DNA of 64,000 nucleotides from a virus (taxonomy: Duplodnaviria > Caudoviricetes): IMG/VR virus record IMGVR_UViG_2708742752_000007, positions 1 to 64,000 of that record. The stretch is one strand, 5' to 3'. Both the position numbers and the translations under genes were made by a program. Below are positions 1-64,000 of the stretch, piece by piece. Below the pieces are notes generated by a model. The model ran no database searches and had not been told where the DNA came from. It saw only the letters and a list, made by a program, of their open reading frames with translations. The first letter of the stretch is position 1. The number at the start of each line of letters is the position of its first letter.

Positions 1-268
1 CAGTCAGTTTACCCGCCACAATCTCGATCTTATCAACTTCCCTGTGTTCCAGGAATAGGCGCAGATCCTTGAAAAACAGCCCGTAATCGTCGAAGTAAGA
101 CAATGGCACGCAATACCATTCTACGTCATATAGGTCCAGCGTGTCCTTCATGGTGATGTCGAAGAGTTTTTCCGCATTGGCTTGGCCATCCCCATGATAC
201 ATCTGGGATAGGGTATGGCTATCGCCAGTTGAGAGTGAATTGCCGCTATAGCTGGCTTGATCATTCAT
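1..268 (-). CDS. hypothetical early protein (partial, runs off left edge)
   Basis: ATG at 268 overlaps the end of 261..518; frame is open to position 2 (MNDQASYSG...EIVAGKLT); not in ORF track. Confidence 0.6.
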   Translation of the reverse strand, partial: MNDQASYSGNSLSTGDSHTLSQMYHGDGQANAEKLFDITMKDTLDLYDVEWYCVPLSYFDDYGLFFKDLRLFLEHREVDKIEIVAGKLT

Positions 269-518
269 TTGCGATCTCCTTGTTTTGCAAGCGCACCCTT
301 ATCCTGGCCTCTGAGTACATGCTACCAGATGTCTCGTAATCCTTAAGAACTTCCAATAGCTCGCAGTCGATGCCTGGGTCACATTTGCTGAGAAGTGGTT
401 CTACAATGAAAGCCATGTGCTCCAGGATAACGCCTTGAATGATCCTGAGCGCTGCATATTCAGATTGCACCCTTCTGATATTCATGACCACTTCTGGATC
501 TAACTTCTTAAATGTCAT
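261..518 (-). CDS. hypothetical early protein
   Basis: 85-aa ORF with TAGGAGG SD upstream. Confidence 0.75.
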   Translation of the reverse strand: MTFKKLDPEVVMNIRRVQSEYAALRIIQGVILEHMAFIVEPLLSKCDPGIDCELLEVLKDYETSGSMYSEARIRVRLQNKEIANE

Positions 519-592
519 TTTCGCCCTCCTATAAAGGCTCTAAGGTTTGTTACCCCACGTCTGCCCACATCCATAGGCAGGCGTCGGACAAC

Positions 593-628
593 AAAAAAAG
601 GCCGCACATCTCTTTGAGACATGCGGCC
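593..628 (-). terminator. intrinsic terminator (leftward)
   Basis: GGCCGCA...TGCGGCC stem followed by T7 on the minus strand. Confidence 0.75.
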
Positions 629-669
629 CATCGGTCGCTATCGCTTAACGTCCATCGACTATTAAGTTG

Positions 670-855
670 TTACTCTATTAAGATAAATATTGACCTCCAT
701 TTGCGTACCAATTTCCTGAGCTGGCCTTTGGTTCTGGTTGCTACACGATTGGGCGTCAGGAAATTGTCCAGGTGCTTGAATAACTCATCGAGTTCCTGGA
801 TGCAATCCTGGCACACGCCACCATCGCAGTCATCGCAACAGAAGAGACACTCCAT
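670..855 (-). CDS. small Cys-rich hypothetical protein
   Basis: CLFCCDDC...CQDC; GAGGAGG SD; TAATG coupling to the upstream gene. Confidence 0.65.
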   Translation of the reverse strand: MECLFCCDDCDGGVCQDCIQELDELFKHLDNFLTPNRVATRTKGQLRKLVRKWRSIFILIE

Positions 856-1226
856 TATGTCTCCTCCTCGATAGGCGAGAAGGGGATGTCCGTGCCAGGA
901 TAGAAGTGATGGCCTGGCTTGACCTTATCCCATTCTCCCTTTGGAACGGCACTGCCATCGATGTACTTACCGGCATAATTGACGCGCCATTCCAGGATAT
1001 GGCATAGGGTTACGTCCAGCAGGGCATCTGCGTAACCCGTCACCTCCTCTCTGCCCCAATGGGGCAATTTCCGGTAATGCTCGTTGTCCCAGATCCGATA
1101 TGCCAGGTGCTCCAGAATCCATTGGTGCTGCTTGTGCTCTCGCCAGGCCAACATGTAGATGCCCAGGGCTGCTCCCTTCAGGGAGCCTATGCGCTCCAGA
1201 TGGCGATCCAATGCTGTCTTAGCCAT
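855..1226 (-). CDS. hypothetical early protein
   Basis: start moved to MAKTALDR (GGGAGG SD, overlaps upstream stop). Confidence 0.7.
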   Translation of the reverse strand: MAKTALDRHLERIGSLKGAALGIYMLAWREHKQHQWILEHLAYRIWDNEHYRKLPHWGREEVTGYADALLDVTLCHILEWRVNYAGKYIDGSAVPKGEWDKVKPGHHFYPGTDIPFSPIEEET

Positions 1227-1662
1227 TGTCGGCCTCCCGGTACTTCTCGCACCATTCGTGGTAAGAGCCTGGCGCATCCACCTGCCTGCCACACCACGGG
1301 CAGTAGGCCCAGTAGCCATAGCACGCGCCATCCCCTTCGTGTGACGAGAAGCCACAATGGCGTGGTGCGATCTCGTCTAACAAGCTCCAGATGTCTTCGT
1401 TCAGGATGTACTCTGCCACTTCAGCCGATGACATGCCGTCCTGGAAATCGTCATCGTCGGCGTAATAGGGTTGGTGATAGCCTGGTTTGTGGATGAGCTT
1501 CAGCCGATCCACATCGGCCTGGAGTGCCTTGACGCGCCTGACGATGCGGCACTGTTGCGCCACGCCATCCAGGAACGCCATGAACTTTGGGATTAAATCC
1601 TCGGCTCGCATGGTAGCCGACGAAAGCGGGCCGATGTACTCTCTCGAAAGTCGCTTGCTCAT
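1219..1662 (-). CDS. hypothetical early protein with C-terminal CPWC motif
   Basis: start MSKRLS with AAGGAGG SD. Confidence 0.7.
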   Translation of the reverse strand: MSKRLSREYIGPLSSATMRAEDLIPKFMAFLDGVAQQCRIVRRVKALQADVDRLKLIHKPGYHQPYYADDDDFQDGMSSAEVAEYILNEDIWSLLDEIAPRHCGFSSHEGDGACYGYWAYCPWCGRQVDAPGSYHEWCEKYREADNG

Positions 1663-1673
1663 TATTATCCTCC

Positions 1674-1925
1674 TTATACAAGATCGACGTTGGAAAACAC
1701 GACCAATTCTACGGCACGCCCACGCCATTCTTCAGGGAAGCAGGCGATGCGCGTCCTGTCCGGGCATCGCTGGATGACTTGCTTGAAGGCACGTTCAAAT
1801 TCCCAATCGTAGGCGGCCATGAGCGCCGTAGTGACGCCCACGACGATGCCACGTCCGTACTCTGGACTTGCCCCCGACTTTGGATGCAGGTTGTATAGGG
1901 CATCCCTTATCAAGCTGTCTTTCAT
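1674..1925 (-). CDS. hypothetical early protein
   Basis: ATGA coupling with upstream gene; 83 aa. Confidence 0.65.
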   Translation of the reverse strand: MKDSLIRDALYNLHPKSGASPEYGRGIVVGVTTALMAAYDWEFERAFKQVIQRCPDRTRIACFPEEWRGRAVELVVFSNVDLV

Positions 1926-2191
1926 CGGTTACACCCCCTTATTTCTCGCATCTTCTGCGAGTATACATTGACGTGACAAAACGGTTTCCAATACGGTGTG
2001 GGATCGTATACCAGATTGGGGGCAATCTCGTTTAGCTTACTGCCGTATTGCAGCAATCCGATGTCGGTTGCGTTGCCCTTTACTCTGATATAGACGAAAT
2101 CCTGGCTAAACACAGGTATGTCTTTGCCCGGATTGTGGCGTGTGAATGGGCAATCTATGGCTTGAGCTGTTTGCGCCTGTGGGTTGCCCAT
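1922..2191 (-). CDS. hypothetical early protein
   Basis: start MGNPQ with AGGAG SD. Confidence 0.6.
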   Translation of the reverse strand: MGNPQAQTAQAIDCPFTRHNPGKDIPVFSQDFVYIRVKGNATDIGLLQYGSKLNEIAPNLVYDPTPYWKPFCHVNVYSQKMREIRGCNR

Positions 2192-2490
2192 AGCAGCGTC
2201 TCCTCGCACATCTGGATCTGAAGGTCCATAAAGCCGTCGATGTACATGCTACTGACACCGAACTGGTTTATGTCAATTCTGTATCCATTGTACACAAACC
2301 AGATTTTGTTGTGGTCCAGGCGTCCCTCCGCCACTAGAAGCTGGACGTAGTAGAAGATGTTGTCTGTGCTGTATACGAACGGCACAGTGCTTTCATCGTT
2401 AACCCAGGGCTCGATGGTCTCGTGGAATGTTTTCCTGATGTCGAAATCTGACACTGCTTGCCCGTCGCTTGAATACACCAGCTCGATCAT
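2155..2490 (-). CDS. hypothetical early protein
   Basis: 111 aa, AAAGGAGG SD. Confidence 0.75.
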   Translation of the reverse strand: MIELVYSSDGQAVSDFDIRKTFHETIEPWVNDESTVPFVYSTDNIFYYVQLLVAEGRLDHNKIWFVYNGYRIDINQFGVSSMYIDGFMDLQIQMCEETLLWATHRRKQLKP

Positions 2491-2588
2491 TTGTTGCCTC
2501 CTTTGCGCCTCTTCTGGTTCTGGCGATGCTTCTTCGCCACCTTGTTAGGTCGATTGGTTCTCTTGACGCCAGTCCGGTTAGTTGCCAT
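2487..2588 (-). CDS. 33-aa highly basic peptide
   Basis: MATNRTGVKRTNRPNKVAKKHRQNQKRRKGGNK; fills the gap exactly with overlaps at both ends, GGAG SD; below ORF-track cutoff. Confidence 0.55.
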   Translation of the reverse strand: MATNRTGVKRTNRPNKVAKKHRQNQKRRKGGNK

Positions 2589-2871
2589 TGCGCAACTCCG
2601 CATACAGCCAGTTCAAAGAATGCTCCAGGTGTGCGATTACTGGATTGTCTGTGTCAGCCATCGGGATCAGGTCTGTTTCCCCGGTGCTTACATTGTACAT
2701 GGTTGCCCATAGGTCTCCATCTCTGTCTCTGTAGAACATGGCATGGATTTCTATACCTTTTATCTGGAGCGCATTGGCCTCTGGGCAGAAATTCATGTGT
2801 GCGCTGGAGTCCATCTCCTGCTGACAGAATGGGCAAAACTCTGCCATAACCCTACGAATTTGTTTTACCAT
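2578..2871 (-). CDS. hypothetical protein with CxxC...HxxxC motif
   Basis: start MVKQIRR, AAGGAGG SD. Confidence 0.65.
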   Translation of the reverse strand: MVKQIRRVMAEFCPFCQQEMDSSAHMNFCPEANALQIKGIEIHAMFYRDRDGDLWATMYNVSTGETDLIPMADTDNPVIAHLEHSLNWLYAELRNGN

Positions 2872-3085
2872 CGAGAGCCTCCTTATCTCGATCATACTGT
2901 GCGGCATGTTCACGTAGCTCATCTGCGTATTGCTCCCATTCCAGTAGTGTGCCGCTATTCTGACTGGACAGGAACACTACGACGCGCTGTATGGTGCGCA
3001 AATCAGGCTTGGGCAAGTTGTGCCTGACAGCTACCTGATGCGCCGCCCAATTGGCGCGATTGAATTGGCGTGTGCGAAAGATCAT
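2852..3085 (-). CDS. hypothetical early protein
   Basis: AAGGAGG SD, 77 aa. Confidence 0.7.
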   Translation of the reverse strand: MIFRTRQFNRANWAAHQVAVRHNLPKPDLRTIQRVVVFLSSQNSGTLLEWEQYADELREHAAQYDRDKEALDGKTNS

Positions 3086-3101
3086 GTAACATGCCTCCTT
3101 A

Positions 3102-3434
3102 TCATTCCTGAAATTTCAATTCGCGTAGCCTGGCATTTGCCTTTGCAACAAATTGTGGATACATTCCCGATTGATCGCCACCAACGTGAAGATGTGGCCT
3201 GTCACATTCATCGCTGCTGTAATAGATCTTCAGACCAGCGCCATTGAGTCGGTAGCTGCCATCCTCGCCTCCAGCAATCTCGTCTATAAGTTCCTGGTAT
3301 CTATGCGGCTCTTGCAATGCCGACTTAATAAAGTAAGACATTGCATCCCACTCCGTCTGTAGCGCAATCATTGCCAGATCACCAAATGCGAGCTTGGTGA
3401 CAATATTGCGCCACACTAAACTGTTTTTGTCCAT
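3102..3434 (-). CDS. hypothetical early protein
   Basis: start MDKNSL, AAGGAGG SD. Confidence 0.7.
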   Translation of the reverse strand: MDKNSLVWRNIVTKLAFGDLAMIALQTEWDAMSYFIKSALQEPHRYQELIDEIAGGEDGSYRLNGAGLKIYYSSDECDRPHLHVGGDQSGMYPQFVAKANARLRELKFQE

Positions 3435-3444
3435 CGGTTCCTCC

Positions 3445-3693
3445 TTATGCAATGGGGCCTTTGCCCTTGAGAGTGAACACATCCTCGACCAGATCCTTGG
3501 AGTCCTTAAGACTCAGTGACAGCAGATTGCGCACGACCCTGATGCGTTGGATGAGCGTGTGTGGCTGGTTAGTCTCTTCCAGTATTGCATCGACGTGTTC
3601 TCCGAGTGATCGCTTCTTACCGCGTGACCAGTTAATGGGATCGACTGGCCCCTTCTCGATTGAGAAGGAATAACCGAACAATTCAAACTGCAT
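3445..3693 (-). CDS. ribosomal protein L7/L12 C-terminal-like protein
   Basis: IQRIRVVRNLLSLSLKDSKDLVE resembles the bL12 CTD motif IKxVRxxTGLGLKEAKDLVE; AAGGAGG SD. Confidence 0.6.
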   Translation of the reverse strand: MQFELFGYSFSIEKGPVDPINWSRGKKRSLGEHVDAILEETNQPHTLIQRIRVVRNLLSLSLKDSKDLVEDVFTLKGKGPIA

Positions 3694-3785
3694 GGTAATG
3701 CCTCCTTATGGATCGAACTGATGTTTTTGAGCCGCCCATGAGCACCTCGATGCACATGGGCCGCCCCAAAACAAAGTGAAAGAGA

Positions 3786-3811
3786 GGTCGAGTCCAAATT
3801 TGGACTCGACC
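3786..3811 (-). terminator. perfect 26-bp palindrome, probable terminator
   Basis: GGTCGAGTCCAAATTTGGACTCGACC followed on the minus strand by TCTCTTTCACTTTGTTTT. Confidence 0.65.
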
Positions 3812-3819
3812 CGGATGGA

Positions 3820-3996
3820 CTATTTAGACTTGATGCAGACGTGTTCAGCGTGTATGTCATTCCACGTGACGCGCCATAGGGTTGCTTTTCCCCACATTCC
3901 GACCTGGCGATTGAATTCTTTGAGCGCCAGGTGCAAATCTGAGCTATCGTATTGTCTGTTGAAAAATTGGCTATGGACCTCATAGAAGTATCTCAT
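3820..3996 (-). CDS. 58-aa hypothetical protein
   Basis: MRYFYEVHSQFF...VCIKSK; ATGA coupling to 3993..4202; stop just before the terminator. Confidence 0.65.
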   Translation of the reverse strand: MRYFYEVHSQFFNRQYDSSDLHLALKEFNRQVGMWGKATLWRVTWNDIHAEHVCIKSK

Positions 3997-4202
3997 CGTC
4001 TATACTCCTTGGCCGTGTACTTACGCGGCAACGATGCCTTGCGTGCTCTAAACTCGTACAGGTGTTCGTCTTTGCCATTCAATCCAAGATTGGCCTGAAC
4101 ATCATCACAGGCTGTACCGCCATCGCAAGCATGGACGTAGAACGGCTTTTTGAACGATGTTAATCCTTGTTGGAAGATCCACACGGCGTATAACATGGTC
4201 AT
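3993..4202 (-). CDS. hypothetical early protein
   Basis: coupled ORF, GGAG SD. Confidence 0.65.
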   Translation of the reverse strand: MTMLYAVWIFQQGLTSFKKPFYVHACDGGTACDDVQANLGLNGKDEHLYEFRARKASLPRKYTAKEYRR

Positions 4203-4471
4203 TCTCCATCTCCAAACACCCGGCGCACGAAGCGCCGCATTTGGTCCATCTGATACCAGCGCGCCATGAAGTAATTGCGCTGTACAACGGCTCTTTTTTC
4301 ACGTCTACTGCGCTCCAGGCGATTGCCAGGGAAATCGATTGGGTCCCAGCGTACCCACTCATTGAAATGCCACATGGACCTAAACTCTCTTTCGGCCTGG
4401 CGCTGGGCAATCTCTTGCAAGAACTTATCCCGCACGTAGTTGGCCTTCCATTGTACTCTGAAGCTTGCCAT
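4199..4471 (-). CDS. basic hypothetical early protein
   Basis: GGGAGGT SD, 90 aa. Confidence 0.7.
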   Translation of the reverse strand: MASFRVQWKANYVRDKFLQEIAQRQAEREFRSMWHFNEWVRWDPIDFPGNRLERSRREKRAVVQRNYFMARWYQMDQMRRFVRRVFGDGE

Positions 4472-4540
4472 GGTATACCTCCCTTTTGGCTAATTTATTG
4501 AGTCGTGTCTGCGCATCTTAATGCCCAAACGCCACGCAAC

Positions 4541-4600
4541 AAAAAAGCCGCACCGATCCCCCAAACGATGTCAGTAACCGTTAAGGTAGGATGGTGCGGC
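4541..4600 (-). terminator. intrinsic terminator-like hairpin
   Basis: GCCGCACC...GGTGCGGC stem with large inner loop, T6 tail on the minus strand. Confidence 0.6.
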
Positions 4601-4655
4601 TTTAGATCCATCGCGCTGCAAAAGCCGCAAAAGCACGCGATGGAAAGCTATTAAG

Positions 4656-5045
4656 TTATGCGCTGAAATTGTCTACGATCTTCTTGAACTCGCTGAACGT
4701 GATGCGCTTATGCCGTAGGGCAATGGCCGCCTGGATGACCTCAGCCTCATCGCTTGGCTGATACGTTAAGAAGTCAGGTGGATCTTCATCTTCATCTATA
4801 TCAACATGGAAGTAGCAGGCATGACAACCATCGAAACTATGGCCGACTGGCTCACTGTTGACGGCATCGCGTTTTTCGTGTGCTTCTGTCAACGTCAATC
4901 CCTCGAAAGCACAGGCGACGCTATTGCCACTCAGATCGTCATGATCGCCTGCGTGTCGCATGATCAAATGATCTTCGACCATCTCGTACCACGCTTCACA
5001 CATGCCATAACCTGATCCAGCACTAACTTTTATGAACACGATCAT
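4656..5045 (-). CDS. hypothetical early protein
   Basis: start MIVFIK, AAGGAG SD. Confidence 0.7.
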   Translation of the reverse strand: MIVFIKVSAGSGYGMCEAWYEMVEDHLIMRHAGDHDDLSGNSVACAFEGLTLTEAHEKRDAVNSEPVGHSFDGCHACYFHVDIDEDEDPPDFLTYQPSDEAEVIQAAIALRHKRITFSEFKKIVDNFSA

Positions 5046-5093
5046 TCTCCTTCTTCCCATAGGTGCAGGAGTCCGCCCTATGAGAGCTAATGA

Positions 5094-5234
5094 TTATTTG
5101 ATAACACGTGCCGCCAATCTCGCAAACTGGCGGCTGAACATGGACGCTAAATTGAAATCATCCACGTGTCCAGTCCGATACCAAATTGCCCAGTAATAGG
5201 CGCATTTCTGCGCCAGGCGCTCCAATTCACTCAT
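5094..5234 (-). CDS. small hypothetical protein
   Basis: start MSELERL, AAAGGAG SD. Confidence 0.6.
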   Translation of the reverse strand: MSELERLAQKCAYYWAIWYRTGHVDDFNLASMFSRQFARLAARVIK

Positions 5235-5314
5235 GATAATCTCCTTTCGACTATAGAGCTTATAGAGCCACATGGACGCCCCATGAGACGCCCATGTCAC
5301 CCTATAAACACAAG

Positions 5315-5350
5315 AAAAAAACCGCCGAGGCCGACGCCCAGACTCGGCGG
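5315..5350 (-). terminator. intrinsic terminator
   Basis: CCGCCGAG...CTCGGCGG stem, T7 tail on the minus strand. Confidence 0.75.
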
Positions 5351-5361
5351 ATTGGAGCTAC

Positions 5362-5640
5362 CTAATCGCGATACCCACAGGCAAACGCATAACCTGCCTG
5401 ATATGCGCGATATTCCCCTTCACTGTTATCGACCGCATCATCGAGAATCTCCCCATGCCCATTAAGGGCAAAGGCTGACTCAACGAAGGTTTTACATTCC
5501 TTGAGAGACAAATTCTCCCCTAACACCCACAAAGTCTTTATCCTGGCTATCATGATAGCGTTGTCAGGCAGTCCAATACTCTCCGGGTGATTTAACCTCA
5601 TATACTCTATAGCATGCGCCAATGCAACACGTTCATTCAT
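5362..5640 (-). CDS. second L7/L12 CTD-like early protein
   Basis: IARIKTLWVLGENLSLKECKTFVE motif; TAGGAGG SD. Confidence 0.55.
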   Translation of the reverse strand: MNERVALAHAIEYMRLNHPESIGLPDNAIMIARIKTLWVLGENLSLKECKTFVESAFALNGHGEILDDAVDNSEGEYRAYQAGYAFACGYRD

Positions 5641-6043
5641 TTTTACCCTCCTATAGAGCTGAATAAGATTCTTGATCGACCTACGCGCGCACCAATTGCC
5701 ACATATCGAAATTCGCACGCATGAGAATACCTGCCTTGGCAAACATGAAACCAATGCATTCCTCAAACGTACCACGACAAGCTACACTGCCATGCGCATA
5801 CAACGCTGAGTCAGAACGATATACCAATACTTTGTACATGTCACCCCCCTATGGGTTGAAATATGGATTTTTGACCGCCCTATAAGAACCGTTACGAAAA
5901 ATCCACAAAACCAATTCTCGTAACGGGAATTCACCAGTAGTGGTGGTACACTGGACATGACGAGTAGGAAAGTTGACAGTATGCTGTCAAACACTGCCTA
6001 CCTTACTAGAGCCCACATACTGGGTGTGCATGTGGGCTCTAGT

Positions 6044-6080
6044 AAAGCAAAGACTCCCCCTTGTGGGGGGGGAGTCTTTC
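6044..6080 (-). terminator. intrinsic terminator after the first early gene
   Basis: AAAGACTCCCCC...GGGGGAGTCTTT hairpin. Confidence 0.7.
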
Positions 6081-6106
6081 GTGCTAGTGGGGGAATGGTG
6101 ACGAAG

Positions 6107-6940
6107 TTACTTTTTGGCGGGCTTGGGCTTGCGCTCTGGTTCTTCAGGCAGTGATACGTTGTTGTCAACCACGCTAGTGGGGTTGGCTTTCAGCCATGCT
6201 TCTGGTGTGATCGACAAGGCGACGGTATCATTGTGGCCGTTCTGGTTAACCCCAATGCCCAGGGCATTACACGCTTCATTCCAAGTGGTATGTTTACACG
6301 CTTCTTGGAGTCGCGCGTCGGTATCGCTCCATACCTTGTTGGACTTGGCGTAGATGATAGCATGAAGCTTTTGGAGTGCCGTCTCAGTAGTGGGGTAATG
6401 GTTGGGCGTATCAGCCTGTGTGAAGGTTGCCAACAAGGTGGACTTACCCGGCTTGTCTACAGCGTACATTTCTATGCTATCAGCCAGGGAGAGGTAGAAG
6501 CGCACGTTACCGGAATGCGTGATCCGGTATGTCTCATAGGGCAAGTGTTTGTCGGCTGACTTGCTAGCAGACGACTCGCCAGTATAACTGGCCTTAAAGC
6601 CTAGTGGTATTACTACGTCGGCCACAAACGTGTCAACCCGGTAGTTGTGGGTTATGTCGGCTATAGCGACGCGGTCAGACTGGTTTAATTCAGCCAAGTC
6701 TTTCATCAACAATTGAACCTCTTCTAGCGCTTTGGGAGAGGTCATGTCTATAGTTGAGAGTTTCTGCCTTGCTGACAGTTCACGGTCAGCAATCCAGTTT
6801 TGGCGTTCCTGGACAAATTCAGCTAATTCTACGGGAATTTCATCAGCGTGCTTGCTATAGGTAGCAAGCCATGTTAGCAATTCGAGATGCTTGTCAAAAG
6901 CGCTCCCCTGCCAACCTGCTAGGTTCTTCTTCTCGTTCAT
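6107..6940 (-). CDS. 277-aa hypothetical protein, first gene of the early block
   Basis: TAGGAGG SD, long clean ORF, no recognised family. Confidence 0.8.
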   Translation of the reverse strand: MNEKKNLAGWQGSAFDKHLELLTWLATYSKHADEIPVELAEFVQERQNWIADRELSARQKLSTIDMTSPKALEEVQLLMKDLAELNQSDRVAIADITHNYRVDTFVADVVIPLGFKASYTGESSASKSADKHLPYETYRITHSGNVRFYLSLADSIEMYAVDKPGKSTLLATFTQADTPNHYPTTETALQKLHAIIYAKSNKVWSDTDARLQEACKHTTWNEACNALGIGVNQNGHNDTVALSITPEAWLKANPTSVVDNNVSLPEEPERKPKPAKK

Positions 6941-6994
6941 TGATTAGCCTCCTAAGCTATAGTGGTTGTGGTGTGCGCGTGCACACCTGATACC

Positions 6995-7003
6995 AGTATA
7001 CCA
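6995..7003 (-). promoter_or_regulatory. extended -10 promoter for the early block
   Basis: TGGTATACT on the minus strand; nearby TTGACA is only 13 nt away. Confidence 0.45.
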
Positions 7004-7198
7004 CACGTTTTATTGTCAAGTTGACCTAGCGTATAGTGGTAGTATGTATGCAATACGTGGTAATACTACACACCTTACCTGTAAGTTGTAAGGTGTAATT
7101 ATGAGTATACCTGAGCATACTACTACCTATAGTGGGGTGTATGTAGCTTTACTAAGCTTGACGTAACGAGTATACGTAGTTATGCATAGGTTAGTATT

Positions 7199-7212
7199 AG
7201 AACATATGTACC
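7199..7212. promoter_or_regulatory. LexA/SOS-like box (near consensus)
   Basis: AGAAC-ATAT-GTACC. Confidence 0.4.
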
Positions 7213-7347
7213 AATTTGGTACTTCTATGGAAAGCTACATAGATTTTAAGGTATGTGTTGACATAAGGGTATAGTAGGGTATACCTGGCTCTGCTGGGAG
7301 AGGTCAGCAGGCATGCATCTCGGCGAAGATACCCCCAGCCAAAAAAT

Positions 7348-7361
7348 AGAACAAGTGTTCT
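7348..7361. promoter_or_regulatory. LexA/SOS box (GAAC-N4-GTTC type)
   Basis: perfect AGAAC-AAGT-GTTCT in intergenic DNA. Confidence 0.6.
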
Positions 7362-7752
7362 GACAACCCCGACTATCCCCCCTCCTACGCCTTACCCCAA
7401 ATTCCATACTTGACATAATAGAACGGCTAAATCCATCTACATCTGTTTACAGGAATGGGGTAGGGGAGCATGGTGATAGGGTAGGGGAGAGAGTCCAACT
7501 GCTGGACTCAAGCGGTAGGGTAGGGGGCTGGTGGTGGTCGCGGGCGATGCGAAAAAACTGTGTTCCTCGTACCTGTGGTACTTGTTTTTTCGCAGATATA
7601 TAGTGGCATGGGTGAGTGTGGTCACTGGCTGGATGGTGGGGACGGGGGGAGTGGTGGGTGAGTGTGTGTGGTGTGGTGATACCCGTAGGGGGTATATTGT
7701 GGTAGGTTTACCATAAGTGGGCAAAACACGGGATTTTAGGTGCCTTTTGGGG

Positions 7753-7989
7753 TTATTTTGAGTAGTTCAGGGTGATACCGGGTGGGGGTATAGTATCATC
7801 GATAGCAGGCGGCCAGGGTAGTGGCATCCAGTGGGTTATATCATCGATGGCGATATTGTGTGCCTGTGCAGCGGTCCAGTCTTTCCAGCCGCCGTCGTAG
7901 GCCATGCAGTTCATCGCGCCGCTTGCATATACGAGCACCCAGGCGGGCGATTCGGGCAGTCTGTTTTTCATGCTTATCCAGTTACTCAT
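7753..7989 (-). CDS. DUF551-like phage protein
   Basis: MSNWISMKNRLPE...VLVY...ITHWMPLP. Confidence 0.8.
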   Translation of the reverse strand: MSNWISMKNRLPESPAWVLVYASGAMNCMAYDGGWKDWTAAQAHNIAIDDITHWMPLPWPPAIDDTIPPPGITLNYSK

Positions 7990-8183
7990 GTCTCCTCCAC
8001 CTCGATACAAATGACCTGGTGCCAGGGGACGATGCGGTAGCGACCATCAAGCTGGAACGTGAAGTAACCCACTTGTATGGCCCTTCTCAGGATCTTGAGC
8101 CACTCCTGGCTGACCGTCTCGATGTGTGCGCTATCTACGGTGTGCTCACCAGAGAAAGTATTGTAGAAGATCGCGATCTTCAC
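7986..8183 (-). CDS. hypothetical protein
   Basis: coupled ORF, AAGGA SD. Confidence 0.6.
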   Translation of the reverse strand: MKIAIFYNTFSGEHTVDSAHIETVSQEWLKILRRAIQVGYFTFQLDGRYRIVPWHQVICIEVEET

Positions 8184-8368
8184 GTATCAATTTCCTTCTC
8201 GGCTATGATCAGGTACTTGTCTTTGTATGCCACTCCAGGCCCCTTCAAGGCTGGTCCCCCACGCACAATCGCAAACCCCTGGTCATAGTACGTGGCAATA
8301 GCCTTATGATACTCGTCCAGGGTGCAGGTGATACTCAGGCGTTCGATTATCTGGCGCTTGATCTTCAT
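8180..8368 (-). CDS. hypothetical protein
   Basis: start MKIKRQ coupled to the stop of 8365..8571. Confidence 0.55.
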   Translation of the reverse strand: MKIKRQIIERLSITCTLDEYHKAIATYYDQGFAIVRGGPALKGPGVAYKDKYLIIAEKEIDT

Positions 8369-8571
8369 AGATAATCCACGTACACCACGAAGGCGGCGTT
8401 GACGCGAGTGATCACTTCGTCCTGGCGCTTGACGGCAAACCAGATAGCCTTGCCATGCTCGGCGTAGGGCGCGATCTCGGCGATGCCCTTGTTTCCCACT
8501 TCCCACCACTCGTTATCGGTGCGGATCTTACGAATCTTGCGTGTGTCGGATAGTAGGGTTGCTTCCATCAT
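8365..8571 (-). CDS. hypothetical protein
   Basis: GAAGGTG SD, coupled. Confidence 0.6.
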   Translation of the reverse strand: MMEATLLSDTRKIRKIRTDNEWWEVGNKGIAEIAPYAEHGKAIWFAVKRQDEVITRVNAAFVVYVDYL

Positions 8572-8797
8572 TCACCTTCTTCTGTTTGCTGCATATTTTG
8601 CACTTCCACTTGAACCCATCCGGGCTGGAATTGTCGGCACAGAACTCAAGCATGGTCTTGATCTTCCGGCAGCCGGGGCAATACTTGAGACCCTGTCGCG
8701 CCAGCTCGTACTTGAGGTGCCAGCGTTTGTCGGCGGGCGTCCGCCAGCGGTCTGCCGGAAAGCCACAAAGCCACTTTGGCGGATCGTAGAGCTTCAT
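8528..8797 (-). CDS. zinc-finger protein (resembles the N-terminal Zn domain of HNH/EndoVII homing nucleases, no nuclease domain)
   Basis: KYCPGCRKIK...F...DG...CKIC. Confidence 0.55.
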   Translation of the reverse strand: MKLYDPPKWLCGFPADRWRTPADKRWHLKYELARQGLKYCPGCRKIKTMLEFCADNSSPDGFKWKCKICSKQKKVNDGSNPTIRHTQDS

Positions 8798-8856
8798 ACT
8801 CCTGTCTCAACTGCTGCCGCATGGCCTCGCGCAGCTCGTCGAGTCCAATATTGGAC

Positions 8857-9327
8857 TCACTTCCAGGCCCGTTTGACATCACTCACCAGCTTATCAGCTA
8901 CGATATGCCACACGTCACTGTAGGCCATACCGCCATAAATCGAGCCGCCCACTATACACGTCTCACGCCATGGCGCACCCAGGATCAGGGCGATTGCCAT
9001 GGCTGGCAAGAGCAGGATGGCAGCCCGTACCAGTGTGCCGGTGATAGGCGTGTGAGACCCAAGCAGGGTTTTCCACCAGTTGTCTCGCCATTGCCTCCGG
9101 TACATACCATAGCGATGCGGCAGGGCCTCTTCGTAGTCCTCCAGCCCCAAAAAGTCGCCTACTGCGCCCAAACGCTGTGCAATGTCGGCATCCGGGTTGA
9201 CGTAGTAGGTCAAAGTGATGCCCGTTTGCACTGCCAGAAATACCGGGAAATCGAGCAGAATTACAGAAAAGCAGCTCAAAAACTGCGCAAAGGCGGTAAT
9301 TCTGCGATGAGTTGGGCCGTTAGGCAT
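8857..9327 (-). CDS. DUF2227-like putative metal-binding membrane protein
   Basis: MPNGPTH...PDADI...PHR...SHTPITGTLVR...HIVAD. Confidence 0.7.
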   Translation of the reverse strand: MPNGPTHRRITAFAQFLSCFSVILLDFPVFLAVQTGITLTYYVNPDADIAQRLGAVGDFLGLEDYEEALPHRYGMYRRQWRDNWWKTLLGSHTPITGTLVRAAILLLPAMAIALILGAPWRETCIVGGSIYGGMAYSDVWHIVADKLVSDVKRAWK

Positions 9328-9520
9328 GGTCGAGTACGTCCAACGTGTCGTAGCGGTAGATCCACTTCAGACTGACCAGGCTGCGCCACAAGTCCAGTCT
9401 ACACGACTCGCGGCGGCGGATGATCAGGTCCTCAAGATCTCGCAACCTATCGTCTGCTTTGTATTGCGCTTGCTGGATGGCAGCCAAGTCGCCCACGATG
9501 CTCGTTTTAATTGTGTTCAT
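9320..9520 (-). CDS. hypothetical protein
   Basis: start MNTIKT coupled to upstream stop. Confidence 0.55.
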   Translation of the reverse strand: MNTIKTSIVGDLAAIQQAQYKADDRLRDLEDLIIRRRESCRLDLWRSLVSLKWIYRYDTLDVLDHA

Positions 9521-9909
9521 GTAAGTCTGAACTTTTTTATGTTGTGTGGCTGCCCCCACACCTGTACCCAGACTACAATAAAAAAGTCGTCGATGTAGAT
9601 TACCTCGCCCTTATGGCTGCGCTCGAAATAGTCTAGAGCCTCTTTGTATCTGATCCCGAAGAACCTAGATAGATCGGCACAACTATCCATGTAGCGGTGC
9701 TCTGGTCTGCCAGACTTGTCCAGGCCGATCACCAGAATCTTCCACTCGGCGTTCTTCTTTTTCTCCTCAATCTCTGAGAGACGCCGAGCTACTTCCAATG
9801 AGCTTGCGTAATCCTCAAGAATGCGCAACACCTTGCTGAGATCACGCCGAATATCGACAAACCACATCGAAGCTGTATCAAACCACTTGCCTACCTTCCA
9901 GATCTTCAC
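9517..9909 (-). CDS. hypothetical protein
   Basis: GGGAGG SD, coupled. Confidence 0.65.
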   Translation of the reverse strand: MKIWKVGKWFDTASMWFVDIRRDLSKVLRILEDYASSLEVARRLSEIEEKKKNAEWKILVIGLDKSGRPEHRYMDSCADLSRFFGIRYKEALDYFERSHKGEVIYIDDFFIVVWVQVWGQPHNIKKFRLT

Positions 9910-10586
9910 CCATTCCTCCCATTTTGCTTGACAGCGGACAGCCAGCGTCGTGCTGTCCGGTCACTTATGCCAGCCTCCGCAACGATATCCATCACTGTCA
10001 GGTCAGGTGGCCTGTCAGTGTCAGACAGGAATGCATGCTTGTCTGACCAACGCCGGACATGTGTCCGGTCAATGTCCGGGTTGTCCTTATGTGTCCTCTT
10101 ACGCTCCTCCCTGGCTCTGGCTACTTCCTGTACCCGCCTGGCATGGCTGGATATGAGTGAGATCACCTGGTAAGTGACAAATGCCAGCACGAACAAAGCA
10201 GCCGGTGCATATATTACTGACTTGGGTATGACTTCCAGGATGACTGTAAGTAACAAGCCTGTTATGAAATAAATAGCGATCATGGTTTTGCCCCTGCCCA
10301 CCGGGGCAAATGGGTCGCTCTTGACTCTGGCAGGGTCACTATTGTAGTCACTCATTTCTATGGTCACATACATAGCTGCCAACCCAAGCATTTCAAGTGT
10401 TATGCCGATAGTCCATGCCACGCTGTATGGAATGTTAAAATGCCATGCCACTGACCTAGCAACCAAATAGGCTGGCGCTACAGGAGCCGCCCAAGGCCCA
10501 ATTCTGGTTGCCAAGACAATCATGATGTGCTCCAGCCTATCGAAGAACGATATTATGCCACGCTCAACACTGTCCAACTCTCCCAT
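9906..10586 (-). CDS. multi-pass membrane protein with C-terminal HTH
   Basis: about 4 hydrophobic segments, coiled coil, LTVMDIVAEAGISDRTARRW HTH. Confidence 0.75.
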   Translation of the reverse strand: MGELDSVERGIISFFDRLEHIMIVLATRIGPWAAPVAPAYLVARSVAWHFNIPYSVAWTIGITLEMLGLAAMYVTIEMSDYNSDPARVKSDPFAPVGRGKTMIAIYFITGLLLTVILEVIPKSVIYAPAALFVLAFVTYQVISLISSHARRVQEVARAREERKRTHKDNPDIDRTHVRRWSDKHAFLSDTDRPPDLTVMDIVAEAGISDRTARRWLSAVKQNGRNG

Positions 10587-10609
10587 AAGTAGTCTCCCAA
10601 CTCACTCAG

Positions 10610-10933
10610 CTACTTCACCAACAATGCCTTGATGGCATAGTAATCCGGGTTGACCAGGCGTCCTACAAACTCAGACAGAGTCTCCATGAGCCCAAGGCCC
10701 AATAGCAGGAAGATCATGACACAAAACACTATAGGTATCAACCAGATTTCACTATCCGTCCCTATCCTGAACTTCCTCAAACAGAACAGGCAGCAGGCTA
10801 TCGAGCCAGCTATAGCTGCCAACAGCAAGGCCGTCCCAATGCCATGCACCCACGTCTCGTAAGCCACCTGTCGCTCGGCGATGGTCCATACGCGCGGGCC
10901 AAGACTCATGATAAGAGCCATTAAAGTTTCCAT
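10610..10933 (-). CDS. two-TM membrane protein
   Basis: two hydrophobic helices, C-terminal NPDYYAIK. Confidence 0.7.
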   Translation of the reverse strand: METLMALIMSLGPRVWTIAERQVAYETWVHGIGTALLLAAIAGSIACCLFCLRKFRIGTDSEIWLIPIVFCVMIFLLLGLGLMETLSEFVGRLVNPDYYAIKALLVK

Positions 10934-10966
10934 TTCCGTTCCTCTCCTTTTGTCCAACTAGCTCAG

Positions 10967-11311
10967 TTACTCATTGAGTAAGATACTCCATAGTACGCCT
11001 GTGGCTACCCAGGCGATGGCGGCCAGCTCGTCAGGCCGCAATAAAAGCTGCGTCGTGATGGTGCCATCCTTTTCAGCCTGGAAGTAGATGGTATCGACGG
11101 GATGTCCTACGACAGTCCCGGCGCTGAATTTGCAATTGGAATATTCCTGGCAGATCAGTTCTGTAAACTCTAGCTCACCATCTATCCAATGTCTTGGGTC
11201 GTCAATGGTCTGGTTTCTCATTATTTTATTATCCCCCCAGTGGACCGGCGAGTTGTCCAGGTCGCTCAGCGTGCATGGTGTTGCAGTTTGGTACTGCCGG
11301 ACCAGGGACAT
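10967..11311 (-). CDS. hypothetical protein
   Basis: 114-aa ORF in operon. Confidence 0.6.
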   Translation of the reverse strand: MSLVRQYQTATPCTLSDLDNSPVHWGDNKIMRNQTIDDPRHWIDGELEFTELICQEYSNCKFSAGTVVGHPVDTIYFQAEKDGTITTQLLLRPDELAAIAWVATGVLWSILLNE

Positions 11312-11393
11312 TCCTGCTTAGAGGAAGTCAACCCCACGCTACGCCCTTCACACGCGCTGCCCTCGATGCAACTCGCCAGCCCACCGGGATGCC

Positions 11394-11726
11394 CTAAAAC
11401 CGTCTCAGCTTTCTGTATCCCATAGCTGCTTCGCCCCTGTTTCTTCCCTGTGCGTTTTGCAGCAATAGGCGTCCTTCGGGCCATATGCCACGCGATAACA
11501 ACACCACGCTGCCGATCAGGATGATCTGGCTAAGCACGTTGGTAAAGTCAACAGGTGGATAGAGACCTATATGATTGACGACCAGTGCTGTCGCCAATCC
11601 ATACAAACCGGAACGCAGCCAGTCAGCCCAATAATCTGCCAGCCCAAAGTGCTGTGCCAGCATAACCAGAGCCGTGATAAATGGCACCAACTCAAAACCG
11701 TTGAACCTTAAATCAGGCAATTCCAT
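11394..11726 (-). CDS. three-TM membrane protein (holin-like)
   Basis: three hydrophobic segments, basic C-terminus. Confidence 0.5.
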   Translation of the reverse strand: MELPDLRFNGFELVPFITALVMLAQHFGLADYWADWLRSGLYGLATALVVNHIGLYPPVDFTNVLSQIILIGSVVLLSRGIWPEGRLLLQNAQGRNRGEAAMGYRKLRRF

Positions 11727-11729
11727 ATC

Positions 11730-13049
11730 CTACTCCTCTCGACTATGACCATTATTACCCTCCAAAAATGCGTCTGCGTTTTGCGACCACCTCCCCTCAC
11801 GTATGTACTGGCGTAGGGCTTCCAGAGCCATAGGATATGGCAATGCCAGTAAATATGACTGCCCCTTGGTAGTCGGCGGCGTGAGTGCCCCTGCCAGCCC
11901 GTAGTTGCGGTAGGCGTTCTTCACATAATCGTACCCAAGATCCTTGTGGGTAGGTGCCATCTTGTTGATCCCAAGGATTGAGGCACCTGCCTCAAGGTTG
12001 GCGGCTGCGTCGTGAAATAGCCTGATGCGTGCATCGTCTTCCAGGGTATCTTCTATATTGGCATATATCGTAGCGTCGATGTCGCCTGGCAAGCGCACCA
12101 GCATAGCTTGCCCGTGGATCAACCCGCGCACGCCTGGCTCTTTCAACAGGAACTCACCCGGCTGCACGGGCAATTCGTTGTCGTTGGGCCGCATGCCCAG
12201 GATCACCCTGGCGTGATCGCGGCTGTCCACGCTGAACATAATCTTGCGGTCGGCATTGGTGCGGATGGGCGTGGGCACCACGTCGAACCTGGGGTGCTGC
12301 ACCGCCATGATGACCACCCCGCGTGAGCGCAACTGCGATAGGATGGTGGTCAGCAGCCGGATGGCACTAGCACGCTCGCCCCGGTCTGGGGCTTGGTGTG
12401 TCAGCATAGCTATTTCGTCGATCATGAGCAGGATCTTCTTGCTGGTGTCACCATAGCGCATATCCTGCTCGACTTCTTCCAGCAAACGAATAGCTTGTCC
12501 TATGCCAGCCTCCATGTCGATAGTGGCATAGCCCGCCAGCAGCGGTCGCCACATATGCAGACAGTCGTTCTCGTCAGCCTTCAGGTCGATCAGATATACT
12601 TTCCAACTTTCGCTGAAACGCTTGCCCTTGCTGAAGAATTGAATGAGCAGCTTGTTCAATTCATTCGTCTTTCCGCCGCCGGTACTAGATCCGATTAGCG
12701 TGTGGTGCTTGCTGAAATCGACCTTGATAGGCCGCTTGCGGTCGAAGCCAACTACAGCCATAAGTGGCTGGGATAGCTTGTACACCGACACCAGTTCCGA
12801 CACGCTATGGGCTGCCAGTGGGCGGGATGGCTGGCGCGGTCTGTTGCGGGCATTCATAATAGCCGACTCGGTACGATAGTAGATGCCGTAGACTACGTTG
12901 CACACGAACAAGATCAGTCCATATACCAGGATGCCCACCCACGTTTCCAGGCGGATCTTGGCCCGCTTGCGTGAAGCTATGTAGACAGCATGGCCCGTTC
13001 CCCACACTACGAATGCAACCCAGAAGACACCCCAGTAGCTAATCTCCAT
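11730..13049 (-). CDS. FtsK/SpoIIIE (TraB-like) membrane ATPase
   Basis: N-terminal TMs, HTLIGSSTGGGKT Walker A, LIDLK, LLMIDEIA Walker B, R-SRGVVIMAVQHP. Confidence 0.8.
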   Translation of the reverse strand: MEISYWGVFWVAFVVWGTGHAVYIASRKRAKIRLETWVGILVYGLILFVCNVVYGIYYRTESAIMNARNRPRQPSRPLAAHSVSELVSVYKLSQPLMAVVGFDRKRPIKVDFSKHHTLIGSSTGGGKTNELNKLLIQFFSKGKRFSESWKVYLIDLKADENDCLHMWRPLLAGYATIDMEAGIGQAIRLLEEVEQDMRYGDTSKKILLMIDEIAMLTHQAPDRGERASAIRLLTTILSQLRSRGVVIMAVQHPRFDVVPTPIRTNADRKIMFSVDSRDHARVILGMRPNDNELPVQPGEFLLKEPGVRGLIHGQAMLVRLPGDIDATIYANIEDTLEDDARIRLFHDAAANLEAGASILGINKMAPTHKDLGYDYVKNAYRNYGLAGALTPPTTKGQSYLLALPYPMALEALRQYIREGRWSQNADAFLEGNNGHSREE

Positions 13050-13716
13050 AGATCGTGTTCCATAACACAGTTCTGTTATAGTCCTTAGCCTCGCGCTCTT
13101 CGATCAAACCACGCCCCAGGGCATCGAAGACCATACGCTGTGCCATGTACATGGTGGGAAAGTCATCTGGTCCTGGTCGTGGCGACGAGCCGCGCACCCG
13201 CTTGATGGATCGGTCGAAGTCAGGCGGCACACGGTTGCCGTCGATGTAGGCATTGTTATCACTACTGACGTGTACCCGTTCCATGTGCTCGCCAGTCAGG
13301 AAGCCCCACACCCGGTAACGCCAGGGCGTGGAATAGCTGACGGCAGGCGATTTATCGGTGATCGGATCGGTGATACCCTTCTGGCTAAATACGCCAGAGA
13401 ACTTGTACAGGGCACCCCCACCCCGCTCGTCGTTGCGGCATACCACGTAGATCTCGTGTAGCCAGCGCAGGAACTCCATGATGCCGAAACGAACGGGCCA
13501 TATGAGGCTGAGCACGATGGCGATGTGGTAAGGCGCGGACGACTGGAAGCCAGGGGCAGCCAGATAAGCAAAGTTCCAGATCAGGAACAGCCGCCAGCAT
13601 GCCATCGAGAACTCCTCGACGACCTCGTAGAAGGCTCGCCTGCCCCACCACTCGACGACGAGACCGGGTTGCAGGCGACTGGCTACACCTGCGGGAACTC
13701 GCCGTTGTATTGCCAT
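13039..13716 (-). CDS. membrane protein, possible bacterial PH-like domain
   Basis: two TMs then W...YVV...KFSGVF pattern. Confidence 0.55.
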   Translation of the reverse strand: MAIQRRVPAGVASRLQPGLVVEWWGRRAFYEVVEEFSMACWRLFLIWNFAYLAAPGFQSSAPYHIAIVLSLIWPVRFGIMEFLRWLHEIYVVCRNDERGGGALYKFSGVFSQKGITDPITDKSPAVSYSTPWRYRVWGFLTGEHMERVHVSSDNNAYIDGNRVPPDFDRSIKRVRGSSPRPGPDDFPTMYMAQRMVFDALGRGLIEEREAKDYNRTVLWNTIYGD

Positions 13717-13916
13717 GCCCCATTCACCACTTCTATCTGACTTCCGTTCTTACGCAAATAGCCTGCCTGGACCAAGTTTAACACCTGCTGAAATGCGGTC
13801 GCCTTGGCTACCCGCGCCATGCCCTTGATCGCTGCATAGCTGGGACTATTACCATCGTGGGTCTCCTTGTATTCGATTATCGCCTTCAAAACCCGCACGC
13901 TTGTCTTGTTTACCAT
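13683..13916 (-). CDS. LexA-type winged-helix DNA-binding domain only (no peptidase domain)
   Basis: RVLKAIIEYKETHDGNSPSYAAIK...AFQQVLNLVQAGYLRK matches the LexA N-terminal pattern. Confidence 0.7.
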   Translation of the reverse strand: MVNKTSVRVLKAIIEYKETHDGNSPSYAAIKGMARVAKATAFQQVLNLVQAGYLRKNGSQIEVVNGAWQYNGEFPQV

Positions 13917-14362
13917 ATCCAGAAACATACCCCATGATTTCTGCCCGTCGTGGTGTGGCAGACAACTGCACCCCACCACAAACCACGTCGGTACTTCTTG
14001 ATGAGTCCCGCCCGCCACAGTTGGTTGAGGTGCCTCGTCAGCGGCGGCCAGGCTTTGTGCGGATAGTCAGGCGGGCACCTGAATAGCCCATGCTGCCGGG
14101 CTGCTTGCATGATGTCCTGGTAGCTGAGCAAGCCACCCTCCCGAAAGATACCCCGCAACCTGGTCAACAGCGGCATAGTTTGTGGCGACAATTGTTCCTG
14201 GGTGAGTACGTATTCGGCACCGACTACCATCTCTTCCAGATCGCCCGTGATGAAGGGGTTCTTGCGTTCTTCAACCGGCACGACGGGGCGATCCTCGTAT
14301 AATATGAATTCGGGTATCTTACGCCCCTCTTTAGGATCGAAATCGTAAATTACGTCAACCAC
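13910..14362 (-). CDS. hypothetical protein, possible wHTH
   Basis: LTRHLNQLWRAGLIKK wing-like motif. Confidence 0.55.
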   Translation of the reverse strand: MVDVIYDFDPKEGRKIPEFILYEDRPVVPVEERKNPFITGDLEEMVVGAEYVLTQEQLSPQTMPLLTRLRGIFREGGLLSYQDIMQAARQHGLFRCPPDYPHKAWPPLTRHLNQLWRAGLIKKYRRGLWWGAVVCHTTTGRNHGVCFWIW

Positions 14363-14831
14363 AGGCTGTCACCCATGCGAATAGAGAGTCGGGCACTTTC
14401 CAGCCACCTGTCACACGTTCCAGTTGCCACGAGCTGTCGAAGTCCTTTGGCTTTAGACTCTTCCTGTTGTTGGCCATGGCTGCCTGTTCGACCTGATAAT
14501 AAGTGTCAAACGGCACCATGATGGCGATGCCAGCTTTCCTGTCAGTGCGCCAATTGATGAACACCAGCGCCAGCCCTACACTCGCGGCGACTATCAAGCC
14601 TGCGCGTTGGTGCGGCTTCAGGTTTTCCAGCGGGAAGCGGGGTGACTTGACCCGCTTGACTTCAGCCGCCCAGAACTTGCCGTCGATAGTCGCGCCGTAG
14701 TAGTCCCATGGCTTCTGGCGCACCTGGCGCTGGCCCGCCCGGTTGAAGGCGGCATCGTCCAGTCGCTCGGCGATTGGGTAGATGGCCCTGAGAAGCTCTC
14801 CGACCTCGCGCTCAAACTCATTCCTCGCCAC
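14355..14831 (-). CDS. RecU-like Holliday junction resolvase (PD-(D/E)xK)
   Basis: PWDYYG...GKFWAAEVK...FPLENLKPHQ. Confidence 0.75.
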   Translation of the reverse strand: MARNEFEREVGELLRAIYPIAERLDDAAFNRAGQRQVRQKPWDYYGATIDGKFWAAEVKRVKSPRFPLENLKPHQRAGLIVAASVGLALVFINWRTDRKAGIAIMVPFDTYYQVEQAAMANNRKSLKPKDFDSSWQLERVTGGWKVPDSLFAWVTACG

Positions 14832-15261
14832 TCTCCACCTCGATTCCTTCCAGGCTCGCCAGCAGTATATCCACGGCAGCCTGGGCTGTGCCTACCAGCA
14901 ATTCGAATGTGCCGACGTGCCCCATGCAGGCGATCTCTTGCTGCGAAACAGTCCCACGAGTAACATCCCGCTCAGGCCAGCGGTTGGCTCTGTACAGCGC
15001 CTTCAACTCGGCTTCGCAGTCGTAGCCACCTCGGTGGTGGCGCTTGTAGTGGCAGGCTGTACACAGGCTCATACGCAAGATCCAATGCTCTTTGGTCATG
15101 TCGCCCAACGCGCCCCGTCCGAAAACGTGGTGCGCCTCGGCGGCATCTACACCCGCCTCGCCCAGTACCCACTTGTGGTACTGGCAGTGACCGCCGTCAC
15201 GCATGTAGGCGATGCTGCCTGCGATAGAACGCAGGGTGATCAACGTGTCATTTTCGGGCAT
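14818..15261 (-). CDS. HNH-family nuclease (NinG-like)
   Basis: RDGGHCQY...EAHHVFGRG...LCTACHYKRH. Confidence 0.65.
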   Translation of the reverse strand: MPENDTLITLRSIAGSIAYMRDGGHCQYHKWVLGEAGVDAAEAHHVFGRGALGDMTKEHWILRMSLCTACHYKRHHRGGYDCEAELKALYRANRWPERDVTRGTVSQQEIACMGHVGTFELLVGTAQAAVDILLASLEGIEVESGEE

Positions 15262-15358
15262 TCTTGTGCTGGCTAACCAACAGGGCAAAGCCAACCCAGA
15301 AGATGCTGGCGACCACTGCCCCGCCTATCAAGCCCACCCATAGCTCTGGTATGAACAT
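15248..15358 (-). CDS. 36-aa single-TM peptide
   Basis: MFIPELWVGLIGGAVVASIFWVGFALLVSQHKNARK; GGGAGG SD; TAATG coupling. Confidence 0.6.
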   Translation of the reverse strand: MFIPELWVGLIGGAVVASIFWVGFALLVSQHKNARK

Positions 15359-15729
15359 TATTCGACCTCCCGACTGCGCCGTACTCGACGTGGCGGAGTC
15401 CAAGTATTGGACTCGACGAGCGGTTCTGCATTGGTGTCGGACTTGGATGGTGTCGATTCGATATTAGTGCTGGGCCACGATGCGCTGGTAGAGCTGGACT
15501 TGACTTCTTCCTCATCGGGTTTAGCCTCGACCTGCTTGCGACTCTCTTCGACCAGTTGCAGCACGTCCTCATTCGTCAACAAGCTATAGCCAGACATATT
15601 AAGCTCAAACAGCACTCGTCCAGCTTTGCCCAGGTAAGCGTCACGCATATGCTGCTGCTCCTGATCCCAAGCGTCAGTTGTCACATCGGCTATGTATATA
15701 GCCCTTGCCAAAACAGTTTTGTGATCCAT
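15358..15729 (-). CDS. hypothetical protein, first gene of the middle operon
   Basis: GGGAGGG SD. Confidence 0.7.
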   Translation of the reverse strand: MDHKTVLARAIYIADVTTDAWDQEQQHMRDAYLGKAGRVLFELNMSGYSLLTNEDVLQLVEESRKQVEAKPDEEEVKSSSTSASWPSTNIESTPSKSDTNAEPLVESNTWTPPRRVRRSREVE

Positions 15730-15739
15730 CTTTCCCTCC

Positions 15740-15753
15740 CGAACGTTTGTTTA
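15740..15753. promoter_or_regulatory. LexA-like box over the leftward transcription start
   Basis: CGAAC-GTTT-GTTTA just downstream of the -10. Confidence 0.45.
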
Positions 15754-15757
15754 TACT

Positions 15758-15786
15758 AATTTACCATAAAAAGCCAGCTTAGTCAA
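15758..15786 (-). promoter_or_regulatory. sigma70-type leftward promoter
   Basis: TTGACT-17 nt-TAAATT with TG extension. Confidence 0.65.
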
Positions 15787-15819
15787 GACCGTCACCTTAA
15801 AAACTTTAATGTAACTATC

Positions 15820-15848
15820 TTGCTAATGTTAAAAAAACGTGTTATTAT
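15820..15848 (+). promoter_or_regulatory. sigma70-type rightward (late) promoter
   Basis: TTGCTA-17 nt-TATTAT with TG extension; predicted +1 near the ATG at 15855. Confidence 0.65.
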
Positions 15849-15854
15849 GTTTAT

Positions 15855-16292
15855 ATGGCAAACCAGAGGCAGTTCTCGGATGAGTACATCGACCAGTTGC
15901 GCATCTATTATATCGAAAACAACATAACTATCAAGGCGCTGGCGCTGGCCTCTGAGACCCTGTTTGGGATGGCAATCGAAGAGGAAAACCTGAGATTCAT
16001 CTCTAAAAAAGACAGGTGGTCAGTCCAGAAGTCCCGTCATCTGATGGGCAAAGAAGGCTTACCCATCGATCAAGCCGACGAGCTGGACGACATGAAGCGA
16101 CTGCTGTACGACGCGATCAACGACGCCGACGAGCCACCCAATGCCAAGGAATTGCCGGGTTTGATCAAAGCCTACATGGAAATCAGCAACGCTATGGCTG
16201 CCAGCGGCGTGGCAGGCAGTGCCAAGTCCAGCCGCCAGCAGGCTATCGAAATTGCACGGGAGGTGCTAGGTGCTGACCATCGCCAACGTTGA
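15855..16292 (+). CDS. putative terminase small subunit
   Basis: position before TerL, N-terminal HTH-like segment, ...KKDRW motif. Confidence 0.6.
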   Translation: MANQRQFSDEYIDQLRIYYIENNITIKALALASETLFGMAIEEENLRFISKKDRWSVQKSRHLMGKEGLPIDQADELDDMKRLLYDAINDADEPPNAKELPGLIKAYMEISNAMAASGVAGSAKSSRQQAIEIAREVLGADHRQR

Positions 16293-16461
16293 GTTCGACG
16301 AGAGAGATCTGAACCTGATCGCGTTCGCCAAGCTGTATGTAGAACGATTTGGTGCATTCGGGGCGTCCAACCACCACAGTATGCTGGTCATTCAAAAGCT
16401 GGCGAGCATCGTGGAGAAGCAGAACCAGTTTGCCACGGAACTGTGGCGAAGTAAGCAATAG
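16270..16461 (+). CDS. hypothetical protein
   Basis: GGGAGGTG SD, 63 aa. Confidence 0.55.
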   Translation: MLTIANVEFDERDLNLIAFAKLYVERFGAFGASNHHSMLVIQKLASIVEKQNQFATELWRSKQ

Positions 16462-16469
16462 GAAAGATC

Positions 16470-16715
16470 ATGCAAGATCAAACAGACGAGCTGGAAAGAT
16501 GCAAAGCTGACCCTGTTCACTTTATTGAAACCTATTGCTATTCTCAGGATAAGAACACTGGACACATTGGGCCACTCAAATTGCTTCCACACCAGCGCCA
16601 ACTGTTTGAATCACTAGAGCAAGGCCATTTTACCTTGCTAAAATTTAGAGATAGTTATTCACGGAGAGCCAGGCAAATGTTATCTGTTATACCTATCCGA
16701 ACACCAGATCCGTGA
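16470..16715 (+). CDS. stand-alone copy of a terminase large subunit N-terminal fragment
   Basis: ELERCKADPVHFIETY...LLPHQRQL...LLKFR parallels EIVRCSLDPIYFIENY...PFPYQRKM...ALKSR of the downstream TerL. Confidence 0.6.
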   Translation: MQDQTDELERCKADPVHFIETYCYSQDKNTGHIGPLKLLPHQRQLFESLEQGHFTLLKFRDSYSRRARQMLSVIPIRTPDP

Positions 16716-16761
16716 AATAGTCCGCTGTAGTCTCGATCCTATCTACTTCATAGAGAATTAT

Positions 16762-18420
16762 GTGTATTTAGAGGAGAAAGAGACACAGCGCATTCTGCCC
16801 TTCAACCCATTCCCGTACCAGCGCAAGATGCTGCGCTGGATGATGGAGGGCAGGAATGTCCTGGCACTCAAGTCGCGTAGGGTGGGCTGCTCGTGGATCA
16901 CGGCTGCCTACGCCGCCTGGCTGCTCAACTTCCGTGAGGGTATTAACGTCCTCTTCCTGAGCAAGAAAGAGGACGATGCCAAGAAACTATTACGCAAGGT
17001 AAAATTTATACTTAAAAACTTGGCACTGCATGACAATGAAGACCACCGATTGGCAACTCGATGCAGTTGGTTATGTGGCGAGATTGGCACAGATAACCAG
17101 CAATTATTTACCATCATCTACCGTGACGATCATGGGCGAGCTACGGCTGAGAGCGAAGCGGCTTCATTGTCCACGACTTCCGAGTCGGGACGTTCCGAGG
17201 GCGCTTCGCTTATCTTTTTGGACGAATTTGGCTTCGTCAAGCCCGACGACGAAAAGACCTGGACTGCCATCAAGCCTACCGTGGCTAGAGGTGGGCAATG
17301 GATCACCGTTTCGACTCCAAACGGAGTGGGCGGCGTTCACCACCGGCTATGCATGGAAGCCCAACGTCACGAGAACAAATCCTATGAGTACATCGAGGTT
17401 CACTGGTCCGAGGCAGGCATCACTCAAGCCCAGTACGAAGCCGCTATCGAGGGCATGGACGCCGCTTCTATCGCCCAGGAATGGGAGATGGAGTTCATCC
17501 AGAGCGGCAACCCGGTCTTCAACGCAACCGACCTGGCAGCCTGCTACAAGCCGCCCGAAGAGTATCCAGAAGTAGCCAAGATGCTGAAAGACTACCGCGA
17601 GAGAGAAAGATTCTATTATAGTGGGGCTGACACCTCCGAAGGTAAGGCCCACCGCAAGTCCACCCAGAGAGACTACCACTCGTGGTGCTCGCTCACCCGT
17701 TCAGGCATCCAGGCGTTTGGGAAAAACACCAAAGAGCCACTTAGCAAGTGGGCCGGACATACGGTTACTACCACCACCGGCAAACAGCTCAACGTGCCAG
17801 GTACGACCACCAACCTGCACGTCGAATATCCCGGCCTGCTCAGGGTAGAGGACAACGGCGCAGGGGCCACGGTAGTCAACCGCCATGTCGCCCCGCTGGA
17901 TGGGCAAAGCGAGTTGATCCCCTCTCATACCGATAAACTAAGCAAGTCGCGTTATATCCGCAACTTGATGCTGTCGGTCGAAGCCCACGACATAATCATC
18001 ACCGATTTGTTTACCTACCAGTGCATGCTGGTGTATCAATTGGGCAGCCTGCCGGGCACCTACGAAGCCCCCCTGGGATATTATGATGACCCGGTTATGT
18101 CGCTGGCTATGGCAAACGACCTGCGTTACGAATATGGCGGCATGGAGTTTACCTGGGCGGATGGGGTAGCTCCCCTGCGGCGTAGCGTGTCACCTGAAGA
18201 AGCCGAGGCGCTGGACTTGACCAGCCTCCCGGCTGCGCCCGAAGTCATGACCATGGACAACCTGCGCACAAGCGAATTTATGCCGGGACCGGGCCGGTTG
18301 CCCTCGCCCGCGACCGAACATATGTTGTTACCCGATCTGAGTCTGATTTTGCCCTTGGGGGCACCAGAGGAGAGCCACAACCATAAGCGGAGGGAACATG
18401 ACAAAAACATGCGCCCGTGA
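16762..18420 (+). CDS. terL: terminase large subunit (true start probably upstream, near 16677-16690)
   Basis: LKSRRVGCS Walker A, IFLDEFGF Walker B, STPNG, GADTSEG and DDPVMS nuclease motifs. Confidence 0.92.
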   Translation: MYLEEKETQRILPFNPFPYQRKMLRWMMEGRNVLALKSRRVGCSWITAAYAAWLLNFREGINVLFLSKKEDDAKKLLRKVKFILKNLALHDNEDHRLATRCSWLCGEIGTDNQQLFTIIYRDDHGRATAESEAASLSTTSESGRSEGASLIFLDEFGFVKPDDEKTWTAIKPTVARGGQWITVSTPNGVGGVHHRLCMEAQRHENKSYEYIEVHWSEAGITQAQYEAAIEGMDAASIAQEWEMEFIQSGNPVFNATDLAACYKPPEEYPEVAKMLKDYRERERFYYSGADTSEGKAHRKSTQRDYHSWCSLTRSGIQAFGKNTKEPLSKWAGHTVTTTTGKQLNVPGTTTNLHVEYPGLLRVEDNGAGATVVNRHVAPLDGQSELIPSHTDKLSKSRYIRNLMLSVEAHDIIITDLFTYQCMLVYQLGSLPGTYEAPLGYYDDPVMSLAMANDLRYEYGGMEFTWADGVAPLRRSVSPEEAEALDLTSLPAAPEVMTMDNLRTSEFMPGPGRLPSPATEHMLLPDLSLILPLGAPEESHNHKRREHDKNMRP

Positions 18421-21190
18421 GGGCTGTGGCAACCCTCTCAACAAGGGCAAATACTACTGCTCGCCATCCTGTTCGGCACAGGATCGTATACATAAACGCA
18501 ATGGCACCAGCCCTATTCCCGCCGATGTCAAACAGACACTTACCCAAGCCCTGGGCAGTCAGGACGCTTCCTTTGTATTGAAAGAGATGGAAAGCGTCAT
18601 GCTTCAGGAAGAGATCATCACCGCCCCGCCTATAGTGGTCAAGACCGAGGGCGACTTCATGTACACCTACTACATGGCCGGTGAAGATCGCCGCCCCAGC
18701 GATGCCCTGGAAGGGGAAATCATCCGCGAAATGCTCAAGAGCGGCATCGTGCTATTCGTGCTGGAGATGAAGCTTGCCAGCATGATGGGCGTCTTTCGTA
18801 ACGACCGTTCCTGGAAGGTAGTCTGCCCTGACAAGGAATTGGCTGGTGTAGCTGAGGCCAACCTGCGCCAGATCATGCCGCGTATGATGCTGGATGCACT
18901 CAGGTCCATGCTGACTTACGGGGCCTACTTCGGCGAGAAGTCGTTCGAGTACAAAAACCCCTACCAATTGGGTCTGAGCAAATCACGCGGCGCTTCCAAA
19001 GAGTACGCCGTGCCAAAGCTACCGGCTGCCTGCAACCCGGAGAGTATCACTTATATCAAGCGCACCACGGATGGTAGCTTCGACGGCTTCGTGCAAACGC
19101 CCAAGAACGTCTTCCGCGCACGCAACGAGATCGACGTAGAGCGTAAAGCAGCCCTGGTCATTCCATATCGCGGGCAATTCCGTAACCTGTGGGGCGAAAG
19201 CTATCTCAAGCCCATATACCCGATCTGGTTCTGGTACGAGATCGCCCTGCGCTCGTGGGTACGCTACATGGAGCGCATGGGCACGCCCGTGGCTGTGTGC
19301 TACGCCCCCTCGCGAGCCAAGGTACTCAAGCCGGGCACTACCACAGCCGTAGATGCCATGACCTGGGGGCTGGCGGTAGCTGGCAATATCGCCAAATCCA
19401 ACGCGGCTGTTTTGCCCAGCGACGTACACCCGGAGACCAAGATACCACTGTGGAAACTGGAATATCTGGTGGCCCAGGATCGGGGTGAGGTGTTCGGCAA
19501 GGCCATCGAGATGCTGTCGCAACTGATGATCCGCGCCGGTATGGCGGCTGACCGCGCCTTCACGCAGGGAGGCGAGACGGGCAGCTATGCCCTGGGCCAG
19601 ATCCACGATGCCGCCACGCAGATCCACAACGAGTTGATTCTGATCGAGGTGCTATGGGCACTCAACCAGTGGTTTATGCCAGACTATGTAGCATACAACC
19701 GGGGCGAGAATGGCCCACCTATGTGGCTGGAGACTGAGGGGCTCGACCCACGTGAAAAAGAGCGTCTATTCAAGATCATGTCCATCGCGGGCAACGCCGA
19801 GAACTTCAAAGAAGCCCTGTTCATGGTTAACTGGCGCGAGATGTACGAAGTCAACAACGTGCCCACCCTGACTGAGAAGGAAGTGGACGAGCTTAAGGAA
19901 AAGATGCTGCAAGAGGGTCTGACCCGCCAGGAAGAGACCATGAAGGTGCAGAAGAAGTTCGCACCCAAGCCAGGCGAGTTGCCCAAGCGTGAGGAGACGC
20001 CGCAGCAGACGGCTGCCAAGACTGAAGCGGCCACTAACGCCAACGGAGATGCTAAGAAGTTCGAGAACCTGGCCTACGCCATGCTAAATGGCAGTTACGT
20101 ACCGATCATATTGTCCGATCACGAGATGGCCCTGGTAGCTGGCATACGCGACCCAGAGGTGGTCAAGCTCTACAACCCTTTTCACGATAAGCTGGGCAAG
20201 TTCGCCGCACGGCGTGGGGCAGGCGGTTCGGTAATACCACAGGAAGGTGGTACGAGTCCAACTGCTGGACTCGGCGGCGGTGCTAGAGCCAAGCCGGGCT
20301 CATTCTTGAAAACGACGGGCTTGGCTTTGGGCATCGCTGGTCTGGGTGCGGTGGTGCTGGCAGGTCTCGCCAGTGCCACGCGAATCGAGTATGGCGAGCC
20401 TGGTGAGGTTAAAGATGAAGACAGCGCCGATCCGCCCGAATCTGCGCCAGTTTACGATAGCCTGGAGGATGCTACTCAGGCCGCTATCGGCGCATTAAAC
20501 CAGTTAGGGATTGATACAGAGGGCGACATATCGGTAAGCGTAGGGCAAGTGCCGGGTAACAATTTGGGCTACTATGACCCTGGCAAGAATGCTATGGTGA
20601 TCAGGGAAGATCTGGCACAGGACTTGATGAATGGATCACCAGCAGCTATGCATGCATTGGTTCACGAGTTGGCCCATTCAAACCAACAAACAGATGACAA
20701 TATGTTCTGGCAAGATCAAGAGTGGGCTATGGATCAGGGAACCGAGAACTTTGATAATTTCGTCCAACATCTGGAAGGCCAGAATGATGCTGTGACCATG
20801 GCAGCTCTGTCACACATGTACGGAAAGCCCATGGATTACGCCACGGTGGTTGCTATGCATGCTCAATACAGACGCGACAATGACCTTCCAGTAAACATAG
20901 TCAGACCGGGCTATCCAGATCAGGCTGCCTATTGGGCTGGCATTGCCAAGGCGAACCAGAGTCGCACGGGCGAGTCCCTCACTCAATTCAGTAGCCGGAG
21001 TCATGATACAGGGTTAAGCCCCGACAGCCAGTTCGATATACTGTGGGAACTATTTCCAGAACGCCTGGGCAGCTACCAAAAGAGTAAGACCTGGCCTTCA
21101 TATCAGCAAATCATGATATGGCTTGGCGAAGATTATGATGTTGATACCAACCAGGCATTTACAGATATGCTTGAGGAGGCACTGCAATGA
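18398..21190 (+). CDS. portal protein (DUF935/Mu gp29-like) with N-terminal Zn finger and C-terminal HExxH metalloprotease extension
   Basis: GESYLKPIY...W..YMERMGTP and GSYALGQIH portal motifs; NPFHDKLGKF; VHELAH. Confidence 0.85.
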   Translation: MTKTCAREGCGNPLNKGKYYCSPSCSAQDRIHKRNGTSPIPADVKQTLTQALGSQDASFVLKEMESVMLQEEIITAPPIVVKTEGDFMYTYYMAGEDRRPSDALEGEIIREMLKSGIVLFVLEMKLASMMGVFRNDRSWKVVCPDKELAGVAEANLRQIMPRMMLDALRSMLTYGAYFGEKSFEYKNPYQLGLSKSRGASKEYAVPKLPAACNPESITYIKRTTDGSFDGFVQTPKNVFRARNEIDVERKAALVIPYRGQFRNLWGESYLKPIYPIWFWYEIALRSWVRYMERMGTPVAVCYAPSRAKVLKPGTTTAVDAMTWGLAVAGNIAKSNAAVLPSDVHPETKIPLWKLEYLVAQDRGEVFGKAIEMLSQLMIRAGMAADRAFTQGGETGSYALGQIHDAATQIHNELILIEVLWALNQWFMPDYVAYNRGENGPPMWLETEGLDPREKERLFKIMSIAGNAENFKEALFMVNWREMYEVNNVPTLTEKEVDELKEKMLQEGLTRQEETMKVQKKFAPKPGELPKREETPQQTAAKTEAATNANGDAKKFENLAYAMLNGSYVPIILSDHEMALVAGIRDPEVVKLYNPFHDKLGKFAARRGAGGSVIPQEGGTSPTAGLGGGARAKPGSFLKTTGLALGIAGLGAVVLAGLASATRIEYGEPGEVKDEDSADPPESAPVYDSLEDATQAAIGALNQLGIDTEGDISVSVGQVPGNNLGYYDPGKNAMVIREDLAQDLMNGSPAAMHALVHELAHSNQQTDDNMFWQDQEWAMDQGTENFDNFVQHLEGQNDAVTMAALSHMYGKPMDYATVVAMHAQYRRDNDLPVNIVRPGYPDQAAYWAGIAKANQSRTGESLTQFSSRSHDTGLSPDSQFDILWELFPERLGSYQKSKTWPSYQQIMIWLGEDYDVDTNQAFTDMLEEALQ

Positions 21191-21414
21191 GAGCCATCTT
21201 CGAGGTTCTTAGAACATACGTTGAACGAAACGAAGCTGAAATACTCCTGATCCAGTTCGATCAAGGGCCAGACGAGGCAGACATGCTGGGTCTTGGCTTT
21301 GAGCGTGAGGGTGAATATTGGAAGATCACCCGCCAGCAAGCCGAGAAGCTTATCGCCGGACCTGACTATGACCAAGCCTGGAAACAGGAGGTGGAGCGAT
21401 GGAAGAATATGTAA
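21187..21414 (+). CDS. small acidic hypothetical protein (candidate partner/immunity)
   Basis: ATGA-coupled to portal. Confidence 0.6.
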   Translation: MRAIFEVLRTYVERNEAEILLIQFDQGPDEADMLGLGFEREGEYWKITRQQAEKLIAGPDYDQAWKQEVERWKNM

Positions 21415-21713
21415 CCGTGCGCGGCTGCCAAGTGCCTGCCCAGGAGATCCAAAACCTTAAGGATCAATTCGGGGCCGAGCTGGTGCCCGACAGCGAGTGG
21501 CGAATCATCCGGGCGCTGGACATGACCCTCAAGCACTACCGCGCCATGCACGGCAAAGACCCGGACCTGGTAAAGCTGAATCAAGATCCCTTCTATTGGT
21601 ACAAGCATTGCCCACTGAATGTGGTGGAGCCAGTTACGAAGGCTAAGGTGCCTGCCAAACACAAGCCTGCCTGGTTCAGAATAAAACGCATCTTTAAGGT
21701 GGTAAAGCCATGA
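21399..21713 (+). CDS. hypothetical protein
   Basis: GGAGGTGG SD. Confidence 0.65.
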   Translation: MEEYVTVRGCQVPAQEIQNLKDQFGAELVPDSEWRIIRALDMTLKHYRAMHGKDPDLVKLNQDPFYWYKHCPLNVVEPVTKAKVPAKHKPAWFRIKRIFKVVKP

Positions 21714-22330
21714 GGGTTGACCACGAAGATGGCTCGGGCAGCTTCTTACGGGCCGAGCTGCGCTGCGATCACTTCTTCGAGTGCAAGGTGGGCTACACCG
21801 ACCAATTGCTGCCCAGTCTGGACAAGGGCGCTTACTATAGTTTCGACCTGAATTATCCATGTTGGGCCTGGCATTATGGAACCGAGCGTGACACGTATTT
21901 AGTTGAGCTGGTCGTCGCTGTCGATGAGGCCGCACTGACACTATCTATCCCACCAAATCCCAATGCCAAACCTGTGTTACCCGGCATCAGTTGGCTGGTC
22001 TTCAGCGACGTTGACCTGCCAGAGCAACCTGACCCAACGCCTATGCCTGTGCCGCCCGACGAACCCGAACCTGATCCACAGCCACCTGCGCCTGTGCCCG
22101 CACCCGATCCAGATTGGGTGCCCAGGACGACTACGTTTGTCCCTGATGGGGTTATATCGCATCCCAAGGCCATCATCTGGGGTGGGAGTGATCTGGTTTG
22201 GGTGTTGCCCAACGATTTATATATGTCCTTCTTCGAGGAGACCTACATGCGCATGGCTGCCCGGCTGAGAGAGGCTATCGAGGCAGGCGAGTATACAGTA
22301 GAGGAAAGGAAAAATGATCTGGTCTTTTAG
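21710..22330 (+). CDS. hypothetical protein with Pro-rich linker
   Basis: coupled ORF; PEQPDPTPMPVPPDEPEPDP. Confidence 0.65.
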   Translation: MRVDHEDGSGSFLRAELRCDHFFECKVGYTDQLLPSLDKGAYYSFDLNYPCWAWHYGTERDTYLVELVVAVDEAALTLSIPPNPNAKPVLPGISWLVFSDVDLPEQPDPTPMPVPPDEPEPDPQPPAPVPAPDPDWVPRTTTFVPDGVISHPKAIIWGGSDLVWVLPNDLYMSFFEETYMRMAARLREAIEAGEYTVEERKNDLVF

Positions 22331-22892
22331 CGAGAGCTACCAGCAGCCGACCAGGCTGGATGATTTCAGTCTGGAAGATCGAAACACCATATTGGCAGCC
22401 ATCGACTATTATGGCAAGCAGTTCCAGTTTCCCATTAAGCTGGAGTTGGGGCCTGGGCAACACGGGCCTTCTATTACAGATCGAGTGAAGTTGGGCCTGA
22501 ACCCGCAGGCAGATCCAGGCTGTGAGATATTTTTTGACCTTAACTTCGGACTGCCATTGCCAGGCGAGAGCGTGAGTTATATCCACTCCAACCAGGTACT
22601 TGAGCACTTGAATAACATCATATTCCTATTCAACGAATTCTGGCGTGTGCTTATCCCAGGCGGCACTATGGAGCATTGTGTCCCGATCTACAATGGCCCG
22701 CACGCATGGAGCGATCCCACCCACCGCAGGGCATTTACGGAGCTATCTTTTCGTTATTTCTGTGTAGACGCCAACGGTGAGCCGTTCACAGCACATTTCA
22801 GCGACTATGGCATCACCAGCCGCTTTGTTTTGGAGAAACAGGATGTCAGGCCCGGACTGGACATAACCGCCTTTTTCAAGAAACCTGCTTAG
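22314..22892 (+). CDS. class I SAM methyltransferase-like protein (type 11)
   Basis: LELGPG, NQVLEHL, EFWRVLIPGG, AWSDPTH. Confidence 0.8.
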   Translation: MIWSFSESYQQPTRLDDFSLEDRNTILAAIDYYGKQFQFPIKLELGPGQHGPSITDRVKLGLNPQADPGCEIFFDLNFGLPLPGESVSYIHSNQVLEHLNNIIFLFNEFWRVLIPGGTMEHCVPIYNGPHAWSDPTHRRAFTELSFRYFCVDANGEPFTAHFSDYGITSRFVLEKQDVRPGLDITAFFKKPA

Positions 22893-22901
22893 GAGAGTCA
22901 T

Positions 22902-23102
22902 ATGAAACGAGAAGAACCAATAGACATAATCCAGCAATTCTCACAAATGGATACCATGCTGGAAAATATGGCCAAACTGGTTGCGAACTACTTTAATTCG
23001 ATAATGAAAGGTGGCGTTCCATACGATCTCGCAAGAGATTTGACTATTCGGTGGTATGAGCGCATGTTAGACAACATTTATAATCTGAAAAACAGGATCT
23101 AG
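22902..23102 (+). CDS. hypothetical protein
   Basis: AGGAG SD. Confidence 0.6.
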   Translation: MKREEPIDIIQQFSQMDTMLENMAKLVANYFNSIMKGGVPYDLARDLTIRWYERMLDNIYNLKNRI

Positions 23103-23111
23103 GAAAGTCAC

Positions 23112-23702
23112 ATGAACAATGTAACTGCTGAGAAGTTTCAGGAGATCCAATCAGGCGAGCTGGGATGGTGGACACATGCCAACTTCAACCCACAGATCGA
23201 GTGGAAATTTTATCTCGATGTTTTCGAGTCGCACCTGCGCCCATTCAAACGAGTAGTCGATATTGGCTGTGGGCCGGTGCCTATCTTCATGAACCCCAAG
23301 ATCGAGGCCAGCGAAGTGACAGCCGTCGATCCTTTATGGGAAGAGTACCTGAAGCTGGATAAGTATACCCAGTGGCATACCCGCCCGGTGGATCACCACT
23401 ATGCCGACGTGGACCAGGCACCTTCGCACCAATTCGACGGGGTGTTCTTTTTGAACGCCCTGGACCACGTGCGCTGCCCAAAAGAGACGCTGGATGGCGT
23501 GCAGCGCATCCTGACTTGTGACGGGCTGCTCTTTTTATTCGTCGATATTGACAAGTCGATTGATTATCTCCACCCTCACCGTCTCACTCAGTCGTGGCTC
23601 ATGATGGAGCTAGCTGGTATGGAGACGCTGGTAGTCAAGAATAATCAGAGCTGGAAGCACAAAAACCGGGTAGTGTATTACGTAGGACGCAAGATCACAT
23701 GA
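23112..23702 (+). CDS. class I SAM methyltransferase
   Basis: VVDIGCGP, AVDP, NALDHV. Confidence 0.82.
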   Translation: MNNVTAEKFQEIQSGELGWWTHANFNPQIEWKFYLDVFESHLRPFKRVVDIGCGPVPIFMNPKIEASEVTAVDPLWEEYLKLDKYTQWHTRPVDHHYADVDQAPSHQFDGVFFLNALDHVRCPKETLDGVQRILTCDGLLFLFVDIDKSIDYLHPHRLTQSWLMMELAGMETLVVKNNQSWKHKNRVVYYVGRKIT

Positions 23703-23866
23703 AGAGATTCAGAAAGACGTGGAAGCAACGCCGTAATTCAAAATGCGACTGCGACAGTGGCAGGAAATATAAGCACTGCTGCATGCCGCATAGAGAACGG
23801 GAACCACGCACTCAAACCCATAGGGTAAAGGAAGAACGGCGGAGGGCTAAAAGTGAAACCAGCTAA
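23699..23866 (+). CDS. SEC-C motif zinc-binding protein (55 aa)
   Basis: RNSKCDCDSGRKYKHCC; ATGA coupling; not in ORF track. Confidence 0.75.
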   Translation: MKRFRKTWKQRRNSKCDCDSGRKYKHCCMPHREREPRTQTHRVKEERRRAKSETS

Positions 23867-24923
23867 CGTTCTTATTATTATCATCGATTGTCTTCGTTAC
23901 GACAGAGTTAGTCCACAGTACATGCCCTGGCTATATGAATTTGGGCAACAGAATACTTGGTTCTCGAATTATTGGTCAACGTCCCACTGCACAGATCCAT
24001 CGATTACGTCTCTATTGAATGGTCGCTGGCCTGACGAACTCAAACTATATTCGATGATGTTCGAGTCCTATGACTATAGTATCCCACTTGGCGTCGAGAT
24101 GCTGCCACAGACCGCCAAAAAGCATGGCTACGAGACAGGCACACTCAGTAACCTGGGTCGCTGGTATACCTGGGGTGTAGACCGCTATGTAAACACTCGT
24201 GGCTGGCATGGCAGTGACATCTTCAAGTATGCAGACAGTATTATGTCAGTCATGAAACAGCCCTGGCTCATGATCGTGCACGACGACAGTTGCCACACAA
24301 ACTACCGGGGTGGCTCTTACGACCAGGCTTGTCGGGAGGTGGACAGCGACCTGGAGTGGCTGATCGGGCGGGTATTGAAGCACCAGCAGTGGACCGATAA
24401 CACTTTTGTCATCGTCACCGCTGATCATGGCGAGGGGCTGGGTGAACGCGGCATCGACCAGCACGGGAGAGGTCTGTGGCCCTTCCTGACGCACGTGCCA
24501 TTGATCATCCGCCAGCCCCGCGTTGCAAAAGCGTTATCCGTGTACGATGGGATTGTGCAACCAGTTAACATGCATGGTTTTATGGTCAACTGTATGTCGA
24601 TAGCACCTGAAGCATGGCCGCCCGGTATGAATGTGGATAAGAATGGCTATGCCCACATGGTTGGGCGCGATCCAAAGGTGTGGAACCGGGGCGTGACCAA
24701 TGGCAAGCATATGGTCATCAAGCGCCAGGAAGTCGGGGGGCCAACTACTATGTTCTACCTGGACATAGCCAGCGATCAATTGCTTGAGCCAGACGACCGC
24801 TACTACGAGATGTGGCACTATGCCCAAGAGCACGCCGCGCAGTTCGGCATCGACGCGGGCAACGATAGCCTGGACGACGAGATACTGGAGGCCAGGCTGA
24901 AAGGACTCGGTTATTTTGACTAG
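23853..24923 (+). CDS. sulfatase-like / alkaline-phosphatase-superfamily enzyme (Thr nucleophile)
   Basis: IIIDCLRYD, TDPSITSLLNG, TADHGE, HVPLII, C-terminal RLKGLGY. Confidence 0.82.
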   Translation: MKPANVLIIIIDCLRYDRVSPQYMPWLYEFGQQNTWFSNYWSTSHCTDPSITSLLNGRWPDELKLYSMMFESYDYSIPLGVEMLPQTAKKHGYETGTLSNLGRWYTWGVDRYVNTRGWHGSDIFKYADSIMSVMKQPWLMIVHDDSCHTNYRGGSYDQACREVDSDLEWLIGRVLKHQQWTDNTFVIVTADHGEGLGERGIDQHGRGLWPFLTHVPLIIRQPRVAKALSVYDGIVQPVNMHGFMVNCMSIAPEAWPPGMNVDKNGYAHMVGRDPKVWNRGVTNGKHMVIKRQEVGGPTTMFYLDIASDQLLEPDDRYYEMWHYAQEHAAQFGIDAGNDSLDDEILEARLKGLGYFD

Positions 24924-25508
24924 ATGTGGCAGGCTGAATTTCTGGCTGTCAAACGCTTCATCGACGACATGAGGATAGACCCAACCCAGGGCAAAGCTAT
25001 CGAGGTGGGTGGTGGACCTATCGTCGTGGTAGACGACAAGCCACAAGACAACCCGCTACTCAGCCTCAGCCCACAGGTAACTTTCTTGGACGAGGGCTTT
25101 ATCACTCGCTATGGCAAGCCGCCCCATATCCTGGCTGACTTCATGAGCTGGTCGGAGATCAGCCACCTGGCAGGCAGCTTCGACCTGGTTTACTCATTTC
25201 AGACTATGGAGCACGTCAATAACCCATTCCTGTTTGTGCGACATTTAGTAGCCATAACCAAGCCAGGTGGAGCGATCTTCCTGACTACCGTCTTCTCCTT
25301 CGCCTACCACCCCAGTCCATCCGATTACTGGCGCTTCAGCCCGCAGGGGTTGCAGGAGTTATTCAAGCAAGCGGGCGACAACATGTTATTATGGGCTGGC
25401 TTTGGGCCAAACCAGGGCGGCGTGATCGCCGTAGCGCAGCGAACACCAGCTACATACTGGGCCTATCCCAACAAGCTCCGGTTCGAGGAGGTCTTGGGCA
25501 AGCTATGA
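24924..25508 (+). CDS. class I SAM methyltransferase
   Basis: IEVGGG, FDLVYSFQTMEHV, KPGG, HPSPSDYWRF. Confidence 0.82.
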   Translation: MWQAEFLAVKRFIDDMRIDPTQGKAIEVGGGPIVVVDDKPQDNPLLSLSPQVTFLDEGFITRYGKPPHILADFMSWSEISHLAGSFDLVYSFQTMEHVNNPFLFVRHLVAITKPGGAIFLTTVFSFAYHPSPSDYWRFSPQGLQELFKQAGDNMLLWAGFGPNQGGVIAVAQRTPATYWAYPNKLRFEEVLGKL

Positions 25509-26098
25509 TCGACAAGAATTATGTCGCGTCTATGATGACCAAAGAGGCACTGTACATGGGGGGGCACGGGGCCGAGGAGGACTACCTAGGCTTGGGCATG
25601 CTGTACTATGCCATCACCTATGTTCTGAAAGCGGAGTTGTGCGTTTGCCTTGGCTCTGGGGGTGGTTTCGTGCCCAGGTGCATGCGCCAGGCCCAACGCG
25701 ATTTGGGGATAGGCAGAACTATTTTAGTGGATGTGGGCAATGGCGCTTGGGGCAGGACCACAGTCCACGATGTAAATAGCTGGTTTAGACTCAATTTCCC
25801 TGACGTGGAAGTCTGGAAGATGTTGACTGCTGAAGCTGCGCTCATGATCAAACATGCTGACTATATCCACACCGATGCTGATCACAGCTTTGAGGGTGTA
25901 AAAACGGACTTCATGGCCTATAGCCAAATCCTGGAACCAGATGGCATCATCACTTTGCACGATACTCATATCCAGGGCGTGCGGAGTTTTGTAGACGAGC
26001 TGAGTACCCATAGTGAGTGGCAGGTATTAGAATTACCTATGTGGCAGGGGCTTGCCATAGTCATGAGAGCCGATGGACTGGAAATATCTACAAAGTGA
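25505..26098 (+). CDS. methyltransferase (Methyltransf_24-like)
   Basis: CLGSGGG, IHTDADHSFEGVKTDF, ITLHDT. Confidence 0.8.
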   Translation: MIDKNYVASMMTKEALYMGGHGAEEDYLGLGMLYYAITYVLKAELCVCLGSGGGFVPRCMRQAQRDLGIGRTILVDVGNGAWGRTTVHDVNSWFRLNFPDVEVWKMLTAEAALMIKHADYIHTDADHSFEGVKTDFMAYSQILEPDGIITLHDTHIQGVRSFVDELSTHSEWQVLELPMWQGLAIVMRADGLEISTK

Positions 26099-26591
26099 GC
26101 CATTTCAATTACGCTACGTACTGGCTGCATACTTAGTGCGGTATTGCATGGATGTCATCGAGATCGGGGGCTGTGAAATACCTATCCACGTCTTTATGGA
26201 TTTGCGAAACCATGGCTCCATAACAGTGGTCGATCCGCGTATGAAAACAGGTTTTACCATTGACAACAAAAGGCAAATCGCCAGTGTTGTGCATATAAAC
26301 AAACCCATTCAGGAATGTCACTTCCCATACTCGGAGTTCGGGTTGGTTATATTAGGCATGCACATCCAGGGCGACTTGGAGCCAGTCTTTGACCTGGTTA
26401 AGCGATCCAAAGTAACCGTGATCGATTTCTCACTCGACTTTAAGCCCAGTGTTGACCAATTTAATCAGATGCTTCAGGCCACGCAACGACCGATCCGTAT
26501 GCAATTCAAATTGGATCTGACTGGCAATGACTTCGGAGACCTGACAGATAGCTGGCCCGCCAGACCCATCAGGCAGATGTACGTATTATGA
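26073..26591 (+). CDS. methyltransferase-like protein
   Basis: VIEIGG, VVDP Rossmann-like motifs; cluster context. Confidence 0.55.
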   Translation: MDWKYLQSEPFQLRYVLAAYLVRYCMDVIEIGGCEIPIHVFMDLRNHGSITVVDPRMKTGFTIDNKRQIASVVHINKPIQECHFPYSEFGLVILGMHIQGDLEPVFDLVKRSKVTVIDFSLDFKPSVDQFNQMLQATQRPIRMQFKLDLTGNDFGDLTDSWPARPIRQMYVL

Positions 26592-27145
26592 GACCTAGCC
26601 AACACCCCGATTGGAATAGCATATTCGGCTGGTGCGTAAAATTCGAGGCTGACTATCTGTACGAAATTGCTCGCAGTGTGACCGGCAATATCGTAGAGAT
26701 CGGCACTTATCAGGGCCGATCCATGGTTGCTATTGGCCTGGGCTGTCTCGAATCGGGTGCTCATCTGTACACCGTGGATCATTACCTGGGCAGCCCGGAG
26801 CACAGGACACCGCCTGCCAAAGAAGTCGTGGTTCAAAACCAGTTCAAATTTGGCCTCATGCGACACGTAACGGTGTTAGAAGGCGATAGCCAGGTGGTTG
26901 TGCCTACTATCGAGGCCAGTTTTGACATGGCCTATATCGACGGCACACATTCATATAGAGCTGTGTTCGACGACTTTCTGGTATGCTGGAAGAAACTGAC
27001 CAGCCATGCCAACATTCTGTTCCACGATGCCTACAAGGGTGGTTGGACAGAAGTTGAGGATGCGGTTAAGCAGATCGCCATGCGCTGGCCTATGGAACAA
27101 GTGAACGTAGCGGGGTCTATCGTTCACTTCAGAAAGATGACGTAA
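26588..27145 (+). CDS. methyltransferase (Methyltransf_24-like)
   Basis: IVEIGTYQGRS, YIDGTHSY, LFHD. Confidence 0.85.
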   Translation: MRPSQHPDWNSIFGWCVKFEADYLYEIARSVTGNIVEIGTYQGRSMVAIGLGCLESGAHLYTVDHYLGSPEHRTPPAKEVVVQNQFKFGLMRHVTVLEGDSQVVVPTIEASFDMAYIDGTHSYRAVFDDFLVCWKKLTSHANILFHDAYKGGWTEVEDAVKQIAMRWPMEQVNVAGSIVHFRKMT

Positions 27146-27155
27146 GGAGAGCCAT

Positions 27156-27485
27156 ATGGAATTGCTATTCGGGCCGGAACATTCAGATGAAAACAGGTAT
27201 TTTGTGCAGGAAGAAATGTGCAAAGCCCTGGCGCATCAGATGTTCTATGTCCAGGATGGATACAGCAACGAATTACCAGTGCCACACTATCATGTGATGA
27301 GGGCATATAAGCATCTGGTGGCCCTGAATAGGCTCAAGATAGTCATGTTCGATCATGATATTGGTAAAGACGCAGGCGCGCCTCTTAACAACGACTTATA
27401 CTGTCTGAAAGGTGAGGTTGTTTACGAGCTACTCGTTTTGCGTAAGAATGTCGATGAATTGATCGACAAGCTGAGAGGAGACTGA
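27156..27485 (+). CDS. hypothetical protein
   Basis: AAGGAG SD. Confidence 0.65.
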   Translation: MELLFGPEHSDENRYFVQEEMCKALAHQMFYVQDGYSNELPVPHYHVMRAYKHLVALNRLKIVMFDHDIGKDAGAPLNNDLYCLKGEVVYELLVLRKNVDELIDKLRGD

Positions 27486-27487
27486 CC

Positions 27488-27832
27488 GTGAGAAAGCTGA
27501 CATTGTTGTTGACCGTGTTTCTATTGACGAGTTGTGTGGTGCCCATCGTCACCCCGGAAGGCTATGGCTTAGCATCGCAGCCCACGCCTATCCCGACTTT
27601 GACGGCGACACCTGAGCCGACTAGTACGCCTGCACCTGTGGTAGACTCAGAAGGTGAATATTATCGGGGTATCTACGATTTATGTCGCTGGCTCATCCAG
27701 CAGACAGGCCACTATGTCGATTGCATGGCCTTTGTAGAACGATCTAATACCAGCGGTTGGTACGAGCAACCATCCAAGGATTGGCAGTGGCCTCTGCCCG
27801 CGCCAACAGTGGCACCAGGTACGTCCCTGTAA
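27488..27832 (+). CDS. predicted lipoprotein with Pro/Thr-rich linker
   Basis: MRK + hydrophobic + LTSC lipobox; PTPIPTLTATPEPTSTPAP. Confidence 0.75.
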   Translation: MRKLTLLLTVFLLTSCVVPIVTPEGYGLASQPTPIPTLTATPEPTSTPAPVVDSEGEYYRGIYDLCRWLIQQTGHYVDCMAFVERSNTSGWYEQPSKDWQWPLPAPTVAPGTSL

Positions 27833-28230
27833 TGCTGCTAACTCTGTACCTTTTATTCAGGCTAGTCATCGGCGGCGTGGTGGATACGCCTATCCAGCCA
27901 TGCCAGTGTGTCGTGGTCGAATACCAGGGCGCGACCGCTCTCAAGTGCGCCGTACCTGACCAGGTGGCCTGCTATCACGAGTGGCGACCAGGCAGCTTGC
28001 TGGTAAATGGGCATAACCCCGGCGTGTTCAGCCGCCTGGATGAAGTCGAAGTCGGGGATGCTATGGTCGTGACCATAGACGGCGTGACGACCACCTACTA
28101 CGTGACGACCAAAGAGGTGGTCAGGCGCGATGATCACCAGCGTTACACCGAGCTGGCTAATGTGCCAGGTGTGCTAATCGTCACCTGTTATGGTGAGCAC
28201 CATAGGCTTTTGGTTAAGGGGGAAATATGA
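27832..28230 (+). CDS. sortase-family transpeptidase
   Basis: GH(N)...FSRLDEVEVGD...YYV...LIVTC...RLLVKG gives a His/Cys/Arg triad; TAATG coupling to the lipoprotein. Confidence 0.8.
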   Translation: MLLTLYLLFRLVIGGVVDTPIQPCQCVVVEYQGATALKCAVPDQVACYHEWRPGSLLVNGHNPGVFSRLDEVEVGDAMVVTIDGVTTTYYVTTKEVVRRDDHQRYTELANVPGVLIVTCYGEHHRLLVKGEI

Positions 28231-29180
28231 AGCTGGCTCATGTAAGTCTTTTCAAGCGGCACCATGGGAATGAGTACCACGCGGGAGGTGTCGAAAAGTT
28301 TGCCTTCTTTTTGAATATGGCCTTCCCGGAGATGAAGTGTTACTCTATCCAGGACTTGCCCATACCCATCCAACCCGGTACACCCGACTACAAGATCGCT
28401 GAGATCCTCAATAACTGGCTTCTGGGCGAGGGGCTGGTAGATGAGAACACCACCGTTATCGGCGATGGTTTTTGGACACTGGGTCTGGAGGGCAAGGTAG
28501 GCAGGTTGATCTCTGTAATTCATGGTGCCTATTTCGGCACTGCATTGGAATATGAAAAGTACCCCAACCCTGAAGAGACGCACGTGGGCGAGTGGGCCTT
28601 GATCCAGGAGGAAGTCTGGAAAGATCCACGGGTCGAGGTTGTGTCGGTCAGCAACCGTTCAGCTTTGGAACTTATGACTGTGTGCGGTATTCCGTCGCAT
28701 GTTATATCTCATGGGCTGCCCCTGGACATCTATAAGCCAGATGGCAAGCCTAAGAGTCGCCTGGTCTTGCACACCTCTGTGAGCTTCAGGAAGGGCCGAG
28801 ATATGATCGAGAAGATCAAAGCCTTCGGCAAGTTCGACATTCAACAACTCGGCTTCGCGCGAAGCGGAGACATGGCAGAGGAAGTAAGACTCTGGAATCG
28901 GGGTGGCATCTTCCTGAACCCAACTAGATTTGAAGGGAACCATTATTCGATACTGGAAGCTCTGGCCTGTGGATTAGTGCCAGTGGCTTACTTGACAGGC
29001 GTCACCTATGACTTTCCCTGCCACGTGGCCGAGACCACAGATGACTTCCACGAACACCGCTTCGTGATGATGCTTGAGAATGCCATGGAGTATTACTCGA
29101 ACTATTTCCCGCGTGAGTGGGCCTGTGAGAACCTGGACTTCGACATATGGGCAGCCAAGTGGAGGGCTTATCTGAAATGA
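28227..29180 (+). CDS. GT4-like (GT-B) glycosyltransferase
   Basis: GGVEKF, RKG, PTRFEGNHYSILEALACGLVPV. Confidence 0.85.
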   Translation: MKLAHVSLFKRHHGNEYHAGGVEKFAFFLNMAFPEMKCYSIQDLPIPIQPGTPDYKIAEILNNWLLGEGLVDENTTVIGDGFWTLGLEGKVGRLISVIHGAYFGTALEYEKYPNPEETHVGEWALIQEEVWKDPRVEVVSVSNRSALELMTVCGIPSHVISHGLPLDIYKPDGKPKSRLVLHTSVSFRKGRDMIEKIKAFGKFDIQQLGFARSGDMAEEVRLWNRGGIFLNPTRFEGNHYSILEALACGLVPVAYLTGVTYDFPCHVAETTDDFHEHRFVMMLENAMEYYSNYFPREWACENLDFDIWAAKWRAYLK

Positions 29181-29428
29181 AAGAGCCACTTAAGCCATTG
29201 AGGGCTAACCAGCTAATTGAGACGTTAGCATGCTCAAGAACTAAAGACAACATGGGACACTTTCTCAATTATGAGTTATACATCTCAGATGGGATACAAC
29301 TATTTCCCATGAACAAACTTTACTTCGATATTGATAGGAAGATACTGATTTTCGTACCAGAGCATGTCAAAATTGACCTGGAAAAGTTTTACGACAGACT
29401 TGAGGTAAAGGATGATGCACAAAATTGA
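29177..29428 (+). CDS. hypothetical protein
   Basis: ATGA-coupled. Confidence 0.55.
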   Translation: MKEPLKPLRANQLIETLACSRTKDNMGHFLNYELYISDGIQLFPMNKLYFDIDRKILIFVPEHVKIDLEKFYDRLEVKDDAQN

Positions 29429-29687
29429 GTTTAAGTCAGAAAAGCTGGCGCGTTATGGGATCGTCGTGGCTGGGGACATCCAGGAGCTAGTCAAAATGAT
29501 GAACGAGATAGATGATGGTTGGTATCCACTTGGTGGCCCATTTCAAAGAATAAATGACTTTGGCAAATTACCTCTTGTATGCCAGGCTGTGGTGCGTGAG
29601 CCTAAACATTCGCTATGGAAGCTAACTGTAAATGGTGTAGAATTCGTACAAAAGGATAGTACAACCGATGCAGCCACTAGTAGTTGA
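29412..29687 (+). CDS. DUF1737-like hypothetical protein
   Basis: DDGWYPLGGP...CQAVV. Confidence 0.5.
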   Translation: MMHKIEFKSEKLARYGIVVAGDIQELVKMMNEIDDGWYPLGGPFQRINDFGKLPLVCQAVVREPKHSLWKLTVNGVEFVQKDSTTDAATSS

Positions 29688-32600
29688 TATTCCAACCAAG
29701 AACCGCCCGCGTGAACTGGGTCGCTGTCTGGCAGCCTTGCTGGCACAGACCTACCAGAAATTCGATCTTCTAATCGTTAATGACAATACTACCTTGCCAG
29801 TAGATTTCGACGAGGTTACGGCTGAGTGGCTGAAGCGCCACAAGGATCGCCGCCAGGTGTGGATCGAGAAAGGCACAGGCATGAGTCAGGTATACGCCCA
29901 TAACCTGGCTTTGTGGCAGCGTCCCTGGTGTGAGTACGAGTTCATCCTACGCATGGACGACGACATTCTGCTTAACTCGCGGGCTATCGAGATCATGCTG
30001 AACGCCATTCGATCCAACGTAGACATTGCCGCAGTATCAGGTCTATGGTTTGAATCAGAGACTAACGAAAACTGGTTCTCAGATCGTGATGTGCCAACCG
30101 CCGAGGAGTGGCAAAATAGCCTGGAGCTACATGGCAAAGCGGTGAATGGCATAGTCAGCAATTGGCACCAACGCTTATACCACGATTATCGCCCCAACGG
30201 CCAGGGTGAAATCATCGGTGCACCCATGGCGGTCCAGCATCTCTATTCAGCCTGTCTATATCGCGCCGCAGATATGCGTCGGGCAGGTGGCTGGCCTGAA
30301 ATCTATAGTCAGGGCATTCATCACGGCGAAGAAAGTGATGGCACATTCAGATTGGGGGCGACTAGTAAGAGATTGTGGGTCTTGCCTCAAGTCACCGGTC
30401 AACACTTACGCGCCTCTGGTGGCATCCGCAGTGCTGGTTTGGAATTGGAACACAGGACACGCCTGATCGACGATCCACTGCGCAACGAGCGCCTGCGGGC
30501 TATGCCGGGTGTATACGACCGTCCCATCAAAGTTGGTCTGTGGGGCCAGCATAGTATCTTCACGGGTGGTGGCCCGCGCATGTTCTTCGAGTTGTTGGCA
30601 GCCTTGCAGAGTGATCCAAACCTCGAAGTCTATCCAGTGGGCGATCACATGCCTTGCCACGACGTAGAGCGTGTGTTCGGCATTCACGTCGAGGATTGCA
30701 ACGCGCTGCCAGAAGAGTTGGACGTATTGATCCAACTGGGCGATGATCTGGACTGGTTCGGCAACGAGGCGATCTATATACCACCTGCCAAGTCCAAGAC
30801 GCTGTTTATCTACTACCCTTTCGGAAATAGAGCGCCGGAATTGGACGAGTTCACCCACATTGTCACCTTAAGCCAGTTCGTGGTAGACGAGATCGCTCGA
30901 CTGTGGCGGCGCAAGGCTCAATATATCTATCCGGTGGCTCACAGTATTCCACCTCTGAAGAAGCACAATTGGATACTGGTGCCCGGTCGTGTCGATCAAT
31001 GGAAGGGCACACTTTGGCTCATGGAAGCCTTCGCCGAGATGGACCTGAAGGGCTGGCAACTATACGTGGTAGGGGCTACCGAGGGCTCCATCCAAAAAGA
31101 CTACATCCAGCAGGTCAATAATTTTGCCAAAACGCACGAGAATGTACACCTCGATTTCGACGTGAGCCAGGCCAAGCTAGAAGAATATTATGGCAAGTCC
31201 AAGATCATGTGGGCAGCCAAGGGCATGCTGGCGGACGAGCACCCAGAGTTGAGCCGTGAGGCCGAGCACTATGGGCTGACACCCCTGGAGGCTATGAGTG
31301 CCGAGTGCGTACCACTGGTGTATGACTTAGGAGGGCATAGAGAGACTACAGAGGAGATTTTACGTTGGAAAAGCAAGGAAGATCTATTTCAAAAAACACA
31401 CGACTTAATTGATACAAGGTTTGTCTTTTATGACATATCCAGCTTCTTCGACAGGGAGCTGTTCAAAGAGCAATGGCTGCGCGTGGTGTACGAGTGCAAT
31501 GCCAAAACTTCCAGGCTGGAGGCAGTCAGGCTGGAAGTCACCGAGAACAGGCGACCCATCATCTTCGTCGTCACAGACAGCCCGCGTAAGCGCACGGGCT
31601 TTTCCACAGTAGCCCAACAGGTCGTGCCTGGCTTTGTCGAGCAAGGTTGGGACGTGCGCTGGTATGCTATCCTGGATGATAAGGAACCCATGCCAGGCGA
31701 GTTCGACTTTACCTTCATTCCCATGGCCGAGAGCGACATGCAGGGAGACAAGAGGTTGCTCAGGAAGATCATCCAACACGAGCCGGACGTGATCTGGGCA
31801 CTATACGACGCGGGCAACCTGTATAAGTACCTGGTCTTCAGCGAGTTCGGGGCTCAGACACATAAGTCAGATGGATCACTCCGGCCATGCGTGGCCTACT
31901 TCCCGGTCGAGGGTCTGCCGCTCCCATCTTATTACGGTGGCATGGTGCAGCATGTGCTGCGCTCAGGCGGGCAGGCTATTACCTACACCGAAGGTAGCGC
32001 CCAGGTTGTTATGGATCAATTTGAGGGCTTAAAGGTGGATTGGGCATGGCACGGTCTGGACCATGCTTGCTTCGAGCCTTATCCAACTGCCGACCGTAAG
32101 CACTTACGCCAATTGGTGGGGTTGGACAATTATTTTATCGTCGGCACTTTCGGCATCAACAAACGCACCAAGCAATTCGATACGCTGATCTATGCTGCCT
32201 GGTTCATCAAAGAGTGGGGGGAGGACAAGGATGTGCGGTTTTATTGCCACACTGAACCTAACGATCCTATCCTGCAAGGCTATCCCCTGAACGAAATGAG
32301 CAAGATCTACGGTGTAGAACATATGTTCTTATGGAAGCCGGATAGCTACTCACAGCGGGGTGGCAAGTATACTGGCGTCGAGTTCAGCAACAACAGCATG
32401 GATGAAGCCAAACGGCTAACCATGCCACCTACTGCCGAGGGGCGGGGCTACCTGCTGGGCCACTACGACATCATAGCTCGCTACAACTTACTGGATCTAT
32501 ATGCCGATGTTTCATCGGTGGAAGGCTGGGGACTTTGCGTCGGCGAGGCTTTGCGCTGTGGTGTGCCTGCCATCTCGGTAGACGATGGATCTGTACGCAG

Positions 32601-32862
32601 TGAGATCTATGGCGATGCGGCGCTCATGCTCAAGCCTACTTACGATTGGAGCACCTGGCACATCGGAGCCCGCCTAGCTCTGGTCCATCCAGAGGCAGTT
32701 GCCCGCGCTATTCTGGAGATGCGCGATAACCACGAATTGAGAAAAGAGTATGCCGAGCGGGGACGGGCAGCTACCGCTAAATATGTATGGCAGCCTACCC
32801 GCGATAAGATGGTAGCAGCCGTCAGGCAAGCATTGAGTCCAACACTTGGACTCGCCAAGTAG
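29668..32862 (+). CDS. triple-domain glycosyltransferase (GT2 + GT4-like + GT4-like)
   Basis: IPTKNRP...LRMDDD (GT-A); AEHYGLTPLEAM and EGWGLCVGEALRCGVP (two GT-B). Confidence 0.87.
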   Translation: MQPLVVDIPTKNRPRELGRCLAALLAQTYQKFDLLIVNDNTTLPVDFDEVTAEWLKRHKDRRQVWIEKGTGMSQVYAHNLALWQRPWCEYEFILRMDDDILLNSRAIEIMLNAIRSNVDIAAVSGLWFESETNENWFSDRDVPTAEEWQNSLELHGKAVNGIVSNWHQRLYHDYRPNGQGEIIGAPMAVQHLYSACLYRAADMRRAGGWPEIYSQGIHHGEESDGTFRLGATSKRLWVLPQVTGQHLRASGGIRSAGLELEHRTRLIDDPLRNERLRAMPGVYDRPIKVGLWGQHSIFTGGGPRMFFELLAALQSDPNLEVYPVGDHMPCHDVERVFGIHVEDCNALPEELDVLIQLGDDLDWFGNEAIYIPPAKSKTLFIYYPFGNRAPELDEFTHIVTLSQFVVDEIARLWRRKAQYIYPVAHSIPPLKKHNWILVPGRVDQWKGTLWLMEAFAEMDLKGWQLYVVGATEGSIQKDYIQQVNNFAKTHENVHLDFDVSQAKLEEYYGKSKIMWAAKGMLADEHPELSREAEHYGLTPLEAMSAECVPLVYDLGGHRETTEEILRWKSKEDLFQKTHDLIDTRFVFYDISSFFDRELFKEQWLRVVYECNAKTSRLEAVRLEVTENRRPIIFVVTDSPRKRTGFSTVAQQVVPGFVEQGWDVRWYAILDDKEPMPGEFDFTFIPMAESDMQGDKRLLRKIIQHEPDVIWALYDAGNLYKYLVFSEFGAQTHKSDGSLRPCVAYFPVEGLPLPSYYGGMVQHVLRSGGQAITYTEGSAQVVMDQFEGLKVDWAWHGLDHACFEPYPTADRKHLRQLVGLDNYFIVGTFGINKRTKQFDTLIYAAWFIKEWGEDKDVRFYCHTEPNDPILQGYPLNEMSKIYGVEHMFLWKPDSYSQRGGKYTGVEFSNNSMDEAKRLTMPPTAEGRGYLLGHYDIIARYNLLDLYADVSSVEGWGLCVGEALRCGVPAISVDDGSVRSEIYGDAALMLKPTYDWSTWHIGARLALVHPEAVARAILEMRDNHELRKEYAERGRAATAKYVWQPTRDKMVAAVRQALSPTLGLAK

Positions 32863-32871
32863 GAACATGGA

Positions 32872-33174
32872 ATGATAATTGATAGGCCAAGACAGGATAT
32901 GGAGCTGGACTGGGATCACCTCACACTCCTATATGCCATTGATCCACTCACAGGTGGTATGACTACAGCCTACACGATTTATGGCAAACATCGCTTTACG
33001 TTCGATGTGGTCGTAACCATTCCTAAACATGGTATAAGATCTGTGTGGATGCACCCTTACTCAGATATGAAGATACATGCTATTCCGCCAAAAGGCGACA
33101 AGATGGCATATGCCAGACAATTAGGTGGCTTCTTATGTCGCGTAGTTTATGTTGAGGAGGGTAAGAATGGCTAG
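32872..33174 (+). CDS. hypothetical protein
   Basis: 100-aa ORF in operon. Confidence 0.55.
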   Translation: MIIDRPRQDMELDWDHLTLLYAIDPLTGGMTTAYTIYGKHRFTFDVVVTIPKHGIRSVWMHPYSDMKIHAIPPKGDKMAYARQLGGFLCRVVYVEEGKNG

Positions 33175-33544
33175 ACCATATACGTGTACCAAGTGCGGCG
33201 AACAGTTCCAGCGGGGTCAACTCAAGGAATGTCCAGTGTGCGGCGCGTCCATGCGCAAGCGCTCACGCATGCGCCTGCGCGAGCACAAACTGGACGAGAC
33301 GCCATTGCCTGCGCCAGTACAGAATGCGGGTCTGATATTTAGCGATGGGATAATCGGCGGCATCACTATTGTCCTAAAAGCTGACGGGACATACGTCATT
33401 AGCTTTCCCAGTGGCACAGTCGATAACCGCATGATCACTTGCCCTGGCTGCCACAGGAAGCTCTTCCAGAATACCAACCTGCATGGCACGAGCAGACATC
33501 GTTGCCCACGCTGCAAGGCAGATATAGTGTTGTATTTTGCTTAA
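33167..33544 (+). CDS. Com-like zinc-finger regulator (two Zn ribbons)
   Basis: CTKC...CPVC and ITCPGCHRKLF...HRCPRCK; GAGGAGG SD. Confidence 0.65.
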   Translation: MARPYTCTKCGEQFQRGQLKECPVCGASMRKRSRMRLREHKLDETPLPAPVQNAGLIFSDGIIGGITIVLKADGTYVISFPSGTVDNRMITCPGCHRKLFQNTNLHGTSRHRCPRCKADIVLYFA

Positions 33545-33558
33545 AAATCTGATATAAT
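33530..33558 (+). promoter_or_regulatory. strong sigma70-type promoter
   Basis: TTGTAT-17 nt-TATAAT with TG extension. Confidence 0.7.
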
Positions 33559-33562
33559 AGGG

Positions 33563-33645
33563 CTGTCGCTTGATGCTTCCAGTTCATTTGTTCGTTCCTC
33601 CTTTTTCGAGAGTCGGGGCCGCGCAACCCCGGCTCTCGATTTTAA
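33563..33645 (+). ncRNA. candidate ~80-nt small RNA with anti-SD sequence
   Basis: lies between a promoter and the hairpin TCGAGAGTCGGGG...CCCCGGCTCTCGA+TTTT; contains TTCCTCCTTTTT; no plus-strand ORF. Confidence 0.5.
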
Positions 33646-33661
33646 TCTACCAAATCCCTAC

Positions 33662-33690
33662 TTGACAATAAACCAAAACAGTGTTACATT
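33662..33690 (+). promoter_or_regulatory. sigma70-type promoter of the head/tail operon
   Basis: TTGACA-17 nt-TACATT with TG extension. Confidence 0.7.
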
Positions 33691-33753
33691 GATCACAACA
33701 ACAGAATAACCTGGAGAGCCAAACAGGTTTCGTCTTGTCCAGAGGTCGATACA

Positions 33754-33822
33754 GAACCCGCCAAGGGAAGAAAACCCAACGCGGGTTTTTTGCATTTCAT
33801 GCCCGCGCGAGCGGGCTTTTTT
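33754..33822 (+). terminator. two tandem terminator-like hairpins in the head-operon leader
   Basis: AACCCGC...GCGGGTT+TTTT and GCCCGC-GCGA-GCGGGC+T6. Confidence 0.65.
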
Positions 33823-33865
33823 GTTGTCACCCGCGACGAGCTATCAGTTTGTAGGGAGGTGTAAG

Positions 33866-35095
33866 TTGCCAGCCAAAGTTGAAGCATGTGTCTCCAGCAT
33901 GATGGGCAAGTGGAGAAAAGATCCCAAGTCCAGACCCAAGCCGATGATGAAAGATGGCAAACCGCAGGACATGGAGGGACAGGCATGGGCAATTTGCCAG
34001 GCTTCGATGAAGGCCGAGCAGGAAATCGAGGCAGTTATGCTGGAAGGCGTCGGCCCGGTGATCCTGGGCATAGCGGCGACCAATCGCCCACACCTGCCGC
34101 TGCCGCCGATGTCTATTGTCGAGTTGACCCCGCCTACAACTGGTGGCGCTTCTACCCCTGGAACGACAAAGAGGTACGCCCGCGTTCCGTTTCTACGGCA
34201 AGGCATATACAGCCACCCACAGCACGGCAACCTGGTCTTTAACGACCAGACTATGCGCCGCATGCTGGACAACCACAGGGCCAAGGTCAACCACCATGGT
34301 GTGTCATTAGACGTGCGCCACAAGCCAGAGCTGGGTGCATTGGCATGGTTCAACGACGCGGGCTGGATACAGGAGGAAGACGATCCTGAGTACGGCAAGC
34401 TGCTGGTGGGCTATGGCCCGGTCGAGCGCCCCGAAACCGAGGAGATTATCGGCAAGGGTGTATACAAATACGCCAGTGTCGAGTTTCACCCCAACTACGA
34501 GAGTAATATCGTGGATAAGCTATCCGCAGACGATCTGCGGGCAGTCAATTTAGAAGAACTTTTACAGGAGGTAAACATGGAATTTCCTGTCAAGAACGAG
34601 GACGGGACCGTTCTCCTGTCGGCTGACCAGTTCACCGAGTACGAAGCACTCAAGGTAAAGGTAACAGATCTTGAAGCCAAGATCAAGCCACCTGAGCCGG
34701 AGCTGCCCGAACACGTCAGGGTGTTGCTGGAACGGCAAGATCAGGAGATGAAGGCCCTCAAGCGCGGTATGCTTGCCAGTCGTGTAGAAGCGGCTGTGGT
34801 CAAGGCCAAAGCCTACCGCGATGCCAATGGCTGTGGTCACGCGCCCGTGCTGTTGGAGTGGGCTACCAACGTCATGCAGGGCAGACCAGTCGGCGAAGGC
34901 GAGGCGGTCATCAAGCTGGAAGGCAACAGCGATGGTGCGTTCGTCGAGTACGTCAACCGCGCAGTCGCTCGCCTGTTGGAAACGCTGCCCGGCCAGATGC
35001 CTATGGGCAACCGAACCGAGTGGGATGATGTGCGTCTCGAAACGCCCGAAATGACTAAAGAAGACTTCAAGAGCTTCTGGAAGGCAGGAGGGTAA
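33866..35095 (+). CDS. Mu-like prohead protease/scaffold (I/Z-type)
   Basis: TTG start with GGGAGGT SD; G..SHP.HG, LDVRH, YKYASVEF; coiled-coil C-terminal half. Confidence 0.78.
   Translation: MPAKVEACVSSMMGKWRKDPKSRPKPMMKDGKPQDMEGQAWAICQASMKAEQEIEAVMLEGVGPVILGIAATNRPHLPLPPMSIVELTPPTTGGASTPGTTKRYARVPFLRQGIYSHPQHGNLVFNDQTMRRMLDNHRAKVNHHGVSLDVRHKPELGALAWFNDAGWIQEEDDPEYGKLLVGYGPVERPETEEIIGKGVYKYASVEFHPNYESNIVDKLSADDLRAVNLEELLQEVNMEFPVKNEDGTVLLSADQFTEYEALKVKVTDLEAKIKPPEPELPEHVRVLLERQDQEMKALKRGMLASRVEAAVVKAKAYRDANGCGHAPVLLEWATNVMQGRPVGEGEAVIKLEGNSDGAFVEYVNRAVARLLETLPGQMPMGNRTEWDDVRLETPEMTKEDFKSFWKAGG
34577..35095 (+). CDS. nested in-frame scaffolding protein
   Basis: internal AGGAGGT SD + ATG (MEFPVK) in the protease frame. 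Confidence 0.65.
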   Translation: MEFPVKNEDGTVLLSADQFTEYEALKVKVTDLEAKIKPPEPELPEHVRVLLERQDQEMKALKRGMLASRVEAAVVKAKAYRDANGCGHAPVLLEWATNVMQGRPVGEGEAVIKLEGNSDGAFVEYVNRAVARLLETLPGQMPMGNRTEWDDVRLETPEMTKEDFKSFWKAGG

Positions 35096-35098
35096 GTC

Positions 35099-35488
35099 AT
35101 GCCGTACATCACCAGCAAGTCAAGAACCCCTATTCACCAGGTCCTCCAGGGCCACCACCACGAACGGCTGATCTCTAACTGGCTCGACTCCAGTTACATC
35201 GCCCAGGACTCGACCGGGCAGAAGTACGTCTATCCCGGCCTGATCGTGGCTCAGGATACCACCACCAAGAAGTTCGTGCCCTATTCGGCGGGCGCTTCCT
35301 ACGGCACCGGCTCGGACACGCCAGTGGGTGTGATGGACGAGTTTTTGGATGTTACATTGGGCGACGAGGCTATCACGCCCGTGTGGCACGGCGGCGTCAT
35401 CGAGGCCCATTGCTATCTGTATGGCTCGGCTATGGGCTCCGGTCTGACTACGGTCAAGACCACCCTGAACAAGATCAAGTGGGTGTAA
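35099..35488 (+). CDS. head decoration protein
   Basis: position before MCP; PGLIVA...KFVPY...PVGVM pattern. Confidence 0.7.
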   Translation: MPYITSKSRTPIHQVLQGHHHERLISNWLDSSYIAQDSTGQKYVYPGLIVAQDTTTKKFVPYSAGASYGTGSDTPVGVMDEFLDVTLGDEAITPVWHGGVIEAHCYLYGSAMGSGLTTVKTTLNKIKWV

Positions 35489-35500
35489 GGAGGTTAAGAA

Positions 35501-36682
35501 ATGGCTTACTATCCCAACGATATGCTTACGCCCCACTTTTTGACAGGGGCAATCGAGGAACGTCCGACCAGGGAGAGCATCAAACAACGCTATCTCTGGC
35601 CTGAGTTTCTACCGCTCAAGGAAGTCCCGGAGCGCAGACTGACCTGGGATGCCGTGGCGGCTGAGAACAACTTAGCCGGTTTCTACGGCACCAAGGGCGA
35701 GCCTGTGCCGGGTGACGACCTGATCTTCAAGTCGCACTTTGCCAACCTGATCGACGTGATGGCAACCCGCCACCTGGACCACGACATCCTCAACTCGGTG
35801 CGTGCACCGGGTATGCTGGCTGTCTACAAGACGGGTGGCTCGGCTGCGCCCATCCAGGGTCTTCGGGCTCGCTTCGAGGACCACATGCGCGGCTTGATCA
35901 ACTGGTGTGATGATACAGTCGAGGCGCAGATGGAGTACATGGCGATCAACGCGCTCCAGGGCACGCTGGTCTGGCCGCCCACCACGGCGGTTGGCGGGGC
36001 TATATCGCCACCCATGCCGCACTGGAACGCCAACATGACGCTCAGTTTCACCTTCCCGCTCAACGCCAACTTCATCCAGAATGCCTCCACCCTGAGTGGC
36101 CATAACGCGCGGGCCGGTGGTGCGTTTGCCTGGAACAACGCCAACGCCGATCCCATCAAGGACATGGAAGTGATTGCGGAGTATATGGTCGAGCAGAAGG
36201 GTATCAACGCCGACGACATGCTGTTGATCCTGTCGCGCACGACCCTATCGCGCATCGCCTACCTGTCGTCTATCTTGAACTGGCTCAACTCGGTGCGCTA
36301 CAATACACCGTTGGGCACCGCCGTCGATCTCAAGGCGCTCCAGGAGTTCATCTCCAGCCGGTTGGGTTGGACCATCCGCACCTACGACGCGCAGTGGACC
36401 TATCGCACCAACATCGGCACCGTCAACGAGACTGTTCAGCGTGTCAAGTTCTTGAAAGAGGGCAAAGTTATCATCATCCCCAAGGCAGAAGTCAACAGCC
36501 TGGGCAATATGATGACTACCTTCCATAAGGATGGCAGCGGGCAGTTCAAGTCAGGTAAATACTCGTGGATGCACGAGGACGACGAGCCGCCCTTTGGCAC
36601 GCGCCTGGGCGAAGGCATCGTGTCTTGGCCGGTGCTCCCCATGGCTGACAGTCAGATTTTCGTGATGGATTCCTATGCATAA
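35501..36682 (+). CDS. major capsid protein (lambda E-like)
   Basis: 393 aa; EYMAINALQG, W...ADPIKD, YDAQW motifs; AAGGAGG SD. Confidence 0.85.
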   Translation: MAYYPNDMLTPHFLTGAIEERPTRESIKQRYLWPEFLPLKEVPERRLTWDAVAAENNLAGFYGTKGEPVPGDDLIFKSHFANLIDVMATRHLDHDILNSVRAPGMLAVYKTGGSAAPIQGLRARFEDHMRGLINWCDDTVEAQMEYMAINALQGTLVWPPTTAVGGAISPPMPHWNANMTLSFTFPLNANFIQNASTLSGHNARAGGAFAWNNANADPIKDMEVIAEYMVEQKGINADDMLLILSRTTLSRIAYLSSILNWLNSVRYNTPLGTAVDLKALQEFISSRLGWTIRTYDAQWTYRTNIGTVNETVQRVKFLKEGKVIIIPKAEVNSLGNMMTTFHKDGSGQFKSGKYSWMHEDDEPPFGTRLGEGIVSWPVLPMADSQIFVMDSYA

Positions 36683-36694
36683 GGTGTAGTCACA

Positions 36695-37327
36695 GTGAGT
36701 GCTCCGGTCGCCCCTTACGCAGCCAGTGCCCAGGTGGCGATGCTGGTGAAGAACTTGCTGAAAGGAGCCAGCGATTTCTCCGCCAGCACCACCCCAAAAA
36801 ATACTGACGTGAACGACATCATCGACTGGGTTTCCTCCCAGGTAGATATGCAGTTCATGTCGGCTGGCTACAAGATTCCCTTCCTGGTGCTGTCGGGCGA
36901 AACGTGGGCCATGTCCCAGACCAACTACCTGACGTTTGTGGTGGTCAATGGGGCAGCCGCCTACGCGGCAGGCCACAGTCTCAAGCCTGCGCCTGCTGTA
37001 GCGCCGGGACGGGAGGGCTCGTCGGGCAATATCTTTCAGGATATGTTCGACAAGGAGCTGCGCAAGGTATGGGACGGTCGGAGCACTCGCTTGCCATGGC
37101 GGGCGCAATACTACTATGGCACCAAGGCCGAGGAGCTGTTGACGCAGCCCAGTGGGCCAACTACCGACTTCATCGAGCAGCGGTTTGATCCCATGCGTTT
37201 CTTGAGCATGTGGGATATGACCGAAGAGCTGCGCAAGGTGCAGAACGAGATCAAGGACATGGACATCGACTGGGACTACCTGTACAACTACAAGTCCTTC
37301 AATATCGGGCTGGGGAACGTTGACTGA
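36695..37327 (+). CDS. head-tail adaptor
   Basis: YAASAQV...VDMQF...GYKIP; position after MCP. Confidence 0.7.
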   Translation: MSAPVAPYAASAQVAMLVKNLLKGASDFSASTTPKNTDVNDIIDWVSSQVDMQFMSAGYKIPFLVLSGETWAMSQTNYLTFVVVNGAAAYAAGHSLKPAPAVAPGREGSSGNIFQDMFDKELRKVWDGRSTRLPWRAQYYYGTKAEELLTQPSGPTTDFIEQRFDPMRFLSMWDMTEELRKVQNEIKDMDIDWDYLYNYKSFNIGLGNVD

Positions 37328-37938
37328 TGACGCTACACGTGATCAACCGCATACCCGATTTGAGCGCGGTTATGTATGCCATGCAGACCAATCAGCGTCA
37401 TCAGAGCATCATGCATGCTCAGGCCACCCGTGGCATGGAGCGCATGCTATTTCTGACCCGCCAGTTGGCTCCCGTGGGTAAATACGAGCCGCCCTGGCAA
37501 ACCAGTCAGGGCGTGATCAACCACGGCAGACCCAGTATCCGCCAGCACAGCATGACGCTGGACACAGGTTGGACACAGCAAGTAGAGCGGGTGACGCACG
37601 GGGCGGCTTTTACGCTGTTTAACCAGGCTCCCCATGCGCCTTACGTGATCTACGGTACGCCTGCCCATCCGATCACGGGCAAGCCTGTATTGGCCTTCCA
37701 TTGGAGCAACTACAGTGCCACGGGCGAAGGTAACTGGGGGCCATACCAGGGCGATCCACCTGGCCCTTACAGTTTCCCGCGTGTCAACCATCCCGGCGCT
37801 CGACCCAACACCTTTGTGCAGCAGGCGGCGGCCCAGAACCGGCCACGCATGGTCGAGCTGTTAGGCGAAGGGGCCAAGGAAGTCAGACAGCCGCTCATAA
37901 ACTTCTTCATGGGAAGAGGACAAGGATTACTGAGATAA
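37327..37938 (+). CDS. neck protein (HK97 gp10-like)
   Basis: APV...HAPYVIYGTPAH...VNHPGARPN.F. Confidence 0.72.
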   Translation: MTLHVINRIPDLSAVMYAMQTNQRHQSIMHAQATRGMERMLFLTRQLAPVGKYEPPWQTSQGVINHGRPSIRQHSMTLDTGWTQQVERVTHGAAFTLFNQAPHAPYVIYGTPAHPITGKPVLAFHWSNYSATGEGNWGPYQGDPPGPYSFPRVNHPGARPNTFVQQAAAQNRPRMVELLGEGAKEVRQPLINFFMGRGQGLLR

Positions 37939-38288
37939 TGTTGCCAGAGTATCTACCGCTGCTGATCCAGGTGCCTATCGTGGGGGCCTTTATATTCTTC
38001 GTGCTCATGATGACCCGGCTGTACATCCAGCACGAGGGAGAACGCGACGATCAATGGCAAACGTTCCTTAAACAGTTGTCTGATAGCGAGTGCGGAACGA
38101 TAAACACGATGCGCGAGGGCATAGGTGCCAGTATGCGCGAGATGCAACTGGCGCTCAGGGATATGTCGCGCCAGATCGCCAAGAACACAGCTATCATCCT
38201 GGCTTATGAATCCGCCCGCAGCGGCAAGGTGCATACCGATACAGTCGAGATCGCCAAGGAATTGCTCAGGAGTGTTAACGACGAATGA
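37938..38288 (+). CDS. single-TM holin-like protein
   Basis: N-terminal TM followed by coiled coil. Confidence 0.5.
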   Translation: MLPEYLPLLIQVPIVGAFIFFVLMMTRLYIQHEGERDDQWQTFLKQLSDSECGTINTMREGIGASMREMQLALRDMSRQIAKNTAIILAYESARSGKVHTDTVEIAKELLRSVNDE

Positions 38289-38830
38289 ATATCGGCGCGG
38301 TCAAGGCGGCACTAAAGTCGCTCATAGAAACCAACAATGCTACGCTGTGCACGGGCATCACACACCAGGGTCAGGCCCGCACGCTCAAACACGTGACGAC
38401 CAGCGTGCTGACACCGGCTATCGGCTACTATTTCCTGGCGATCCACGTCGAGGAGACCCTGGAGCACACCCGCACCGGGGTCAATGCGCAGCGACCTGCC
38501 AGGCAGACTGAATATGACGTGCTTTTGCACATCGACGAGTTTCCCATACCCGTGGCGTCCGAGGATGAGCTGTACGAGACGGTGCATGCCGACTTCGACA
38601 AGCTGGTATCGCGTATCGTCAACCTGATCGAGACACAGACCTGGATCGGCACGAGTCCGAAATTCAGACTCGCTCGCAACGCAGCCGTGGAAGGCGACAG
38701 AAATATCATCGTCAGCAACTCGCTCCAGCCGTATTTTGACGGGGCCGAGTTGACACACGCACAGCTTATATCGCAGATCCGCTTCAGACTAAGCCAGGAA
38801 TGTGTGGATGCCGCCGACGAGCTGTACTGA
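38285..38830 (+). CDS. tail terminator/completion protein
   Basis: size and synteny before the tail tube gene. Confidence 0.55.
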   Translation: MNIGAVKAALKSLIETNNATLCTGITHQGQARTLKHVTTSVLTPAIGYYFLAIHVEETLEHTRTGVNAQRPARQTEYDVLLHIDEFPIPVASEDELYETVHADFDKLVSRIVNLIETQTWIGTSPKFRLARNAAVEGDRNIIVSNSLQPYFDGAELTHAQLISQIRFRLSQECVDAADELY

Positions 38831-39069
38831 TGAGTTGGGTGTTTGTGGGAACTCTGGCTCGTTTGGGCAGCTTTAAGGTGATAGGCCCTGCTACGGGCAA
38901 GCAATGGATCATCAGATCCAGCGGAGACTGGATACCAGAAGAGGATGCAGAGGGCCTGTTGAAAATGGAAGTCGAGATCTGCTGCGTAAAAACACTTGGA
39001 AAAGTTATGGTCAGACCACTGCATAGGCTGGTGCCTACAGTGGACGATATGAAGAAAACACCACTCTAG
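38830..39069 (+). CDS. hypothetical protein
   Basis: TGATG coupling. Confidence 0.55.
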   Translation: MSWVFVGTLARLGSFKVIGPATGKQWIIRSSGDWIPEEDAEGLLKMEVEICCVKTLGKVMVRPLHRLVPTVDDMKKTPL

Positions 39070-39092
39070 GTACTAGAGAAAGGAGATCTAAA

Positions 39093-39734
39093 ATGGGTTC
39101 GTACTACTCTGTCGGGGCTCCTTCAGCATCCGCTGGTTTCCTGATGCAACCAGAGTCCAAGATTAAGATCGGTACAGCCGCTCTGTATGCGTCACTAGAA
39201 CATACGTCATGGACGTACATTACGTATGAAGCGAGTATTGGTTTGCAGGCTGGCACGTCTTTCGAGCTAGGCGTGGTCGATTCGCTGTCCTTCGTGATGG
39301 AACCGACCATCGAGCCGCTTGAGTCGGCTAATATCGCCGACGCCACGATCTATCTCGTCACTGGCGAGGAGACCACGGTCGAGGTGGGTATCCAGCAATT
39401 CGATACCCGCACGCTGGAGATCGCTATGTCCACCGGTGTCATGTACGCCCTGGGCAACGAGCGGCTGATCACCTTCGGCGGCGGCTGCACCATCAAGAAC
39501 CGCCCGCTGTCTATCGAGTCAGGCAACGTGGCCTGCGATGCGCCCACCAGCCCCAACGTGAGCAATGGTATCACGGGTATCGTGGTGACTCTGTACGACG
39601 TGATTTGCTCCAGTGGCCTACCGTGGGACTCCATCGTGGCGGGTGAGATCAGCGTGATCGACTTGACCTTCGAGGCCCGCCCTGTGCTGGCACGAGCGAG
39701 GGGCAATCGACTTGGGACAATTTATGTATATTGA
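39093..39734 (+). CDS. major tail tube protein
   Basis: beta-rich 213 aa; AAAGGAG SD; upstream of chaperones and TMP. Confidence 0.7.
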   Translation: MGSYYSVGAPSASAGFLMQPESKIKIGTAALYASLEHTSWTYITYEASIGLQAGTSFELGVVDSLSFVMEPTIEPLESANIADATIYLVTGEETTVEVGIQQFDTRTLEIAMSTGVMYALGNERLITFGGGCTIKNRPLSIESGNVACDAPTSPNVSNGITGIVVTLYDVICSSGLPWDSIVAGEISVIDLTFEARPVLARARGNRLGTIYVY

Positions 39735-39793
39735 CCAATAAATATAAATCGTGCCCAGGCTGCACGTTATCATAACCATATAGGAGGCTGCTG

Positions 39794-40615
39794 CTGAGAG
39801 TAGTCAAGCACCGCATCACGTACAGCGTGGATGACGTATTCACCCTGTATTACTTGACCGACCTACACATCGGCAATGCGCTGTGTGACGAAAAGTTACT
39901 CAAGGAAGACGTGGCCTGTATTGCCGACGATCCCAAGGCGATATGGATAGGCGGCGGGGATTACGCTGATTTCATCAACCGGGCTGACCGCCGCCACAGG
40001 GAAAGCTCCCTGGCAGCCTGGTTATATGGCAAGGATGACATAGCCCAGGAACAGATCAAGTATCTTGAGAACCTGCTGAGTCCAATTTTGGACAAGTGCC
40101 TGGGGCTATGCAGAGGCAATCACGAGGATGACATTCTCAGCAAGTCTGAGCGGGACGTATATAGTGCCATTGTCAATATGGTGGCTCGGCCCAACCGTCC
40201 TGTTCGTCTTGGTTATGGTGGTTGGGTTGTTCTGTTGTGGGAGGATGGCAAAAAGACACGCTGGCACACCACCATATTTTGCCATCACGGATCTGGTGGT
40301 GGGATACTACCGGGCGGCGATGCACTCACACTGGGTAGATTGCCCACCTGGTACGACTTCGACATCGCCATCCTGGGCCACCGACATACCAAACACTGGC
40401 TACCTAACACCATAACCGGGCCAACTTTTACAGCCAGTAAGCTGCAACAACGTGAGCAGGCTATGCTATTTGGAGGCACATACCTGGGCGGTATTGACCT
40501 GGAAGGCACCGATCTGGAATCGTATGCCGAAGCCAGGTTGCTACCACCCAGATCGGTGGGCGGCATCAAGATCCAGTTCATGCCTGCCCAGAAAACCTTT
40601 AAGATCGTCATATAA
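39794..40615 (+). CDS. calcineurin-like metallophosphoesterase (probable CTG start)
   Basis: DLHIG, GGDY, GNHE, HHG, GHRH; AGGAGG lies 6 nt before CTG 39794. Confidence 0.82.
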   Translation: MRVVKHRITYSVDDVFTLYYLTDLHIGNALCDEKLLKEDVACIADDPKAIWIGGGDYADFINRADRRHRESSLAAWLYGKDDIAQEQIKYLENLLSPILDKCLGLCRGNHEDDILSKSERDVYSAIVNMVARPNRPVRLGYGGWVVLLWEDGKKTRWHTTIFCHHGSGGGILPGGDALTLGRLPTWYDFDIAILGHRHTKHWLPNTITGPTFTASKLQQREQAMLFGGTYLGGIDLEGTDLESYAEARLLPPRSVGGIKIQFMPAQKTFKIVI

Positions 40616-40627
40616 TAGGAGAGCCAC

Positions 40628-41074
40628 ATGTCAGAGCTAGAAGTCCGTAACAAGATCGTCTTCACCTGGGTGGATGACTCGCGTGAACCCCACGAGTACG
40701 TCAAGCATCTACGCCGTCCCAAGGGACGCCAGGCCCGCTTGAATTTGCCCAAGATAACGGCCTTCCTGGGCAAGATCGCCGAACTCCAGGAACGTATCGA
40801 GAAGCAGAGCAAAAAGGGTGCCAGCGTAGCCGACAACATGGCTATGATCGAGAGCTTCTTCACACCGGAGAACGAGCAATTGTTCCCCTTCATCCTGCAA
40901 ATGGAAACCGAAGATGAGTTGCGCATCTTGAACGAAGAGCTGACCGCCATTGAGGTCATCGAGGCTGTGTCGAAGGCAGCTACGTATATCGTGGAGGAAA
41001 GCCTGAACCGCTCCGAAGTTCAGCAGGCGCTAAAAAAATTGGGTGGAGAAGGAGTCGAGGAGGCTCCAGCTTAG
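40628..41074 (+). CDS. tail assembly chaperone (gpG-like)
   Basis: precedes TMP; ends with a slippery site. Confidence 0.75.
   Translation: MSELEVRNKIVFTWVDDSREPHEYVKHLRRPKGRQARLNLPKITAFLGKIAELQERIEKQSKKGASVADNMAMIESFFTPENEQLFPFILQMETEDELRILNEELTAIEVIEAVSKAATYIVEESLNRSEVQQALKKLGGEGVEEAPA
41032..41038 (+). other. -1 programmed frameshift site
   Basis: A-AAA-AAA heptamer; the -1 frame is open into 41104..41529. Confidence 0.75.
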
Positions 41075-41103
41075 ATAACAACCCGCTGGCCGAGTACCGT
41101 GCC

Positions 41104-41529
41104 GTGCGCATGATTTGCAAGCACTTCAACTTCACCGGCGATTACGTCAACCTGGGCATGGAAGTGGGTGACTTCTTTTGCTACCTGGCCGAAGCGTTGG
41201 ATGCCGAGGAGCTGGAAGACTATCGTGAAGCCCTCATGGCGGGTGGCAAAGAAGCCAAAAAGAAGTGGAAATGGTCTACGCCCGATCACGCAGGTACACG
41301 TGCTATGGGTGGCGGTAGTCAGGATGTGCGCCAGTCCATGATGAACATGGCGCAGGCACTCACCAAGGGACCAGTCAAGAAGACAGGCAATATCTCGGAG
41401 ATCGCCAACCTGTTGGGTAAGAAGATGGTCTTTAGGACTGAGGATGGCAATTACTACGACGAGGATGGCAACCCGGTAGATGGTAAGGGCATGGTGTTCA
41501 TACCACTGGACAACCAGAAGGTAAACTGA
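41104..41529 (+). CDS. tail assembly chaperone gpT-like part
   Basis: reached by the -1 frameshift; abuts TMP. Confidence 0.7.
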   Translation: MRMICKHFNFTGDYVNLGMEVGDFFCYLAEALDAEELEDYREALMAGGKEAKKKWKWSTPDHAGTRAMGGGSQDVRQSMMNMAQALTKGPVKKTGNISEIANLLGKKMVFRTEDGNYYDEDGNPVDGKGMVFIPLDNQKVN

Positions 41530-44500
41530 GTGGCAGTTAGTCAAGAGATCTTTCGCGCAACCTTGACGGTTGAAACGAATATAGTTAGTGCCATCGAGGG
41601 TCTGGAAAAGCTATCCAAAAAAGCCATCGAGACTCTGGATAGTCTGCAAAAGATCAGTACGGCTGTGGTCAAGCCCGATCTGGGCGGCCTTAATACCATC
41701 TCTACTACAATCGAGAAGGCAACTAAAGACATTCGAGCCGACTTTGAACGATTGCGCCAAGAGGTAGTTGGCAAGTCTATTATCCCAGAAATGATAGACG
41801 CCATCGCTAAAGAGTTTGATCGGCTGCCTAACAAAACCGCCCCAGAAGTCAAAAAACTCCACCAGCAATTCGAGCAACTAAAAACCAGCGTCAAGCCCAT
41901 CGAAGATGCCATAGCTGGCATGGATGCCAGCACACGCAAGCATATGGAAGGTATAGTCGCCGAGGCTCTCAAGATGAAGGGAGCATTTAGCGACGATCAG
42001 ATCAAGGCAGCCATGGCATCTATTGGTTCTGCTACTGCCAAGACTGGATCAGAGGTACAAGGCACTATCGGGCAGCTCAATAAGTTAGCCGAGGCTGTTC
42101 GTCAGGTATACTTGACACAGAAACCACCTGCTGCCAAGGCTGCCGAGGCCGAGATAGAAAATCGCGCCAAGCGGGCGGCTGCCGAGTTTGAGAATCTTAA
42201 GAAGATTGGCGAGAAGACATTTGCAGATTATGAGCGCCAGGGCCAGAAGTTTAGACAACAGACAGCTCTGGCTACCAGTGAGTTGGGTGAAGCTGCCCAG
42301 CGCGTCACCGCCTTTGAGCAACGCTTCAGGGCCATCGGGCAGGTAGCGGCTGAAGGCTCGACTGGCTTCAGGGCGGCTGTAGCCAACATCCGGGGTGGTT
42401 TCCAATTGATGGCGGCTGAAGGCGGTAACTTCGCTTTAGGCTTGCGCCAGGCTTTCTTCGGTCTGTCGGGCTCTACCAATGTGTTGGGGCGTGCCCTGGA
42501 CTGGCTGGGTGGTCGCCACAACGAGTTGAGCCGGGCTACCGGCAAGCTGGAGCAGGAAACCCTGCGCATAGATAATATCATGCGCCGCTTCACTACTGGT
42601 ATGCGCGACCAGATGGACGTGCTCAAGGAAGTGGGCAAGGAAGAGGGTGTCCAGAAGGCGGCTCTAAGCGAGATCGACGTTCAAGTCAAGCGCGTCGAAA
42701 AAGCCTTCAAGGATATGAACACCACTATCGTGGCGGGTGGCAAGCCCACCGAGCAACAGATGGCGCGTATCCGCGAAGAAGTGCGTATCCTGGAACAGTC
42801 CTACCGTCAGCTCAAGGTACAGGGCATCATCCCGGCTGGCTCGGCCACTGACGACATGTTCAAGCAAATGCTAAAGGGTATTGAGACCCAGCGGGTAGGT
42901 TCTAACCAGATGATCGCCCGTGTCATCGCCCTGCGCAAAGAGGTGGAAAAGGCCGAGCAGAGCGAGAAACAATCCAATGCCACTTCCGAGAAGCGGGTAG
43001 GTATCTTCCAGCGTGTATCTATCGCCTTCTCCAATCTGTTCAACATCACCCGTAACGTCACCAACGAGACCAAGAACTTCAACCAACAACTGGATCAGAC
43101 CGGGGCGAAGATGGGCGTGGTAGCTCGCACTGCCGACGTAGCCAAGGGTGCTTTCGTCGGCTTCGTGGGTGCGGCAGCGGCCATCACCGGCCTGCGGTAT
43201 GCCATCGACGGCATTGGTTTTGCCATACGCAACCTGGGCGGCAAGTTCCTGGAAGTTAACAACACTGCCCAGAATTTCGGCATCACGCTGACCAATATGC
43301 TGCGCGGCTCGAAAATCGAAGATCAGGCTGAAGAGGTGGTGGGCGGCGCTATGGACTTCATCAAGGAAGCCGTAGCTGCCACACCCTTCGAGCTGGCGGA
43401 TGCCATCGAAGCCTTCCAACGCCTGATCATAGCCGGGCTTGATCCCAAACAGTGGATGGAGCCCATCGCCGACGCGGCGGCTATCATGAATAAGCCCATG
43501 GATCAATTGATCGGCGCTTTCCAGCGTTTGACGGTAGGCGACACAGGCCAGGCGCTCATGATGATGCGCGACTTCGGCATCAACGTCAACCGCGCCGCAG
43601 TCTTTGTCGATCAAGCTACTGGCAACCTGCTAAGCTATGACCAGGCCCAGCAGGCCGTCAACATGAGCGCTGAGCAATTGGCAGCCAAGGGTTGGGCCAA
43701 GCTTAATCTGGAGTTCTCCAAAGGCGGTGAATTGACCACCGACACAGCCACAGCCCTCAAGATATTGAACGGCTACTTGACGCAGAATTCCACCATTGCC
43801 GGTACGGCTGCCTCTCGCTCGCTCTCACTCCAGGGCGTCATGTCCAACCTGAAGGATAGCGTCAGTAACCTCTTCATCGAGATGGGCAAGCCTATCATGG
43901 AGAAGTTGACCGGGGCGGGTAGTGGCCTGTTAGACAAAATTAACGAGCTACAGCCTGTTTTGAATGCCCTGGCTGCCAATATCGGCGTGGCTCTATCAGG
44001 CGCTATCGACTTTGCCATCAACTTCATTTCCAATTTCAAAGAGAACTTCGCCGGGCTGATCGAGGTGGTGCAGACCGTCATTTCTATCGTCGCTAGTATC
44101 TTCGCCGGTGACTGGCAGAACGCCTGGTTCCTGTTCCTGGATGCCATCGACGTAGGCTTGTCCAACGCAGTCCAATTTCTGGACTCGTGGATCAGTAATG
44201 CCTTCACCTGGGGCTGGAACTTCGTAGTCGAGATCGCCAATGGCGTGCTAGACAGCGCCAGTTCAGTGCTGATGGAAGCCCTCAACTCCGTGGGCGAGAT
44301 GATCAGCTCCTTCCTGGCCCCTGGCTCAGCCCCTGAAGTCGGACCACTCTCGACCATCGACGAGTGGGGCGCGGCCCTCATGGACATCTTTGGGGCAGGT
44401 GTAGCCGACATCAACGACGACAACATCAACACCGCCATGGAAGAGATGAAGAAGCTGATCCAGGCGTCTGGCGGCCAGTTGTCCGATGGTTTTTACGAAG

Positions 44501-47500
44501 CCTTCTCTTCGATAGACTTTGCGGCAGCTATCCAGAACGCGCGTGCGCAGTTGAGTGACTTGCTCGCCAGCTTTGCCAACCTGGATATGAGCAAGGTGCT
44601 GGGCTCGCTCAAGTCGGTCGATTTCAGCTTTATCCGCGATGCCCTATCGCCTGTCAAAGACTTCTTCAAGACCATGGGCTCGGAAGGCACCGAACCATTC
44701 CTCAAAGTACGCGACTCCATGGCGGCCATCGTGGCCGAGCTGAATGCGACGGGTGAAATCAACGAAGAAGCCTTTGCCAAGATCGGCGAGGTACTGGGCG
44801 ATCAGAATAAGGAGATGACCAAGTACCTACGGCTGCAATTGGAACTGCATTCTGCACAGAGAAAACTCCAGGATGTCCAGGGCGAAGTAGCCGCTGCTGA
44901 GGCCAGGGGCTTTGTGCCCGCTGCATTGAAGGCCAAGCTGGCGGCTGCCGAAAAGGATGTTGAGGATAAGAAGGAAGCTGTCGATTGGCAAAAGGAATAC
45001 GTGGCCTGGCAAAAGGAGGGCAACCAATTACAACAGGAATTCGTAGGTGGCCTGGACAAAGCTGCCAAGGCTATGGGCAAGGCAGCCTCGGCAGCAGGTA
45101 GTGCTGCCAAGGCCCAGGCCAAGCAGATCGAAACCTTAGCAGAGTGGTACGCCCGCGAGAAGGCCCTGATCGAAGAGAAATATCGCCTGGGCGTTATCGG
45201 CGAGCAGGAATATGTACAGGCTCTTCTCAATTTGGAGAAGCAGTATGTAGATCGCTCGTTGGAAGAGGGCATTCCCGCTGGTCTGGATGCCCATGTACAG
45301 GCGATTAAGGAGTTAGAACTTCGCCTGGAGGGCCTCAAGGAAAAGACCAAAGAGGCGCAGGGTCAGGCGTCCAAAGGTATCGAGATGCAGACGCCTGCCG
45401 AGATTCTGGGTAAATTTGCAAAAAATATACAGGAAATAGCCCAACAGACAGGCGGCGATTTCGCCGATGGATTCGTGCTTGCCATGCGCGAGGGTATCCC
45501 GCGTAATGTGCCCGGCTTGATGGCTGACATATGGGCCAAGATACTTGAAGGCTTTGTAACCATCTTTAACAACATCCGTAACTTTTTGGCACAGAACGTC
45601 ACGCCTCAGAACTTTCCTATATTCGCGGTTGTTGCCGGACTATTTACCCAATTGGCAGCTTCACCTATTATGAACTTCGTTACCAGGCTGGCTGCCAGGA
45701 TTGCGCCAGTCATTGTTAGATTGGGCGGTCTCAGAGGTATCTTGCTAAAGCTACTGGGTGTGCTTGGCAGAGCTGCATTGCTAGGTGGAATTATCATCAC
45801 TATCTTCTTGAATTGGGATAAGATTGTAGCTGCACTCAGTCCAGTTATAACTAGTTTATCTACAGCCATCAAGGCACTTGCAGACGAGGCTATAGCTGCC
45901 ATTATAGAGCGCATGGGCGGTGCGGAGCAGGCGGCCATCAAGTTTAATGCTGCTTACGAAACGATGCGCAGCATTGTAGCTGGTGTCGGCGAGGTATTCA
46001 ACATGCTGATCACCAGCGGTTTCTCAGAGATCGGCCAAGCTATCGAGGGCGCGTTTAAGTCCGCAGTCATGGCTATGCCGACCCAGGGTATTTCAGGCGC
46101 TATCTCAACTTTCTTCACTACGCTCATCAGCTCGCTAAGCACAACCAATATAGGACAGGCTATCACAAACCTGTTTACCAATGCCGTGGCTGGCATCAGA
46201 GAGACCATACTTCCCATCTTCTCAGATGTTTTGGGTGGTATAGGAACTGCTCTTGGGGGCCTGGTGCCACCTGGTGTGGTAGATACGTTCAACCAATTGC
46301 GTCAGTCGATTGCAGCCTTTTTCGAGGAAGGCAGACTGGGCGGAGAAATCGTTAGACTTTTCGGCGACCTAAAAGAGTTGATGGTAGCTCTAGCCCCCAT
46401 TGCCAAGGCTCTTCTATCTGTTTTGGCAGCCCTGGCTGGCCTTGTGGCTAATTCTCTGGTAGCCGCATTCCAGACCATTATAGATATTCTGCCGAATATT
46501 GAAGGCTTCTTTGCTGGCCTGGTGAGAATAGTGCGAGGCGTGCTGGATGTAGTGAGCGGTTTAGCCACATTAATACAATCTGCGTGGGCACTTATCACAG
46601 GTGATACAGAAAAAGCCCAAACCCTTTTCCAGACGGCGATAGGTCAAATAGGTAGTGGGTTGGGTGAAATCTTTAGTGGCATAACTCTGGCTGTCAGCAA
46701 TGCCGCTCAGGCGATACTGGGGTTCCCTATAACCTTCATAAGCCACTTTGTAGATAATATAATCGCCTTCCTTCCCCAGGGATCTAGTTTCTCGCAAACG
46801 CTCCAGGCCATTGGTGGTGCTATATCCAGCTTAAAAGACATTCTCACTGGCGCATTAGAAGCCATAGGTAGCGGTATAAGCGCTATCGGCATGGTCATCA
46901 GCGACTTCCTATCTGGACAAATCAGTTTTCAAGAAGCCTGGAACCAAATAAAGACGATCTTTGCATCGACCGTCGATGCCGTATCAGAAGCACTCGCACC
47001 ACTGGGACAGGCATTATTGGATGGTATTCTTAATGGGGTTGAGTGGCTAAGAACCAATGCCCCCATAATTTTGCAGACTATCGGTGCCTGGGTTACAGAC
47101 ACACTTGTTCCCGGCATAGCCAGTTTTGCGGCCTCACTAGCTACTGGCTTCGTGGATCTATTTGGCAAGGCAGTCGAATATGTAGGTGCTAACTGGCCTA
47201 CCTGGCTAGAAACCTTAAATAGTTACGCTGCATCGATCATAGCTGGTGTCGTCACGTTTGTCACTACTACTCTACCAGTGTGGGCAAGTGCGTTAGCAAC
47301 CAAGGTTGGCGAGCTGTTCCAGGCAGCTCTGGATTATGTACAGACTAACTGGCCTGCCTGGTCTGCTACACTTAACAGTTATGTCGGTCCCATCATAGAT
47401 GGAATCATTATTTTCTTCACGGCTACACTACCGACATGGATAACTGATCTGATCACCAAGTTCGGTGAGTTAGTACAGGGTTTACTTATTTATGTGGGTC

Positions 47501-49284
47501 AGAATTGGCAAACTTGGGCTATCGAATTAGCTGGTTTCATGGGCAACGTCTTTGGTTATATTTTGACTGGGTTGGTTGCTATTCCATATTTGATAATCCA
47601 GTTGTCGGGTAAATTCCTGCAACTCATCCAGGGCTTGATCGATTATGCCAGCCAAAATTGGCCTACCTGGGCGGCTGAGTTAGGTACTCATGTAGCATCT
47701 ATCATCAGCAGTGTAGTGACGTTCGTTACCACTACCCTACCAACATGGATAGCCGATCTGTCTGCGAAGTTATCGGAACTTATTACTGGCTTCCTGGCTT
47801 ACGCAGGCGAGAATTGGCAAACCTGGGCCGTTGACCTGGCGGGCTTCGTCGGAAAAGTGTTTGGCTACATTATCATTGGCCTGGTAACTATTCCATACTT
47901 GATAATCCAATTAATAGGTAAATTGGCTGAGCTGATCCAGGGTCTCTTCTCCGGCGCTGACGAGAAAGAGGGCGAATGGGGCACGACACTGGGAAAGACT
48001 ATCGGCAAGGTGTTTGCCGGTGTCGTCACCTGGCTGATCGATAATGGCCCGACTATTGCTTCTGATCTGTTCAACGGCTTCAAGGACGTGATCGCCGCCC
48101 TGTGGACGTTCATAACCGCCACATTACCAGAATGGTCGGTCCAACTGGCAGATTTCATGAGCCAGCTTATGACCGCCTTTGGCAAGGGTATGCTCGAATC
48201 AGCTCCCTGGCTGGCCGATGCCCTAGCAGCCGGGCAGCAATTCGTAGACAACATCAAAGCTGGCATCGAAGCTGCGTGGATAGGCATCGTCACCTGGTTC
48301 GCGGGCAAGGTGCAAGAGCTATTAGCGCCTATCCTGGGAGCCAGAGAAACCATCGAGAATGCCTGGAGTGGCCTAAAGGAAGGCGTAACACAGCCTGTCG
48401 AGGGAGCCAAGAACGCCGTGGTGGGCGCTTTTGGTGGCTTGCAGGAGGGTATCAGCAGCACCGCCGAGAATGCGACTGGCAGCGTGATCGGCTTTTTCGA
48501 CAACTTGCGCAATACGTTGGTCGGCAACTCTATCGTGCCAGAGATGACCACGGCTATCGTCACCAACTTCACCACCATGGACACCACACTATCCGCAGGC
48601 TTGACCACGTTCACCACCTTTGCCACCAGCCTATGGCAACAGTTCACCCAGAATATCCTGATCATGTGGCAGGACATGGTGCAATTCGTGATTGAGCTGG
48701 CCCAGCAGCTAGAAGAAGTCCTGACCGAGATCATCCAGCGTATCGTAGAGTTGTTCAATGCCTGGCGAGAGGCTGTCGATAAAGTTATCGAGGGACTCAA
48801 GGCATTACCGGAGCCGTTAGGAGCCCTGGCCGAGTATATTCCCATCGTCGATCAATTAGCCGACAAATTTAACGATCTGTACAACAAGCTAAAGAATGCC
48901 ACCTCGCAGGCCGAGAAATTAGCCAAGGCACTCGAAAAGGTCAATTCCATGGGCGGCAATATGGCGGTATCTGTCTCCGGGGCAGCGCAGGGTGGCCTAT
49001 GGCGTGTGCCGAGTGTTTCTACCTGGACACTCCATCCCGGCGAGATGGTTTTGCCCGCCGGGGCTGCCGAGGCATTTCGCAGCTTCGCGGGCGGTGGTCT
49101 GCCTGCCATGGGTATGCCTGCCACTGAGTCCAACTCTGGACTCAACAAGCAGTATATCTTCGGACCGGGTGCCTTCCAGGGTGCTTTCCCCGGTGTGCGG
49201 ACTGCCCACGATGCCGAGGGTCTACTGAATCGCCTGGATCAACTGGCTCAGATCGCCGAACTTAAGGGGAGGGTAGTCAGCTAA
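41530..49284 (+). CDS. tape measure protein (2584 aa)
   Basis: Ala/Gly-rich helical protein, TPFELADAIEAF tape motif, Trp-periodic repeats, follows the chaperones. Confidence 0.92.
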   Translation: MAVSQEIFRATLTVETNIVSAIEGLEKLSKKAIETLDSLQKISTAVVKPDLGGLNTISTTIEKATKDIRADFERLRQEVVGKSIIPEMIDAIAKEFDRLPNKTAPEVKKLHQQFEQLKTSVKPIEDAIAGMDASTRKHMEGIVAEALKMKGAFSDDQIKAAMASIGSATAKTGSEVQGTIGQLNKLAEAVRQVYLTQKPPAAKAAEAEIENRAKRAAAEFENLKKIGEKTFADYERQGQKFRQQTALATSELGEAAQRVTAFEQRFRAIGQVAAEGSTGFRAAVANIRGGFQLMAAEGGNFALGLRQAFFGLSGSTNVLGRALDWLGGRHNELSRATGKLEQETLRIDNIMRRFTTGMRDQMDVLKEVGKEEGVQKAALSEIDVQVKRVEKAFKDMNTTIVAGGKPTEQQMARIREEVRILEQSYRQLKVQGIIPAGSATDDMFKQMLKGIETQRVGSNQMIARVIALRKEVEKAEQSEKQSNATSEKRVGIFQRVSIAFSNLFNITRNVTNETKNFNQQLDQTGAKMGVVARTADVAKGAFVGFVGAAAAITGLRYAIDGIGFAIRNLGGKFLEVNNTAQNFGITLTNMLRGSKIEDQAEEVVGGAMDFIKEAVAATPFELADAIEAFQRLIIAGLDPKQWMEPIADAAAIMNKPMDQLIGAFQRLTVGDTGQALMMMRDFGINVNRAAVFVDQATGNLLSYDQAQQAVNMSAEQLAAKGWAKLNLEFSKGGELTTDTATALKILNGYLTQNSTIAGTAASRSLSLQGVMSNLKDSVSNLFIEMGKPIMEKLTGAGSGLLDKINELQPVLNALAANIGVALSGAIDFAINFISNFKENFAGLIEVVQTVISIVASIFAGDWQNAWFLFLDAIDVGLSNAVQFLDSWISNAFTWGWNFVVEIANGVLDSASSVLMEALNSVGEMISSFLAPGSAPEVGPLSTIDEWGAALMDIFGAGVADINDDNINTAMEEMKKLIQASGGQLSDGFYEAFSSIDFAAAIQNARAQLSDLLASFANLDMSKVLGSLKSVDFSFIRDALSPVKDFFKTMGSEGTEPFLKVRDSMAAIVAELNATGEINEEAFAKIGEVLGDQNKEMTKYLRLQLELHSAQRKLQDVQGEVAAAEARGFVPAALKAKLAAAEKDVEDKKEAVDWQKEYVAWQKEGNQLQQEFVGGLDKAAKAMGKAASAAGSAAKAQAKQIETLAEWYAREKALIEEKYRLGVIGEQEYVQALLNLEKQYVDRSLEEGIPAGLDAHVQAIKELELRLEGLKEKTKEAQGQASKGIEMQTPAEILGKFAKNIQEIAQQTGGDFADGFVLAMREGIPRNVPGLMADIWAKILEGFVTIFNNIRNFLAQNVTPQNFPIFAVVAGLFTQLAASPIMNFVTRLAARIAPVIVRLGGLRGILLKLLGVLGRAALLGGIIITIFLNWDKIVAALSPVITSLSTAIKALADEAIAAIIERMGGAEQAAIKFNAAYETMRSIVAGVGEVFNMLITSGFSEIGQAIEGAFKSAVMAMPTQGISGAISTFFTTLISSLSTTNIGQAITNLFTNAVAGIRETILPIFSDVLGGIGTALGGLVPPGVVDTFNQLRQSIAAFFEEGRLGGEIVRLFGDLKELMVALAPIAKALLSVLAALAGLVANSLVAAFQTIIDILPNIEGFFAGLVRIVRGVLDVVSGLATLIQSAWALITGDTEKAQTLFQTAIGQIGSGLGEIFSGITLAVSNAAQAILGFPITFISHFVDNIIAFLPQGSSFSQTLQAIGGAISSLKDILTGALEAIGSGISAIGMVISDFLSGQISFQEAWNQIKTIFASTVDAVSEALAPLGQALLDGILNGVEWLRTNAPIILQTIGAWVTDTLVPGIASFAASLATGFVDLFGKAVEYVGANWPTWLETLNSYAASIIAGVVTFVTTTLPVWASALATKVGELFQAALDYVQTNWPAWSATLNSYVGPIIDGIIIFFTATLPTWITDLITKFGELVQGLLIYVGQNWQTWAIELAGFMGNVFGYILTGLVAIPYLIIQLSGKFLQLIQGLIDYASQNWPTWAAELGTHVASIISSVVTFVTTTLPTWIADLSAKLSELITGFLAYAGENWQTWAVDLAGFVGKVFGYIIIGLVTIPYLIIQLIGKLAELIQGLFSGADEKEGEWGTTLGKTIGKVFAGVVTWLIDNGPTIASDLFNGFKDVIAALWTFITATLPEWSVQLADFMSQLMTAFGKGMLESAPWLADALAAGQQFVDNIKAGIEAAWIGIVTWFAGKVQELLAPILGARETIENAWSGLKEGVTQPVEGAKNAVVGAFGGLQEGISSTAENATGSVIGFFDNLRNTLVGNSIVPEMTTAIVTNFTTMDTTLSAGLTTFTTFATSLWQQFTQNILIMWQDMVQFVIELAQQLEEVLTEIIQRIVELFNAWREAVDKVIEGLKALPEPLGALAEYIPIVDQLADKFNDLYNKLKNATSQAEKLAKALEKVNSMGGNMAVSVSGAAQGGLWRVPSVSTWTLHPGEMVLPAGAAEAFRSFAGGGLPAMGMPATESNSGLNKQYIFGPGAFQGAFPGVRTAHDAEGLLNRLDQLAQIAELKGRVVS

Positions 49285-51908
49285 TGGGTATCGCCGACGC
49301 GACTCTGATACTCCATGCGGAAGGTAGAGCTAGCATCACTTTTGACACGTTGAGCATAGATGGTGCCACGGCAGGCTATTATGTTCCGGCTGAGACGCTG
49401 ATCTTCAACGAAGCCGAGCGGGAGCAGATCGTCTACTCGGAAGGAGCCAATATCGATGGCGGTGAGTATATCACCAGCTTCGCGCCCCTGGTAGATGTCT
49501 CGTTCACGTGTTACTGCTGGGGTGACACTAGGGTGGCTGCCATCCAGCGTGCCCAGGCGCTCAAGTTGGCGGTCGGCAACGAGCACGGTGGGCAATTGCA
49601 ATACATGCCTGCCGACGTAATTACTCGCTCTACCTATTATCACTACGTCAAGAGTCCCATCCCGCCCATGGCCGACGTGACTGACAATACCTGGGACAGT
49701 CGCCTAAAGGCTACGCAGAGCATTGGCAACAAGTACGTGGTGGTCCTGGAAGTCGTGCTCAAGACCATGCCGGTTGCCACCAGCGATCCCGACAACCTGG
49801 TGGCGTTGTCGCTATCTCGCTCGACATTGGATGACCACGTGTACGGGGCAGCCTACAACTATTTCGACATCACCGGCAGCGCCGTCAAGGGCGACCAACC
49901 CGCCTACGTGCGTTTCCGCGCTCGCAACTCGCAGTCAGGCACCAATGAGGAGATCGCCAAGCTGTACCTGACCTCGCGCAGCTCCCTGCTGTCCACACTC
50001 AATTACTACCAGCACGTGTACCAGGCCGAAGATGCTACCAGCCTGACCCCCACGGCGGTATGGTCCACGCCTGCCGATGGTTCACGCTCTGGCTCTGCTT
50101 ACCGGCGCTGTAACCCCGGTGCGGAGTACAACGATGACCAGTTGGGTTTACGCTTCACGCTGTCCAACGAGAGCCACCATCGCGGGCGCTGCACGGTACT
50201 GGGCGTGGTACGGGCCAAGACTGCCTACTGGTCCAGCCAGGTCAAGTACACCATCGCCGGTGAGGTGGTGGCCTATAGCTCAGCCTACAACTATGCCGAG
50301 CACTTCGATAAGTGGTCGATCATGGTTCTGGGCGAGATCGACATGCCTGCCATGATCATCAGTGGGCTGGAGACTATCGCGCCTGCCCTGGAAGTGTACT
50401 TTACTCGCAGCGATGGCTCAGAGGGAGACTACGTGGACCTGGACTTTATCATGCTGGCTTTCAACGACGAGTGCCTGGCTTTGTTTAGCCACGCGGACGG
50501 CTTTACCAACGACCAGAAGCTACTCTTCGAGCGACTGGCAATGGGCAAGAGCCTGGCGCACTTGATCAACCAATCTACGTCGGCCTTTGAGGACGAGGTA
50601 GATGCGCACTATGGCTCGGAGGTGTTGCCAGTTCCGCCTGGCTTCGACACACGGGTAGGTGTGCTGTTCCAGCGGATCGATCCAGTCGTATTCGAGGATG
50701 ACTTCAGCAGCTACGATGGTGTCAGCTTTTTGCGTCTGGCACAGATGAATCTGGACGAGTCGTGGACTGAAGATCCAAGTGATGGCACTGTGGAAGTTGT
50801 GCTCGATTCAGTCGTATATCGCGTCGAGGGTGATGCATCTCTAAAGTTGATACCTGGCCCCATAACCCAACTTGCCAGTTCCTACCTGTCCATTACGCCC
50901 ATCAACCTGGGCAGTGGATCGCTTTTCACAGATGGTGACTTTCTGTGTTGGTTTGTTGATTGTCTGAATGTTTCCAAGTTATCCGATGCCATCATTGCAC
51001 TGGGTGAGTTAGGGGCAGTAGGTCCATACATTAGTAGTGCCCTGGGCGATTTTTCACTGGCAGCAGGCTACAATTTCAAGTATGTGCTTAAGACTGTTAT
51101 CCGGGGCTATAGCCTGGGTATGAATGCCACATCATTGGTGGGTATTCAGTATGCAGCTACCGATGGCTCCGGGCCTGTCTTTTATACCGACTATCTCAGA
51201 ATCGAAAAAGCTGATCCAGATGATGCCACCCGACCCAATGCCACAGGTGCCAATTGGAACTTCCAGCCCAACGATGGCAGGTGGGCTATTACTTATGACG
51301 GACCAGGCGGAGATAACGAGGCAGTTCTGGCTTGTTTTGAACAGGCGGCTGTTGGGGTTGCCACGGCTGCCCGCGACATAACTACACCCGATGACGTGGC
51401 TGGATTCTGCAAAATTGCATTCAGAAATAGCACGTCTCATTCAGCCGGTATCGCCTTCAGGTTAAGCGACCAGACATTGGGTAGCGAGGATGGCTACGTC
51501 TTCATCCTGTATGGCTATGGCTACATTCGCCTGATGAAGTACGTAGCTGGTACGCCTACCTACCTGGCAGAGGTCGGGCTGGCTACCGGCAATCTATCGC
51601 TCGATACATGGTATTGGCTGGGTTTCAAGGCAGATGGCAACTCGCTCAAGGCATATTTGAGCCTGACCGAGCCGGTGGGCGACAGCAATTCCGAGAAATT
51701 AGCCAACCTACTATCCGAATCTAACCTGGTCGTCAGTGTGACAGATGCCACTTTCAGTTCTGGATCTGTGGGGGCCATGTCACACAATTCTGGCACACGC
51801 TTCGGGGAATTTTATGTCGAGCACGTCGAGGATCTACATATACCAGCCGACCAGGTAACAGTCGAGGCGGCGGCATTATTCAGGGGTGTTTACCCCTTCC
51901 CGGACTAA
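49284..51908 (+). CDS. evolved distal tail protein (Dit) with inserted carbohydrate-binding/lectin-like domains
   Basis: directly after TMP; jelly-roll-like segments (YVDLDFIML, FYTDYLRI, GIAFR...WYWL...G.VG). Confidence 0.65.
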   Translation: MGIADATLILHAEGRASITFDTLSIDGATAGYYVPAETLIFNEAEREQIVYSEGANIDGGEYITSFAPLVDVSFTCYCWGDTRVAAIQRAQALKLAVGNEHGGQLQYMPADVITRSTYYHYVKSPIPPMADVTDNTWDSRLKATQSIGNKYVVVLEVVLKTMPVATSDPDNLVALSLSRSTLDDHVYGAAYNYFDITGSAVKGDQPAYVRFRARNSQSGTNEEIAKLYLTSRSSLLSTLNYYQHVYQAEDATSLTPTAVWSTPADGSRSGSAYRRCNPGAEYNDDQLGLRFTLSNESHHRGRCTVLGVVRAKTAYWSSQVKYTIAGEVVAYSSAYNYAEHFDKWSIMVLGEIDMPAMIISGLETIAPALEVYFTRSDGSEGDYVDLDFIMLAFNDECLALFSHADGFTNDQKLLFERLAMGKSLAHLINQSTSAFEDEVDAHYGSEVLPVPPGFDTRVGVLFQRIDPVVFEDDFSSYDGVSFLRLAQMNLDESWTEDPSDGTVEVVLDSVVYRVEGDASLKLIPGPITQLASSYLSITPINLGSGSLFTDGDFLCWFVDCLNVSKLSDAIIALGELGAVGPYISSALGDFSLAAGYNFKYVLKTVIRGYSLGMNATSLVGIQYAATDGSGPVFYTDYLRIEKADPDDATRPNATGANWNFQPNDGRWAITYDGPGGDNEAVLACFEQAAVGVATAARDITTPDDVAGFCKIAFRNSTSHSAGIAFRLSDQTLGSEDGYVFILYGYGYIRLMKYVAGTPTYLAEVGLATGNLSLDTWYWLGFKADGNSLKAYLSLTEPVGDSNSEKLANLLSESNLVVSVTDATFSSGSVGAMSHNSGTRFGEFYVEHVEDLHIPADQVTVEAAALFRGVYPFPD

Positions 51909-51919
51909 GGAGAGCCAAC

Positions 51920-53182
51920 TTGAAACGAATAGCGATTATGTCAACCTTCTTCGAGGCCACCAGCGGCTACTCGCTCATCGGCGTAGCCGAGACGCAAATC
52001 CGCATGCTGCTGGATCATGGTTACGAGCCGGTGGTGCTCGTGCAGGATAATTTTACGTCACCTCCATCTCCCACACTCTGGTCAGAAACCATGATAGATT
52101 TGCGTAAATGCCTGCCCTTCATGCACTTACGCACCGACGTGGCCCCCGATTTTGAAGAGAGGGTTAGCAAGATCGAAGCAGCCCTGGCAGAGCACTTGGC
52201 TGATGTCAATGTCTGCATCACGCACGATATTATGCTTCAGGACTTCTACAAGGAGCACAACGCAGCCGTGCGGCGCTATGCCAAAAGTAGACCCGACTTA
52301 CTTTGGCTTCATTGGCTGCACAGTTGCCCCTCACCCAGCAATGAGGCCCAATACCCCAACGCCCTGCGCTATATCTCGCCACCAGGCTTTCTCGTGTATC
52401 CTAACTCGACCGATCTAAGCCGTGTGTGCCAGACCTACCATCTGGGCGGGCAAGAGTGGCGTGCCAAAGCCTGCCGCGCCGGGCACGCCATCGATCCCTT
52501 GCGAGTGTGGCATTACGACCCTTTGACAGTCGATCTGGCGACCAGGGCCAGATTGCTGTCGGGTGAGGTGGTAGCGGTCTATCCAGCCAGATTGGATCGT
52601 GGAAAACAGCCAGAGAAGATCATCTATCTCATGGCAGGTGTCAAAGAGGCTGGCTACGAGCCACGCCTGCTGGTCATCGACTGGCAGAGCGCCGGGCAGC
52701 GTTTCCAGCAGTACATCGATGAGTTATTGGCCTTGAGTGAGAGCCTGGGTCTGGGCGATTGTGTTAGTTTTACCTCACGCCTGGATGACCGCTGTAGCCA
52801 GGGCGTGCCACGTCACGTGGTTGTGGAGCTGATGGATCTGTCCAATACGTACATTCATCCCAGTCGGGTGGAAACCTATAGCTTGGTAGTCCACGAAGCC
52901 GCTCTGCGCGGTAAGCTGCTATGTCTCAACCATGACCTGCCACCCATGCGTGAGCTATTTGGGGATAACAGCATCTTTTTCGACTTCGAGAGTGACCGCT
53001 TCAGCCGCAGGTACGAGCCGGATGAGCGTATCTTCTGGCAGGGTGAGGCCAAACGTCTGATCGCCGAGTTGAAACAGAACCGGGCTTTGTGGGCACAGAC
53101 GGTGGCCCGCAGAGAGTGGACACCCGAAGCCATGTGGAAAGAATTCGAGACGCTATTTTTCCTGGAGTCAGTCGGTGAGTGA
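51920..53182 (+). CDS. GT4-like (GT-B) glycosyltransferase in the tail module
   Basis: YPARLDRGKQPE, HPSRVETYSLVVHEA. Confidence 0.82.
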   Translation: MKRIAIMSTFFEATSGYSLIGVAETQIRMLLDHGYEPVVLVQDNFTSPPSPTLWSETMIDLRKCLPFMHLRTDVAPDFEERVSKIEAALAEHLADVNVCITHDIMLQDFYKEHNAAVRRYAKSRPDLLWLHWLHSCPSPSNEAQYPNALRYISPPGFLVYPNSTDLSRVCQTYHLGGQEWRAKACRAGHAIDPLRVWHYDPLTVDLATRARLLSGEVVAVYPARLDRGKQPEKIIYLMAGVKEAGYEPRLLVIDWQSAGQRFQQYIDELLALSESLGLGDCVSFTSRLDDRCSQGVPRHVVVELMDLSNTYIHPSRVETYSLVVHEAALRGKLLCLNHDLPPMRELFGDNSIFFDFESDRFSRRYEPDERIFWQGEAKRLIAELKQNRALWAQTVARREWTPEAMWKEFETLFFLESVGE

Positions 53183-53756
53183 TTATCACAGTCTGATGCG
53201 TAATTGGTCAGATACCTGGTTTATGGGTGTGCAGTGTAGTCAGTACGCTGTAGACTTCGTGTTGTGGGAACGCCTGCTGAACCATAACCCTGACGTGGAT
53301 CGCATCATCGAGCTGGGTACACTGTGGGGCGGTTTCAGCCTTTTCTTGTTTTTACAAGCCCTACAGCGCAATATGACATTTATCACCTTCGATGATGGAT
53401 CATATGCAGTTACACAATGCAAGACTGATGGTCCACTGGCTGTTGATACGCCACTTGGACAAAGACTCGATCTGACTGATCACTGTGTACATGGCAATGT
53501 ATTCGATGATTGCTACGAGATAGTGACTTCATATTTGCAAGGCCCAGGCCGCTGTGTCTTGTTCTGTGACGACGGCAATAAGCCCAAAGAGTTTGCTACC
53601 TTCGCGCCACTTGCCAAGCCAGGCGACATCATCGTGGTGCACGATTGGGGCACCGAGATACTGGAGCAGCACATCGACTATGATTTGGTGGACGAGATCA
53701 TGGCAGAGGATTGCCATAGCCTGGGCAGCCTGAGCCATTTCTTCATCAGGAGGTAA
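53175..53756 (+). CDS. methyltransferase-like protein (CmcI/Methyltransf_24-like)
   Basis: IIELGTLWGG, FCDDG, KPGDIIVVHD. Confidence 0.72.
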   Translation: MSDYHSLMRNWSDTWFMGVQCSQYAVDFVLWERLLNHNPDVDRIIELGTLWGGFSLFLFLQALQRNMTFITFDDGSYAVTQCKTDGPLAVDTPLGQRLDLTDHCVHGNVFDDCYEIVTSYLQGPGRCVLFCDDGNKPKEFATFAPLAKPGDIIVVHDWGTEILEQHIDYDLVDEIMAEDCHSLGSLSHFFIRR

Positions 53757-53757
53757 T

Positions 53758-54012
53758 ATGGCAGGTAGAAACATCAACGTCTGGATCGAGAACTGGACCA
53801 ACGATGGCGTGAACGTTCAGGTGCCGCGTTATTCGGTTAGCGTGCGCATCGAGTGGACTAAAGCGGACGGCACGCCTGGTAGCCACGAGAATGCCTACAG
53901 GTTTCCCAACGCACTGCAAAACGTGCCGGTGGCACGTCTGCGGCGCTACATGGAGGAGATCATTTTGCGTGAGGTACGGATTCAATTGGGCATAGACGAG
54001 GCGCAGGAATGA
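53758..54012 (+). CDS. small hypothetical protein
   Basis: AGGAGGT SD. Confidence 0.7.
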   Translation: MAGRNINVWIENWTNDGVNVQVPRYSVSVRIEWTKADGTPGSHENAYRFPNALQNVPVARLRRYMEEIILREVRIQLGIDEAQE

Positions 54013-55385
54013 CTACCTATTATGTCGGCTCCGGTGGCAATGACGGCAATGACGGCCTTACATGGGGCGCGAGAAAATTGACCCTCAACGGGGTCGAAGA
54101 CATTCCCGTCGTAGCAGGCGATACCGTCTACGTCGCGCCGGGCGTCTATCGAGAACTACTGACCTGTGACGTATCTGGCTCGGCGGGTAATCCTATCACT
54201 TATATCGGTGATGTGACGGGCGAGCATACTGATGGCATAGGTGGCATCGTGCGTGTCACTGGCAGTGACAACGATACGAGCACTGCCAGGAATTATGGCA
54301 TCACCGGCACTGGGCGGAATTTCCGCACTTTTCGCGGCTTCCGTATCGATGCATGCACGCTGGACGGCATTATTCTCGACGGCACGAACTGGATCGTCGA
54401 GGATTGCGCCATATTCGACACCACTCGGTATGGCATTTACGTAAACGGGGCCAACCAGGCCAGTAACACATTCCGGCGCTGTTGCATGTTCGGCTGCAAA
54501 CAGACGGGCATCCTATTTTATCATAGTGCCGACGTAGCCGGGACGAGCCAACTGGTCGAGAATTGCTTAATTCTCGATTCCGACTACGGCCTGCACAGCC
54601 TGATCGAAGTTTGGAACATCGATGGAATCACTATCAAACATTGCCTGCTGAGCGGCGGCATCGGCGCGGGTGTCCGCGTCCAGGCCAACACAGGCAACCC
54701 CATGGTCACTGTACGCAATTCGATGATCCAAAACTGCTGGCGAGGATTCAACGCCGTGGCCGCAGGCGACATCGACGAGAATTATAATAATCTGTACGGC
54801 AACAACGCGAATCGGACTAACACGAACATCGGTGCCAACTCGACGACGTACCCGCCCCTGCTGGCAGCGCCACTACTATTGGACGGCATCAGGCTGCCGT
54901 GGTGGTTCGGTAGGCTCTCGGAATGGTCAGCCATGCGGCAATTGACAGGGGAAAGCATGTCAGACGACGACCTGTCCGGCATCACGCGCCCGGCAACGGA
55001 CAGTAAGAAATCGTGGGGAGCAGTGCAGTTCCAACCCATGGTGCGTGAGGCAACCACGGTGCGTACCGGGGCAGCCAGCCTGGAACTGTCCGACGCGGGC
55101 GAGCACCAGATCATAGTGCCGGTATCCAATGAGAGCACGACCATCAGTGTCTATTGCTACCGCGAGGCGGACTATACTGGGACCAACCCACGTATGGTCA
55201 TCAAGCAGCCTGGGCAATCTGATCGGACTACGACCGACGCTGGTGCGGCCTCGCAATGGAATCAACTGACAGACACCTTCACCCCGGCAGCCATCCCGCC
55301 CTACGTGGTGGTATGCCTGCAAAGTCTGAACACAGCAGCAGCTACGGATTTCAAGGTCTATTTCGATGACTTGGTGGTTTCATAA
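54009..55385 (+). CDS. right-handed beta-helix (pectin-lyase-like) protein with C-terminal CBM-like domain
   Basis: TYYV...GNDGNDG...AGDTVYVAPGVYRE, repeated VENC/GI motifs, YFDDLVV. Confidence 0.78.
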   Translation: MTTYYVGSGGNDGNDGLTWGARKLTLNGVEDIPVVAGDTVYVAPGVYRELLTCDVSGSAGNPITYIGDVTGEHTDGIGGIVRVTGSDNDTSTARNYGITGTGRNFRTFRGFRIDACTLDGIILDGTNWIVEDCAIFDTTRYGIYVNGANQASNTFRRCCMFGCKQTGILFYHSADVAGTSQLVENCLILDSDYGLHSLIEVWNIDGITIKHCLLSGGIGAGVRVQANTGNPMVTVRNSMIQNCWRGFNAVAAGDIDENYNNLYGNNANRTNTNIGANSTTYPPLLAAPLLLDGIRLPWWFGRLSEWSAMRQLTGESMSDDDLSGITRPATDSKKSWGAVQFQPMVREATTVRTGAASLELSDAGEHQIIVPVSNESTTISVYCYREADYTGTNPRMVIKQPGQSDRTTTDAGAASQWNQLTDTFTPAAIPPYVVVCLQSLNTAAATDFKVYFDDLVVS

Positions 55386-56885
55386 GTGGCAAACCCACAA
55401 AACCCAGGCACCTTCGATTTCTGGATCACCGACCGGCTGGCCTTCCAAAATGCGCCGCCCCGGTCGGGTGATACAGGCACGTTCGACAACTGGGTTACAG
55501 ACAGGGTTTATTTCCAGGATTATGTCGAAGCTGCTGGCGAGGCATCCAGCAGCAGCTCGTCCAGCTCTTCGTCATCCAGCTCAAGTTCTTCCTCTAGTTC
55601 TAGTTCATCGAGTACTAGCTCGTCCAGTTCTTCATCATCCAGCTCCAGCAGCAGCTCGTCGTCCAGTTCTAGCTCATCTTCATCGAGTAGCTCAAGTACG
55701 TCGAGCAGCAGCAGTTCATCGAGTTCAAGTTCTAGCTCGTCGAGCACTAGTTCGTCTTCATCCAGTTCAAGCTCATCTTCGAGTAGTAGTAGCTCATCCA
55801 GTTCGTCGTCTTCGTCTAGCAGTAGCTCAAGCTCCTCAACGAGTTCATCTTCTAGTTCGAGCACAAGTTCCTCGTCTAGTAGTTCTAGTTCTTCATCTTC
55901 GTCCAGCAGCTCAAGTTCATCGTCGAGCTCGACTAGTAGCTCATCTTCATCGTCGAGCAGTAGTAGTTCGTCGTCGTCTAGCTCCAGTAGTTCCAGCTCA
56001 TCATCTAGCAGCAGTTCAAGTTCCAGCTCGTCGTCTAGCTCTAGCTCGACAAGCTCTAGCAGCTCTTCGAGTTCAAGCAGTAGCACTTCATCGTCGTCAT
56101 CTAGCTCGACTAGTAGTTCTAGTTCGAGTTCATCCAGCAGCTCTTCGTCGAGTAGCAGCAGCTCAAGTAGCTCAAGCTCGACTACCAGCTCATCGTCTAG
56201 CTCAAGCAGTTCCTCAAGTTCATCGTCTAGCAGTTCCAGTTCATCTTCATCCAGCAGCAGCTCGTCATCCTCAAGCTCGACCAGTAGCTCTAGCAGCACA
56301 TCTGAATCATCAAGTTCGTCGAGCAGCTCAAGTTCGAGTTCATCGAGTTCGAGCAGCAGCAGTTCCAGCTCATCATCCAGCTCCAGTTCGTCGAGCAGTA
56401 GCTCTACATCGTCCAGTAGTTCCAGCTCGTCATCTAGCTCAAGCAGTAGTAGTTCTAGCAGTAGTTCATCTTCGAGTTCGTCCATCTCAAGTAGCAGTTC
56501 GACTTCTATATCCAGCAGTTCCAGCTCGTCCAGCAGTAGCTCGTCATCGAGTAGCTCTTCAAGCTCATCTAGCAGTACATCTGTATCGTCGTCCAGCAGC
56601 AGCTCAAGCTCAGGCAGTAGTAGCTCGTCTTCGTCCAGCTCGTCTTGGTCATCCAGTAGTTCGAGTTCATCCAGCAGTATATCCAGCGTATCCTCGTCTT
56701 CGAGCAGCAGCTCGACTTCAATTTCAAGTTCAAGCAGCTCGATTAGTATCCAATACCAGCCTGATGCACTGGACTTCAACGTGACTATCTCACGCCTGAG
56801 TCTAGAATTCGACGTGGAGTGTGCGGATACACTGGACTTCGACGTAGAGTATACAGATACGCTGGACTTCAATGTAGAGAGGTAA
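55386..56885 (+). CDS. poly-serine protein (~400-aa Ser tract) with short repeated terminal motifs
   Basis: abuts flanking genes in operon; all six Ser codons used; duplicated GTFD.W.TDR N-terminus and LDFxVE C-terminal repeats. Confidence 0.85.
   Translation: MANPQNPGTFDFWITDRLAFQNAPPRSGDTGTFDNWVTDRVYFQDYVEAAGEASSSSSSSSSSSSSSSSSSSSSSSTSSSSSSSSSSSSSSSSSSSSSSSSSSSTSSSSSSSSSSSSSSSTSSSSSSSSSSSSSSSSSSSSSSSSSSSSSSTSSSSSSSTSSSSSSSSSSSSSSSSSSSSSSTSSSSSSSSSSSSSSSSSSSSSSSSSSSSSSSSSSSSSSTSSSSSSSSSSSTSSSSSSSTSSSSSSSSSSSSSSSSSSSSSSSTTSSSSSSSSSSSSSSSSSSSSSSSSSSSSSSSTSSSSSTSESSSSSSSSSSSSSSSSSSSSSSSSSSSSSSSSSTSSSSSSSSSSSSSSSSSSSSSSSSSISSSSSTSISSSSSSSSSSSSSSSSSSSSSSTSVSSSSSSSSSGSSSSSSSSSSWSSSSSSSSSSISSVSSSSSSSSTSISSSSSSISIQYQPDALDFNVTISRLSLEFDVECADTLDFDVEYTDTLDFNVER
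55545..56747 (+). repeat. poly-Ser coding tract, 401 codons
   Basis: mixed TCN/AGY codons with sparse Thr/Ile. Confidence 0.95.
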
Positions 56886-56889
56886 TTTT

Positions 56890-57204
56890 ATGGAAGCACA
56901 CCACAATGATATTGGTACGATCCTACGCCTGACGGTGCGCCGTCAGGATGGCAACGTGGAAAGCGGTCTGGGCTTGGCTACCAATCTATACATCTACCTG
57001 ACGCCGCCCAGTGGCGTAGATAAGACCAAGGCAGCCGTATTAAGCAGCAATGGATCTGACGGGAAAATGCAATACGTCACCGTGAATGGCGATCTGGATG
57101 AGACAGGCTCCTGGCAGATCCAGGGCTACATCAAGTTCAGCAATAGCCAGATATTCAAGACCAGCGTGCGCCAGTTCAACGTGCTGGCGAATTTGGTGCC
57201 GTAG
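56890..57204 (+). CDS. BppU N-terminal-like Ig-fold baseplate protein
   Basis: NDIGTILRLTV...DGKMQY...GDLDETGSWQIQGYI...FNV. Confidence 0.7.
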   Translation: MEAHHNDIGTILRLTVRRQDGNVESGLGLATNLYIYLTPPSGVDKTKAAVLSSNGSDGKMQYVTVNGDLDETGSWQIQGYIKFSNSQIFKTSVRQFNVLANLVP

Positions 57205-57207
57205 TAT

Positions 57208-59646
57208 ATGCCTATCATAAAAGCAAGTATCTGCTCACTTGATAACCTGCCTATCCTGAAAGAACAGGTCGAGATTCTAAGAGATGACCCCTTAATCAAC
57301 GAGATCATAGTTGTTATAAATGGGTCTATCGATGGCAGCCGTGAGTGGATTGCAACCCAAACAGGCTTAACAGTAATCAACATGGAAGAGAACAGAGGGG
57401 CCAGTGTTGGCAGAAACACCGGCATAGATACCGCAGGCAAATTTGATTACATTCTATTGCTAGATGGCGGAATTGTTCCATTGCGTGGTAGCATTGGGTA
57501 TATGCTTGACTATCTTGAAAAGCACCCTGAAGTAGATGTCATCTCACCAGAAATAGCCACATGTTTTTCTACGAATAGAGAAGAAGCCTGGAGACGCATG
57601 CCTGGCCCAATCGACGAGAGCACTTGCTTCCCACAACGCATGCTAAGTAGTACAGCCTATGCTCTATGTAGATTTAATGCATTTGATGGCATCAGATTTA
57701 CAGAAGAAGGCCCATATGGTAAATCTGGTTGGAAATGCGAAGACAACTGGATGGCTTTTGTCTGGAATGAAGCTGGCATCATCCACCACGATTTTGGCGG
57801 CATCAAAGCATATCGCAAGCAGTCTGGTTCTTTCGCCAGGCAATACAAAGAAACTGGCGTATATCCATCGCAGTATGGGTCTGTGTATGAACAAGCCCTG
57901 GTCTTGCTCTGGCAACGCTTCCCCCACCAATGGAACCAATGGAACACCTATCGTAACCCGGTCCTCGACGTATCCTGCGTGGTGTTGGGCTGGAACGAGT
58001 ATCCCATGTTTGCGCGTGCCATCAAGGCGCTGCACGACGAGCTGCACGATACGCCGCACGAGGTTATCTTTGTTGACAACGGCTCGACCGACAAAACGAA
58101 GTGGTGGCTGGACACTTTCGCCCTGCGCCAGCCCCACGGCGACACCACCATCGATGGCGAGACAGACGAGATATTGAGACGAGGTGAGCAGCTTGAATCC
58201 ATCTGGACAGGCAACGTTATCCGAGTGGACTTACCAACTAATATGGGTGCCGGTTACGGTTACAACGCTGGTTTTGAACATAGTAGAGGGAAGTATGTAT
58301 TCTATCTGTCGGGCGATATATTGCCCGTCCCAGGCAGTGTGCTTGGCCTCAAACGCTACCTCGACGAGCATCCCGACGTTGATTACGTAGCCGCCAATGC
58401 CTGGTGCAGTCAGGACCAGAGTGAGCAGGTCGAGTTCTCGCCCGCGAGCTACGAGGGCCTACCTGCCATGGGTTTAGGCAATTATGCCTTTTGCTACGCC
58501 ATGATACGCAGGCGAGTGATCGACGCGGGCGTGCGCATGGGCGACCAGGGGCCATTTGCCGGACCTGGCTGCGGCTTCGAGGATGCCGAGTTCGCCAACC
58601 AGATGTATGAGAAGAGTTTCCGTGGCTTCGTCTTCAACCAGCCCGCTTACTACCACCAGCGACGCGACTTCAAGAGAAGCGGGCTTGTCCCCACCGAGGC
58701 AGATTGGGCAAGCGAGTCCAAAATCAGACTCGCACTTGACGAGCGCCGCCAGTGGCTATGGACGCGCTGGCCCAAGAGCAATTTTGCCATCCTGCACTAT
58801 CACGACCAGCCGCCAGCGCGCCACATCAGGAAGGTTGCCGTCGTGTGGCAGGCAGTCGAGAACCAGCCGGGGCCAGGTGGGCACTTGCTGGCGGCTTTGC
58901 AAAGTATATGCCAGGCCGATCACTTCAACCCTGGCGACGAGCCAGAAGGCTACGATAACTACGTCTACGTAGACGATGGGCCGAGCAGCTACCTGGAGCC
59001 GCTGCGCCGACCGGCCTACTTCTGGGCCATTGACATGATCCTGCCCCACCAGACGTGGAGGCAGGCACCTGAGACCTACCTGGAACGCGCCCGCCATTTC
59101 GATAAGACCTTTGCCGCGCAGCCATGTGCAGTGGAGTATTTCAAGGAACGCGGTATCGATGCCGAGTGGCTGCCACTGGCGGCTAACCCGGACTATCACA
59201 AGCCTTATGATGAAACTAAGGATTATGATTGGATCGCCCTATGGCACAACACGGGCTTGCGGGTGGACTATGCCCAACTGGCGATCTTCAACTTCCCGCG
59301 TGGCTACGTGGGCTATGCGCCAGGCGAAGCCTACAGTCAGTATCTATCACGGGCTCGCTGTGCGCTCAACCTGAGCCGGTCAGACGAACTAAACCTGCGC
59401 GTGTTCGAGGTCATGGCAACCGGCGTGCCATTGATTACAGACCGGGCCAGGGGAGTAGATACGCTGTTCGCGGAGAACGAGCACTACCTGGGCTTCTCCA
59501 ACAGCGACGAGGTGCTGGCGCAGATAGCCTGGGTGATCGGGCACCCTGGTGAAGCCGAACTCATGGCGACCAGGGCCAGGCAATTGGTTCTGGATAAGCA
59601 CACCTATTATCAGCGCACGTTACAAATATTTGGCAGGCAGGAGTAA
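57208..59646 (+). CDS. triple-domain glycosyltransferase (GT2 + GT2 + CgeB-like GT-B)
   Basis: INGSIDGS...GRNTG; VDNGSTD...GYNAG; WLPLAA...LNLRVFEVMATG...HTYYQR. Confidence 0.85.
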   Translation: MPIIKASICSLDNLPILKEQVEILRDDPLINEIIVVINGSIDGSREWIATQTGLTVINMEENRGASVGRNTGIDTAGKFDYILLLDGGIVPLRGSIGYMLDYLEKHPEVDVISPEIATCFSTNREEAWRRMPGPIDESTCFPQRMLSSTAYALCRFNAFDGIRFTEEGPYGKSGWKCEDNWMAFVWNEAGIIHHDFGGIKAYRKQSGSFARQYKETGVYPSQYGSVYEQALVLLWQRFPHQWNQWNTYRNPVLDVSCVVLGWNEYPMFARAIKALHDELHDTPHEVIFVDNGSTDKTKWWLDTFALRQPHGDTTIDGETDEILRRGEQLESIWTGNVIRVDLPTNMGAGYGYNAGFEHSRGKYVFYLSGDILPVPGSVLGLKRYLDEHPDVDYVAANAWCSQDQSEQVEFSPASYEGLPAMGLGNYAFCYAMIRRRVIDAGVRMGDQGPFAGPGCGFEDAEFANQMYEKSFRGFVFNQPAYYHQRRDFKRSGLVPTEADWASESKIRLALDERRQWLWTRWPKSNFAILHYHDQPPARHIRKVAVVWQAVENQPGPGGHLLAALQSICQADHFNPGDEPEGYDNYVYVDDGPSSYLEPLRRPAYFWAIDMILPHQTWRQAPETYLERARHFDKTFAAQPCAVEYFKERGIDAEWLPLAANPDYHKPYDETKDYDWIALWHNTGLRVDYAQLAIFNFPRGYVGYAPGEAYSQYLSRARCALNLSRSDELNLRVFEVMATGVPLITDRARGVDTLFAENEHYLGFSNSDEVLAQIAWVIGHPGEAELMATRARQLVLDKHTYYQRTLQIFGRQE

Positions 59647-62600
59647 ATGCCCCCCAGTGTAACCGCCGTATTTGACGCCAACAGCGAAGGAACCCTTGTT
59701 GCCAGCCTGACTATTTCGGGCGTGACCACCTCTGGCAGCAACCGCCAATTGTTGGTCGGGGTAGCTATCCGGTCTGATTCGTCTACGATCAGTGGCGTGA
59801 CGCGGGGAGCCGAGACTTTTACCAGCCTGGGCAATGCCGCCAGCGGCTCGCTGTTGCGGGTGTATCTATTCCGCTGTGACAGTGAGCCAGCCACGGCGGC
59901 CACGGACATAGTGTGTACCGTCAGCGGTGCAGATCGCCCGGTAGCCGCCAGCGCTGTGGCATTACAAGATGTACACCAGACCACGCCGTATGGCACTGCC
60001 GCTACTGCCGCTACTGCCAGCGACGTAGGTCTATCTGTATCGCCTGGCAGCGCCCTGGGCGACCTGATCATAGACGTGCTGACCACCCATGCCAATGCGA
60101 CTGCGCATGCCACCACTCAATCTGGACAGAATATCGAGGTCAGCAACCCGGCAGGCAGCGATGCGGCTACACGTATGGACGAGTACCAGTCCAGCCGCGC
60201 CGGTGCAGCAGGCAATACCACCATGGGCTGGTCGTGGACTACCGCCACAGAAGGCGGCCTGGTAGGTGTGGCAGTCAAGCCATCTGAGGCATCCTCCAGC
60301 AGCAGCTCGTCCAGCTCATCTTCGACTTCGAGTAGCTCGTCTTCGTCCAGCTCGTCCTCCAGCTCGTCTACTACTTCGTCATCATCATCGTCGCTGCCGC
60401 CCTCCGCTTACCCGGTCATCATCGACCACGAGGAAGGTGATTTCACCGATTACGACTCGACTGTAACCGACGGCGGGCGATTGCAGGTCACAGCCGCCGC
60501 TGCTATGGTCAGTCTATACGGACTGTCGGTGCCCACTGATGGCGACACGGATGCTATTTATGGACACAAGGACATGCCCACCCTGTCCACCGGGCTGGTG
60601 CGCTGCCGTTTTTACTTCGACCCTAACAGCACAGCCACCATCGGCGAGTTCTCGGATATACCCATCCTGGAGCTTAACAGTGCAGCCGGGCGGGTGGCGT
60701 CGGTCACATACCGCGTCACCAGCTCAGCAACTCGCAGTGTGCGTGCCACTATCGTGAACGACGCGGGCACGCCCAGCCTGACCGCCCTGATCACCATCAC
60801 CGACGCGCAGCATTATATCGAGATCAGGCTGGAACGGGCCGCTGATTCCGGTAGCAGCGACGGGCGTGTCGATATTTGGGTAGACGGTGCCGGGCTACAA
60901 AGCGTGACGGGCATCGACAACTACGACAGGTTCGACGACCTGGATAGCCTGCGGGCGGGCGCACTGGCGGATCAGGGTGGCGACCCGCTGAGCGGCACCC
61001 TGTACATCGACGAGATCGTGGTGTCTGACGAAGATGTCGAGATAGGGCCGGTTTATGACTGGCAGGTATCAGCCGATTCAGATGATTGTTACGACACTGA
61101 CTCGGCTGGATTCTACCTGGGTGGCTACGAAGGCTTAATTTACCTGGGGAACTCTATCTCTGGCGGGAATGACGCTGGTGGTTTCAGATTCCAGAATATA
61201 ACCATACCCAATAGCTCAACCATCAATTCAGCAACATTGCAAGTCTACTCAACAGGCAGCATAGTCGGTACACCAGAAACTAAAATCGTAGCCGAAGCTG
61301 CTGACAATCCTGGACCTTGGGCCGGTAGCACACACGAGCCCATCGGCATCAGTGAAACCACAGCCAAAGTAGATTGGGATATAGCTTCATGGACAAGTGG
61401 CTGGCGTATTTCGCCAGACATCGCAACTGTTATTCAGGAGATTGTCAATCGTGCTGGTTGGTCGAGCGGCAACGCTATATGCCTGGTAGTGCGTAACGAT
61501 GGTTCCAGTAGTGAGGAGTGCGAATTATATGACTACACTGGCAATAATGCACTGACTGCCAGATTAAGTATTAGTTATACGGAGCCCAGCAGCTCGTCGT
61601 CAAGCTCATCTTCGACCAGCAGCACATCGTCCAGTACGAGTTCGTCGTCGAGTAGCAGTTCATCCAGTTCGAGTTCATCTAGCAGCTCGTCGTCGAGCAG
61701 CAGCAGCTCAAGCTCGTCGAGTTCGTCAAGTACAAGTAGCAGCTCGTCGAGCAGTTCCAGCTCGTCGTCATCCAGTTCTTCATCGTCGAGTAGTAGCAGC
61801 TCGTCCAGCTCGTCTACTACTACTTCTTCTTCGTCGTCCATACCGCCATGCGTCAGCCCGGTCTACAAAGACGATGCCAACCTGCAAGGCTTGTGGCTGT
61901 TGGAGGAGGCCAGCGGTACGCGCTATGACTACACGCCCAACAACAACGATTTAACCGACGCCGCTTCGGTGGCCCAATCTGCTGACCATAAGGAAGGCAG
62001 CTACAGCGCCGATTTCGAGGCTGGCGACGTAGATTACCTGGAGATCGCCGACGCAGCCCAGGTCGGGCTGGACATCACGGGCAATCTGACCATCTGCTGC
62101 TGGTTCAAGGCGGAGAGTTTCCCACAAGACAGGCAAATCCCGGTTTCCAAGATGGGTGCATCGAGTCAATTCGGTTATGGATTATATATTGACCGCAATA
62201 TCACAGATCGCCTGTTGGTAGCTCAACTTTCCGGCGATGGCAGCAGTACCAGCTCGGCCATAGGAGCAACCAGCCTCAGTGCGGAGACGTGGCATCACGT
62301 CGCCATGGTTTACAACGGCACAGATATTCGCATCTACCTCAACGGCGTGCTGGACGAGAACGGCGCGTCAAACCCACTGAGTTATTCGTCCGGTATTTAC
62401 AATAACAATGCCGCCTTCCAGATCGGGCGTAGCGTGGGCGATGGCGACAGCTATACCTTTGACGGCCTGATCGACGAGGTGGCTGTCTTTGACCGGGCCT
62501 TGTCGGCTGACGAGATCATGTGCATCTATCTGAACGGTATCGAAGACCCGATACCCAGTAGTAGTTCATCGTCGTCTTCGAGTAGCAGCTCATCTTCATC

Positions 62601-64000
62601 GTCAAGCAGCTCGTCTACTACCAGCAGCTCGTCTTCGTCCAGCTCCAGCTCGTCCTCCAGCTCGTCGTCAAGCTCGTCTTCGACCAGCAGCACATCGTCC
62701 AGTACGAGTTCGTCGTCCAGTAGCAGCTCAAGCTCGTCGAGTTCGTCCAGTTCCAGTTCGTCCAGCAGCACGTCATCGAGTTCAAGTTCAAGCAGTAGCT
62801 CGTCGTCGTCCAGCAGTTCAAGCTCAAGCAGCAGCTCGTCGTCGAGCAGCAGCAGCTCCAGCTCTTCGTCGTCATCCAGCTCCAGTAGTTCTAGCTCATC
62901 ATCCTCCAGCTCATCTACAAGTTCTTCATCTTCGAGCAGTAGCTCGTCGTCTACCAGTAGCTCATCTTCGTCCACGTCCACACAGACCAGCTCCAGCTCG
63001 ACTTCGAGTAGCTCGTCGAGCTCTACGTCCATCTCGTCGAGCTCGTCCAGCACCACATCCAGCAGCTCGTCCAGCACCAGCAGCTCGACTTCGAGCAGTA
63101 GCTCGTCCAGCTCGCAATCGTCTTCGTCCACATCCAGCTCAACTTCCAGCTCGTCGAGTAGCATATCCAGCTCGTCGTCGTCAAGCAGTACGTCCATCTC
63201 CGTGCCACCCGTGGCCCACCCGGTCCACATCGCCCGACCCATCCTGGAAATCTACGATCACGCGGGTAAGCAGTTCCGCATGCACGACGCCACTGCCATC
63301 AAGTACAGCAACCACTACTCGGAAGAGGGCTCCGGCTACGGTTACTTAGCCTTCAACCTCAAGCGCAAGGTGGGCTACGACTACCAGGACATCGGCTTCG
63401 GCTACCGCGCCATACTGCGCAAGGGCATCAACATGGTCCTGTTCGACGGCGTGATCGTCAAGATCGACGAGACACACGGCGGCGAGGGCGACCAGATCGT
63501 GGTCGGCTGTGTGGGCTGGAATAGCTTGCTGGCCTTCGACGTGAAGAACTTCATATTGAGTGATAGCCGCCTCAACCGCTGGCTGGGCTCACAGGTGGTA
63601 TCGGGCTCGTTCACGCCCGACAAATTCGACGCCAACAACTCGTGGACGGTAGACGACGTGAGCTACAGCGGGCTACAATTCAAGCCACGCCGAGGCAGCG
63701 ACTATATAGAGGATGACTACACCTACTTGCGCTACACTTTCGAGTTCGGCGAGACGGTAGCCAAATTAAGCTACGACTGGGAAACGGCCTTTCCCAACTC
63801 GTGGCCGGGCAAGTTCGAGGTGCTCGATGCGAATGGTACGGTGCTGCACTCGGAGACTGTCACCGGCTCAGGCAGCAAGACGCTTTCCATCTCCGGCGGC
63901 AATCACGTCGAAATCCGCATGTACGTGACGCAGGCAGGCGAGAGCACCGCCGAGGATAACACGGTGTACATCAGGTTGCAGAACGTGATAGTCTATTCCA
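59647..64000 (+). CDS. multidomain tail-tip protein: adhesin-like domains, LamG, three poly-Ser linkers and a Tal/hub-like domain (partial, at least 1451 aa)
   Basis: ATG immediately after the TAA of the GT gene; frame is open to the window end (absent from ORF track); LamG motif WHHVAMVYNG...IYLNG...GLIDEVAVFDRALS. Confidence 0.85.
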   Translation, partial: MPPSVTAVFDANSEGTLVASLTISGVTTSGSNRQLLVGVAIRSDSSTISGVTRGAETFTSLGNAASGSLLRVYLFRCDSEPATAATDIVCTVSGADRPVAASAVALQDVHQTTPYGTAATAATASDVGLSVSPGSALGDLIIDVLTTHANATAHATTQSGQNIEVSNPAGSDAATRMDEYQSSRAGAAGNTTMGWSWTTATEGGLVGVAVKPSEASSSSSSSSSSSTSSSSSSSSSSSSSSTTSSSSSSLPPSAYPVIIDHEEGDFTDYDSTVTDGGRLQVTAAAAMVSLYGLSVPTDGDTDAIYGHKDMPTLSTGLVRCRFYFDPNSTATIGEFSDIPILELNSAAGRVASVTYRVTSSATRSVRATIVNDAGTPSLTALITITDAQHYIEIRLERAADSGSSDGRVDIWVDGAGLQSVTGIDNYDRFDDLDSLRAGALADQGGDPLSGTLYIDEIVVSDEDVEIGPVYDWQVSADSDDCYDTDSAGFYLGGYEGLIYLGNSISGGNDAGGFRFQNITIPNSSTINSATLQVYSTGSIVGTPETKIVAEAADNPGPWAGSTHEPIGISETTAKVDWDIASWTSGWRISPDIATVIQEIVNRAGWSSGNAICLVVRNDGSSSEECELYDYTGNNALTARLSISYTEPSSSSSSSSSTSSTSSSTSSSSSSSSSSSSSSSSSSSSSSSSSSSSSSSTSSSSSSSSSSSSSSSSSSSSSSSSSSSTTTSSSSSIPPCVSPVYKDDANLQGLWLLEEASGTRYDYTPNNNDLTDAASVAQSADHKEGSYSADFEAGDVDYLEIADAAQVGLDITGNLTICCWFKAESFPQDRQIPVSKMGASSQFGYGLYIDRNITDRLLVAQLSGDGSSTSSAIGATSLSAETWHHVAMVYNGTDIRIYLNGVLDENGASNPLSYSSGIYNNNAAFQIGRSVGDGDSYTFDGLIDEVAVFDRALSADEIMCIYLNGIEDPIPSSSSSSSSSSSSSSSSSSSSTTSSSSSSSSSSSSSSSSSSSSTSSTSSSTSSSSSSSSSSSSSSSSSSSSSTSSSSSSSSSSSSSSSSSSSSSSSSSSSSSSSSSSSSSSSSSSSSSSSSTSSSSSSSSSSSTSSSSSSTSTQTSSSSTSSSSSSSTSISSSSSSTTSSSSSSTSSSTSSSSSSSSQSSSSTSSSTSSSSSSISSSSSSSSTSISVPPVAHPVHIARPILEIYDHAGKQFRMHDATAIKYSNHYSEEGSGYGYLAFNLKRKVGYDYQDIGFGYRAILRKGINMVLFDGVIVKIDETHGGEGDQIVVGCVGWNSLLAFDVKNFILSDSRLNRWLGSQVVSGSFTPDKFDANNSWTVDDVSYSGLQFKPRRGSDYIEDDYTYLRYTFEFGETVAKLSYDWETAFPNSWPGKFEVLDANGTVLHSETVTGSGSKTLSISGGNHVEIRMYVTQAGESTAEDNTVYIRLQNVIVYS
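60292..60393 (+). repeat. poly-Ser linker 1 (34 codons)
   Basis: direct translation. Confidence 0.9.
61588..61839 (+). repeat. poly-Ser linker 2 (84 codons)
   Basis: direct translation. Confidence 0.9.
62557..63201 (+). repeat. poly-Ser linker 3 (215 codons)
   Basis: direct translation. Confidence 0.9.

What the first reader, a model, noticed from the sequence alone, without database searches (positions are those of the whole stretch)
18398..21414. Portal fused to a cargo module: NPxHDxxGxF motif, hydrophobic helix and HExxH protease
Seen: after the portal core and a charged linker come YNPFHDKLGKF (20171), a Gly-rich spacer, a TM-like stretch (about 20312-20378) and a zincin-like domain (GYYDP...VHELAH at 20663...LEGQ), followed by a coupled 75-aa acidic ORF. 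There is also an N-terminal CxxxxC...CxxxC finger. Known: MuF and portal proteins can carry toxin or polyvalent-type domains delivered with the DNA. Inference: a packaged, possibly cleaved, membrane-inserting protease effector with a candidate inhibitor gene next to it.
Basis: partly seen in the sequence, partly recalled or inferred. Interest (0 to 1): 0.62.

Follow-up and report, generated by a model that had tools for sequence, protein, structure and literature searches.

The report
Phage portal fused to protease cargo
An uncultured long-tailed phage makes its DNA-entry ring (portal) as one protein with a zinc-protease module attached behind a short conserved junction motif, and that motif also marks the swap point for many different cargo modules in the head proteins of other phages.

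Summary
ORF 18398..21190 is one uninterrupted 930-aa frame. It contains, in order: an N-terminal Cys4 finger, a Mu-type portal (Pfam 64 bits), a charged linker, LYNPFHDKLGKF, a Gly-rich spacer, a Gly-zipper hydrophobic helix and a C-terminal domain.

The C-terminal domain models confidently (pLDDT about 90) as a gluzincin peptidase. HExxH and ExxxD are conserved, and M1, M4 and minigluzincin structures are the top fold matches (Z up to 9.4).

A search of 1.84 billion proteins found 35 relatives, and 20 of them carry a Mu-type portal.

The junction motif is the new point. It occurs 1-5 times per protein, before each cargo module (zincins, DnaJ, ParB, TopoIB). It also sits in MuF and prohead-protease proteins and in an archaeal provirus portal. 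Two protein pairs are 99% identical after the motif and unrelated before it.

The 75-aa downstream ORF is conserved in synteny. Its core recurs inside longer chains just before motifs, so a dedicated inhibitor role is not supported.

Packaging, cleavage, ejection and the protease target are inferred, not shown.

Earlier look-ups in this scan found no prior note of this feature on other DNA.

Verdict: a new variant of known polyvalent or MuF-type phage head cargo.

The parts
16762..18420 (+). Large terminase gene directly upstream. It overlaps the portal start by 23 nt.
   Evidence: PHROG 2 terminase large subunit, E 4.3e-32. Pfam Terminase_6N, E 3.7e-5.
18410..18472 (+). N-terminal Cys4 finger, C5-x4-C10-x10-C21(S)xxC25.
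   Evidence: Read from the translation. The same finger is at the N-terminus of 11 of 21 proteins longer than 850 aa, counting P0001 itself, and of P0037 and P0038. No Pfam family matched it at E <= 1.
19103..19795 (+). Mu-type portal core (Pfam-matched part, residues 236-466).
   Evidence: PF06074, 64.2 bits against a cut-off of 23.9. PHROG 113, residues 138-441. The nearest cultured relatives are Gordonia phage portal proteins at 22-26% identity.
19838..20167 (+). Charged linker between the portal and the junction motif (residues 481-590).
   Evidence: 20 D+E and 15 K+R in residues 481-592. Modelled at low confidence.
20168..20227 (+). Junction motif LYNPFHDKLGKFAARRGAGG (residues 591-610).
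   Evidence: It is the only copy in the window and in the whole 3.86-Mb assembly. Relatives carry 1-5 copies per protein. In 60 distinct instances, positions outside the search pattern are also conserved: L at -2 in 45 of 60, F at -1 in 39, A at +10 in 43, G at +14 in 46. It is a sharp identity break in three protein pairs.
20228..20317 (+). Gly-rich, net-basic spacer.
   Evidence: Residues 603-640 have 10 G, 5 K+R and 1 D+E. pLDDT is below 50.
20318..20380 (+). Glycine-zipper-like hydrophobic helix GLALGIAGLGAVVLAGLASAT (residues 641-661).
   Evidence: Kyte-Doolittle 19-residue mean 2.12. It is conserved as KTTGxVLGLxGLGxVG in the family. A hydrophobic 19-mer (KD >= 1.6) follows 27 of 46 motif copies within 120 aa, against 99 of 682 background windows. 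The flanks are basic before and acidic after.
20432..21187 (+). Gluzincin-like metallopeptidase domain (residues 679-930). HELAH is residues 756-760 (nt 20663-20677) and EGQND is residues 793-797 (nt 20774-20788).
   Evidence: AlphaFold2 model with pLDDT about 85-98 over this part. The order is helix, three strands, the HExxH helix, then a helix carrying the Glu. VIA-align: LTA4H 5fwq_A Z 9.4 (rmsd 4.2, 171 aligned), M1, M30, M4 and minigluzincins. Most of the 50 rows are zinc peptidases or their folds. H, E, H, Q, E, G, Q, N and D are invariant in 12 of 12 sequences.
21187..21414 (+). Translationally coupled 75-aa acidic ORF.
   Evidence: ATGA overlap and GAGGAGG. Homologues lie directly downstream in L001, L002 and L003. 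The model has pLDDT 77 and no informative fold match, best Z 4.5. BLASTP to P0042 residues 282-315, 20 aa before a motif, gives E 3e-5.
21399..21713 (+). Conserved 104-aa ORF of unknown function, next in the block.
   Evidence: phmmer against locus ORFs: L003 E 1e-28, L013 E 9.8e-13. No Pfam family at E <= 10.

Best explanation
The gene encodes a 'polyvalent portal': a Mu-family portal whose C-terminus carries a cargo cassette. C-termini of solved portals point into the capsid (recalled, not tested here).

The cassette has four parts:
- a conserved junction motif (hxLF-NPxHDxxGRF-A..GG);
- a flexible Gly-rich spacer;
- a glycine-zipper hydrophobic helix;
- an apparently active gluzincin peptidase.

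Twelve copies would therefore sit inside the head at the portal crown.

The motif is the boundary at which cargo modules are exchanged between phages. It is most likely also where the cargo is cut free. The freed cargo (helix plus protease) would leave through the portal and tail channel at infection, as ejection or polyvalent proteins are thought to do. The hydrophobic helix would engage the host membrane and the peptidase would act on a host or phage substrate.

Shown here: the intact fusion, the portal identity, the zincin fold with conserved catalytic residues, recurrence of the motif before each module, module swapping at the motif, and conserved synteny of two small downstream genes.

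Inferred: location in the capsid, cleavage, ejection, membrane insertion and the peptidase's substrate.
For: - One open frame. No indel in the public contigs laid on it.
- Portal: PF06074 64.2 bits, PHROG 113, directly after TerL.
- The same architecture in independent metagenomes: 20 of 35 relatives carry Portal_Mu. P0003 was seen on 24 contigs. L003 is syntenic: terS, terL, a 908-aa portal fusion, a small ORF and a 98-aa ORF.
- Zincin: confident model with the core described for polyvalent-protein metallopeptidases (against the text of PMC5512222 read). Fold matches are dominated by gluzincins, Z up to 9.4 (Foldseek is weak but points the same way). HExxH...ExxxD is invariant in 12 of 12.
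- The motif precedes each module. There are 1-5 copies per protein, in front of zincins, DnaJ and ParB. In IMG/VR contigs it lies in Portal_Mu fusions, in a Phage_portal_3 plus TopoIB fusion, in a MuF protein and in an S78 prohead-protease ORF. It is also near the end of the portal of the archaeal provirus Pro-Nvie1, next to a Rel_Spo-like gene.
- Sharp junction: P0010 vs P0037 is 394/397 identical after the motif and 8/26 before it. P0012 vs P0038 is 395/400 against 11/26. P0002 vs P0003 is 295/349 against 12/48.
- Precedent in print: polyvalent proteins with metallopeptidase domains, and portal or MuF fusions. MuF toxins followed by small ORFs. phi24B gp47, a virion polyvalent protein with a metallopeptidase domain, proposed as an ejection protein.
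Against: - There is no experimental datum on any member. No cultured phage in the 50,697-record collection carries the module at E <= 0.1.
- The motif, spacer and helix are modelled at low confidence (pLDDT 31-66), so nothing structural supports cleavage or membrane insertion.
- In some proteins the motif lies 8-14 residues from the called N-terminus (P0030, P0031). A pure cleavage site would make little sense there.
- Some motif-bearing proteins have no true HExxH site (P0026, P0035 have none; P0031 has only a chance HEPNH match). The motif therefore does not depend on a zincin in the same chain.
- The zinc-site geometry in the model was not measured.
- Foldseek E-values were all above 0.001.
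- The Pfam DUF6782 match is below its cut-off.
Confidence: 0.6

Rival explanations
1. The zincin is not an injected effector. It is the head's own processing enzyme: tethered to the portal, it cuts the junction motif in cis or trans, and perhaps scaffold or capsid proteins, during maturation. It would stand in for a canonical prohead serine protease.
For: - No prohead protease family was recognised on the phage contig. PHROG and Pfam scans of the ORFs of 150 aa or more gave none.
- A search of the whole assembly placed the only Peptidase_S78 match on another contig (C28). The only Mu-like_Pro match was E 0.068, on C16.
- The 424-aa ORF in the protease/scaffold position (33821..35095) matches nothing.
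- Iyer 2017 proposes processing as a main role of metallopeptidase domains in polyvalent proteins.
Against: - Motif-bearing portals without a true HExxH site exist (P0035), so the motif's function cannot rest on a zincin in the same chain.
- One contig pairs the motif with a standard S78 protease (L012).
- Failure of profile matches does not show that a protease is absent.
- No metallopeptidase is known to me as a head maturation protease (recalled).
Confidence: 0.2
2. The junction motif is self-cleaving. The Asn of N-P-x-H cyclises and breaks the N|P bond, as at the NPTH site of FlhB/YscU/EscU. Modules would then be released without any protease.
For: - N, P and H at +3 are fixed in every copy collected.
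- YscU/FlhB proteins auto-cleave at a conserved NPTH (abstract of PMC3189125).
- The model places a short beta-bridge on either side of the motif, like a hairpin (residues 27 and 33 of the 361-aa piece).
- The motif works in proteins that lack a zincin.
Against: - N, P, H, D, G and F were fixed by the search patterns, so their invariance is partly circular.
- NPTH cleavage depends on the surrounding FlhB C-terminal fold (recalled), and no such domain was detected here.
- Local pLDDT is only about 65.
- The resemblance is four residues long.
Confidence: 0.15
3. A polymorphic toxin-immunity pair of the MuF-toxin kind. The zincin is a toxin delivered to competitor or host cells. The 75-aa acidic ORF is its immunity protein or inhibitor, protecting the producing cell.
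For: - The layout is a variable C-terminal module behind a conserved carrier and a conserved junction, followed by a small translationally coupled ORF.
- The small ORF travels with this module in 4 of 4 loci.
Against: - The small ORF's core recurs as an in-chain element just upstream of motifs in other head proteins. P0042 gives E 3e-5. P0026 gives 12.4 bits, P0002 7.7 bits and P0032 3.2 bits. This is not how immunity proteins behave.
- Its fold gave no informative match, best Z 4.5.
- Binding could not be tested.
- Other cargo in related proteins (DnaJ, ParB, TopoIB) looks like takeover functions rather than toxins.
Confidence: 0.12
4. The extension stays on the portal and is structural. Twelve glycine-zipper helices and twelve acidic domains would form an internal core or plug at the crown (compare the P22 portal barrel or the T7 core, recalled). 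It would organise or retain the DNA, and the HExxH site would play no enzymatic role.
For: - Twelve-fold tethering.
- Glycine-zipper sequences favour helix-helix packing (recalled).
- The domain is strongly acidic, with 38 D+E against 12 K+R.
Against: - The full catalytic set (HExxH, ExxxD) is invariant across relatives that are 25-41% identical, which argues for activity.
- The same module at 99% identity also occurs behind a 38-residue leader without a portal.
- Cargo is interchangeable with enzymes of unrelated function.
Confidence: 0.08

Closest known systems
Polyvalent proteins of phages and conjugative elements (Iyer, Burroughs, Anand, de Souza, Aravind 2017, PMC5512222; passages read)
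   Same: Many domains in one polypeptide, encoded by phages with portal-terminase packaging. Zincin-like metallopeptidase domains are a common component and are proposed to process the chain or act as effectors. Portal and MuF fusions to effector domains are described.
   Different: The carrier here is the portal itself, with a single cargo. This zincin matches no curated family above its cut-off. Neither 'GRF' nor 'transmembrane' occurs in that paper's main text, so the junction motif and the hydrophobic helix after it do not appear there. Its supplements were not seen.
MuF polymorphic toxins of temperate phages (Jamet et al. 2017, PMC5576092; passages read)
   Same: A head-protein carrier, a variable C-terminal module and a small ORF directly downstream. 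The gene sits in the packaging module next to portal and terminase.
   Different: No MuF domain was found in this protein or among the window ORFs scanned. The cargo is a peptidase with a hydrophobic helix. The terms 'conserved motif', 'linker' and 'cleav' have 0 occurrences in that paper's main text.
phi24B gp47, a virion polyvalent protein with a metallopeptidase domain (bioRxiv 10.64898/2026.04.10.717836; one passage read)
   Same: A large phage protein with a metallopeptidase domain, detected in virions but not seen in the reconstruction. It is proposed to be packaged and to act as an ejection protein.
   Different: gp47 is a separate 2811-aa protein with LPD domains and is not a portal fusion. 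No sequence relationship to it was tested here.
Gluzincin metallopeptidases (M1 LTA4H/aminopeptidase N catalytic domain, M4 thermolysin, minigluzincins)
   Same: HExxH, with a downstream Glu on the next helix inside an ExxxD motif. The same core of helix, three-stranded sheet and two helices. Z 9.4 to 6.8.
   Different: Sequence identity is 7-18%. There is no GxMEN exopeptidase motif (read). The spacing from HExxH to the Glu is 32 residues. No significant sequence match to any solved chain was found; the best is selecase at E 0.22.
NPTH autocleavage site of FlhB/YscU/EscU (abstract of PMC3189125 read)
   Same: An N-P-x-H tetrad at a boundary where a protein is thought to be separated.
   Different: No FlhB-type domain is present. 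Cleavage here is untested. The motif extends to HDxxGRF, which NPTH proteins are not known to share (recalled).
Pre-toxin junction motifs of polymorphic toxins, such as VENN of CdiA (recalled; not checked in a paper here)
   Same: A short conserved peptide that marks the point where variable C-terminal modules are swapped by recombination.
   Different: A different sequence and a different delivery machine (phage head). It is repeated several times within one chain.

Membership tests
Mu-type portal (Pfam PF06074 Portal_Mu) | Profile match above the curated cut-off | tested here: met
   64.2 bits against 23.9, E 1.7e-17, residues 236-466. PHROG 113 portal, E 9.8e-16.
Mu-type portal (Pfam PF06074 Portal_Mu) | Gene directly downstream of the large terminase in a head module | tested here: met
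   TerL is at 16762..18420. A decoration protein and the major capsid protein lie downstream.
Mu-type portal (Pfam PF06074 Portal_Mu) | Dodecameric ring at one capsid vertex with the C-terminus inside | not testable with these tools
   Inferred from solved portals (recalled).
Zincin / gluzincin metallopeptidase | HExxH on a helix | tested here: met
   H756-E757-x-x-H760 lies on model helix 179-191 of the 361-aa piece. It is invariant in 12 of 12 and at least 90% conserved in 26 sequences.
Zincin / gluzincin metallopeptidase | Third ligand Glu on the following helix (ExxxD in thermolysin-like enzymes) | tested here: met
   E793..D797 (EGQND) lies on model helix 213-239 and is invariant in 12 of 12. 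The distance to the His residues in the model was not measured.
Zincin / gluzincin metallopeptidase | Core fold: N-terminal helix, three-stranded sheet, two helices | tested here: met
   Secondary-structure order in the model. VIA-align Z 9.4 (5fwq_A, rmsd 4.2, 171 aligned), 9.1 and 9.0; thermolysin 6.8; abylysin 6.8.
Zincin / gluzincin metallopeptidase | Zinc binding and peptidase activity | not testable with these tools
   Needs the purified domain.
Pfam DUF6782 (PF20573, putative metallopeptidase) | Profile match above the curated cut-off | tested here: not met
   21.4 bits against a cut-off of 27, residues 712-768 only. Three relatives also score below the cut-off.
M1 aminopeptidase / LTA4H family | GxMEN exopeptidase motif upstream of HExxH (recalled definition) | tested here: not met
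   No GxMEN is present in residues 679-756 (sequence). There is no Pfam M1 match.
Polyvalent proteins (Iyer 2017) | Two or more unrelated domains in one polypeptide of a phage with portal-terminase packaging, often with a zincin | tested here: met
   Portal plus zincin in one frame. Relatives carry up to 5 motif-delimited modules.
Polyvalent proteins (Iyer 2017) | Packaged in the virion and delivered with the DNA | not testable with these tools
   Needs virion proteomics or transfer assays.
MuF polymorphic toxins (Jamet 2017) | MuF domain as carrier | tested here: not met
   No Phage_Mu_F match in P0001. A MuF protein with the motif exists in another contig (L017).
MuF polymorphic toxins (Jamet 2017) | Small ORF directly downstream acting as immunity | tested here: inconclusive
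   A small ORF is present and conserved. Its role is untested, and the in-chain copies argue otherwise.
FlhB/YscU autocleaving domain | NPTH within the FlhB C-terminal fold | tested here: not met
   Only N-P-x-H is shared. No such Pfam domain was found at E <= 1.

The most novel reading that the evidence does not exclude
hxLF-NPxHDxxGRF-A..GG is a general 'cargo junction' of tailed-virus heads in bacteria and archaea. In this reading it is a short element that both marks the recombination point for swapping head-delivered modules and directs their release, by self-cleavage at N|P or by a shared head protease. Portal, MuF and protease-scaffold proteins would all use it to load and free interchangeable effectors. 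The 75-aa protein family would be a free-standing copy of the domain that normally precedes the junction.
Probability: 0.3. Interest if true: 0.75.

Novelty: new variant of a known kind. Interest (0 to 1): 0.55.

Why it matters
Phage proteins that travel inside the capsid and enter the cell with the DNA are the first weapons of an infection, and they are hard to recognise from sequence.

A short, easily searched junction motif would give a direct way to find such cargo in metagenomes. It precedes interchangeable modules on portal, MuF and protease-scaffold proteins, in bacterial phages and in an archaeal provirus.

The motif would also give a defined site to test how cargo is released. A portal that carries twelve copies of a membrane-seeking protease is a simple system for asking whether and how folded enzymes leave a capsid.

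The zincin family is uncharacterised. It has no cultured representative in the phage collection searched.

Tried and rejected
- Word-indexed homology search with residues 560-930 and with the 75-aa ORF: only self in both.
- NCBIfam: only a 16.7-bit match against a cut-off of 200.
- PDB by sequence: nothing meaningful. The single protein gave POT1 at E 0.083. The family profile gave selecase at E 0.22.
- Foldseek against PDB and BFVD: no match at E <= 0.001, although the weak rows are mostly zinc peptidases and polyvalent proteins.
- The search for related loci in viral contigs with the HExxHSxQE pattern: 7 pattern matches, none a relative.
Binding stays untested.
- 75-aa ORF fold: the ESM Atlas and VIA-align gave only GNAT-fragment-like rows, TM <= 0.59 and Z <= 4.5. 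I read these as a common small alpha/beta arrangement.
- Homology of the 75-aa ORF to the N-termini of P0002 and P0021: collinear but weak (hhalign E 0.019 and 0.034, probability 2.5% and 1.5%). To P0001's own pre-motif stretch: not detected. My impression by eye is therefore dropped.
- Motif scan of species-representative genomes: 9 stretches. Only 2 (L022, L029) look like true motif contexts. About 2 matches are expected by chance by my own estimate from the pattern's information content.
- Membrane-anchored assembly through the C-terminal helix: rejected, because the portal C-terminus faces the capsid interior (recalled).
- Peptidoglycan hydrolase role: no LAS/M23/M15-type signature. The fold matches are gluzincins.
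- Literature: the strings NPYHD, NPFHD, NPNHD, NPxHD, HDxxGRF and HDxxGxF returned 3 unrelated papers. A preprint on portal proteins and the stringent response does not concern fusions.
- Earlier notes of this scan: by place, only two notes on other parts of the window. By words and by sequence, nothing.
- Run contigs: parts of 19700-21500 have no cover in the runs laid. This says nothing either way.
Full report
**What is there.** The window is the first 64 kb of a 94,133-bp contig (C63) of a 3.86-Mb assembly. It carries a siphovirus-like structural block:
- a small-terminase-like ORF;
- TerL at 16762..18420;
- the 930-aa ORF at 18398..21190;
- two small conserved ORFs;
- a run of methyltransferases, a sulfatase-like protein, glycosyltransferases and a sortase-domain ORF;
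- a lambda gpD-like decoration protein and the major capsid protein;
- a 2584-aa tape-measure protein.

The 930-aa frame has no stop. Its ATG overlaps the end of TerL. Its stop overlaps the ATG of the 75-aa ORF (ATGA), which is preceded by GAGGAGG. Contigs of four public runs laid on 19700-21500 show no insertion, deletion or joint where they cover it. Cover is patchy, and the best holder may be the source sample.

**Anatomy of the protein.**
- Residues 5-25 form a C-x4-C-x10-CSxxC finger. Eleven of the 21 proteins over 850 aa (P0001 included) begin with the same finger, as do P0037 and P0038.
- Residues 236-466 match Portal_Mu at 64.2 bits against a cut-off of 23.9. PHROG 113 covers residues 138-441.
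- The closest cultured portals are from Gordonia phages, at 22-26% identity.
- A charged linker follows, then LYNPFHDKLGKFAARRGAGG (residues 591-610).
- Next comes a Gly-rich, net-basic spacer, then the hydrophobic GLALGIAGLGAVVLAGLASAT (residues 641-661, Kyte-Doolittle mean 2.12) and an acidic stretch.
- The domain at residues 679-930 ends the protein.

**The C-terminal domain is a zincin.** Curated libraries gave only sub-threshold hints:
- DUF6782: 21.4 bits against a cut-off of 27.
- NCBIfam: nothing useful.
- PDB by sequence: nothing.

An exhaustive HMMER search of 1.84 billion representative proteins with residues 570-930 found 35 relatives at E <= 0.001. Of these, 21 were at E <= 1e-10 and 11 at E <= 1e-30.

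In a 12-sequence alignment, H756, E757, H760 and Q763 are invariant, and so is E793-G-Q-N-D797, along with a Tyr, a His and an F-P further on. In 26 sequences most of these remain at least 90% conserved.

An AlphaFold2 model built on that alignment has pLDDT of about 85-98 over residues 679-930. Its order is helix, three strands, the HExxH helix, then a long helix carrying the Glu. This is the core that Iyer et al. describe for metallopeptidases of polyvalent proteins (text read).

An all-against-representatives structural search put these first:
- LTA4H: Z 9.4, rmsd 4.2, 171 aligned.
- M1 aminopeptidases: Z 9.1 to 8.1.
- M30 lugdulysin: Z 7.8.
- Thermolysin and minigluzincins: Z 6.8.

Most of the 50 rows are zinc peptidases or their folds. 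Foldseek was weak (best E 0.045) but pointed the same way.

So the fold and the catalytic set fit an active gluzincin. It is not a member of M1, because it lacks GxMEN, nor of any curated family above threshold.

**The fusion is a recurrent architecture.** Twenty of the 35 relatives carry Portal_Mu. P0003 (922 aa) was seen on 24 contigs, the longest 94 kb. Locus L003, from an 88.8-kb metagenome contig, is syntenic: terS-like, TerL, a 908-aa portal fusion, an 86-aa ORF, a 98-aa ORF and a glycosyltransferase.

**The motif is a module junction.**
- A regular-expression count shows one copy in P0001. The longer relatives have two to five copies: P0024 3, P0028 3, P0029 4, P0031 5, P0034 3.
- Each copy is preceded by h-x-L-F and followed by A..GG. 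Behind the copies lie different modules: this zincin, a second zincin type (HExxHxR), DnaJ and ParB.
- A back-translated pattern for LFNPxHDxxGRF found 16 stretches on 11 IMG/VR contigs. I estimate fewer than one chance match there, from the pattern's information content.
- The ORFs that hold those matches are Portal_Mu fusions, a Phage_portal_3 protein with two motifs and a TopoIB domain, a MuF protein, an S78 prohead-protease ORF, and runs of adjacent small ORFs that each start with the motif.
- The portal of the thaumarchaeal provirus Pro-Nvie1 ends with LQEFNPYHDERGRFASATG. It overlaps a gene annotated as Rel_Spo-like.
- In 60 distinct instances, positions that the pattern did not fix are also conserved: L at -2 in 45 of 60, F at -1 in 39, A at +10 in 43, G at +14 in 46.
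- The same scan of 185,579 species genomes gave 9 stretches, of which only 2 look real. The element seems to live mostly in uncultured viruses.
- The window and its whole assembly hold one copy.

**Modules are exchanged exactly at the motif.** The 90%-identity cluster of the 435-aa P0010 also holds a 996-aa portal fusion, P0037. The cluster of P0012 likewise holds P0038.

| Pair | Identical after the motif | Identical before the motif |
|---|---|---|
| P0010 vs P0037 | 394/397 | 8/26 |
| P0012 vs P0038 | 395/400 | 11/26 |
| P0002 vs P0003 | 295/349 | 12/48 |

A frameshift cannot explain this, because the upstream residues in the same frame differ. This behaviour resembles the junction motifs of polymorphic toxins (recalled).

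**The hydrophobic helix.** A hydrophobic 19-mer (KD >= 1.6) lies within 120 residues after 27 of 46 motif copies, against 99 of 682 background windows in the same proteins. In P0001 the flanks are basic before the helix (5 K+R, 1 D+E) and acidic after it (11 D+E, 2 K+R). AlphaFold gives this part low confidence. Whether it inserts into a membrane or packs in a bundle is open.

**The 75-aa ORF.** Homologues lie directly downstream of the module in L001, L002 and L003. No other relatives were found by the word-indexed search. The model (pLDDT 77) has no informative fold match.

Its core, LGLGFEREGEYWKITRQQAEKLIAG, matches residues 282-315 of a 665-aa head protein, P0042 from L013. The match is 15/37 identical, at BLASTP E 3e-5 for that single comparison. 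It ends 20 residues before a motif.

A four-sequence profile gives weaker matches in the same relative position:
- P0026: 12.4 bits, 17 residues before a motif.
- P0032: 3.2 bits, 14 residues before a motif.
- The N-termini of P0002 (7.7 bits) and P0021 (0.0 bits).

The hhalign values are not significant. I read the ORF as a free-standing relative of a 'pre-junction' element, not as a proven inhibitor. Binding could not be tested.

The next ORF (104 aa) is also conserved, in L003 (E 1e-28) and L013 (E 9.8e-13).

**Who cuts, if anything does?** No prohead protease family was recognised on the contig. The 424-aa ORF in the usual protease/scaffold position matches nothing. That leaves three options:
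- the tethered zincin;
- an unrecognised protease;
- self-cleavage at N|P, as at the NPTH site of YscU/FlhB (abstract read).

Motif-bearing proteins without a true HExxH site (P0026, P0035; P0031 has only a chance HEPNH match) show that the motif does not need a zincin in the same chain. Copies only 8-14 residues from a called N-terminus (P0030, P0031) suggest a role beyond cleavage, perhaps targeting. T4 capsid-targeting sequences do both (recalled).

**Comparison with what is known.** This works like a polyvalent or MuF-type head-delivered cargo. It also resembles the virion polyvalent protein gp47 of phi24B, which has a metallopeptidase domain and was proposed as an ejection protein.

It differs in three ways:
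- it uses the portal itself as the carrier;
- its zincin family is uncharacterised;
- it has the junction motif.

I could not find the motif in print. The strings searched returned three unrelated papers, and 'GRF' and 'transmembrane' have no occurrence in the main text of Iyer 2017. The supplements of these papers were not seen and may show the motif in alignments.

No cultured phage in the collection searched holds the module.

**Verdict.** It is a new variant of a known kind. Interest is 0.55.

Noticed in passing
window 27757..28230 (+): A 157-aa ORF with a sortase domain (Pfam PF04203, E 2.5e-12). It sits among methyltransferase and glycosyltransferase genes between the portal and the capsid genes of a phage.
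   Followed up: no
window 22314..32862 (+): Between the portal block and the capsid genes lie five or six SAM-methyltransferase-like ORFs, a sulfatase-family ORF (PF00884, E 4.4e-22) and a 1064-aa double glycosyltransferase. This fits the earlier notes of this scan on virion glycosylation further downstream.
   Followed up: no
window 33821..35095 (+) and 35099..35488 (+): A 424-aa ORF in the usual protease/scaffold position matches no Pfam, PHROG or PDB sequence. It is followed by a lambda gpD-like head decoration protein (PF02924, E 4.7e-7) and the major capsid protein.
   Followed up: partly
L017:1-2388 and L017:2773-4185 (IMG/VR contig): A Phage_portal_3 portal carries two junction motifs and a C-terminal type IB topoisomerase domain. 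The next gene encodes a MuF protein with the motif at residue 79.
   Followed up: partly
L012 (IMG/VR contig), four adjacent ORFs: Four neighbouring ORFs each carry the junction motif, and one of them has three copies. One ORF combines an S78 prohead serine protease domain (residues 75-216) with a motif at residue 418.
   Followed up: no
L020:2783-4799 (Nitrososphaera provirus Pro-Nvie1, FR725450.1): The annotated portal ends with the junction motif (FNPYHDERGRF) 43 residues before its stop. It overlaps by 29 nt a gene annotated as having a Rel_Spo-like domain. This may be a split or frameshifted portal-cargo pair in an archaeal virus.
   Followed up: partly
window 33149..33544 (+) and L003:9996-10409: A 131-aa double zinc-ribbon ORF (CxxC x4). 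A similar 137-aa ORF lies in the syntenic relative L003. Function unknown.
   Followed up: no
G000:C28:18651-18869: The assembly's only Peptidase_S78 prohead-protease match lies on another contig, which suggests a second, unrelated prophage or phage contig in the bin.
   Followed up: no

Follow-up and report, generated by a model that had tools for sequence, protein, structure and literature searches.

Polyserine tracts in phage tail proteins co-occur with soluble glycosyltransferases and may be targets of phage-encoded O-glycosylation

The tail operon of a phage-like contig was found to encode long polyserine tracts side by side with soluble glycosyltransferases (GTs), and in other phages such tracts were coupled to homologues of the same GT module. 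The interpretation we favor, with moderate confidence, is that soluble cytoplasmic enzymes of the phage O-glycosylate these Ser (or Ser/Thr) tracts and methylate the attached sugars; no glycan has been shown. The window, a DNA stretch of 64,000 nucleotides, is the beginning of a contig of 94 kb. Its source is an uncultured phage from sediment or soil.

Downstream of the tape-measure gene, the GTs, a methyltransferase (MT) and the tract proteins are encoded by a single tightly packed tail operon, in which neighboring genes, from the Dit-like gene to Tal, are separated by -8 to +11 nt. Its order from 5' to 3' is GT4, CmcI-like MT, 84-aa ORF, beta-helix protein, 499-aa poly-Ser protein, 104-aa Ig-like protein, GT2-GT2-CgeB-like fusion and 1717-aa Tal protein. 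GT genes are thus sited in the structural operon between the Dit-like gene and Tal, and others lie between the portal and head genes. The following features were identified:

22314..32862, + strand, second glycan-type island between portal and head genes (Pfam, PHROGs, NCBIfam)
41530..49284, + strand, tape-measure protein, 2584 aa, longest ORF of the tail region and start of the distal tail module
49284..51908, + strand, 874-aa protein in the Dit position ('Dit' by position only)
51920..53182, + strand, GT4-type (GT-B) glycosyltransferase (Pfam PF00534 Glycos_transf_1, E 4.6e-8)
53175..53756, + strand, CmcI/rhamnosyl-O-methyltransferase-like SAM methyltransferase (Pfam PF04989 RMNT_CmcI, E 1.1e-5)
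53758..54012, + strand, 84-aa ORF of unknown function between the MT and beta-helix genes
54009..55385, + strand, beta-helix tail protein, 458 aa (Pfam PF13229 Beta_helix, E 3.6e-10)
55386..56885, + strand, 499-aa poly-serine protein (translation, codon use)
56890..57204, + strand, 104-aa all-beta, Ig-like protein, possibly BppU-N-like (AF2 model, pLDDT 63)
57208..59646, + strand, 812-aa soluble fusion of GT2, GT2 and CgeB-like GT-B (Pfam PF00535 and PF13524)
59647..64000 (window end), + strand, 1717-aa tail protein whose ORF continues to contig position 64800

ORFs and gene order matched a preliminary description of the window made from sequence alone, and its claim that poly-Ser tail proteins lie among GT genes in a packed operon held (ORFs, order, Pfam). 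Two of its gene names were less secure. 'Dit' rests on position only, as the protein encoded at 49284-51908 gave no Pfam, PHROG or PDB sequence match; a homologue (31% identical) occurs in locus L037, where it follows an ORF 34% identical to the tape-measure protein. 'BppU-like' is weakly supported by the Ig-like model of the 104-aa protein, whose weak Foldseek matches include baseplate chains of TP901-1, 80alpha and NF5; a homologue (34-35% identical) adjoins the GT4 gene in L002. For the 84-aa ORF neither a family match nor a homologue in the fetched loci was detected.

In the 499-aa protein, a tract of 401 residues (nt 55545-56747; 374 Ser, 17 Thr and 10 others) is preceded by a 53-aa head carrying the GxFDxWxTDR repeat twice and followed by a 45-aa tail whose repeats are of the LDFNV type. 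Serine is encoded in the tract by a scrambled mix of all six codons, indicating that selection acts at the protein level, and the longest exact DNA repeat within the tract is 21 nt. A contig from a public run covers positions 55445-56542 without a difference; it may stem from the sample behind the window's own assembly. Relatives conserve this head at the N-terminus of the gene that follows their beta-helix gene (in L048 it likewise starts with MANP), and in some homologues it is fused to the beta-helix C-terminus. The beta-helix protein itself belongs to a large conserved family of uncultured phages, with 697 homologues at E <= 1e-5 (the best 120 about 50-58% identical) and 53 IMG/VR loci. 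In relatives without GTs, the orthologues of the 499-aa protein keep the head, while the body is made up of non-serine repeats.

The 1717-aa protein comprises N-terminal domains, three Ser tracts, a LamG domain (nt 62032-62517; Pfam Laminin_G_3, E 2.8e-29) and, from nt 63214, a C-terminal hub/Tal region. Its tracts count 36, 86 and 215 residues (nt 60292-60399, 61588-61845 and 62557-63201) and not 34, 84 and 215 as previously given, while the figure of 401 for the other protein was confirmed. The assignment as an adhesin/Tal protein held for the Tal part, which was confirmed by fold, and the gene extends past the window. The C-terminal 528 residues adopt a baseplate hub/Tal fold (model pLDDT 90.4) with Foldseek matches to T5 tail tip, Mu gp44, lambda tail tip, T4 gp27-gp5 and VgrG1 (E 1e-13 to 1e-5, probability 1.00), the value of 1e-13 being obtained with a chain of the phage T5 tail-tip complex. 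In L037 the hub is a stand-alone gene of 526 aa (38% identity).

The coupling of tracts and GT module was studied across phages. ORFs with Ser/Thr tracts reside downstream, on the same strand, of close homologues of the GT2/GT4 module in L002, L005, L006, L008, L029 (identical with L038), L030, L031, L032, L033, L035 and L037, and just upstream of the GT genes in L036. All 14 informative GT-positive loci, including the window's contig and L060, contained a tract, compared to 0 of 65 GT-negative control loci (920 kb; Fisher's exact test, 8e-16). Poly-Ser genes without GTs in related phages, named beforehand as the outcome that would refute the glycosylation reading, were thus looked for and not found. 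The count of 14 is limited to non-redundant GT-module loci with enough flanking DNA; 17 further GT-positive contigs were too short and left out. Since the GT-positive loci share ancestry and are not independent, the association reflects fewer independent events than loci. Nor was it derived from an unbiased sample of poly-Ser phage proteins, and tracts without these GTs may exist elsewhere. Sampling by the beta-helix gene, which is independent of GTs and tracts, gave 52 of 53 loci lacking both, and these 52 are among the 65 control loci. The remaining one, L060, is the sole locus of this set with a GT4 homologue, and there a Thr-rich tract ends the beta-helix protein directly upstream of the GT.

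At least eight unrelated virion proteins carry tracts, among them Tal/Sipho_Gp37-type proteins (L031), the beta-helix protein of L060, a ConA-like protein (L037), several orphans and, in L036, a capsid cement protein and another virion protein with C-terminal tails of 27 and 30 Ser. Hence, the constant feature is the tract and not the carrier protein. In relatives the tracts reach up to 600 residues. Poly-Ser/Thr tracts typically start behind a pair of acidic or small residues (E/D-x-A/G), and a hydrophobic-Pro-Pro motif often marks their end. Many are terminal, followed by nothing or by only 17 residues (L036, L029), and such tails are therefore not inter-domain linkers.

This bears on the simplest alternative, namely that the tracts are plain, unmodified flexible linkers or spacers, as in carbohydrate-active enzymes of the Cellvibrionaceae, and that the GTs act elsewhere, e.g., on the host envelope for superinfection block or receptor masking. 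In its favor, polyserine linkers using all Ser codons join carbohydrate-binding and catalytic domains in bacteria (PMC2386152, PMC2699552, PMC2810307), the tracts of the Tal protein do separate LamG from other beta-rich domains, and the GTs have generic family matches only. However, it explains neither the confinement of tracts to GT-module loci nor the non-serine repeats of the GT-less orthologues, and it does not fit the many terminal tails. Moreover, the GTs lack membrane segments and are located inside a late tail operon rather than in a lysogenic-conversion position, and the host assembly is devoid of polyserine proteins: when the entire 3.86-Mb assembly was scanned in six frames, such tracts turned up on this contig only. 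We thus consider the linker explanation unlikely. Known polyserine linkers (Saccharophagus, Teredinibacter, Cellvibrio, Xanthomonas albilineans) resemble the tracts in that mixed-codon Ser runs join carbohydrate-binding-type domains. They are, though, much shorter, belong to secreted enzymes and are not known to come with GTs dedicated to them, whereas the tracts studied here reach 401-600 residues, are often protein-terminal, reside in virion proteins and co-vary with the GT module. Membership in this linker class was rejected, as the carriers are virion proteins without signal peptides and the 401-residue tract and those of several relatives are (nearly) terminal.

The enzyme families encoded by the operon could be assigned. 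The product of 51920-53182 is a GT4 enzyme, scoring 33.2 bits in its C-terminal Rossmann domain (PF00534 gathering cut-off 26.4). Homologues with 50-68% identity were found in seven of the loci (L029 and L038 counted separately), and in five others GT4 is fused to the GT2 enzyme. The fusion protein matched PF00535 Glycos_transf_2 in three stretches (E 3.7e-29, 102.2 bits, above the gathering score) and holds two separate GT-A domains (residues about 17-160 and about 255-530), followed at residues 700-807 by a CgeB-like GT-B domain (PF13524 Glyco_trans_1_2, E 1.4e-24, 87.1 bits, cut-off 25). It has 29 near-full-length homologues (44-61% identity). With regard to the canonical DxD metal-binding motif, the columns D86-G87-G88 and G369-D370-I371 were invariant in an alignment of 17 homologues, made without a structure, so that one Asp is retained per GT2 domain. 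Of the domains of the fusion, the first GT2 is the one that invariably accompanies the tracts. Hydrophobic or transmembrane segments are absent from every GT and MT of the operon, and these enzymes are thus soluble.

The MT exceeded the cut-off of PF04989 (25.7 bits, gathering cut-off 23.2). Since the NCBIfam equivalog for rhamnosyl O-methyltransferases scored only 17.8 (cut-off 400), its substrate remains unassigned, and sugar O-methylation is no more than a possible role. Homologues adjoin GTs in four loci, and sugar-type MTs recur in the module (CmcI-like, FkbM and fused Methyltransf_11). The second island, which harbors four SAM methyltransferases, a sulfatase-superfamily enzyme, a sortase domain, a GT-B-like gene and a GT2-GT4-GT4 fusion, probably belongs to the same modification system, but this was not shown.

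Two further alternatives concern the chemistry. The tracts could be modified by phosphorylation, phospho-linked groups or acylation, with the GTs glycosylating other virion residues or extending a non-sugar primer. A sulfatase/phosphotransferase-superfamily enzyme and several MTs in the head-side island speak for this. On the other hand, neither a kinase nor an acyltransferase was found in the tail island (Pfam, NCBIfam), and it is the GT4/GT2 pair and the sugar-type MTs that co-vary with the tracts across loci, while the sulfatase-like gene does not; we regard this explanation as very unlikely. Alternatively, the enzymes could make a polysaccharide, either free or lipid-linked, or add sugars to phage DNA, the link to the tracts being indirect, e.g., by non-covalent binding of the polymer. 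In the NCBIfam and PDB profile searches no specific match to a known protein O-glycosyltransferase was obtained, a point against our favored reading; the acceptor type cannot be read from the sequences because only generic GT2/GT4 profiles were matched. The best NCBIfam matches, all far below the cut-offs, were the polysaccharide synthases PgaC, EpsD and HpsE, and DNA-modifying phage GTs are well known (cited in PMC12619734). Against this, the enzymes lack the membrane segments of a synthase or exporter, a thymidylate-synthase-like hydroxymethylase was not found in the assembly, and the GT genes are translationally packed with tail proteins and not with replication genes. This possibility is likewise remote.

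Among known systems, virion glycosylation of the mycobacteriophages Che8, Corndog and Myrna (Freeman et al. 2023, Cell Host Microbe 31:1216, via PMC12619734, PMC10877033) is the precedent. For the phage studied here, nothing has been shown experimentally. In both cases the phage GTs are encoded in the structural region and the targets, inferred in our case, are virion proteins made in the cytoplasm. Mycobacteriophage glycans reside on C-terminal ends of structural subunits, comparable to the poly-Ser tails of L036. Unlike in mycobacteriophages, proteins of the distal tail carry the putative acceptors, homopolymeric Ser tracts 36-401 residues long, no Ser tails are present on the major capsid and tail-tube proteins, and the enzymes differ (GT4, GT2-GT2-CgeB-like, CmcI methyltransferase). 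Homology to mycobacteriophage GTs was not established: tblastn of 50,697 GenBank phage records (E <= 1e-5) gave 0 matches for GT4 and two weak partial matches, in unannotated gut-phage records, for the GT fusion. What is known is phage virion glycosylation; what differs is the GT set and the inferred Ser-tract acceptors.

The streptococcal and staphylococcal serine-rich-repeat (SRR) adhesins (Fap1, GspB, SraP; GtfA/GtfB plus accessory Sec) also contain very long Ser-rich regions flanking binding domains. Soluble GT-B and GT-A enzymes encoded alongside them attach the O-glycans in the cytoplasm, prior to assembly or export, and the products are stalk-like. Their tracts consist of SxSx dipeptide repeats, in contrast to the near-pure Ser tracts of the phage. 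The signal peptide and LPXTG anchor of these adhesins are absent from the tract proteins, as judged from the N-termini and both C-termini, and neither protein has a hydrophobic segment (maximum KD19 0.52 and 1.39). No SecA2/SecY2 match occurred among the ORFs scanned, without a dedicated search of the contig. Specific homology of GT4 to GtfA/GtfB was not supported (no NCBIfam match; PDB profile search without a GT at E < 0.1). GT2 matched weakly (E 9e-4) chain 5hea, deposited as 'Putative glycosyltransferase (GalT1)', which we take to be S. parasanguinis GalT1 of Fap1 glycosylation. Giant viruses glycosylate fibrils (Mimivirus) and capsids (chlorovirus Vp54) by virus-encoded GTs (PMC9614988, PMC5408694). 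Similar to our proposal, they coat surface proteins of the virion by their own cytoplasmic machinery including sugar-modifying enzymes; they differ in being eukaryotic viruses with unrelated enzymes and acceptor sites other than poly-Ser tracts. Nucleotide-sugar pathways, which they encode, were not found in this phage. In the literature searched we found no published description of a phage system like the one proposed, which agrees with the earlier statement that none with this architecture was described.

The O-glycan reading put forward in the preliminary description is supported by the coupling, the non-Ser repeats in GT-less orthologues, the soluble enzymes in the tail operon, the recurrent sugar-type MTs and the Tal fold. 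Sugars on serines, 'stiff bottle-brush' physics and a function in reach or shielding remain inferred. According to our model, the tail operon would be expressed late in infection, and GT4 and the first GT2 (the conserved core), along with the second GT2 and the CgeB-like GT-B, would act on newly made tail proteins in the cytoplasm. Sugars would be moved from host nucleotide-sugars onto Ser hydroxyls, extended to short glycans and O-methylated by the CmcI-like MT, resulting in mucin-like, extended, protease-resistant segments. In the Tal/hub protein these may space LamG and other beta-rich domains and project them from the tail tip, while the tract of the 499-aa protein would form a free brush, its conserved head probably docking on the beta-helix protein. 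Ser as the acceptor, the initiating enzyme, the glycan and its biological role are all inferred, and biochemical evidence for a glycan is lacking. As candidate roles, also inferred, the modification could help the phage to reach or adhere in matrices rich in polysaccharide, guard it against proteases or shield it.

A bolder reading, which in our opinion is as likely to fail as to hold, is that poly-Ser/Thr tracts are portable glycan-acceptor cassettes that a clade of uncultured phages places on virion proteins of any kind (hub, fibre, cement, beta-helix) once it has the GT module, i.e., a conserved soluble GT4 and GT2 with or without a CgeB-like GT and a sugar methyltransferase. If true, bacteriophages would encode a modular mucin-like coat of their own, with tracts as long as 600 residues as its scaffold and the bacterial cytoplasm as the place where it is built.

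In the tail operon of the phage, the gene order of a preliminary description, running from a GT4 gene through a methyltransferase and a poly-Ser protein to further glycosyltransferase (GT) domains and an adhesin/Tal gene, was confirmed by ORFs and domain matches. Its underlying observation, that poly-Ser tail proteins are interleaved with GTs, held as well. The following features were assigned:

51920-53182, plus strand: GT4 glycosyltransferase (Pfam PF00534)
53175-53756, plus strand: CmcI/rhamnosyl-O-methyltransferase-like protein (Pfam PF04989)
53758-54012, plus strand: 84-aa orphan without family match
54009-55385, plus strand: beta-helix protein (Pfam PF13229)
55386-56885, plus strand: 499-aa poly-Ser protein (translation)
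56890-57204, plus strand: 104-aa all-beta protein (low-confidence structure model and weak structural matches)
57208-59646, plus strand: GT2-GT2-CgeB-like fusion (Pfam PF00535 in three stretches, PF13524)
59647-64800, plus strand: 1717-aa LamG/hub protein (LamG match, ORF extent, hub fold)

The intergenic gaps range from -8 to +11 nt, and none of the operon enzymes contains a hydrophobic segment of transmembrane strength. The family matches of the GTs are generic and do not show the acceptor chemistry. PDB sequence searches with the hub domain, the GT4 and the 874-aa Dit-like protein (49284-51908, named by position only) were uninformative. As single-protein queries, neither the Dit-like protein nor the hub domain retrieved a locus from viral contigs.

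The window covers positions 1-64000 of the 94,133-bp contig C63, which belongs to a 3.86-Mb assembly of 169 contigs. This contig is likely viral along its entire span. It harbors genes for the large terminase, the portal and the major head protein (PHROGs), a tape-measure ORF of 2584 aa, numerous orphan ORFs and, further downstream, DNA methylases and a sliding-clamp-like gene. Neither an integrase nor a host flank was seen among the contig ORFs scanned, no tRNA gene was present in the last 35 kb, and a terminal repeat was not found. Public runs containing the region were sediment, soil and groundwater metagenomes, and no RNA holder was listed among them. GenBank phage records gave no match to the GT4 or the beta-helix protein, and only two weak partial matches to the GT fusion, both in unannotated gut-phage records. 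Elsewhere in the window, an ORF matching phrog_7339 (annotated as DNA repair exonuclease) resides at 39827-40615, flanked by the putative tail-tube gene on one side and the genes for tail chaperone and tape measure on the other. A second island between the portal and head genes (22314-32862; Pfam) encodes four SAM methyltransferases, a sulfatase/phosphotransferase-superfamily enzyme, a GT-B-like protein, a GT2-GT4-GT4 fusion and a sortase-domain protein, whose gene is preceded by a small hydrophobic ORF.

The tract of the 499-aa protein spans 401 residues (374 Ser, 17 Thr and 10 others), while those of the 1717-aa protein comprise 36, 86 and 215 residues. A six-frame scan disclosed no further such tracts in the assembly. 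All six serine codons are intermixed and the longest exact repeat is only 21 nt, indicating that selection on the protein maintains the tracts, which did not arise by trinucleotide expansion. Positions 55445-56542 were recovered without a difference in a contig from a public run, which possibly originates from the source sample.

To determine how GTs and tracts are distributed among other phages, viral and metagenome loci (L-handles) were sampled by three routes, using the GT fusion, the hub domain and the beta-helix protein, the last of which belongs neither to the GTs nor to the tract carriers. The GT-fusion route combined a protein search with scans of viral contigs (two), of metagenomes and of a genome collection, the last of which gave only one distant GT2 match, and with the context of three homologues. 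An ORF with a Ser/Thr tract was present beside the GTs, on the same strand, in all non-redundant loci that encode a close homologue (37-61% identity) of the first GT2 domain and include a few kb of flanking DNA (L002, L005, L006, L008, L029, which equals L038, L030, L031, L032, L033, L035, L036 and L037). The tract ORFs are located downstream of the GT genes except in L036, where they lie just upstream. The hub-domain route yielded six loci (L041-L046) without GT homologues and without tracts, and 52 of the 53 IMG/VR loci of the beta-helix route likewise lacked both. The remaining one, L060, possesses a GT4 homologue, and directly upstream of it the beta-helix protein carries a Thr-rich tract at its C-terminal end. 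Altogether, tracts were present in 14/14 GT-positive loci and in 0/65 GT-negative loci (920 kb), which corresponds to 8e-16 in Fisher's exact test. This value overstates independence, since the loci are related by descent. Seventeen further GT-positive contigs were left out because they were too short to judge, and the question of tracts without GTs was sampled through the anchoring genes only, not by an unbiased poly-Ser survey. Thus, the claimed co-occurrence of poly-Ser genes and GTs, which independent occurrence would have refuted, held in the sampled loci. The accompanying interpretation, that the GTs build O-glycans on the tracts, is supported by comparative genomics, while its mechanism remains inferred.

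In relatives, tracts as long as 410 residues (L029; 405 of them Ser) and 600 residues (L030) occur. Together with the 401 residues of the window phage, they far exceed the 115 residues of the longest low-complexity region that a survey of 2019 reported for 102 phage proteomes (PMC6821194). The carriers are mostly unrelated to one another and several are orphans, a diversity which speaks for tracts having been gained repeatedly wherever phages possess the module. The L031 carrier is a Tal-type protein whose domain following the tract is Sipho_Gp37/Prophage_tail, and that of L037 is a ConA-like protein with a Thr-rich instead of a Ser-rich tract. In L036, a capsid cement/decoration protein (Phage_cement_2; 2322-2792) and a 381-aa virion protein (6505-7650) end with 27 and 30 consecutive Ser, respectively, and a GT-B and a GT2 gene follow just downstream. 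A pure linker role of the tracts could be considered, but such terminal Ser tails argue against it. A GT4 gene, either separate or fused to GT2, was found in nearly all tract loci. Methyltransferases recur as well (CmcI-like in L008, L033, L009 and L018, FkbM in L029, and a fused Methyltransf_11 in L032); this tally leaves out the corresponding 453-aa ORF of L030.

Some peculiarities of single loci were also recorded. The GT2 homologue of L037 (9245-11242) is extended at its N-terminus by 250 residues of unknown family, and the next gene (11242-12822) encodes a 526-aa protein without Pfam match. In L005 (8267-10837) and L008 (4245-6674), the tracts consist of Ser and Thr at about 2:1 with a single Tyr every 30-35 residues, and the tract proteins share a conserved basic C-terminus (GEIYFKGMWRG..KGR). 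Borders of tracts were inspected in the window (60292, 60399, 61588, 61845, 62557, 63201) and in L006, L029, L030, L031 and L037. The starts usually follow a pair of acidic or small residues (EYDEA, EYSTG, EYEEG, AAGEA, KPSEA), and many ends show a hydrophobic-Pro-Pro motif (LPP, IPP, VPP, MPP). These recurrent motifs suggest a cassette with defined junctions.

Antisense artefacts, which can mislead ORF lists, occurred both ways, poly-Glu giving apparent poly-Ser and poly-Ser giving a Leu/Glu/Asp-rich ORF. An apparent Ser tract on the minus strand of L073 (6300-6671), the one seeming exception among the 52 beta-helix loci, was discarded because it results from reading a poly-Glu scaffold region in antisense. 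Similarly, a 450-aa Leu/Glu/Asp ORF on the minus strand of the window (55520-56872) was rejected as a gene, as it merely mirrors the serine codons.

A confident structure model (pLDDT 90.4) was obtained for the C-terminal 528 residues of the 1717-aa protein. The best structural matches of this model were chains of the T5 tail-tip complex, followed by Mu gp44, the lambda tail tip, T4 gp27 and VgrG (E-values between 1e-13 and 1e-5), which identify the protein as a Tal with an unusual N-terminal extension of 1190 residues, in which LamG and other beta-rich domains alternate with the serine tracts. Of about 150 hub-domain homologues, most are proteins of 500-530 aa that stand alone, and only one of the homologues contains short S/T-rich pieces. 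BLASTP gave no alignment of the hub with the Sipho_Gp37 domain from L031.

The 499-aa protein begins with a head that contains two GxFDxWxTDR repeats. In a word-indexed protein search, the head (residues 1-56) gave no matches; relatives were identified from the DNA downstream of beta-helix homologues. It corresponds to the conserved N-terminus of the gene directly 3' of the beta-helix gene in L047, L048, L052, L058, L071 and L073. The L048 orthologue begins with MANP as in the window phage, supporting the GTG start at 55386. In the relatives, the body following the head is made of non-serine repeats that differ in kind, or is absent (L047, L071); among those compared, a poly-Ser body occurs only in the GT-bearing window phage. 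In some homologous proteins (P0226, P0239, P0240) the beta-helix protein continues in frame from its C-terminus into the head, from which we infer that the head probably docks on this tail protein. Since the beta-helix and poly-Ser ORFs of the window share one frame, read-through of the single TAA separating them (window 55383-55388) was considered, and the fusions would be compatible with it. We mostly rejected this possibility, as TAA terminates 23 other ORFs. Moreover, the downstream gene lies in another frame in L047, L048, L052 and L071, while in L073 it follows directly and has its own ATG; the MANP start of the L048 gene also counts against read-through. The head family (window 55386-55544; L048:2328-3362; L052:11470-13137; L058:11576-12721; L073:3565-4914) follows the consensus of two GxF(D/E)xW(I/L/V)(T/S)DR repeats plus a hypervariable repeat body of HAHTADNVAL-, VSEAVKLL-, VSVTVPVASLTLTGYAPT- or GITD..IGTFIR-type.

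The GTs and the methyltransferase are soluble and are translated along with tail proteins, whose assembly takes place in the cytoplasm. Under the most economical reading, the GT4/GT2 core would O-glycosylate the tracts there. Further GT domains may extend the glycans and the CmcI-like enzyme may O-methylate them. No gene for nucleotide-sugar synthesis was found among the ORFs scanned, so that the donors would be nucleotide-sugars of the host. Alternatively, the GTs might glycosylate DNA. The assembly contains no thymidylate-synthase-like hydroxymethylase, which is only weak evidence against this alternative. On balance we lean towards cytoplasmic O-glycosylation and methylation of the tracts, an inference by which the acceptor chemistry is not shown.

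In mycobacteriophages, the C-terminal ends of the capsid and tail-tube subunits are targets of phage GTs and, according to the title of that study, virion glycosylation affects antibody recognition (Freeman et al. 2023, via PMC12619734, PMC10877033). To our knowledge, phage virion glycosylation has not been shown experimentally outside the mycobacteriophages. The closest bacterial functional analogue is that of the serine-rich-repeat (SRR) adhesins with GtfA/B, and the closest sequence analogue the polyserine linkers of carbohydrate-active enzymes. However, the defining features of SRR/aSec systems (signal peptide, anchor, GtfA/B homology) are missing here. As far as its function can be inferred, the system would work like mycobacteriophage glycosylation and SRR/aSec without being a member of either. 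The full-text literature searched did not describe a coupling between poly-Ser virion proteins and GTs of phages. If confirmed, self-glycosylation of phages would be modular and wider than shown so far, relying on a self-contained module that makes glycan brushes of serine tracts, and an otherwise enigmatic class of virion proteins with extreme low complexity would be accounted for. The module would also be a source of soluble enzymes of the bacterial cytoplasm and short acceptor tags for producing mucin-like glycoproteins in bacteria, and would be relevant to the adhesion and survival of phages in polysaccharide-rich sediments and biofilms.

Follow-up and report, generated by a model that had tools for sequence, protein, structure and literature searches.

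What does a phage gain from a tail-region protein most of which is serine? The question is raised by a single gene in a stretch of 64,000 nucleotides, hereafter called the window, which covers positions 1 to 64,000 of the IMG/VR record IMGVR_UViG_2708742752_000007 (Duplodnaviria; Caudoviricetes). The terminase, portal and major head protein of this long-tailed phage could be identified as well, and the gene lies in the tail-tip part of its late operon, as placed by the tape measure protein (Table 1). The receptor-binding apparatus of phages is usually described in terms of folded fibers and spikes; the protein described here would be an appendage of disorder and probably of sugar, and it would be relevant to the ways in which phages that infect bacteria of sediment and groundwater find their hosts or mask themselves from them. 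Most likely, it is a long, floppy and probably sugar-coated extension of a tailspike-like protein. What is new here is the family to which its N-terminal part, the head, is assigned.

The gene encodes 499 residues in three parts. The head contains two GTFDxW(I/V)TDRxxFQ units, GTFDFWITDRLAFQ (aa 8-21) and GTFDNWVTDRVYFQ (aa 31-44). It is followed by a tract of 399 residues (373 Ser, 17 Thr, 4 Ile, 2 Val, 1 Glu, 1 Gly and 1 Trp), and then by a tail with the units LDFNV, LEFDV, LDFDV and LDFNV, in this order, which are spaced by about 10 residues and correspond to a 30-nt repeat in 2.4 copies. Serine thus makes up 93.5% of the tract and 76% of the whole protein. The initial annotation had described a 53-residue head with duplicated motifs, a long serine tract and a four-unit tail, which the translation of the open reading frame confirms; its lengths of 401 residues for the tract and 45 for the tail differ from our 399 and 47 in where the borders are drawn, and in nothing else. 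Its statement that the protein has neither a signal peptide nor a catalytic domain likewise holds: a Pfam search found no domain in the protein, leaving the 53- and 47-residue flanks of the tract domain-free, and the N-terminus (MANPQNPGTFDFW...), read directly from the translation, has no hydrophobic signal-like core. The GTG start codon abuts, in frame, the TAA stop codon (55383-55385) of the upstream gene, and it is backed by homology, as relatives begin with MANPQ at the same position.

Table 1. Features of the window discussed in the text (positions refer to the window).
Feature	Position	Strand	Basis or remark
Whole gene	55386..56885	+	Head, polyserine tract and tail; 499 codons and the TAA stop
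Head, aa 1-53	55386..55544	+	Profile search, alignments A3/A4
Head units	55407-55448 and 55476-55517	+	Inside head 55386..55544
Polyserine tract, aa 54-452	55545..56741	+	Residue and codon counts
Tail, aa 453-499	56742..56882	+	Four L(D/E)F(N/D)V units
Antisense L/E/D-rich ORF, 450 aa	55520..56872	-	Forced by the Ser codons; not a gene
Beta-helix protein (partner candidate), 458 aa	54009..55385	+	Pfam PF13229; AF2 model of natural fusion P0095; Foldseek
84-aa protein	53758..54012	+	Immediately precedes the beta-helix gene; conserved there in 29 related loci
104-aa protein	56890..57204	+	'BppU-like' partner of the initial annotation; not conserved with the module
Tape measure protein, 2584 aa	41530..49284	+	
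GT4-type glycosyltransferase	51920-53182	+	Pfam
CmcI-like methyltransferase	53175-53756	+	Pfam
GT2-GT2-GT1 fusion glycosyltransferase, 812 aa	57208..59646	+	
Modular protein, 1717 aa	59647..64000 (start; ends at contig position 64800)	+	

Such a tract might be an artefact, read in the wrong frame, from the wrong strand or from a mis-assembled simple repeat; three frames are open across it, and some low-depth contigs have joints within it. It has no long DNA periodicity, however, and all six serine codons are interspersed in it, in proportions roughly as in other genes of the window. The remaining open frames follow of necessity from the serine codons, among them the antisense L/E/D frame, in which we observed 0 'DL' dipeptides where 34.8 are expected, with Leu before Leu always encoded by CTR, because AGR (Arg) is excluded from the serine frame. 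Across the tract, codon statistics thus single out the serine frame as the selected one. A 1098-nt Logan contig of run X1 spans 55445-56542, and four pieces from a different study (X3) span both tract borders, in each case with 0 differences; since independent contigs from two studies match in this way, the tract is not an assembly artefact, and the joints in the low-depth contigs, with sides of less than 30 nt, are unreliable. With homologs confirming the head and the start codon, we see next to no chance that the tract is an artefact.

A profile built from three heads retrieved 123 cluster representatives at E<=1e-3 (52 of them at E<=1e-10), and on this evidence the head belongs to a widespread, previously unannotated family. 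Its consensus of about 50 residues, MANPxDxGTFDxWITDRxxF....PKSGxTGDFDxWITDRxxFxxYVEAA, consists of two tandem units of about 23 residues with the pattern G-[TD]-F-D-x-W-[IL]-T-D-R-x-x-F and ends in Y-V-E-A-A. Against an HMM from 42 members, the head of the window protein scores 97.9 bits, and it has all of the invariant or near-invariant positions F10, F20, T30, G31 and R40. The family came to light only through the exhaustive profile search: when the head (aa 1-56) or the tail (aa 450-499) was used as query, word-indexed searches limited to proteins of 274-874 residues returned nothing, the family has no match in Pfam, PHROGs or the PDB, where a sequence search with the head gave a chance match only (E=1.8), and the ESM Atlas yielded nothing usable for the head. 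Four further proteins (P0064, P0081, P0109 and P0117), in which a GTFDFWVTE-like motif occurs once per repeat of about 90 residues, were judged to be chance look-alikes and left out.

Most family members are stand-alone proteins of about 70 residues (median of the 123 representatives 74 aa; 85 of them with up to 100 aa, 15 with more than 250 aa), and others carry variable C-terminal cargo. What follows the head ranges from nothing to 20-residue repeats (L003, P0005), LamG-like, His-rich and other domains; in P0063, P0106 and P0125, the head is internal, with a globular domain before it and a C-terminal fiber after it. None of the other 122 representatives has polyserine, their Ser/Thr runs never exceeding 7 residues, and the window protein is the only one with such cargo. 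The proposal to search for both terminal motifs elsewhere and to compare tract lengths has therefore had a mixed outcome: the head recurs widely, whereas the tail (aa 453-499) has no detectable homologs and the polyserine no counterpart in the family. When the head was modeled alone with AF2 from the 42-sequence alignment (pLDDT 58.7, pTM 0.18), only two short helices appeared, over the FDxWITDR motifs, and this model suggests that the head is not an autonomous fold.

The initial annotation had identified the upstream neighbor as a beta-helix protein, and a PF13229 match and the predicted fold bear this out. It comprises a right-handed beta-helix (aa ~1-280; pLDDT 85-92 in an AF2 model of the natural fusion P0095), a linker and a CBM-like beta-sandwich (aa ~340-458). 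In Foldseek, the helix matches phage tailspike depolymerases (KP32gp38, K2-2 TSP and CBA120 TSP4) and polysaccharide lyases of PL6/PL9 (E 1e-5 to 1e-7), and the sandwich resembles CBM16. The protein opens directly with the helix cap, with no N-terminal domain ahead of the helix, and because it lacks a recognizable virion-anchor domain, we infer its presence in virions from gene position only.

The genes for this protein and for the head keep close company. The head gene lies directly downstream of the beta-helix gene in the window and in L003, L009, L010, L012 and L013, and likewise in all of the head-first loci examined (L064, L068, L069 and L070/71); outside the window, it follows a beta-helix gene with a CBM-like C-terminal domain in 10 loci, and three fusions come on top of these. 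Indeed, at least three natural proteins carry the head fused to the C-terminus of the beta-helix protein (P0095, in full length, P0051/L065 and L016:5998-7971), and their junctions line up with the in-frame TAA-GTG junction of the window. This comparison uses alignment A8, which contains true fusions only; A6 and A7 were discarded, as MAFFT had misplaced short heads among the beta-helix proteins. Readthrough of the in-frame TAA was considered and set aside because the two genes are in different frames in L003, L009 and L064. Of the loci retrieved with the beta-helix protein, 20 encode a version that keeps the CBM-like domain, and 9 of these have the head; of the 23 whose version lacks this domain, 0 have it (p=3e-4). 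Judged by these sequence comparisons, the head-family gene is tied to the gene of a beta-helix, depolymerase-like protein with a CBM-like domain at its end, and in some cases the head is fused to the C-terminus of that protein. That the head binds the beta-helix protein, as had been proposed from the window alone, is supported, indirectly but strongly, by the gene order, the dependence on the C-terminal domain and the fusions; AlphaFold lent it no support, as the head region of P0095 was modeled with pLDDT <50 and no docking was seen, which speaks neither for nor against binding.

Polyserine also occurs in the second gene downstream of the 104-aa gene, where the 1717-residue protein has polyserine linkers (detected runs of 34, 76, 141 and 54 residues) between globular domains, one of them LamG/ConA-like. 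Across the whole 3.86-Mb assembly, polyserine runs are confined to this contig and to these two genes, so that five tracts fall in two genes of one glycosyltransferase-rich module, and the phage has a further glycosyltransferase fusion at 29668-32862. Given this gene neighborhood, it is plausible that the flanking glycosyltransferases modify the serine tract. None of the phage's glycosyltransferases matches a known protein O-glycosyltransferase family; in an NCBIfam scan, the flanking ones gave generic GT2 matches far below the cut-offs, none for the GT4-type enzyme, and no GtfA or GtfB. Glycosyltransferases also flank the module of L003, and because the cargo there is not polyserine, the association is not specific to the serine tract.

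Our judgment tips, by a modest amount, towards a modular appendage protein of a long-tailed phage, with a docking head on the beta-helix protein and a polyserine cargo. The head would be a small docking peptide, unfolded until it binds, and would hold its cargo on the beta-helix protein, at the distal C-terminal end or immediately beside it. The cargo of this phage is the 399-residue tract, held as serine by selection; it is a linker of the same kind as those between the domains of the 1717-residue protein, and it stands in place of the ordinary fiber repeats of relatives. The tract may act as a disordered, hydrophilic spacer with a contour length of about 140 nm, which as an unmodified coil would be between a few nm and tens of nm wide. 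Probably, glycosyltransferases of the phage itself attach O-glycans to it in the cytoplasm, and it would then form a leash or brush of mucin-like character on the tail tip, while the four LDFxV units might be a small strand-repeat cap or, perhaps, a second docking element.

Both the anchor and the purpose of the tract can be read differently. If the head attached to another part of the virion, such as the baseplate, Dit or the tail tube, the polyserine protein would ride there as one of two independent passengers, and the beta-helix protein would reach the virion via the head, either fused to it or by a separate contact. The missing anchor domain ahead of the helix cap would fit this arrangement, and the internal heads of P0063, P0106 and P0125 agree with a role as connector or anchor no less well than with one as tip-binder; nevertheless, it does not require the strict adjacency to the beta-helix gene or the dependence on the C-terminal domain, and no candidate receptor for the head was identified, which leaves it a small though real chance. 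We think it quite improbable that the tract reflects a largely non-adaptive expansion, in which a head protein of about 70 residues, the common length in the family, gained a tolerated, runaway low-complexity insertion. In that case, the tract would serve no particular function, or else the protein would not belong to the virion at all but be, for instance, an intracellular acceptor or decoy for glycosyltransferases. The absence of comparable Ser/Thr runs from the other 122 representatives is compatible with such an accident. However, the tract is codon-scrambled, with 6.5% non-serine residues, mostly Thr, over 1.2 kb, and the neighboring gene uses polyserine four times as a domain linker; purifying selection can be argued because non-serine residues are few, frameshifts are absent and the sequence is identical in samples of two studies.

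Two further readings concern the far end of the protein. The initial annotation had proposed a two-ended tether, a non-covalent fiber with its head on the beta-helix protein and its LDFxV tail on the downstream 104-residue protein, seen as BppU-like. Its first half agrees with the synteny and the fusions, the repetitive tail could serve as a binding element, and the two genes are only 4 nt apart. Its second half found no support: the 104-residue gene has no homolog in any of the approximately 65 related loci, where unrelated genes take its position behind the head, a scan of viral contigs with its product found no relative, and against Pfam it gave nothing better than E=0.04, such matches looking spurious, with no Ig or BppU signature detected there. 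The tail has no detectable homologs either, and the tether as a whole has a poor chance of being correct. Very unlikely, in our view, is a bivalent leash, whose tail units would be degenerate head units, so that both ends bind the same kind of site and the protein, with the 399-residue tract as its spacer, either bridges two beta-helix proteins or folds back onto a single trimer. Here, the head HMM matches residues 481-496 of the tail (DTLDFDVEYTDTLDF against dTGdFdrwitdRiyf) with 8.0 bits, a score that 2 of 2000 composition-preserving shuffles reached; this signal is weak and was obtained in one test only, the tail lacks the Trp and Arg of the motif, and other long members of the head family end in different short repeats.

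As an observation in its own right, the weak likeness of the tail to the second head unit points to a partner other than the 104-residue protein, if there is one.

Returning to the docking head with its polyserine cargo, a bolder version can be formulated, which is, at present, unlikely to be right in all its parts: in many uncultured phages of sediment and groundwater, a new and portable plug would attach exchangeable cargo to a tailspike-type depolymerase at its CBM-like tip, and in this phage the cargo would be a glycosylated leash of 399 residues with degenerate copies of the plug at its far end. If so, spikes could be cross-linked, or the tail tip could carry a mucin-like brush, and the virion would have a disordered, homopolymeric appendage without any folded domain. 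On a more practical level, the head family provides a short, conserved and hitherto unannotated marker of a three-gene cassette (the 84-residue protein, the beta-helix/CBM protein and the head plus cargo), by which variable tail-tip cargo can be recognized in metagenomes, and the head and the beta-helix protein form a defined candidate docking pair.

Several known systems share individual traits with this protein. Polyserine linkers are described in modular carbohydrate-active enzymes of Saccharophagus degradans and Cellvibrio japonicus (Howard et al. 2004, as cited in PMC2386152), and the S. degradans genome paper lists PSL(58) and PSL(25) among the linkers between modules (PMC2386152). As in these proteins, a near-pure serine run (373 of 399 residues) would act as a flexible spacer in a protein that handles polysaccharides, and the 1717-residue neighbor places polyserine between LamG/CBM-like domains. 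Unlike them, the window protein has its 399-residue tract between a 53-residue peptide and a 47-residue repeat rather than between folded modules, and it is phage-encoded in a tail module and, by direct reading, lacks a signal peptide or lipobox. The serine-rich repeat glycoproteins of Gram-positive bacteria, such as GspB and Fap1, are accompanied by GtfA/GtfB and the accessory Sec system (PMC7948813). They resemble our case in that a very long serine-rich region adjoins several glycosyltransferase genes, and cytoplasmic O-glycosylation before assembly serves as our working model. They differ from it in having two regions of S-A/V/T/E dipeptides, whereas the window protein has a single homopolymeric tract without dipeptide periodicity and no central binding region, signal peptide or LPXTG motif; matches to GtfA/GtfB and SecA2/SecY2 were not found here.

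Glycosylation by phage enzymes has a parallel in mycobacteriophages (Freeman et al. 2023, Cell Host Microbe 31:1216, as cited in PMC11256854). The structural operon of such phages reportedly encodes glycosyltransferases that act, or are presumed to act, on virion proteins. The acceptors there are reportedly short C-terminal stretches of capsid and tail-tube subunits, whereas the putative acceptor here would be a dedicated serine tract of 399 residues on an appendage. The head, in turn, recalls dockerin modules, in which two duplicated segments of about 22 residues, each a loop and a helix, bind cohesins. The likeness is an analogy of layout only: the head has two tandem duplicates of about 23 residues, each with a predicted short helix, and would plug its cargo onto a carbohydrate-active partner. 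A dockerin profile had no match among 42 heads at E<=0.1, the heads have no canonical Ca-binding loop, and no cohesin-like partner was identified. Finally, the gp38 adhesin of T2-type phages and the Tfa proteins of Mu, P2 and lambda are small proteins that are encoded just after a fiber or spike gene and sit at the distal tip. Pfam and PHROG searches indicate no sequence relation between these proteins and the head, and the cargo here is a disordered homopolymer rather than a receptor-binding domain, but the arrangement is much the same: the head gene lies immediately downstream of a receptor-binding-type gene, its product would attach at the C-terminus of the protein encoded there, and the distal parts vary.

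Contig C63, whose first 64 kb make up the window, is 94 kb long, phage-like over its full length and part of a 3.86-Mb assembly of 169 contigs. Downstream of the tape measure gene, the operon continues, in this order, with genes for an 874-aa protein, a GT4-type glycosyltransferase, a CmcI-like methyltransferase, an 84-aa protein, a 458-aa beta-helix protein, the polyserine protein, a 104-aa protein, a GT2-GT2-GT1 fusion and a 1717-aa modular protein. The polyserine gene is real and belongs to this tail module. Its translation bears out the initial annotation, which had described head repeats, a Ser tract and an LDFxV tail: the head (aa 1–53) contains GTFDFWITDRLAFQ and GTFDNWVTDRVYFQ, the tract (aa 54–452) consists of 373 Ser, 17 Thr and 9 other residues, and the tail (aa 453–499) carries LDFNV, LEFDV, LDFDV and LDFNV, the last copies of which form a 30-nt repeat. 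Logan contigs, which are independent builds from public runs, agree with this sequence: a 1098-nt contig from run X1 covers 55445-56542 and four pieces from another study, X3, span both tract borders, in each case with 0 differences.

Features of the window and of related loci
Feature	Position	Strand	Remark
Large terminase subunit, portal, major head protein	window	+	
Second glycosyltransferase fusion, 1064 aa	29668-32862 (with 22314-29180)		GT2 and two GT4-type stretches; between portal and head genes
Tape measure protein, 2584 aa	41530-49284	+	
84-aa protein	53758-54012		
Beta-helix protein, 458 aa	54009-55385	+	
Polyserine gene, 499 aa	55386-56885	+	
Antisense ORF	55520-56872	-	L/E/D-rich, opposite Ser tract
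104-aa protein	56890-57204	+	
1717-aa modular protein	59647-64000 in window, ends at contig position 64800		globular domains including LamG/ConA-like
Antisense ORF	62526-63242	-	L/E/D-rich, opposite Ser tract
Early-type genes	both contig ends	-	
Homolog of polyserine protein	L003:9470-11140		~20-residue repeats of type VSDSVTISEAVKLLLTSFI
Small proteins with repeated YWPD/YWP motifs	L008:4839-5021; L037:7704-7922, 9052-9837		after fibre-like genes

The tract is open in three frames, two of them obligatorily, because AGY/TCN codons leave the +2 and one reverse frame free of stops. This reverse frame reads as L/E/D; were it the selected one, Asp-Leu should be common, which in the Ser frame corresponds to AGR (Arg). 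Since Asp-Leu occurs 0 times where 34.8 would be expected, and every Leu that precedes another Leu has a CTR codon, it is serine identity that is conserved. The tract draws on all six Ser codons, in proportions approximately as in other genes of the window, and a search for long DNA periodicity within the tract found none. The Ser tract is thus maintained by selection. The two antisense ORFs opposite Ser tracts are an unavoidable consequence of the Ser codon set and should not be annotated as genes.

Within the whole assembly, such Ser runs occur only on contig C63, in the polyserine gene and in the gene for the 1717-aa protein, where the same device serves as a linker: detected runs of 34, 76, 141 and 54 aa separate the globular domains. 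In this neighboring gene, a 113-nt block (61590-61702) is repeated at 62658-62770 with 85% identity; the last ~500 aa of its product have no PHROG match.

Of the two terminal motifs singled out in the initial annotation, the head recurs widely, and for the tail no homolog was found. The related IMG/VR contig L003 encodes the same small protein, here 83 aa, then the beta-helix protein (52% identity) and then a 556-aa protein that shares the head (43% identity) and in which ~500 aa of 20-residue repeats replace the serines; its C-terminus is basic and Gly/Met/Phe-rich and resembles that of the family member P0051. On the metagenome contig L009, the head constitutes an 82-aa protein. A profile built from these three heads, searched against 1.84 billion cluster representatives, matched 123 proteins at E<=1e-3 and 52 at E<=1e-10, with a median length of 74 aa (85 <=100 aa, 15 >250 aa); a few multi-repeat giants among the matches are look-alikes and were left out of the family. 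The consensus, MANPxDxGTFDxWITDRxxF....PKSGxTGDFDxWITDRxxFxxYVEAA, leads into a short variable, frequently basic end, and the initial Met of the relatives aligns with the GTG start of the window head. Given that 42 members gave 0 matches in Pfam and PHROG, and that the profile found no relative in the PDB and nothing in the ESM Atlas, we regard the head as a new family. Its cargo, i.e. whatever follows the head, is variable: 20-aa repeats in P0005, LamG-like or other globular domains in P0010, P0014 and P0053, His-rich repeats in P0059, a 919-aa fibre-like protein in P0067, and here a serine tract; Ser/Thr runs in all other representatives are at most 7 residues long.

There is an obligate linkage between the head gene and a depolymerase-like beta-helix/CBM protein, to whose C-terminus the head is occasionally fused. 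Among the beta-helix-first loci, it lies directly 3' of the beta-helix gene in L003, L009, L010, L012 and L013; in L060 it precedes this gene, and in L016 the head is fused to the C-terminus of the beta-helix protein, with weak fused remnants in L014 and L015. In the head-first loci L064, L068, L069 and L070/71, the immediate upstream gene always encodes a beta-helix homolog (43–50% identity). Counting beta-helix-first loci with enough downstream sequence, a head is found in 9 of the 20 that keep the C-terminal ~115 aa of the beta-helix protein, versus 0 of 23 without them (Fisher p=3e-4, inflated by relatedness). Moreover, two natural fusions, P0095 (full length, 525 aa) and P0051 (L065; a fragment), align residue for residue over window positions 55383-55388, where the beta-helix TAA is followed by an in-frame GTG. 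Therefore, the loss of one stop codon would suffice to yield a fused protein. Programmed readthrough is unlikely as a general explanation, because the two genes are in different frames in L003, L009 and L064.

In L018 and L020-L024, a second, longer beta-helix paralog (517–533 aa) follows the beta-helix gene and replaces the head gene, and L008 and L037 encode beta-helix homologs and small YWPD/YWP proteins, but no head gene; the repeats of these small proteins may represent a different short aromatic 'plug' motif with an analogous role. The 84-aa protein, which has no match in Pfam or PHROG, is kept in 29 related loci, head-less ones included, each time directly 5' of the beta-helix gene, and may be a chaperone or adaptor for the beta-helix protein.

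An AF2 model of P0095 (20 aligned sequences) shows a confident right-handed beta-helix (aa 1–280) and a confident beta-sandwich (aa 340–455), joined by a poorly predicted linker. In Foldseek, the helix resembles the phage tailspike depolymerases KP32gp38, K2-2 TSP and CBA120 TSP4 as well as PL6/PL9 lyases, and the sandwich CBM16-type carbohydrate-binding modules; sequence profiles agree weakly with this placement. The beta-helix protein lacks an N-terminal anchor domain. Modeled alone, the head reaches a pLDDT of 58.7 and a pTM of 0.18, with helix predicted just at the FDxWITDR motifs, in two short stretches, and in the fusion its pLDDT is <50; therefore, it is not predicted as an autonomous domain. 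This would fit a peptide that folds upon binding or oligomerization, but is not evidence of binding.

The initial annotation had proposed a tether with its N-terminal end on the beta-helix protein and its C-terminal end on the 104-aa BppU-like protein. Comparative evidence speaks for the former, and the head would attach the polyserine protein to the distal C-terminal end of the beta-helix protein or next to it; the latter is unsupported, and the 104-aa gene is conserved in none of the related loci. The tract would be disordered and act as a spacer, with ~144 nm of contour length and, by standard scaling, a hydrodynamic radius of ~7 nm for the unmodified coil. It would probably be O-glycosylated by the phage's own glycosyltransferases, which is plausible from the gene context: with the second fusion, there are at least four glycosyltransferase genes within the late region. 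This context is not specific, however, because a GT4-GT2-GT2 fusion adjoins the module in L003, where there is no polyserine, and none of this phage's glycosyltransferases matches any known family of protein O-glycosyltransferases. The tail, for which no homolog was found, could be a small cap or a second docking element. The head HMM matches its residues 481–496 (DTLDFDVEYTDTLDF) to head unit 2 with 8.0 bits, a score reached by 2 of 2000 shuffles, which we consider a lead, not a finding. Short strand-like terminal repeats also occur in several long family members, e.g. FRDTR/FRDKR in P0030 and P0125.

A literature search for polyserine phage proteins found no paper. The nearest known device are the polyserine linkers of modular carbohydrate-active enzymes (PMC2386152), a description that the 1717-aa protein fits. 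The polyserine gene differs from these enzymes, because its tract has no folded flank and its product no signal peptide. Nor is it an SRRP, as it lacks a signal peptide, LPXTG and dipeptide periodicity, and neither GtfA/B nor accessory Sec genes are linked to it. With a dockerin, the head has only the layout in common: a segment of ~23 aa that occurs twice, and a role in plugging in cargo. New here are the family to which the head belongs, the linkage of this family to the beta-helix/CBM protein and the evidence from fusions, and we propose that in this phage a polyserine linker forms the entire body of an appendage, mounted on a new docking-type module.
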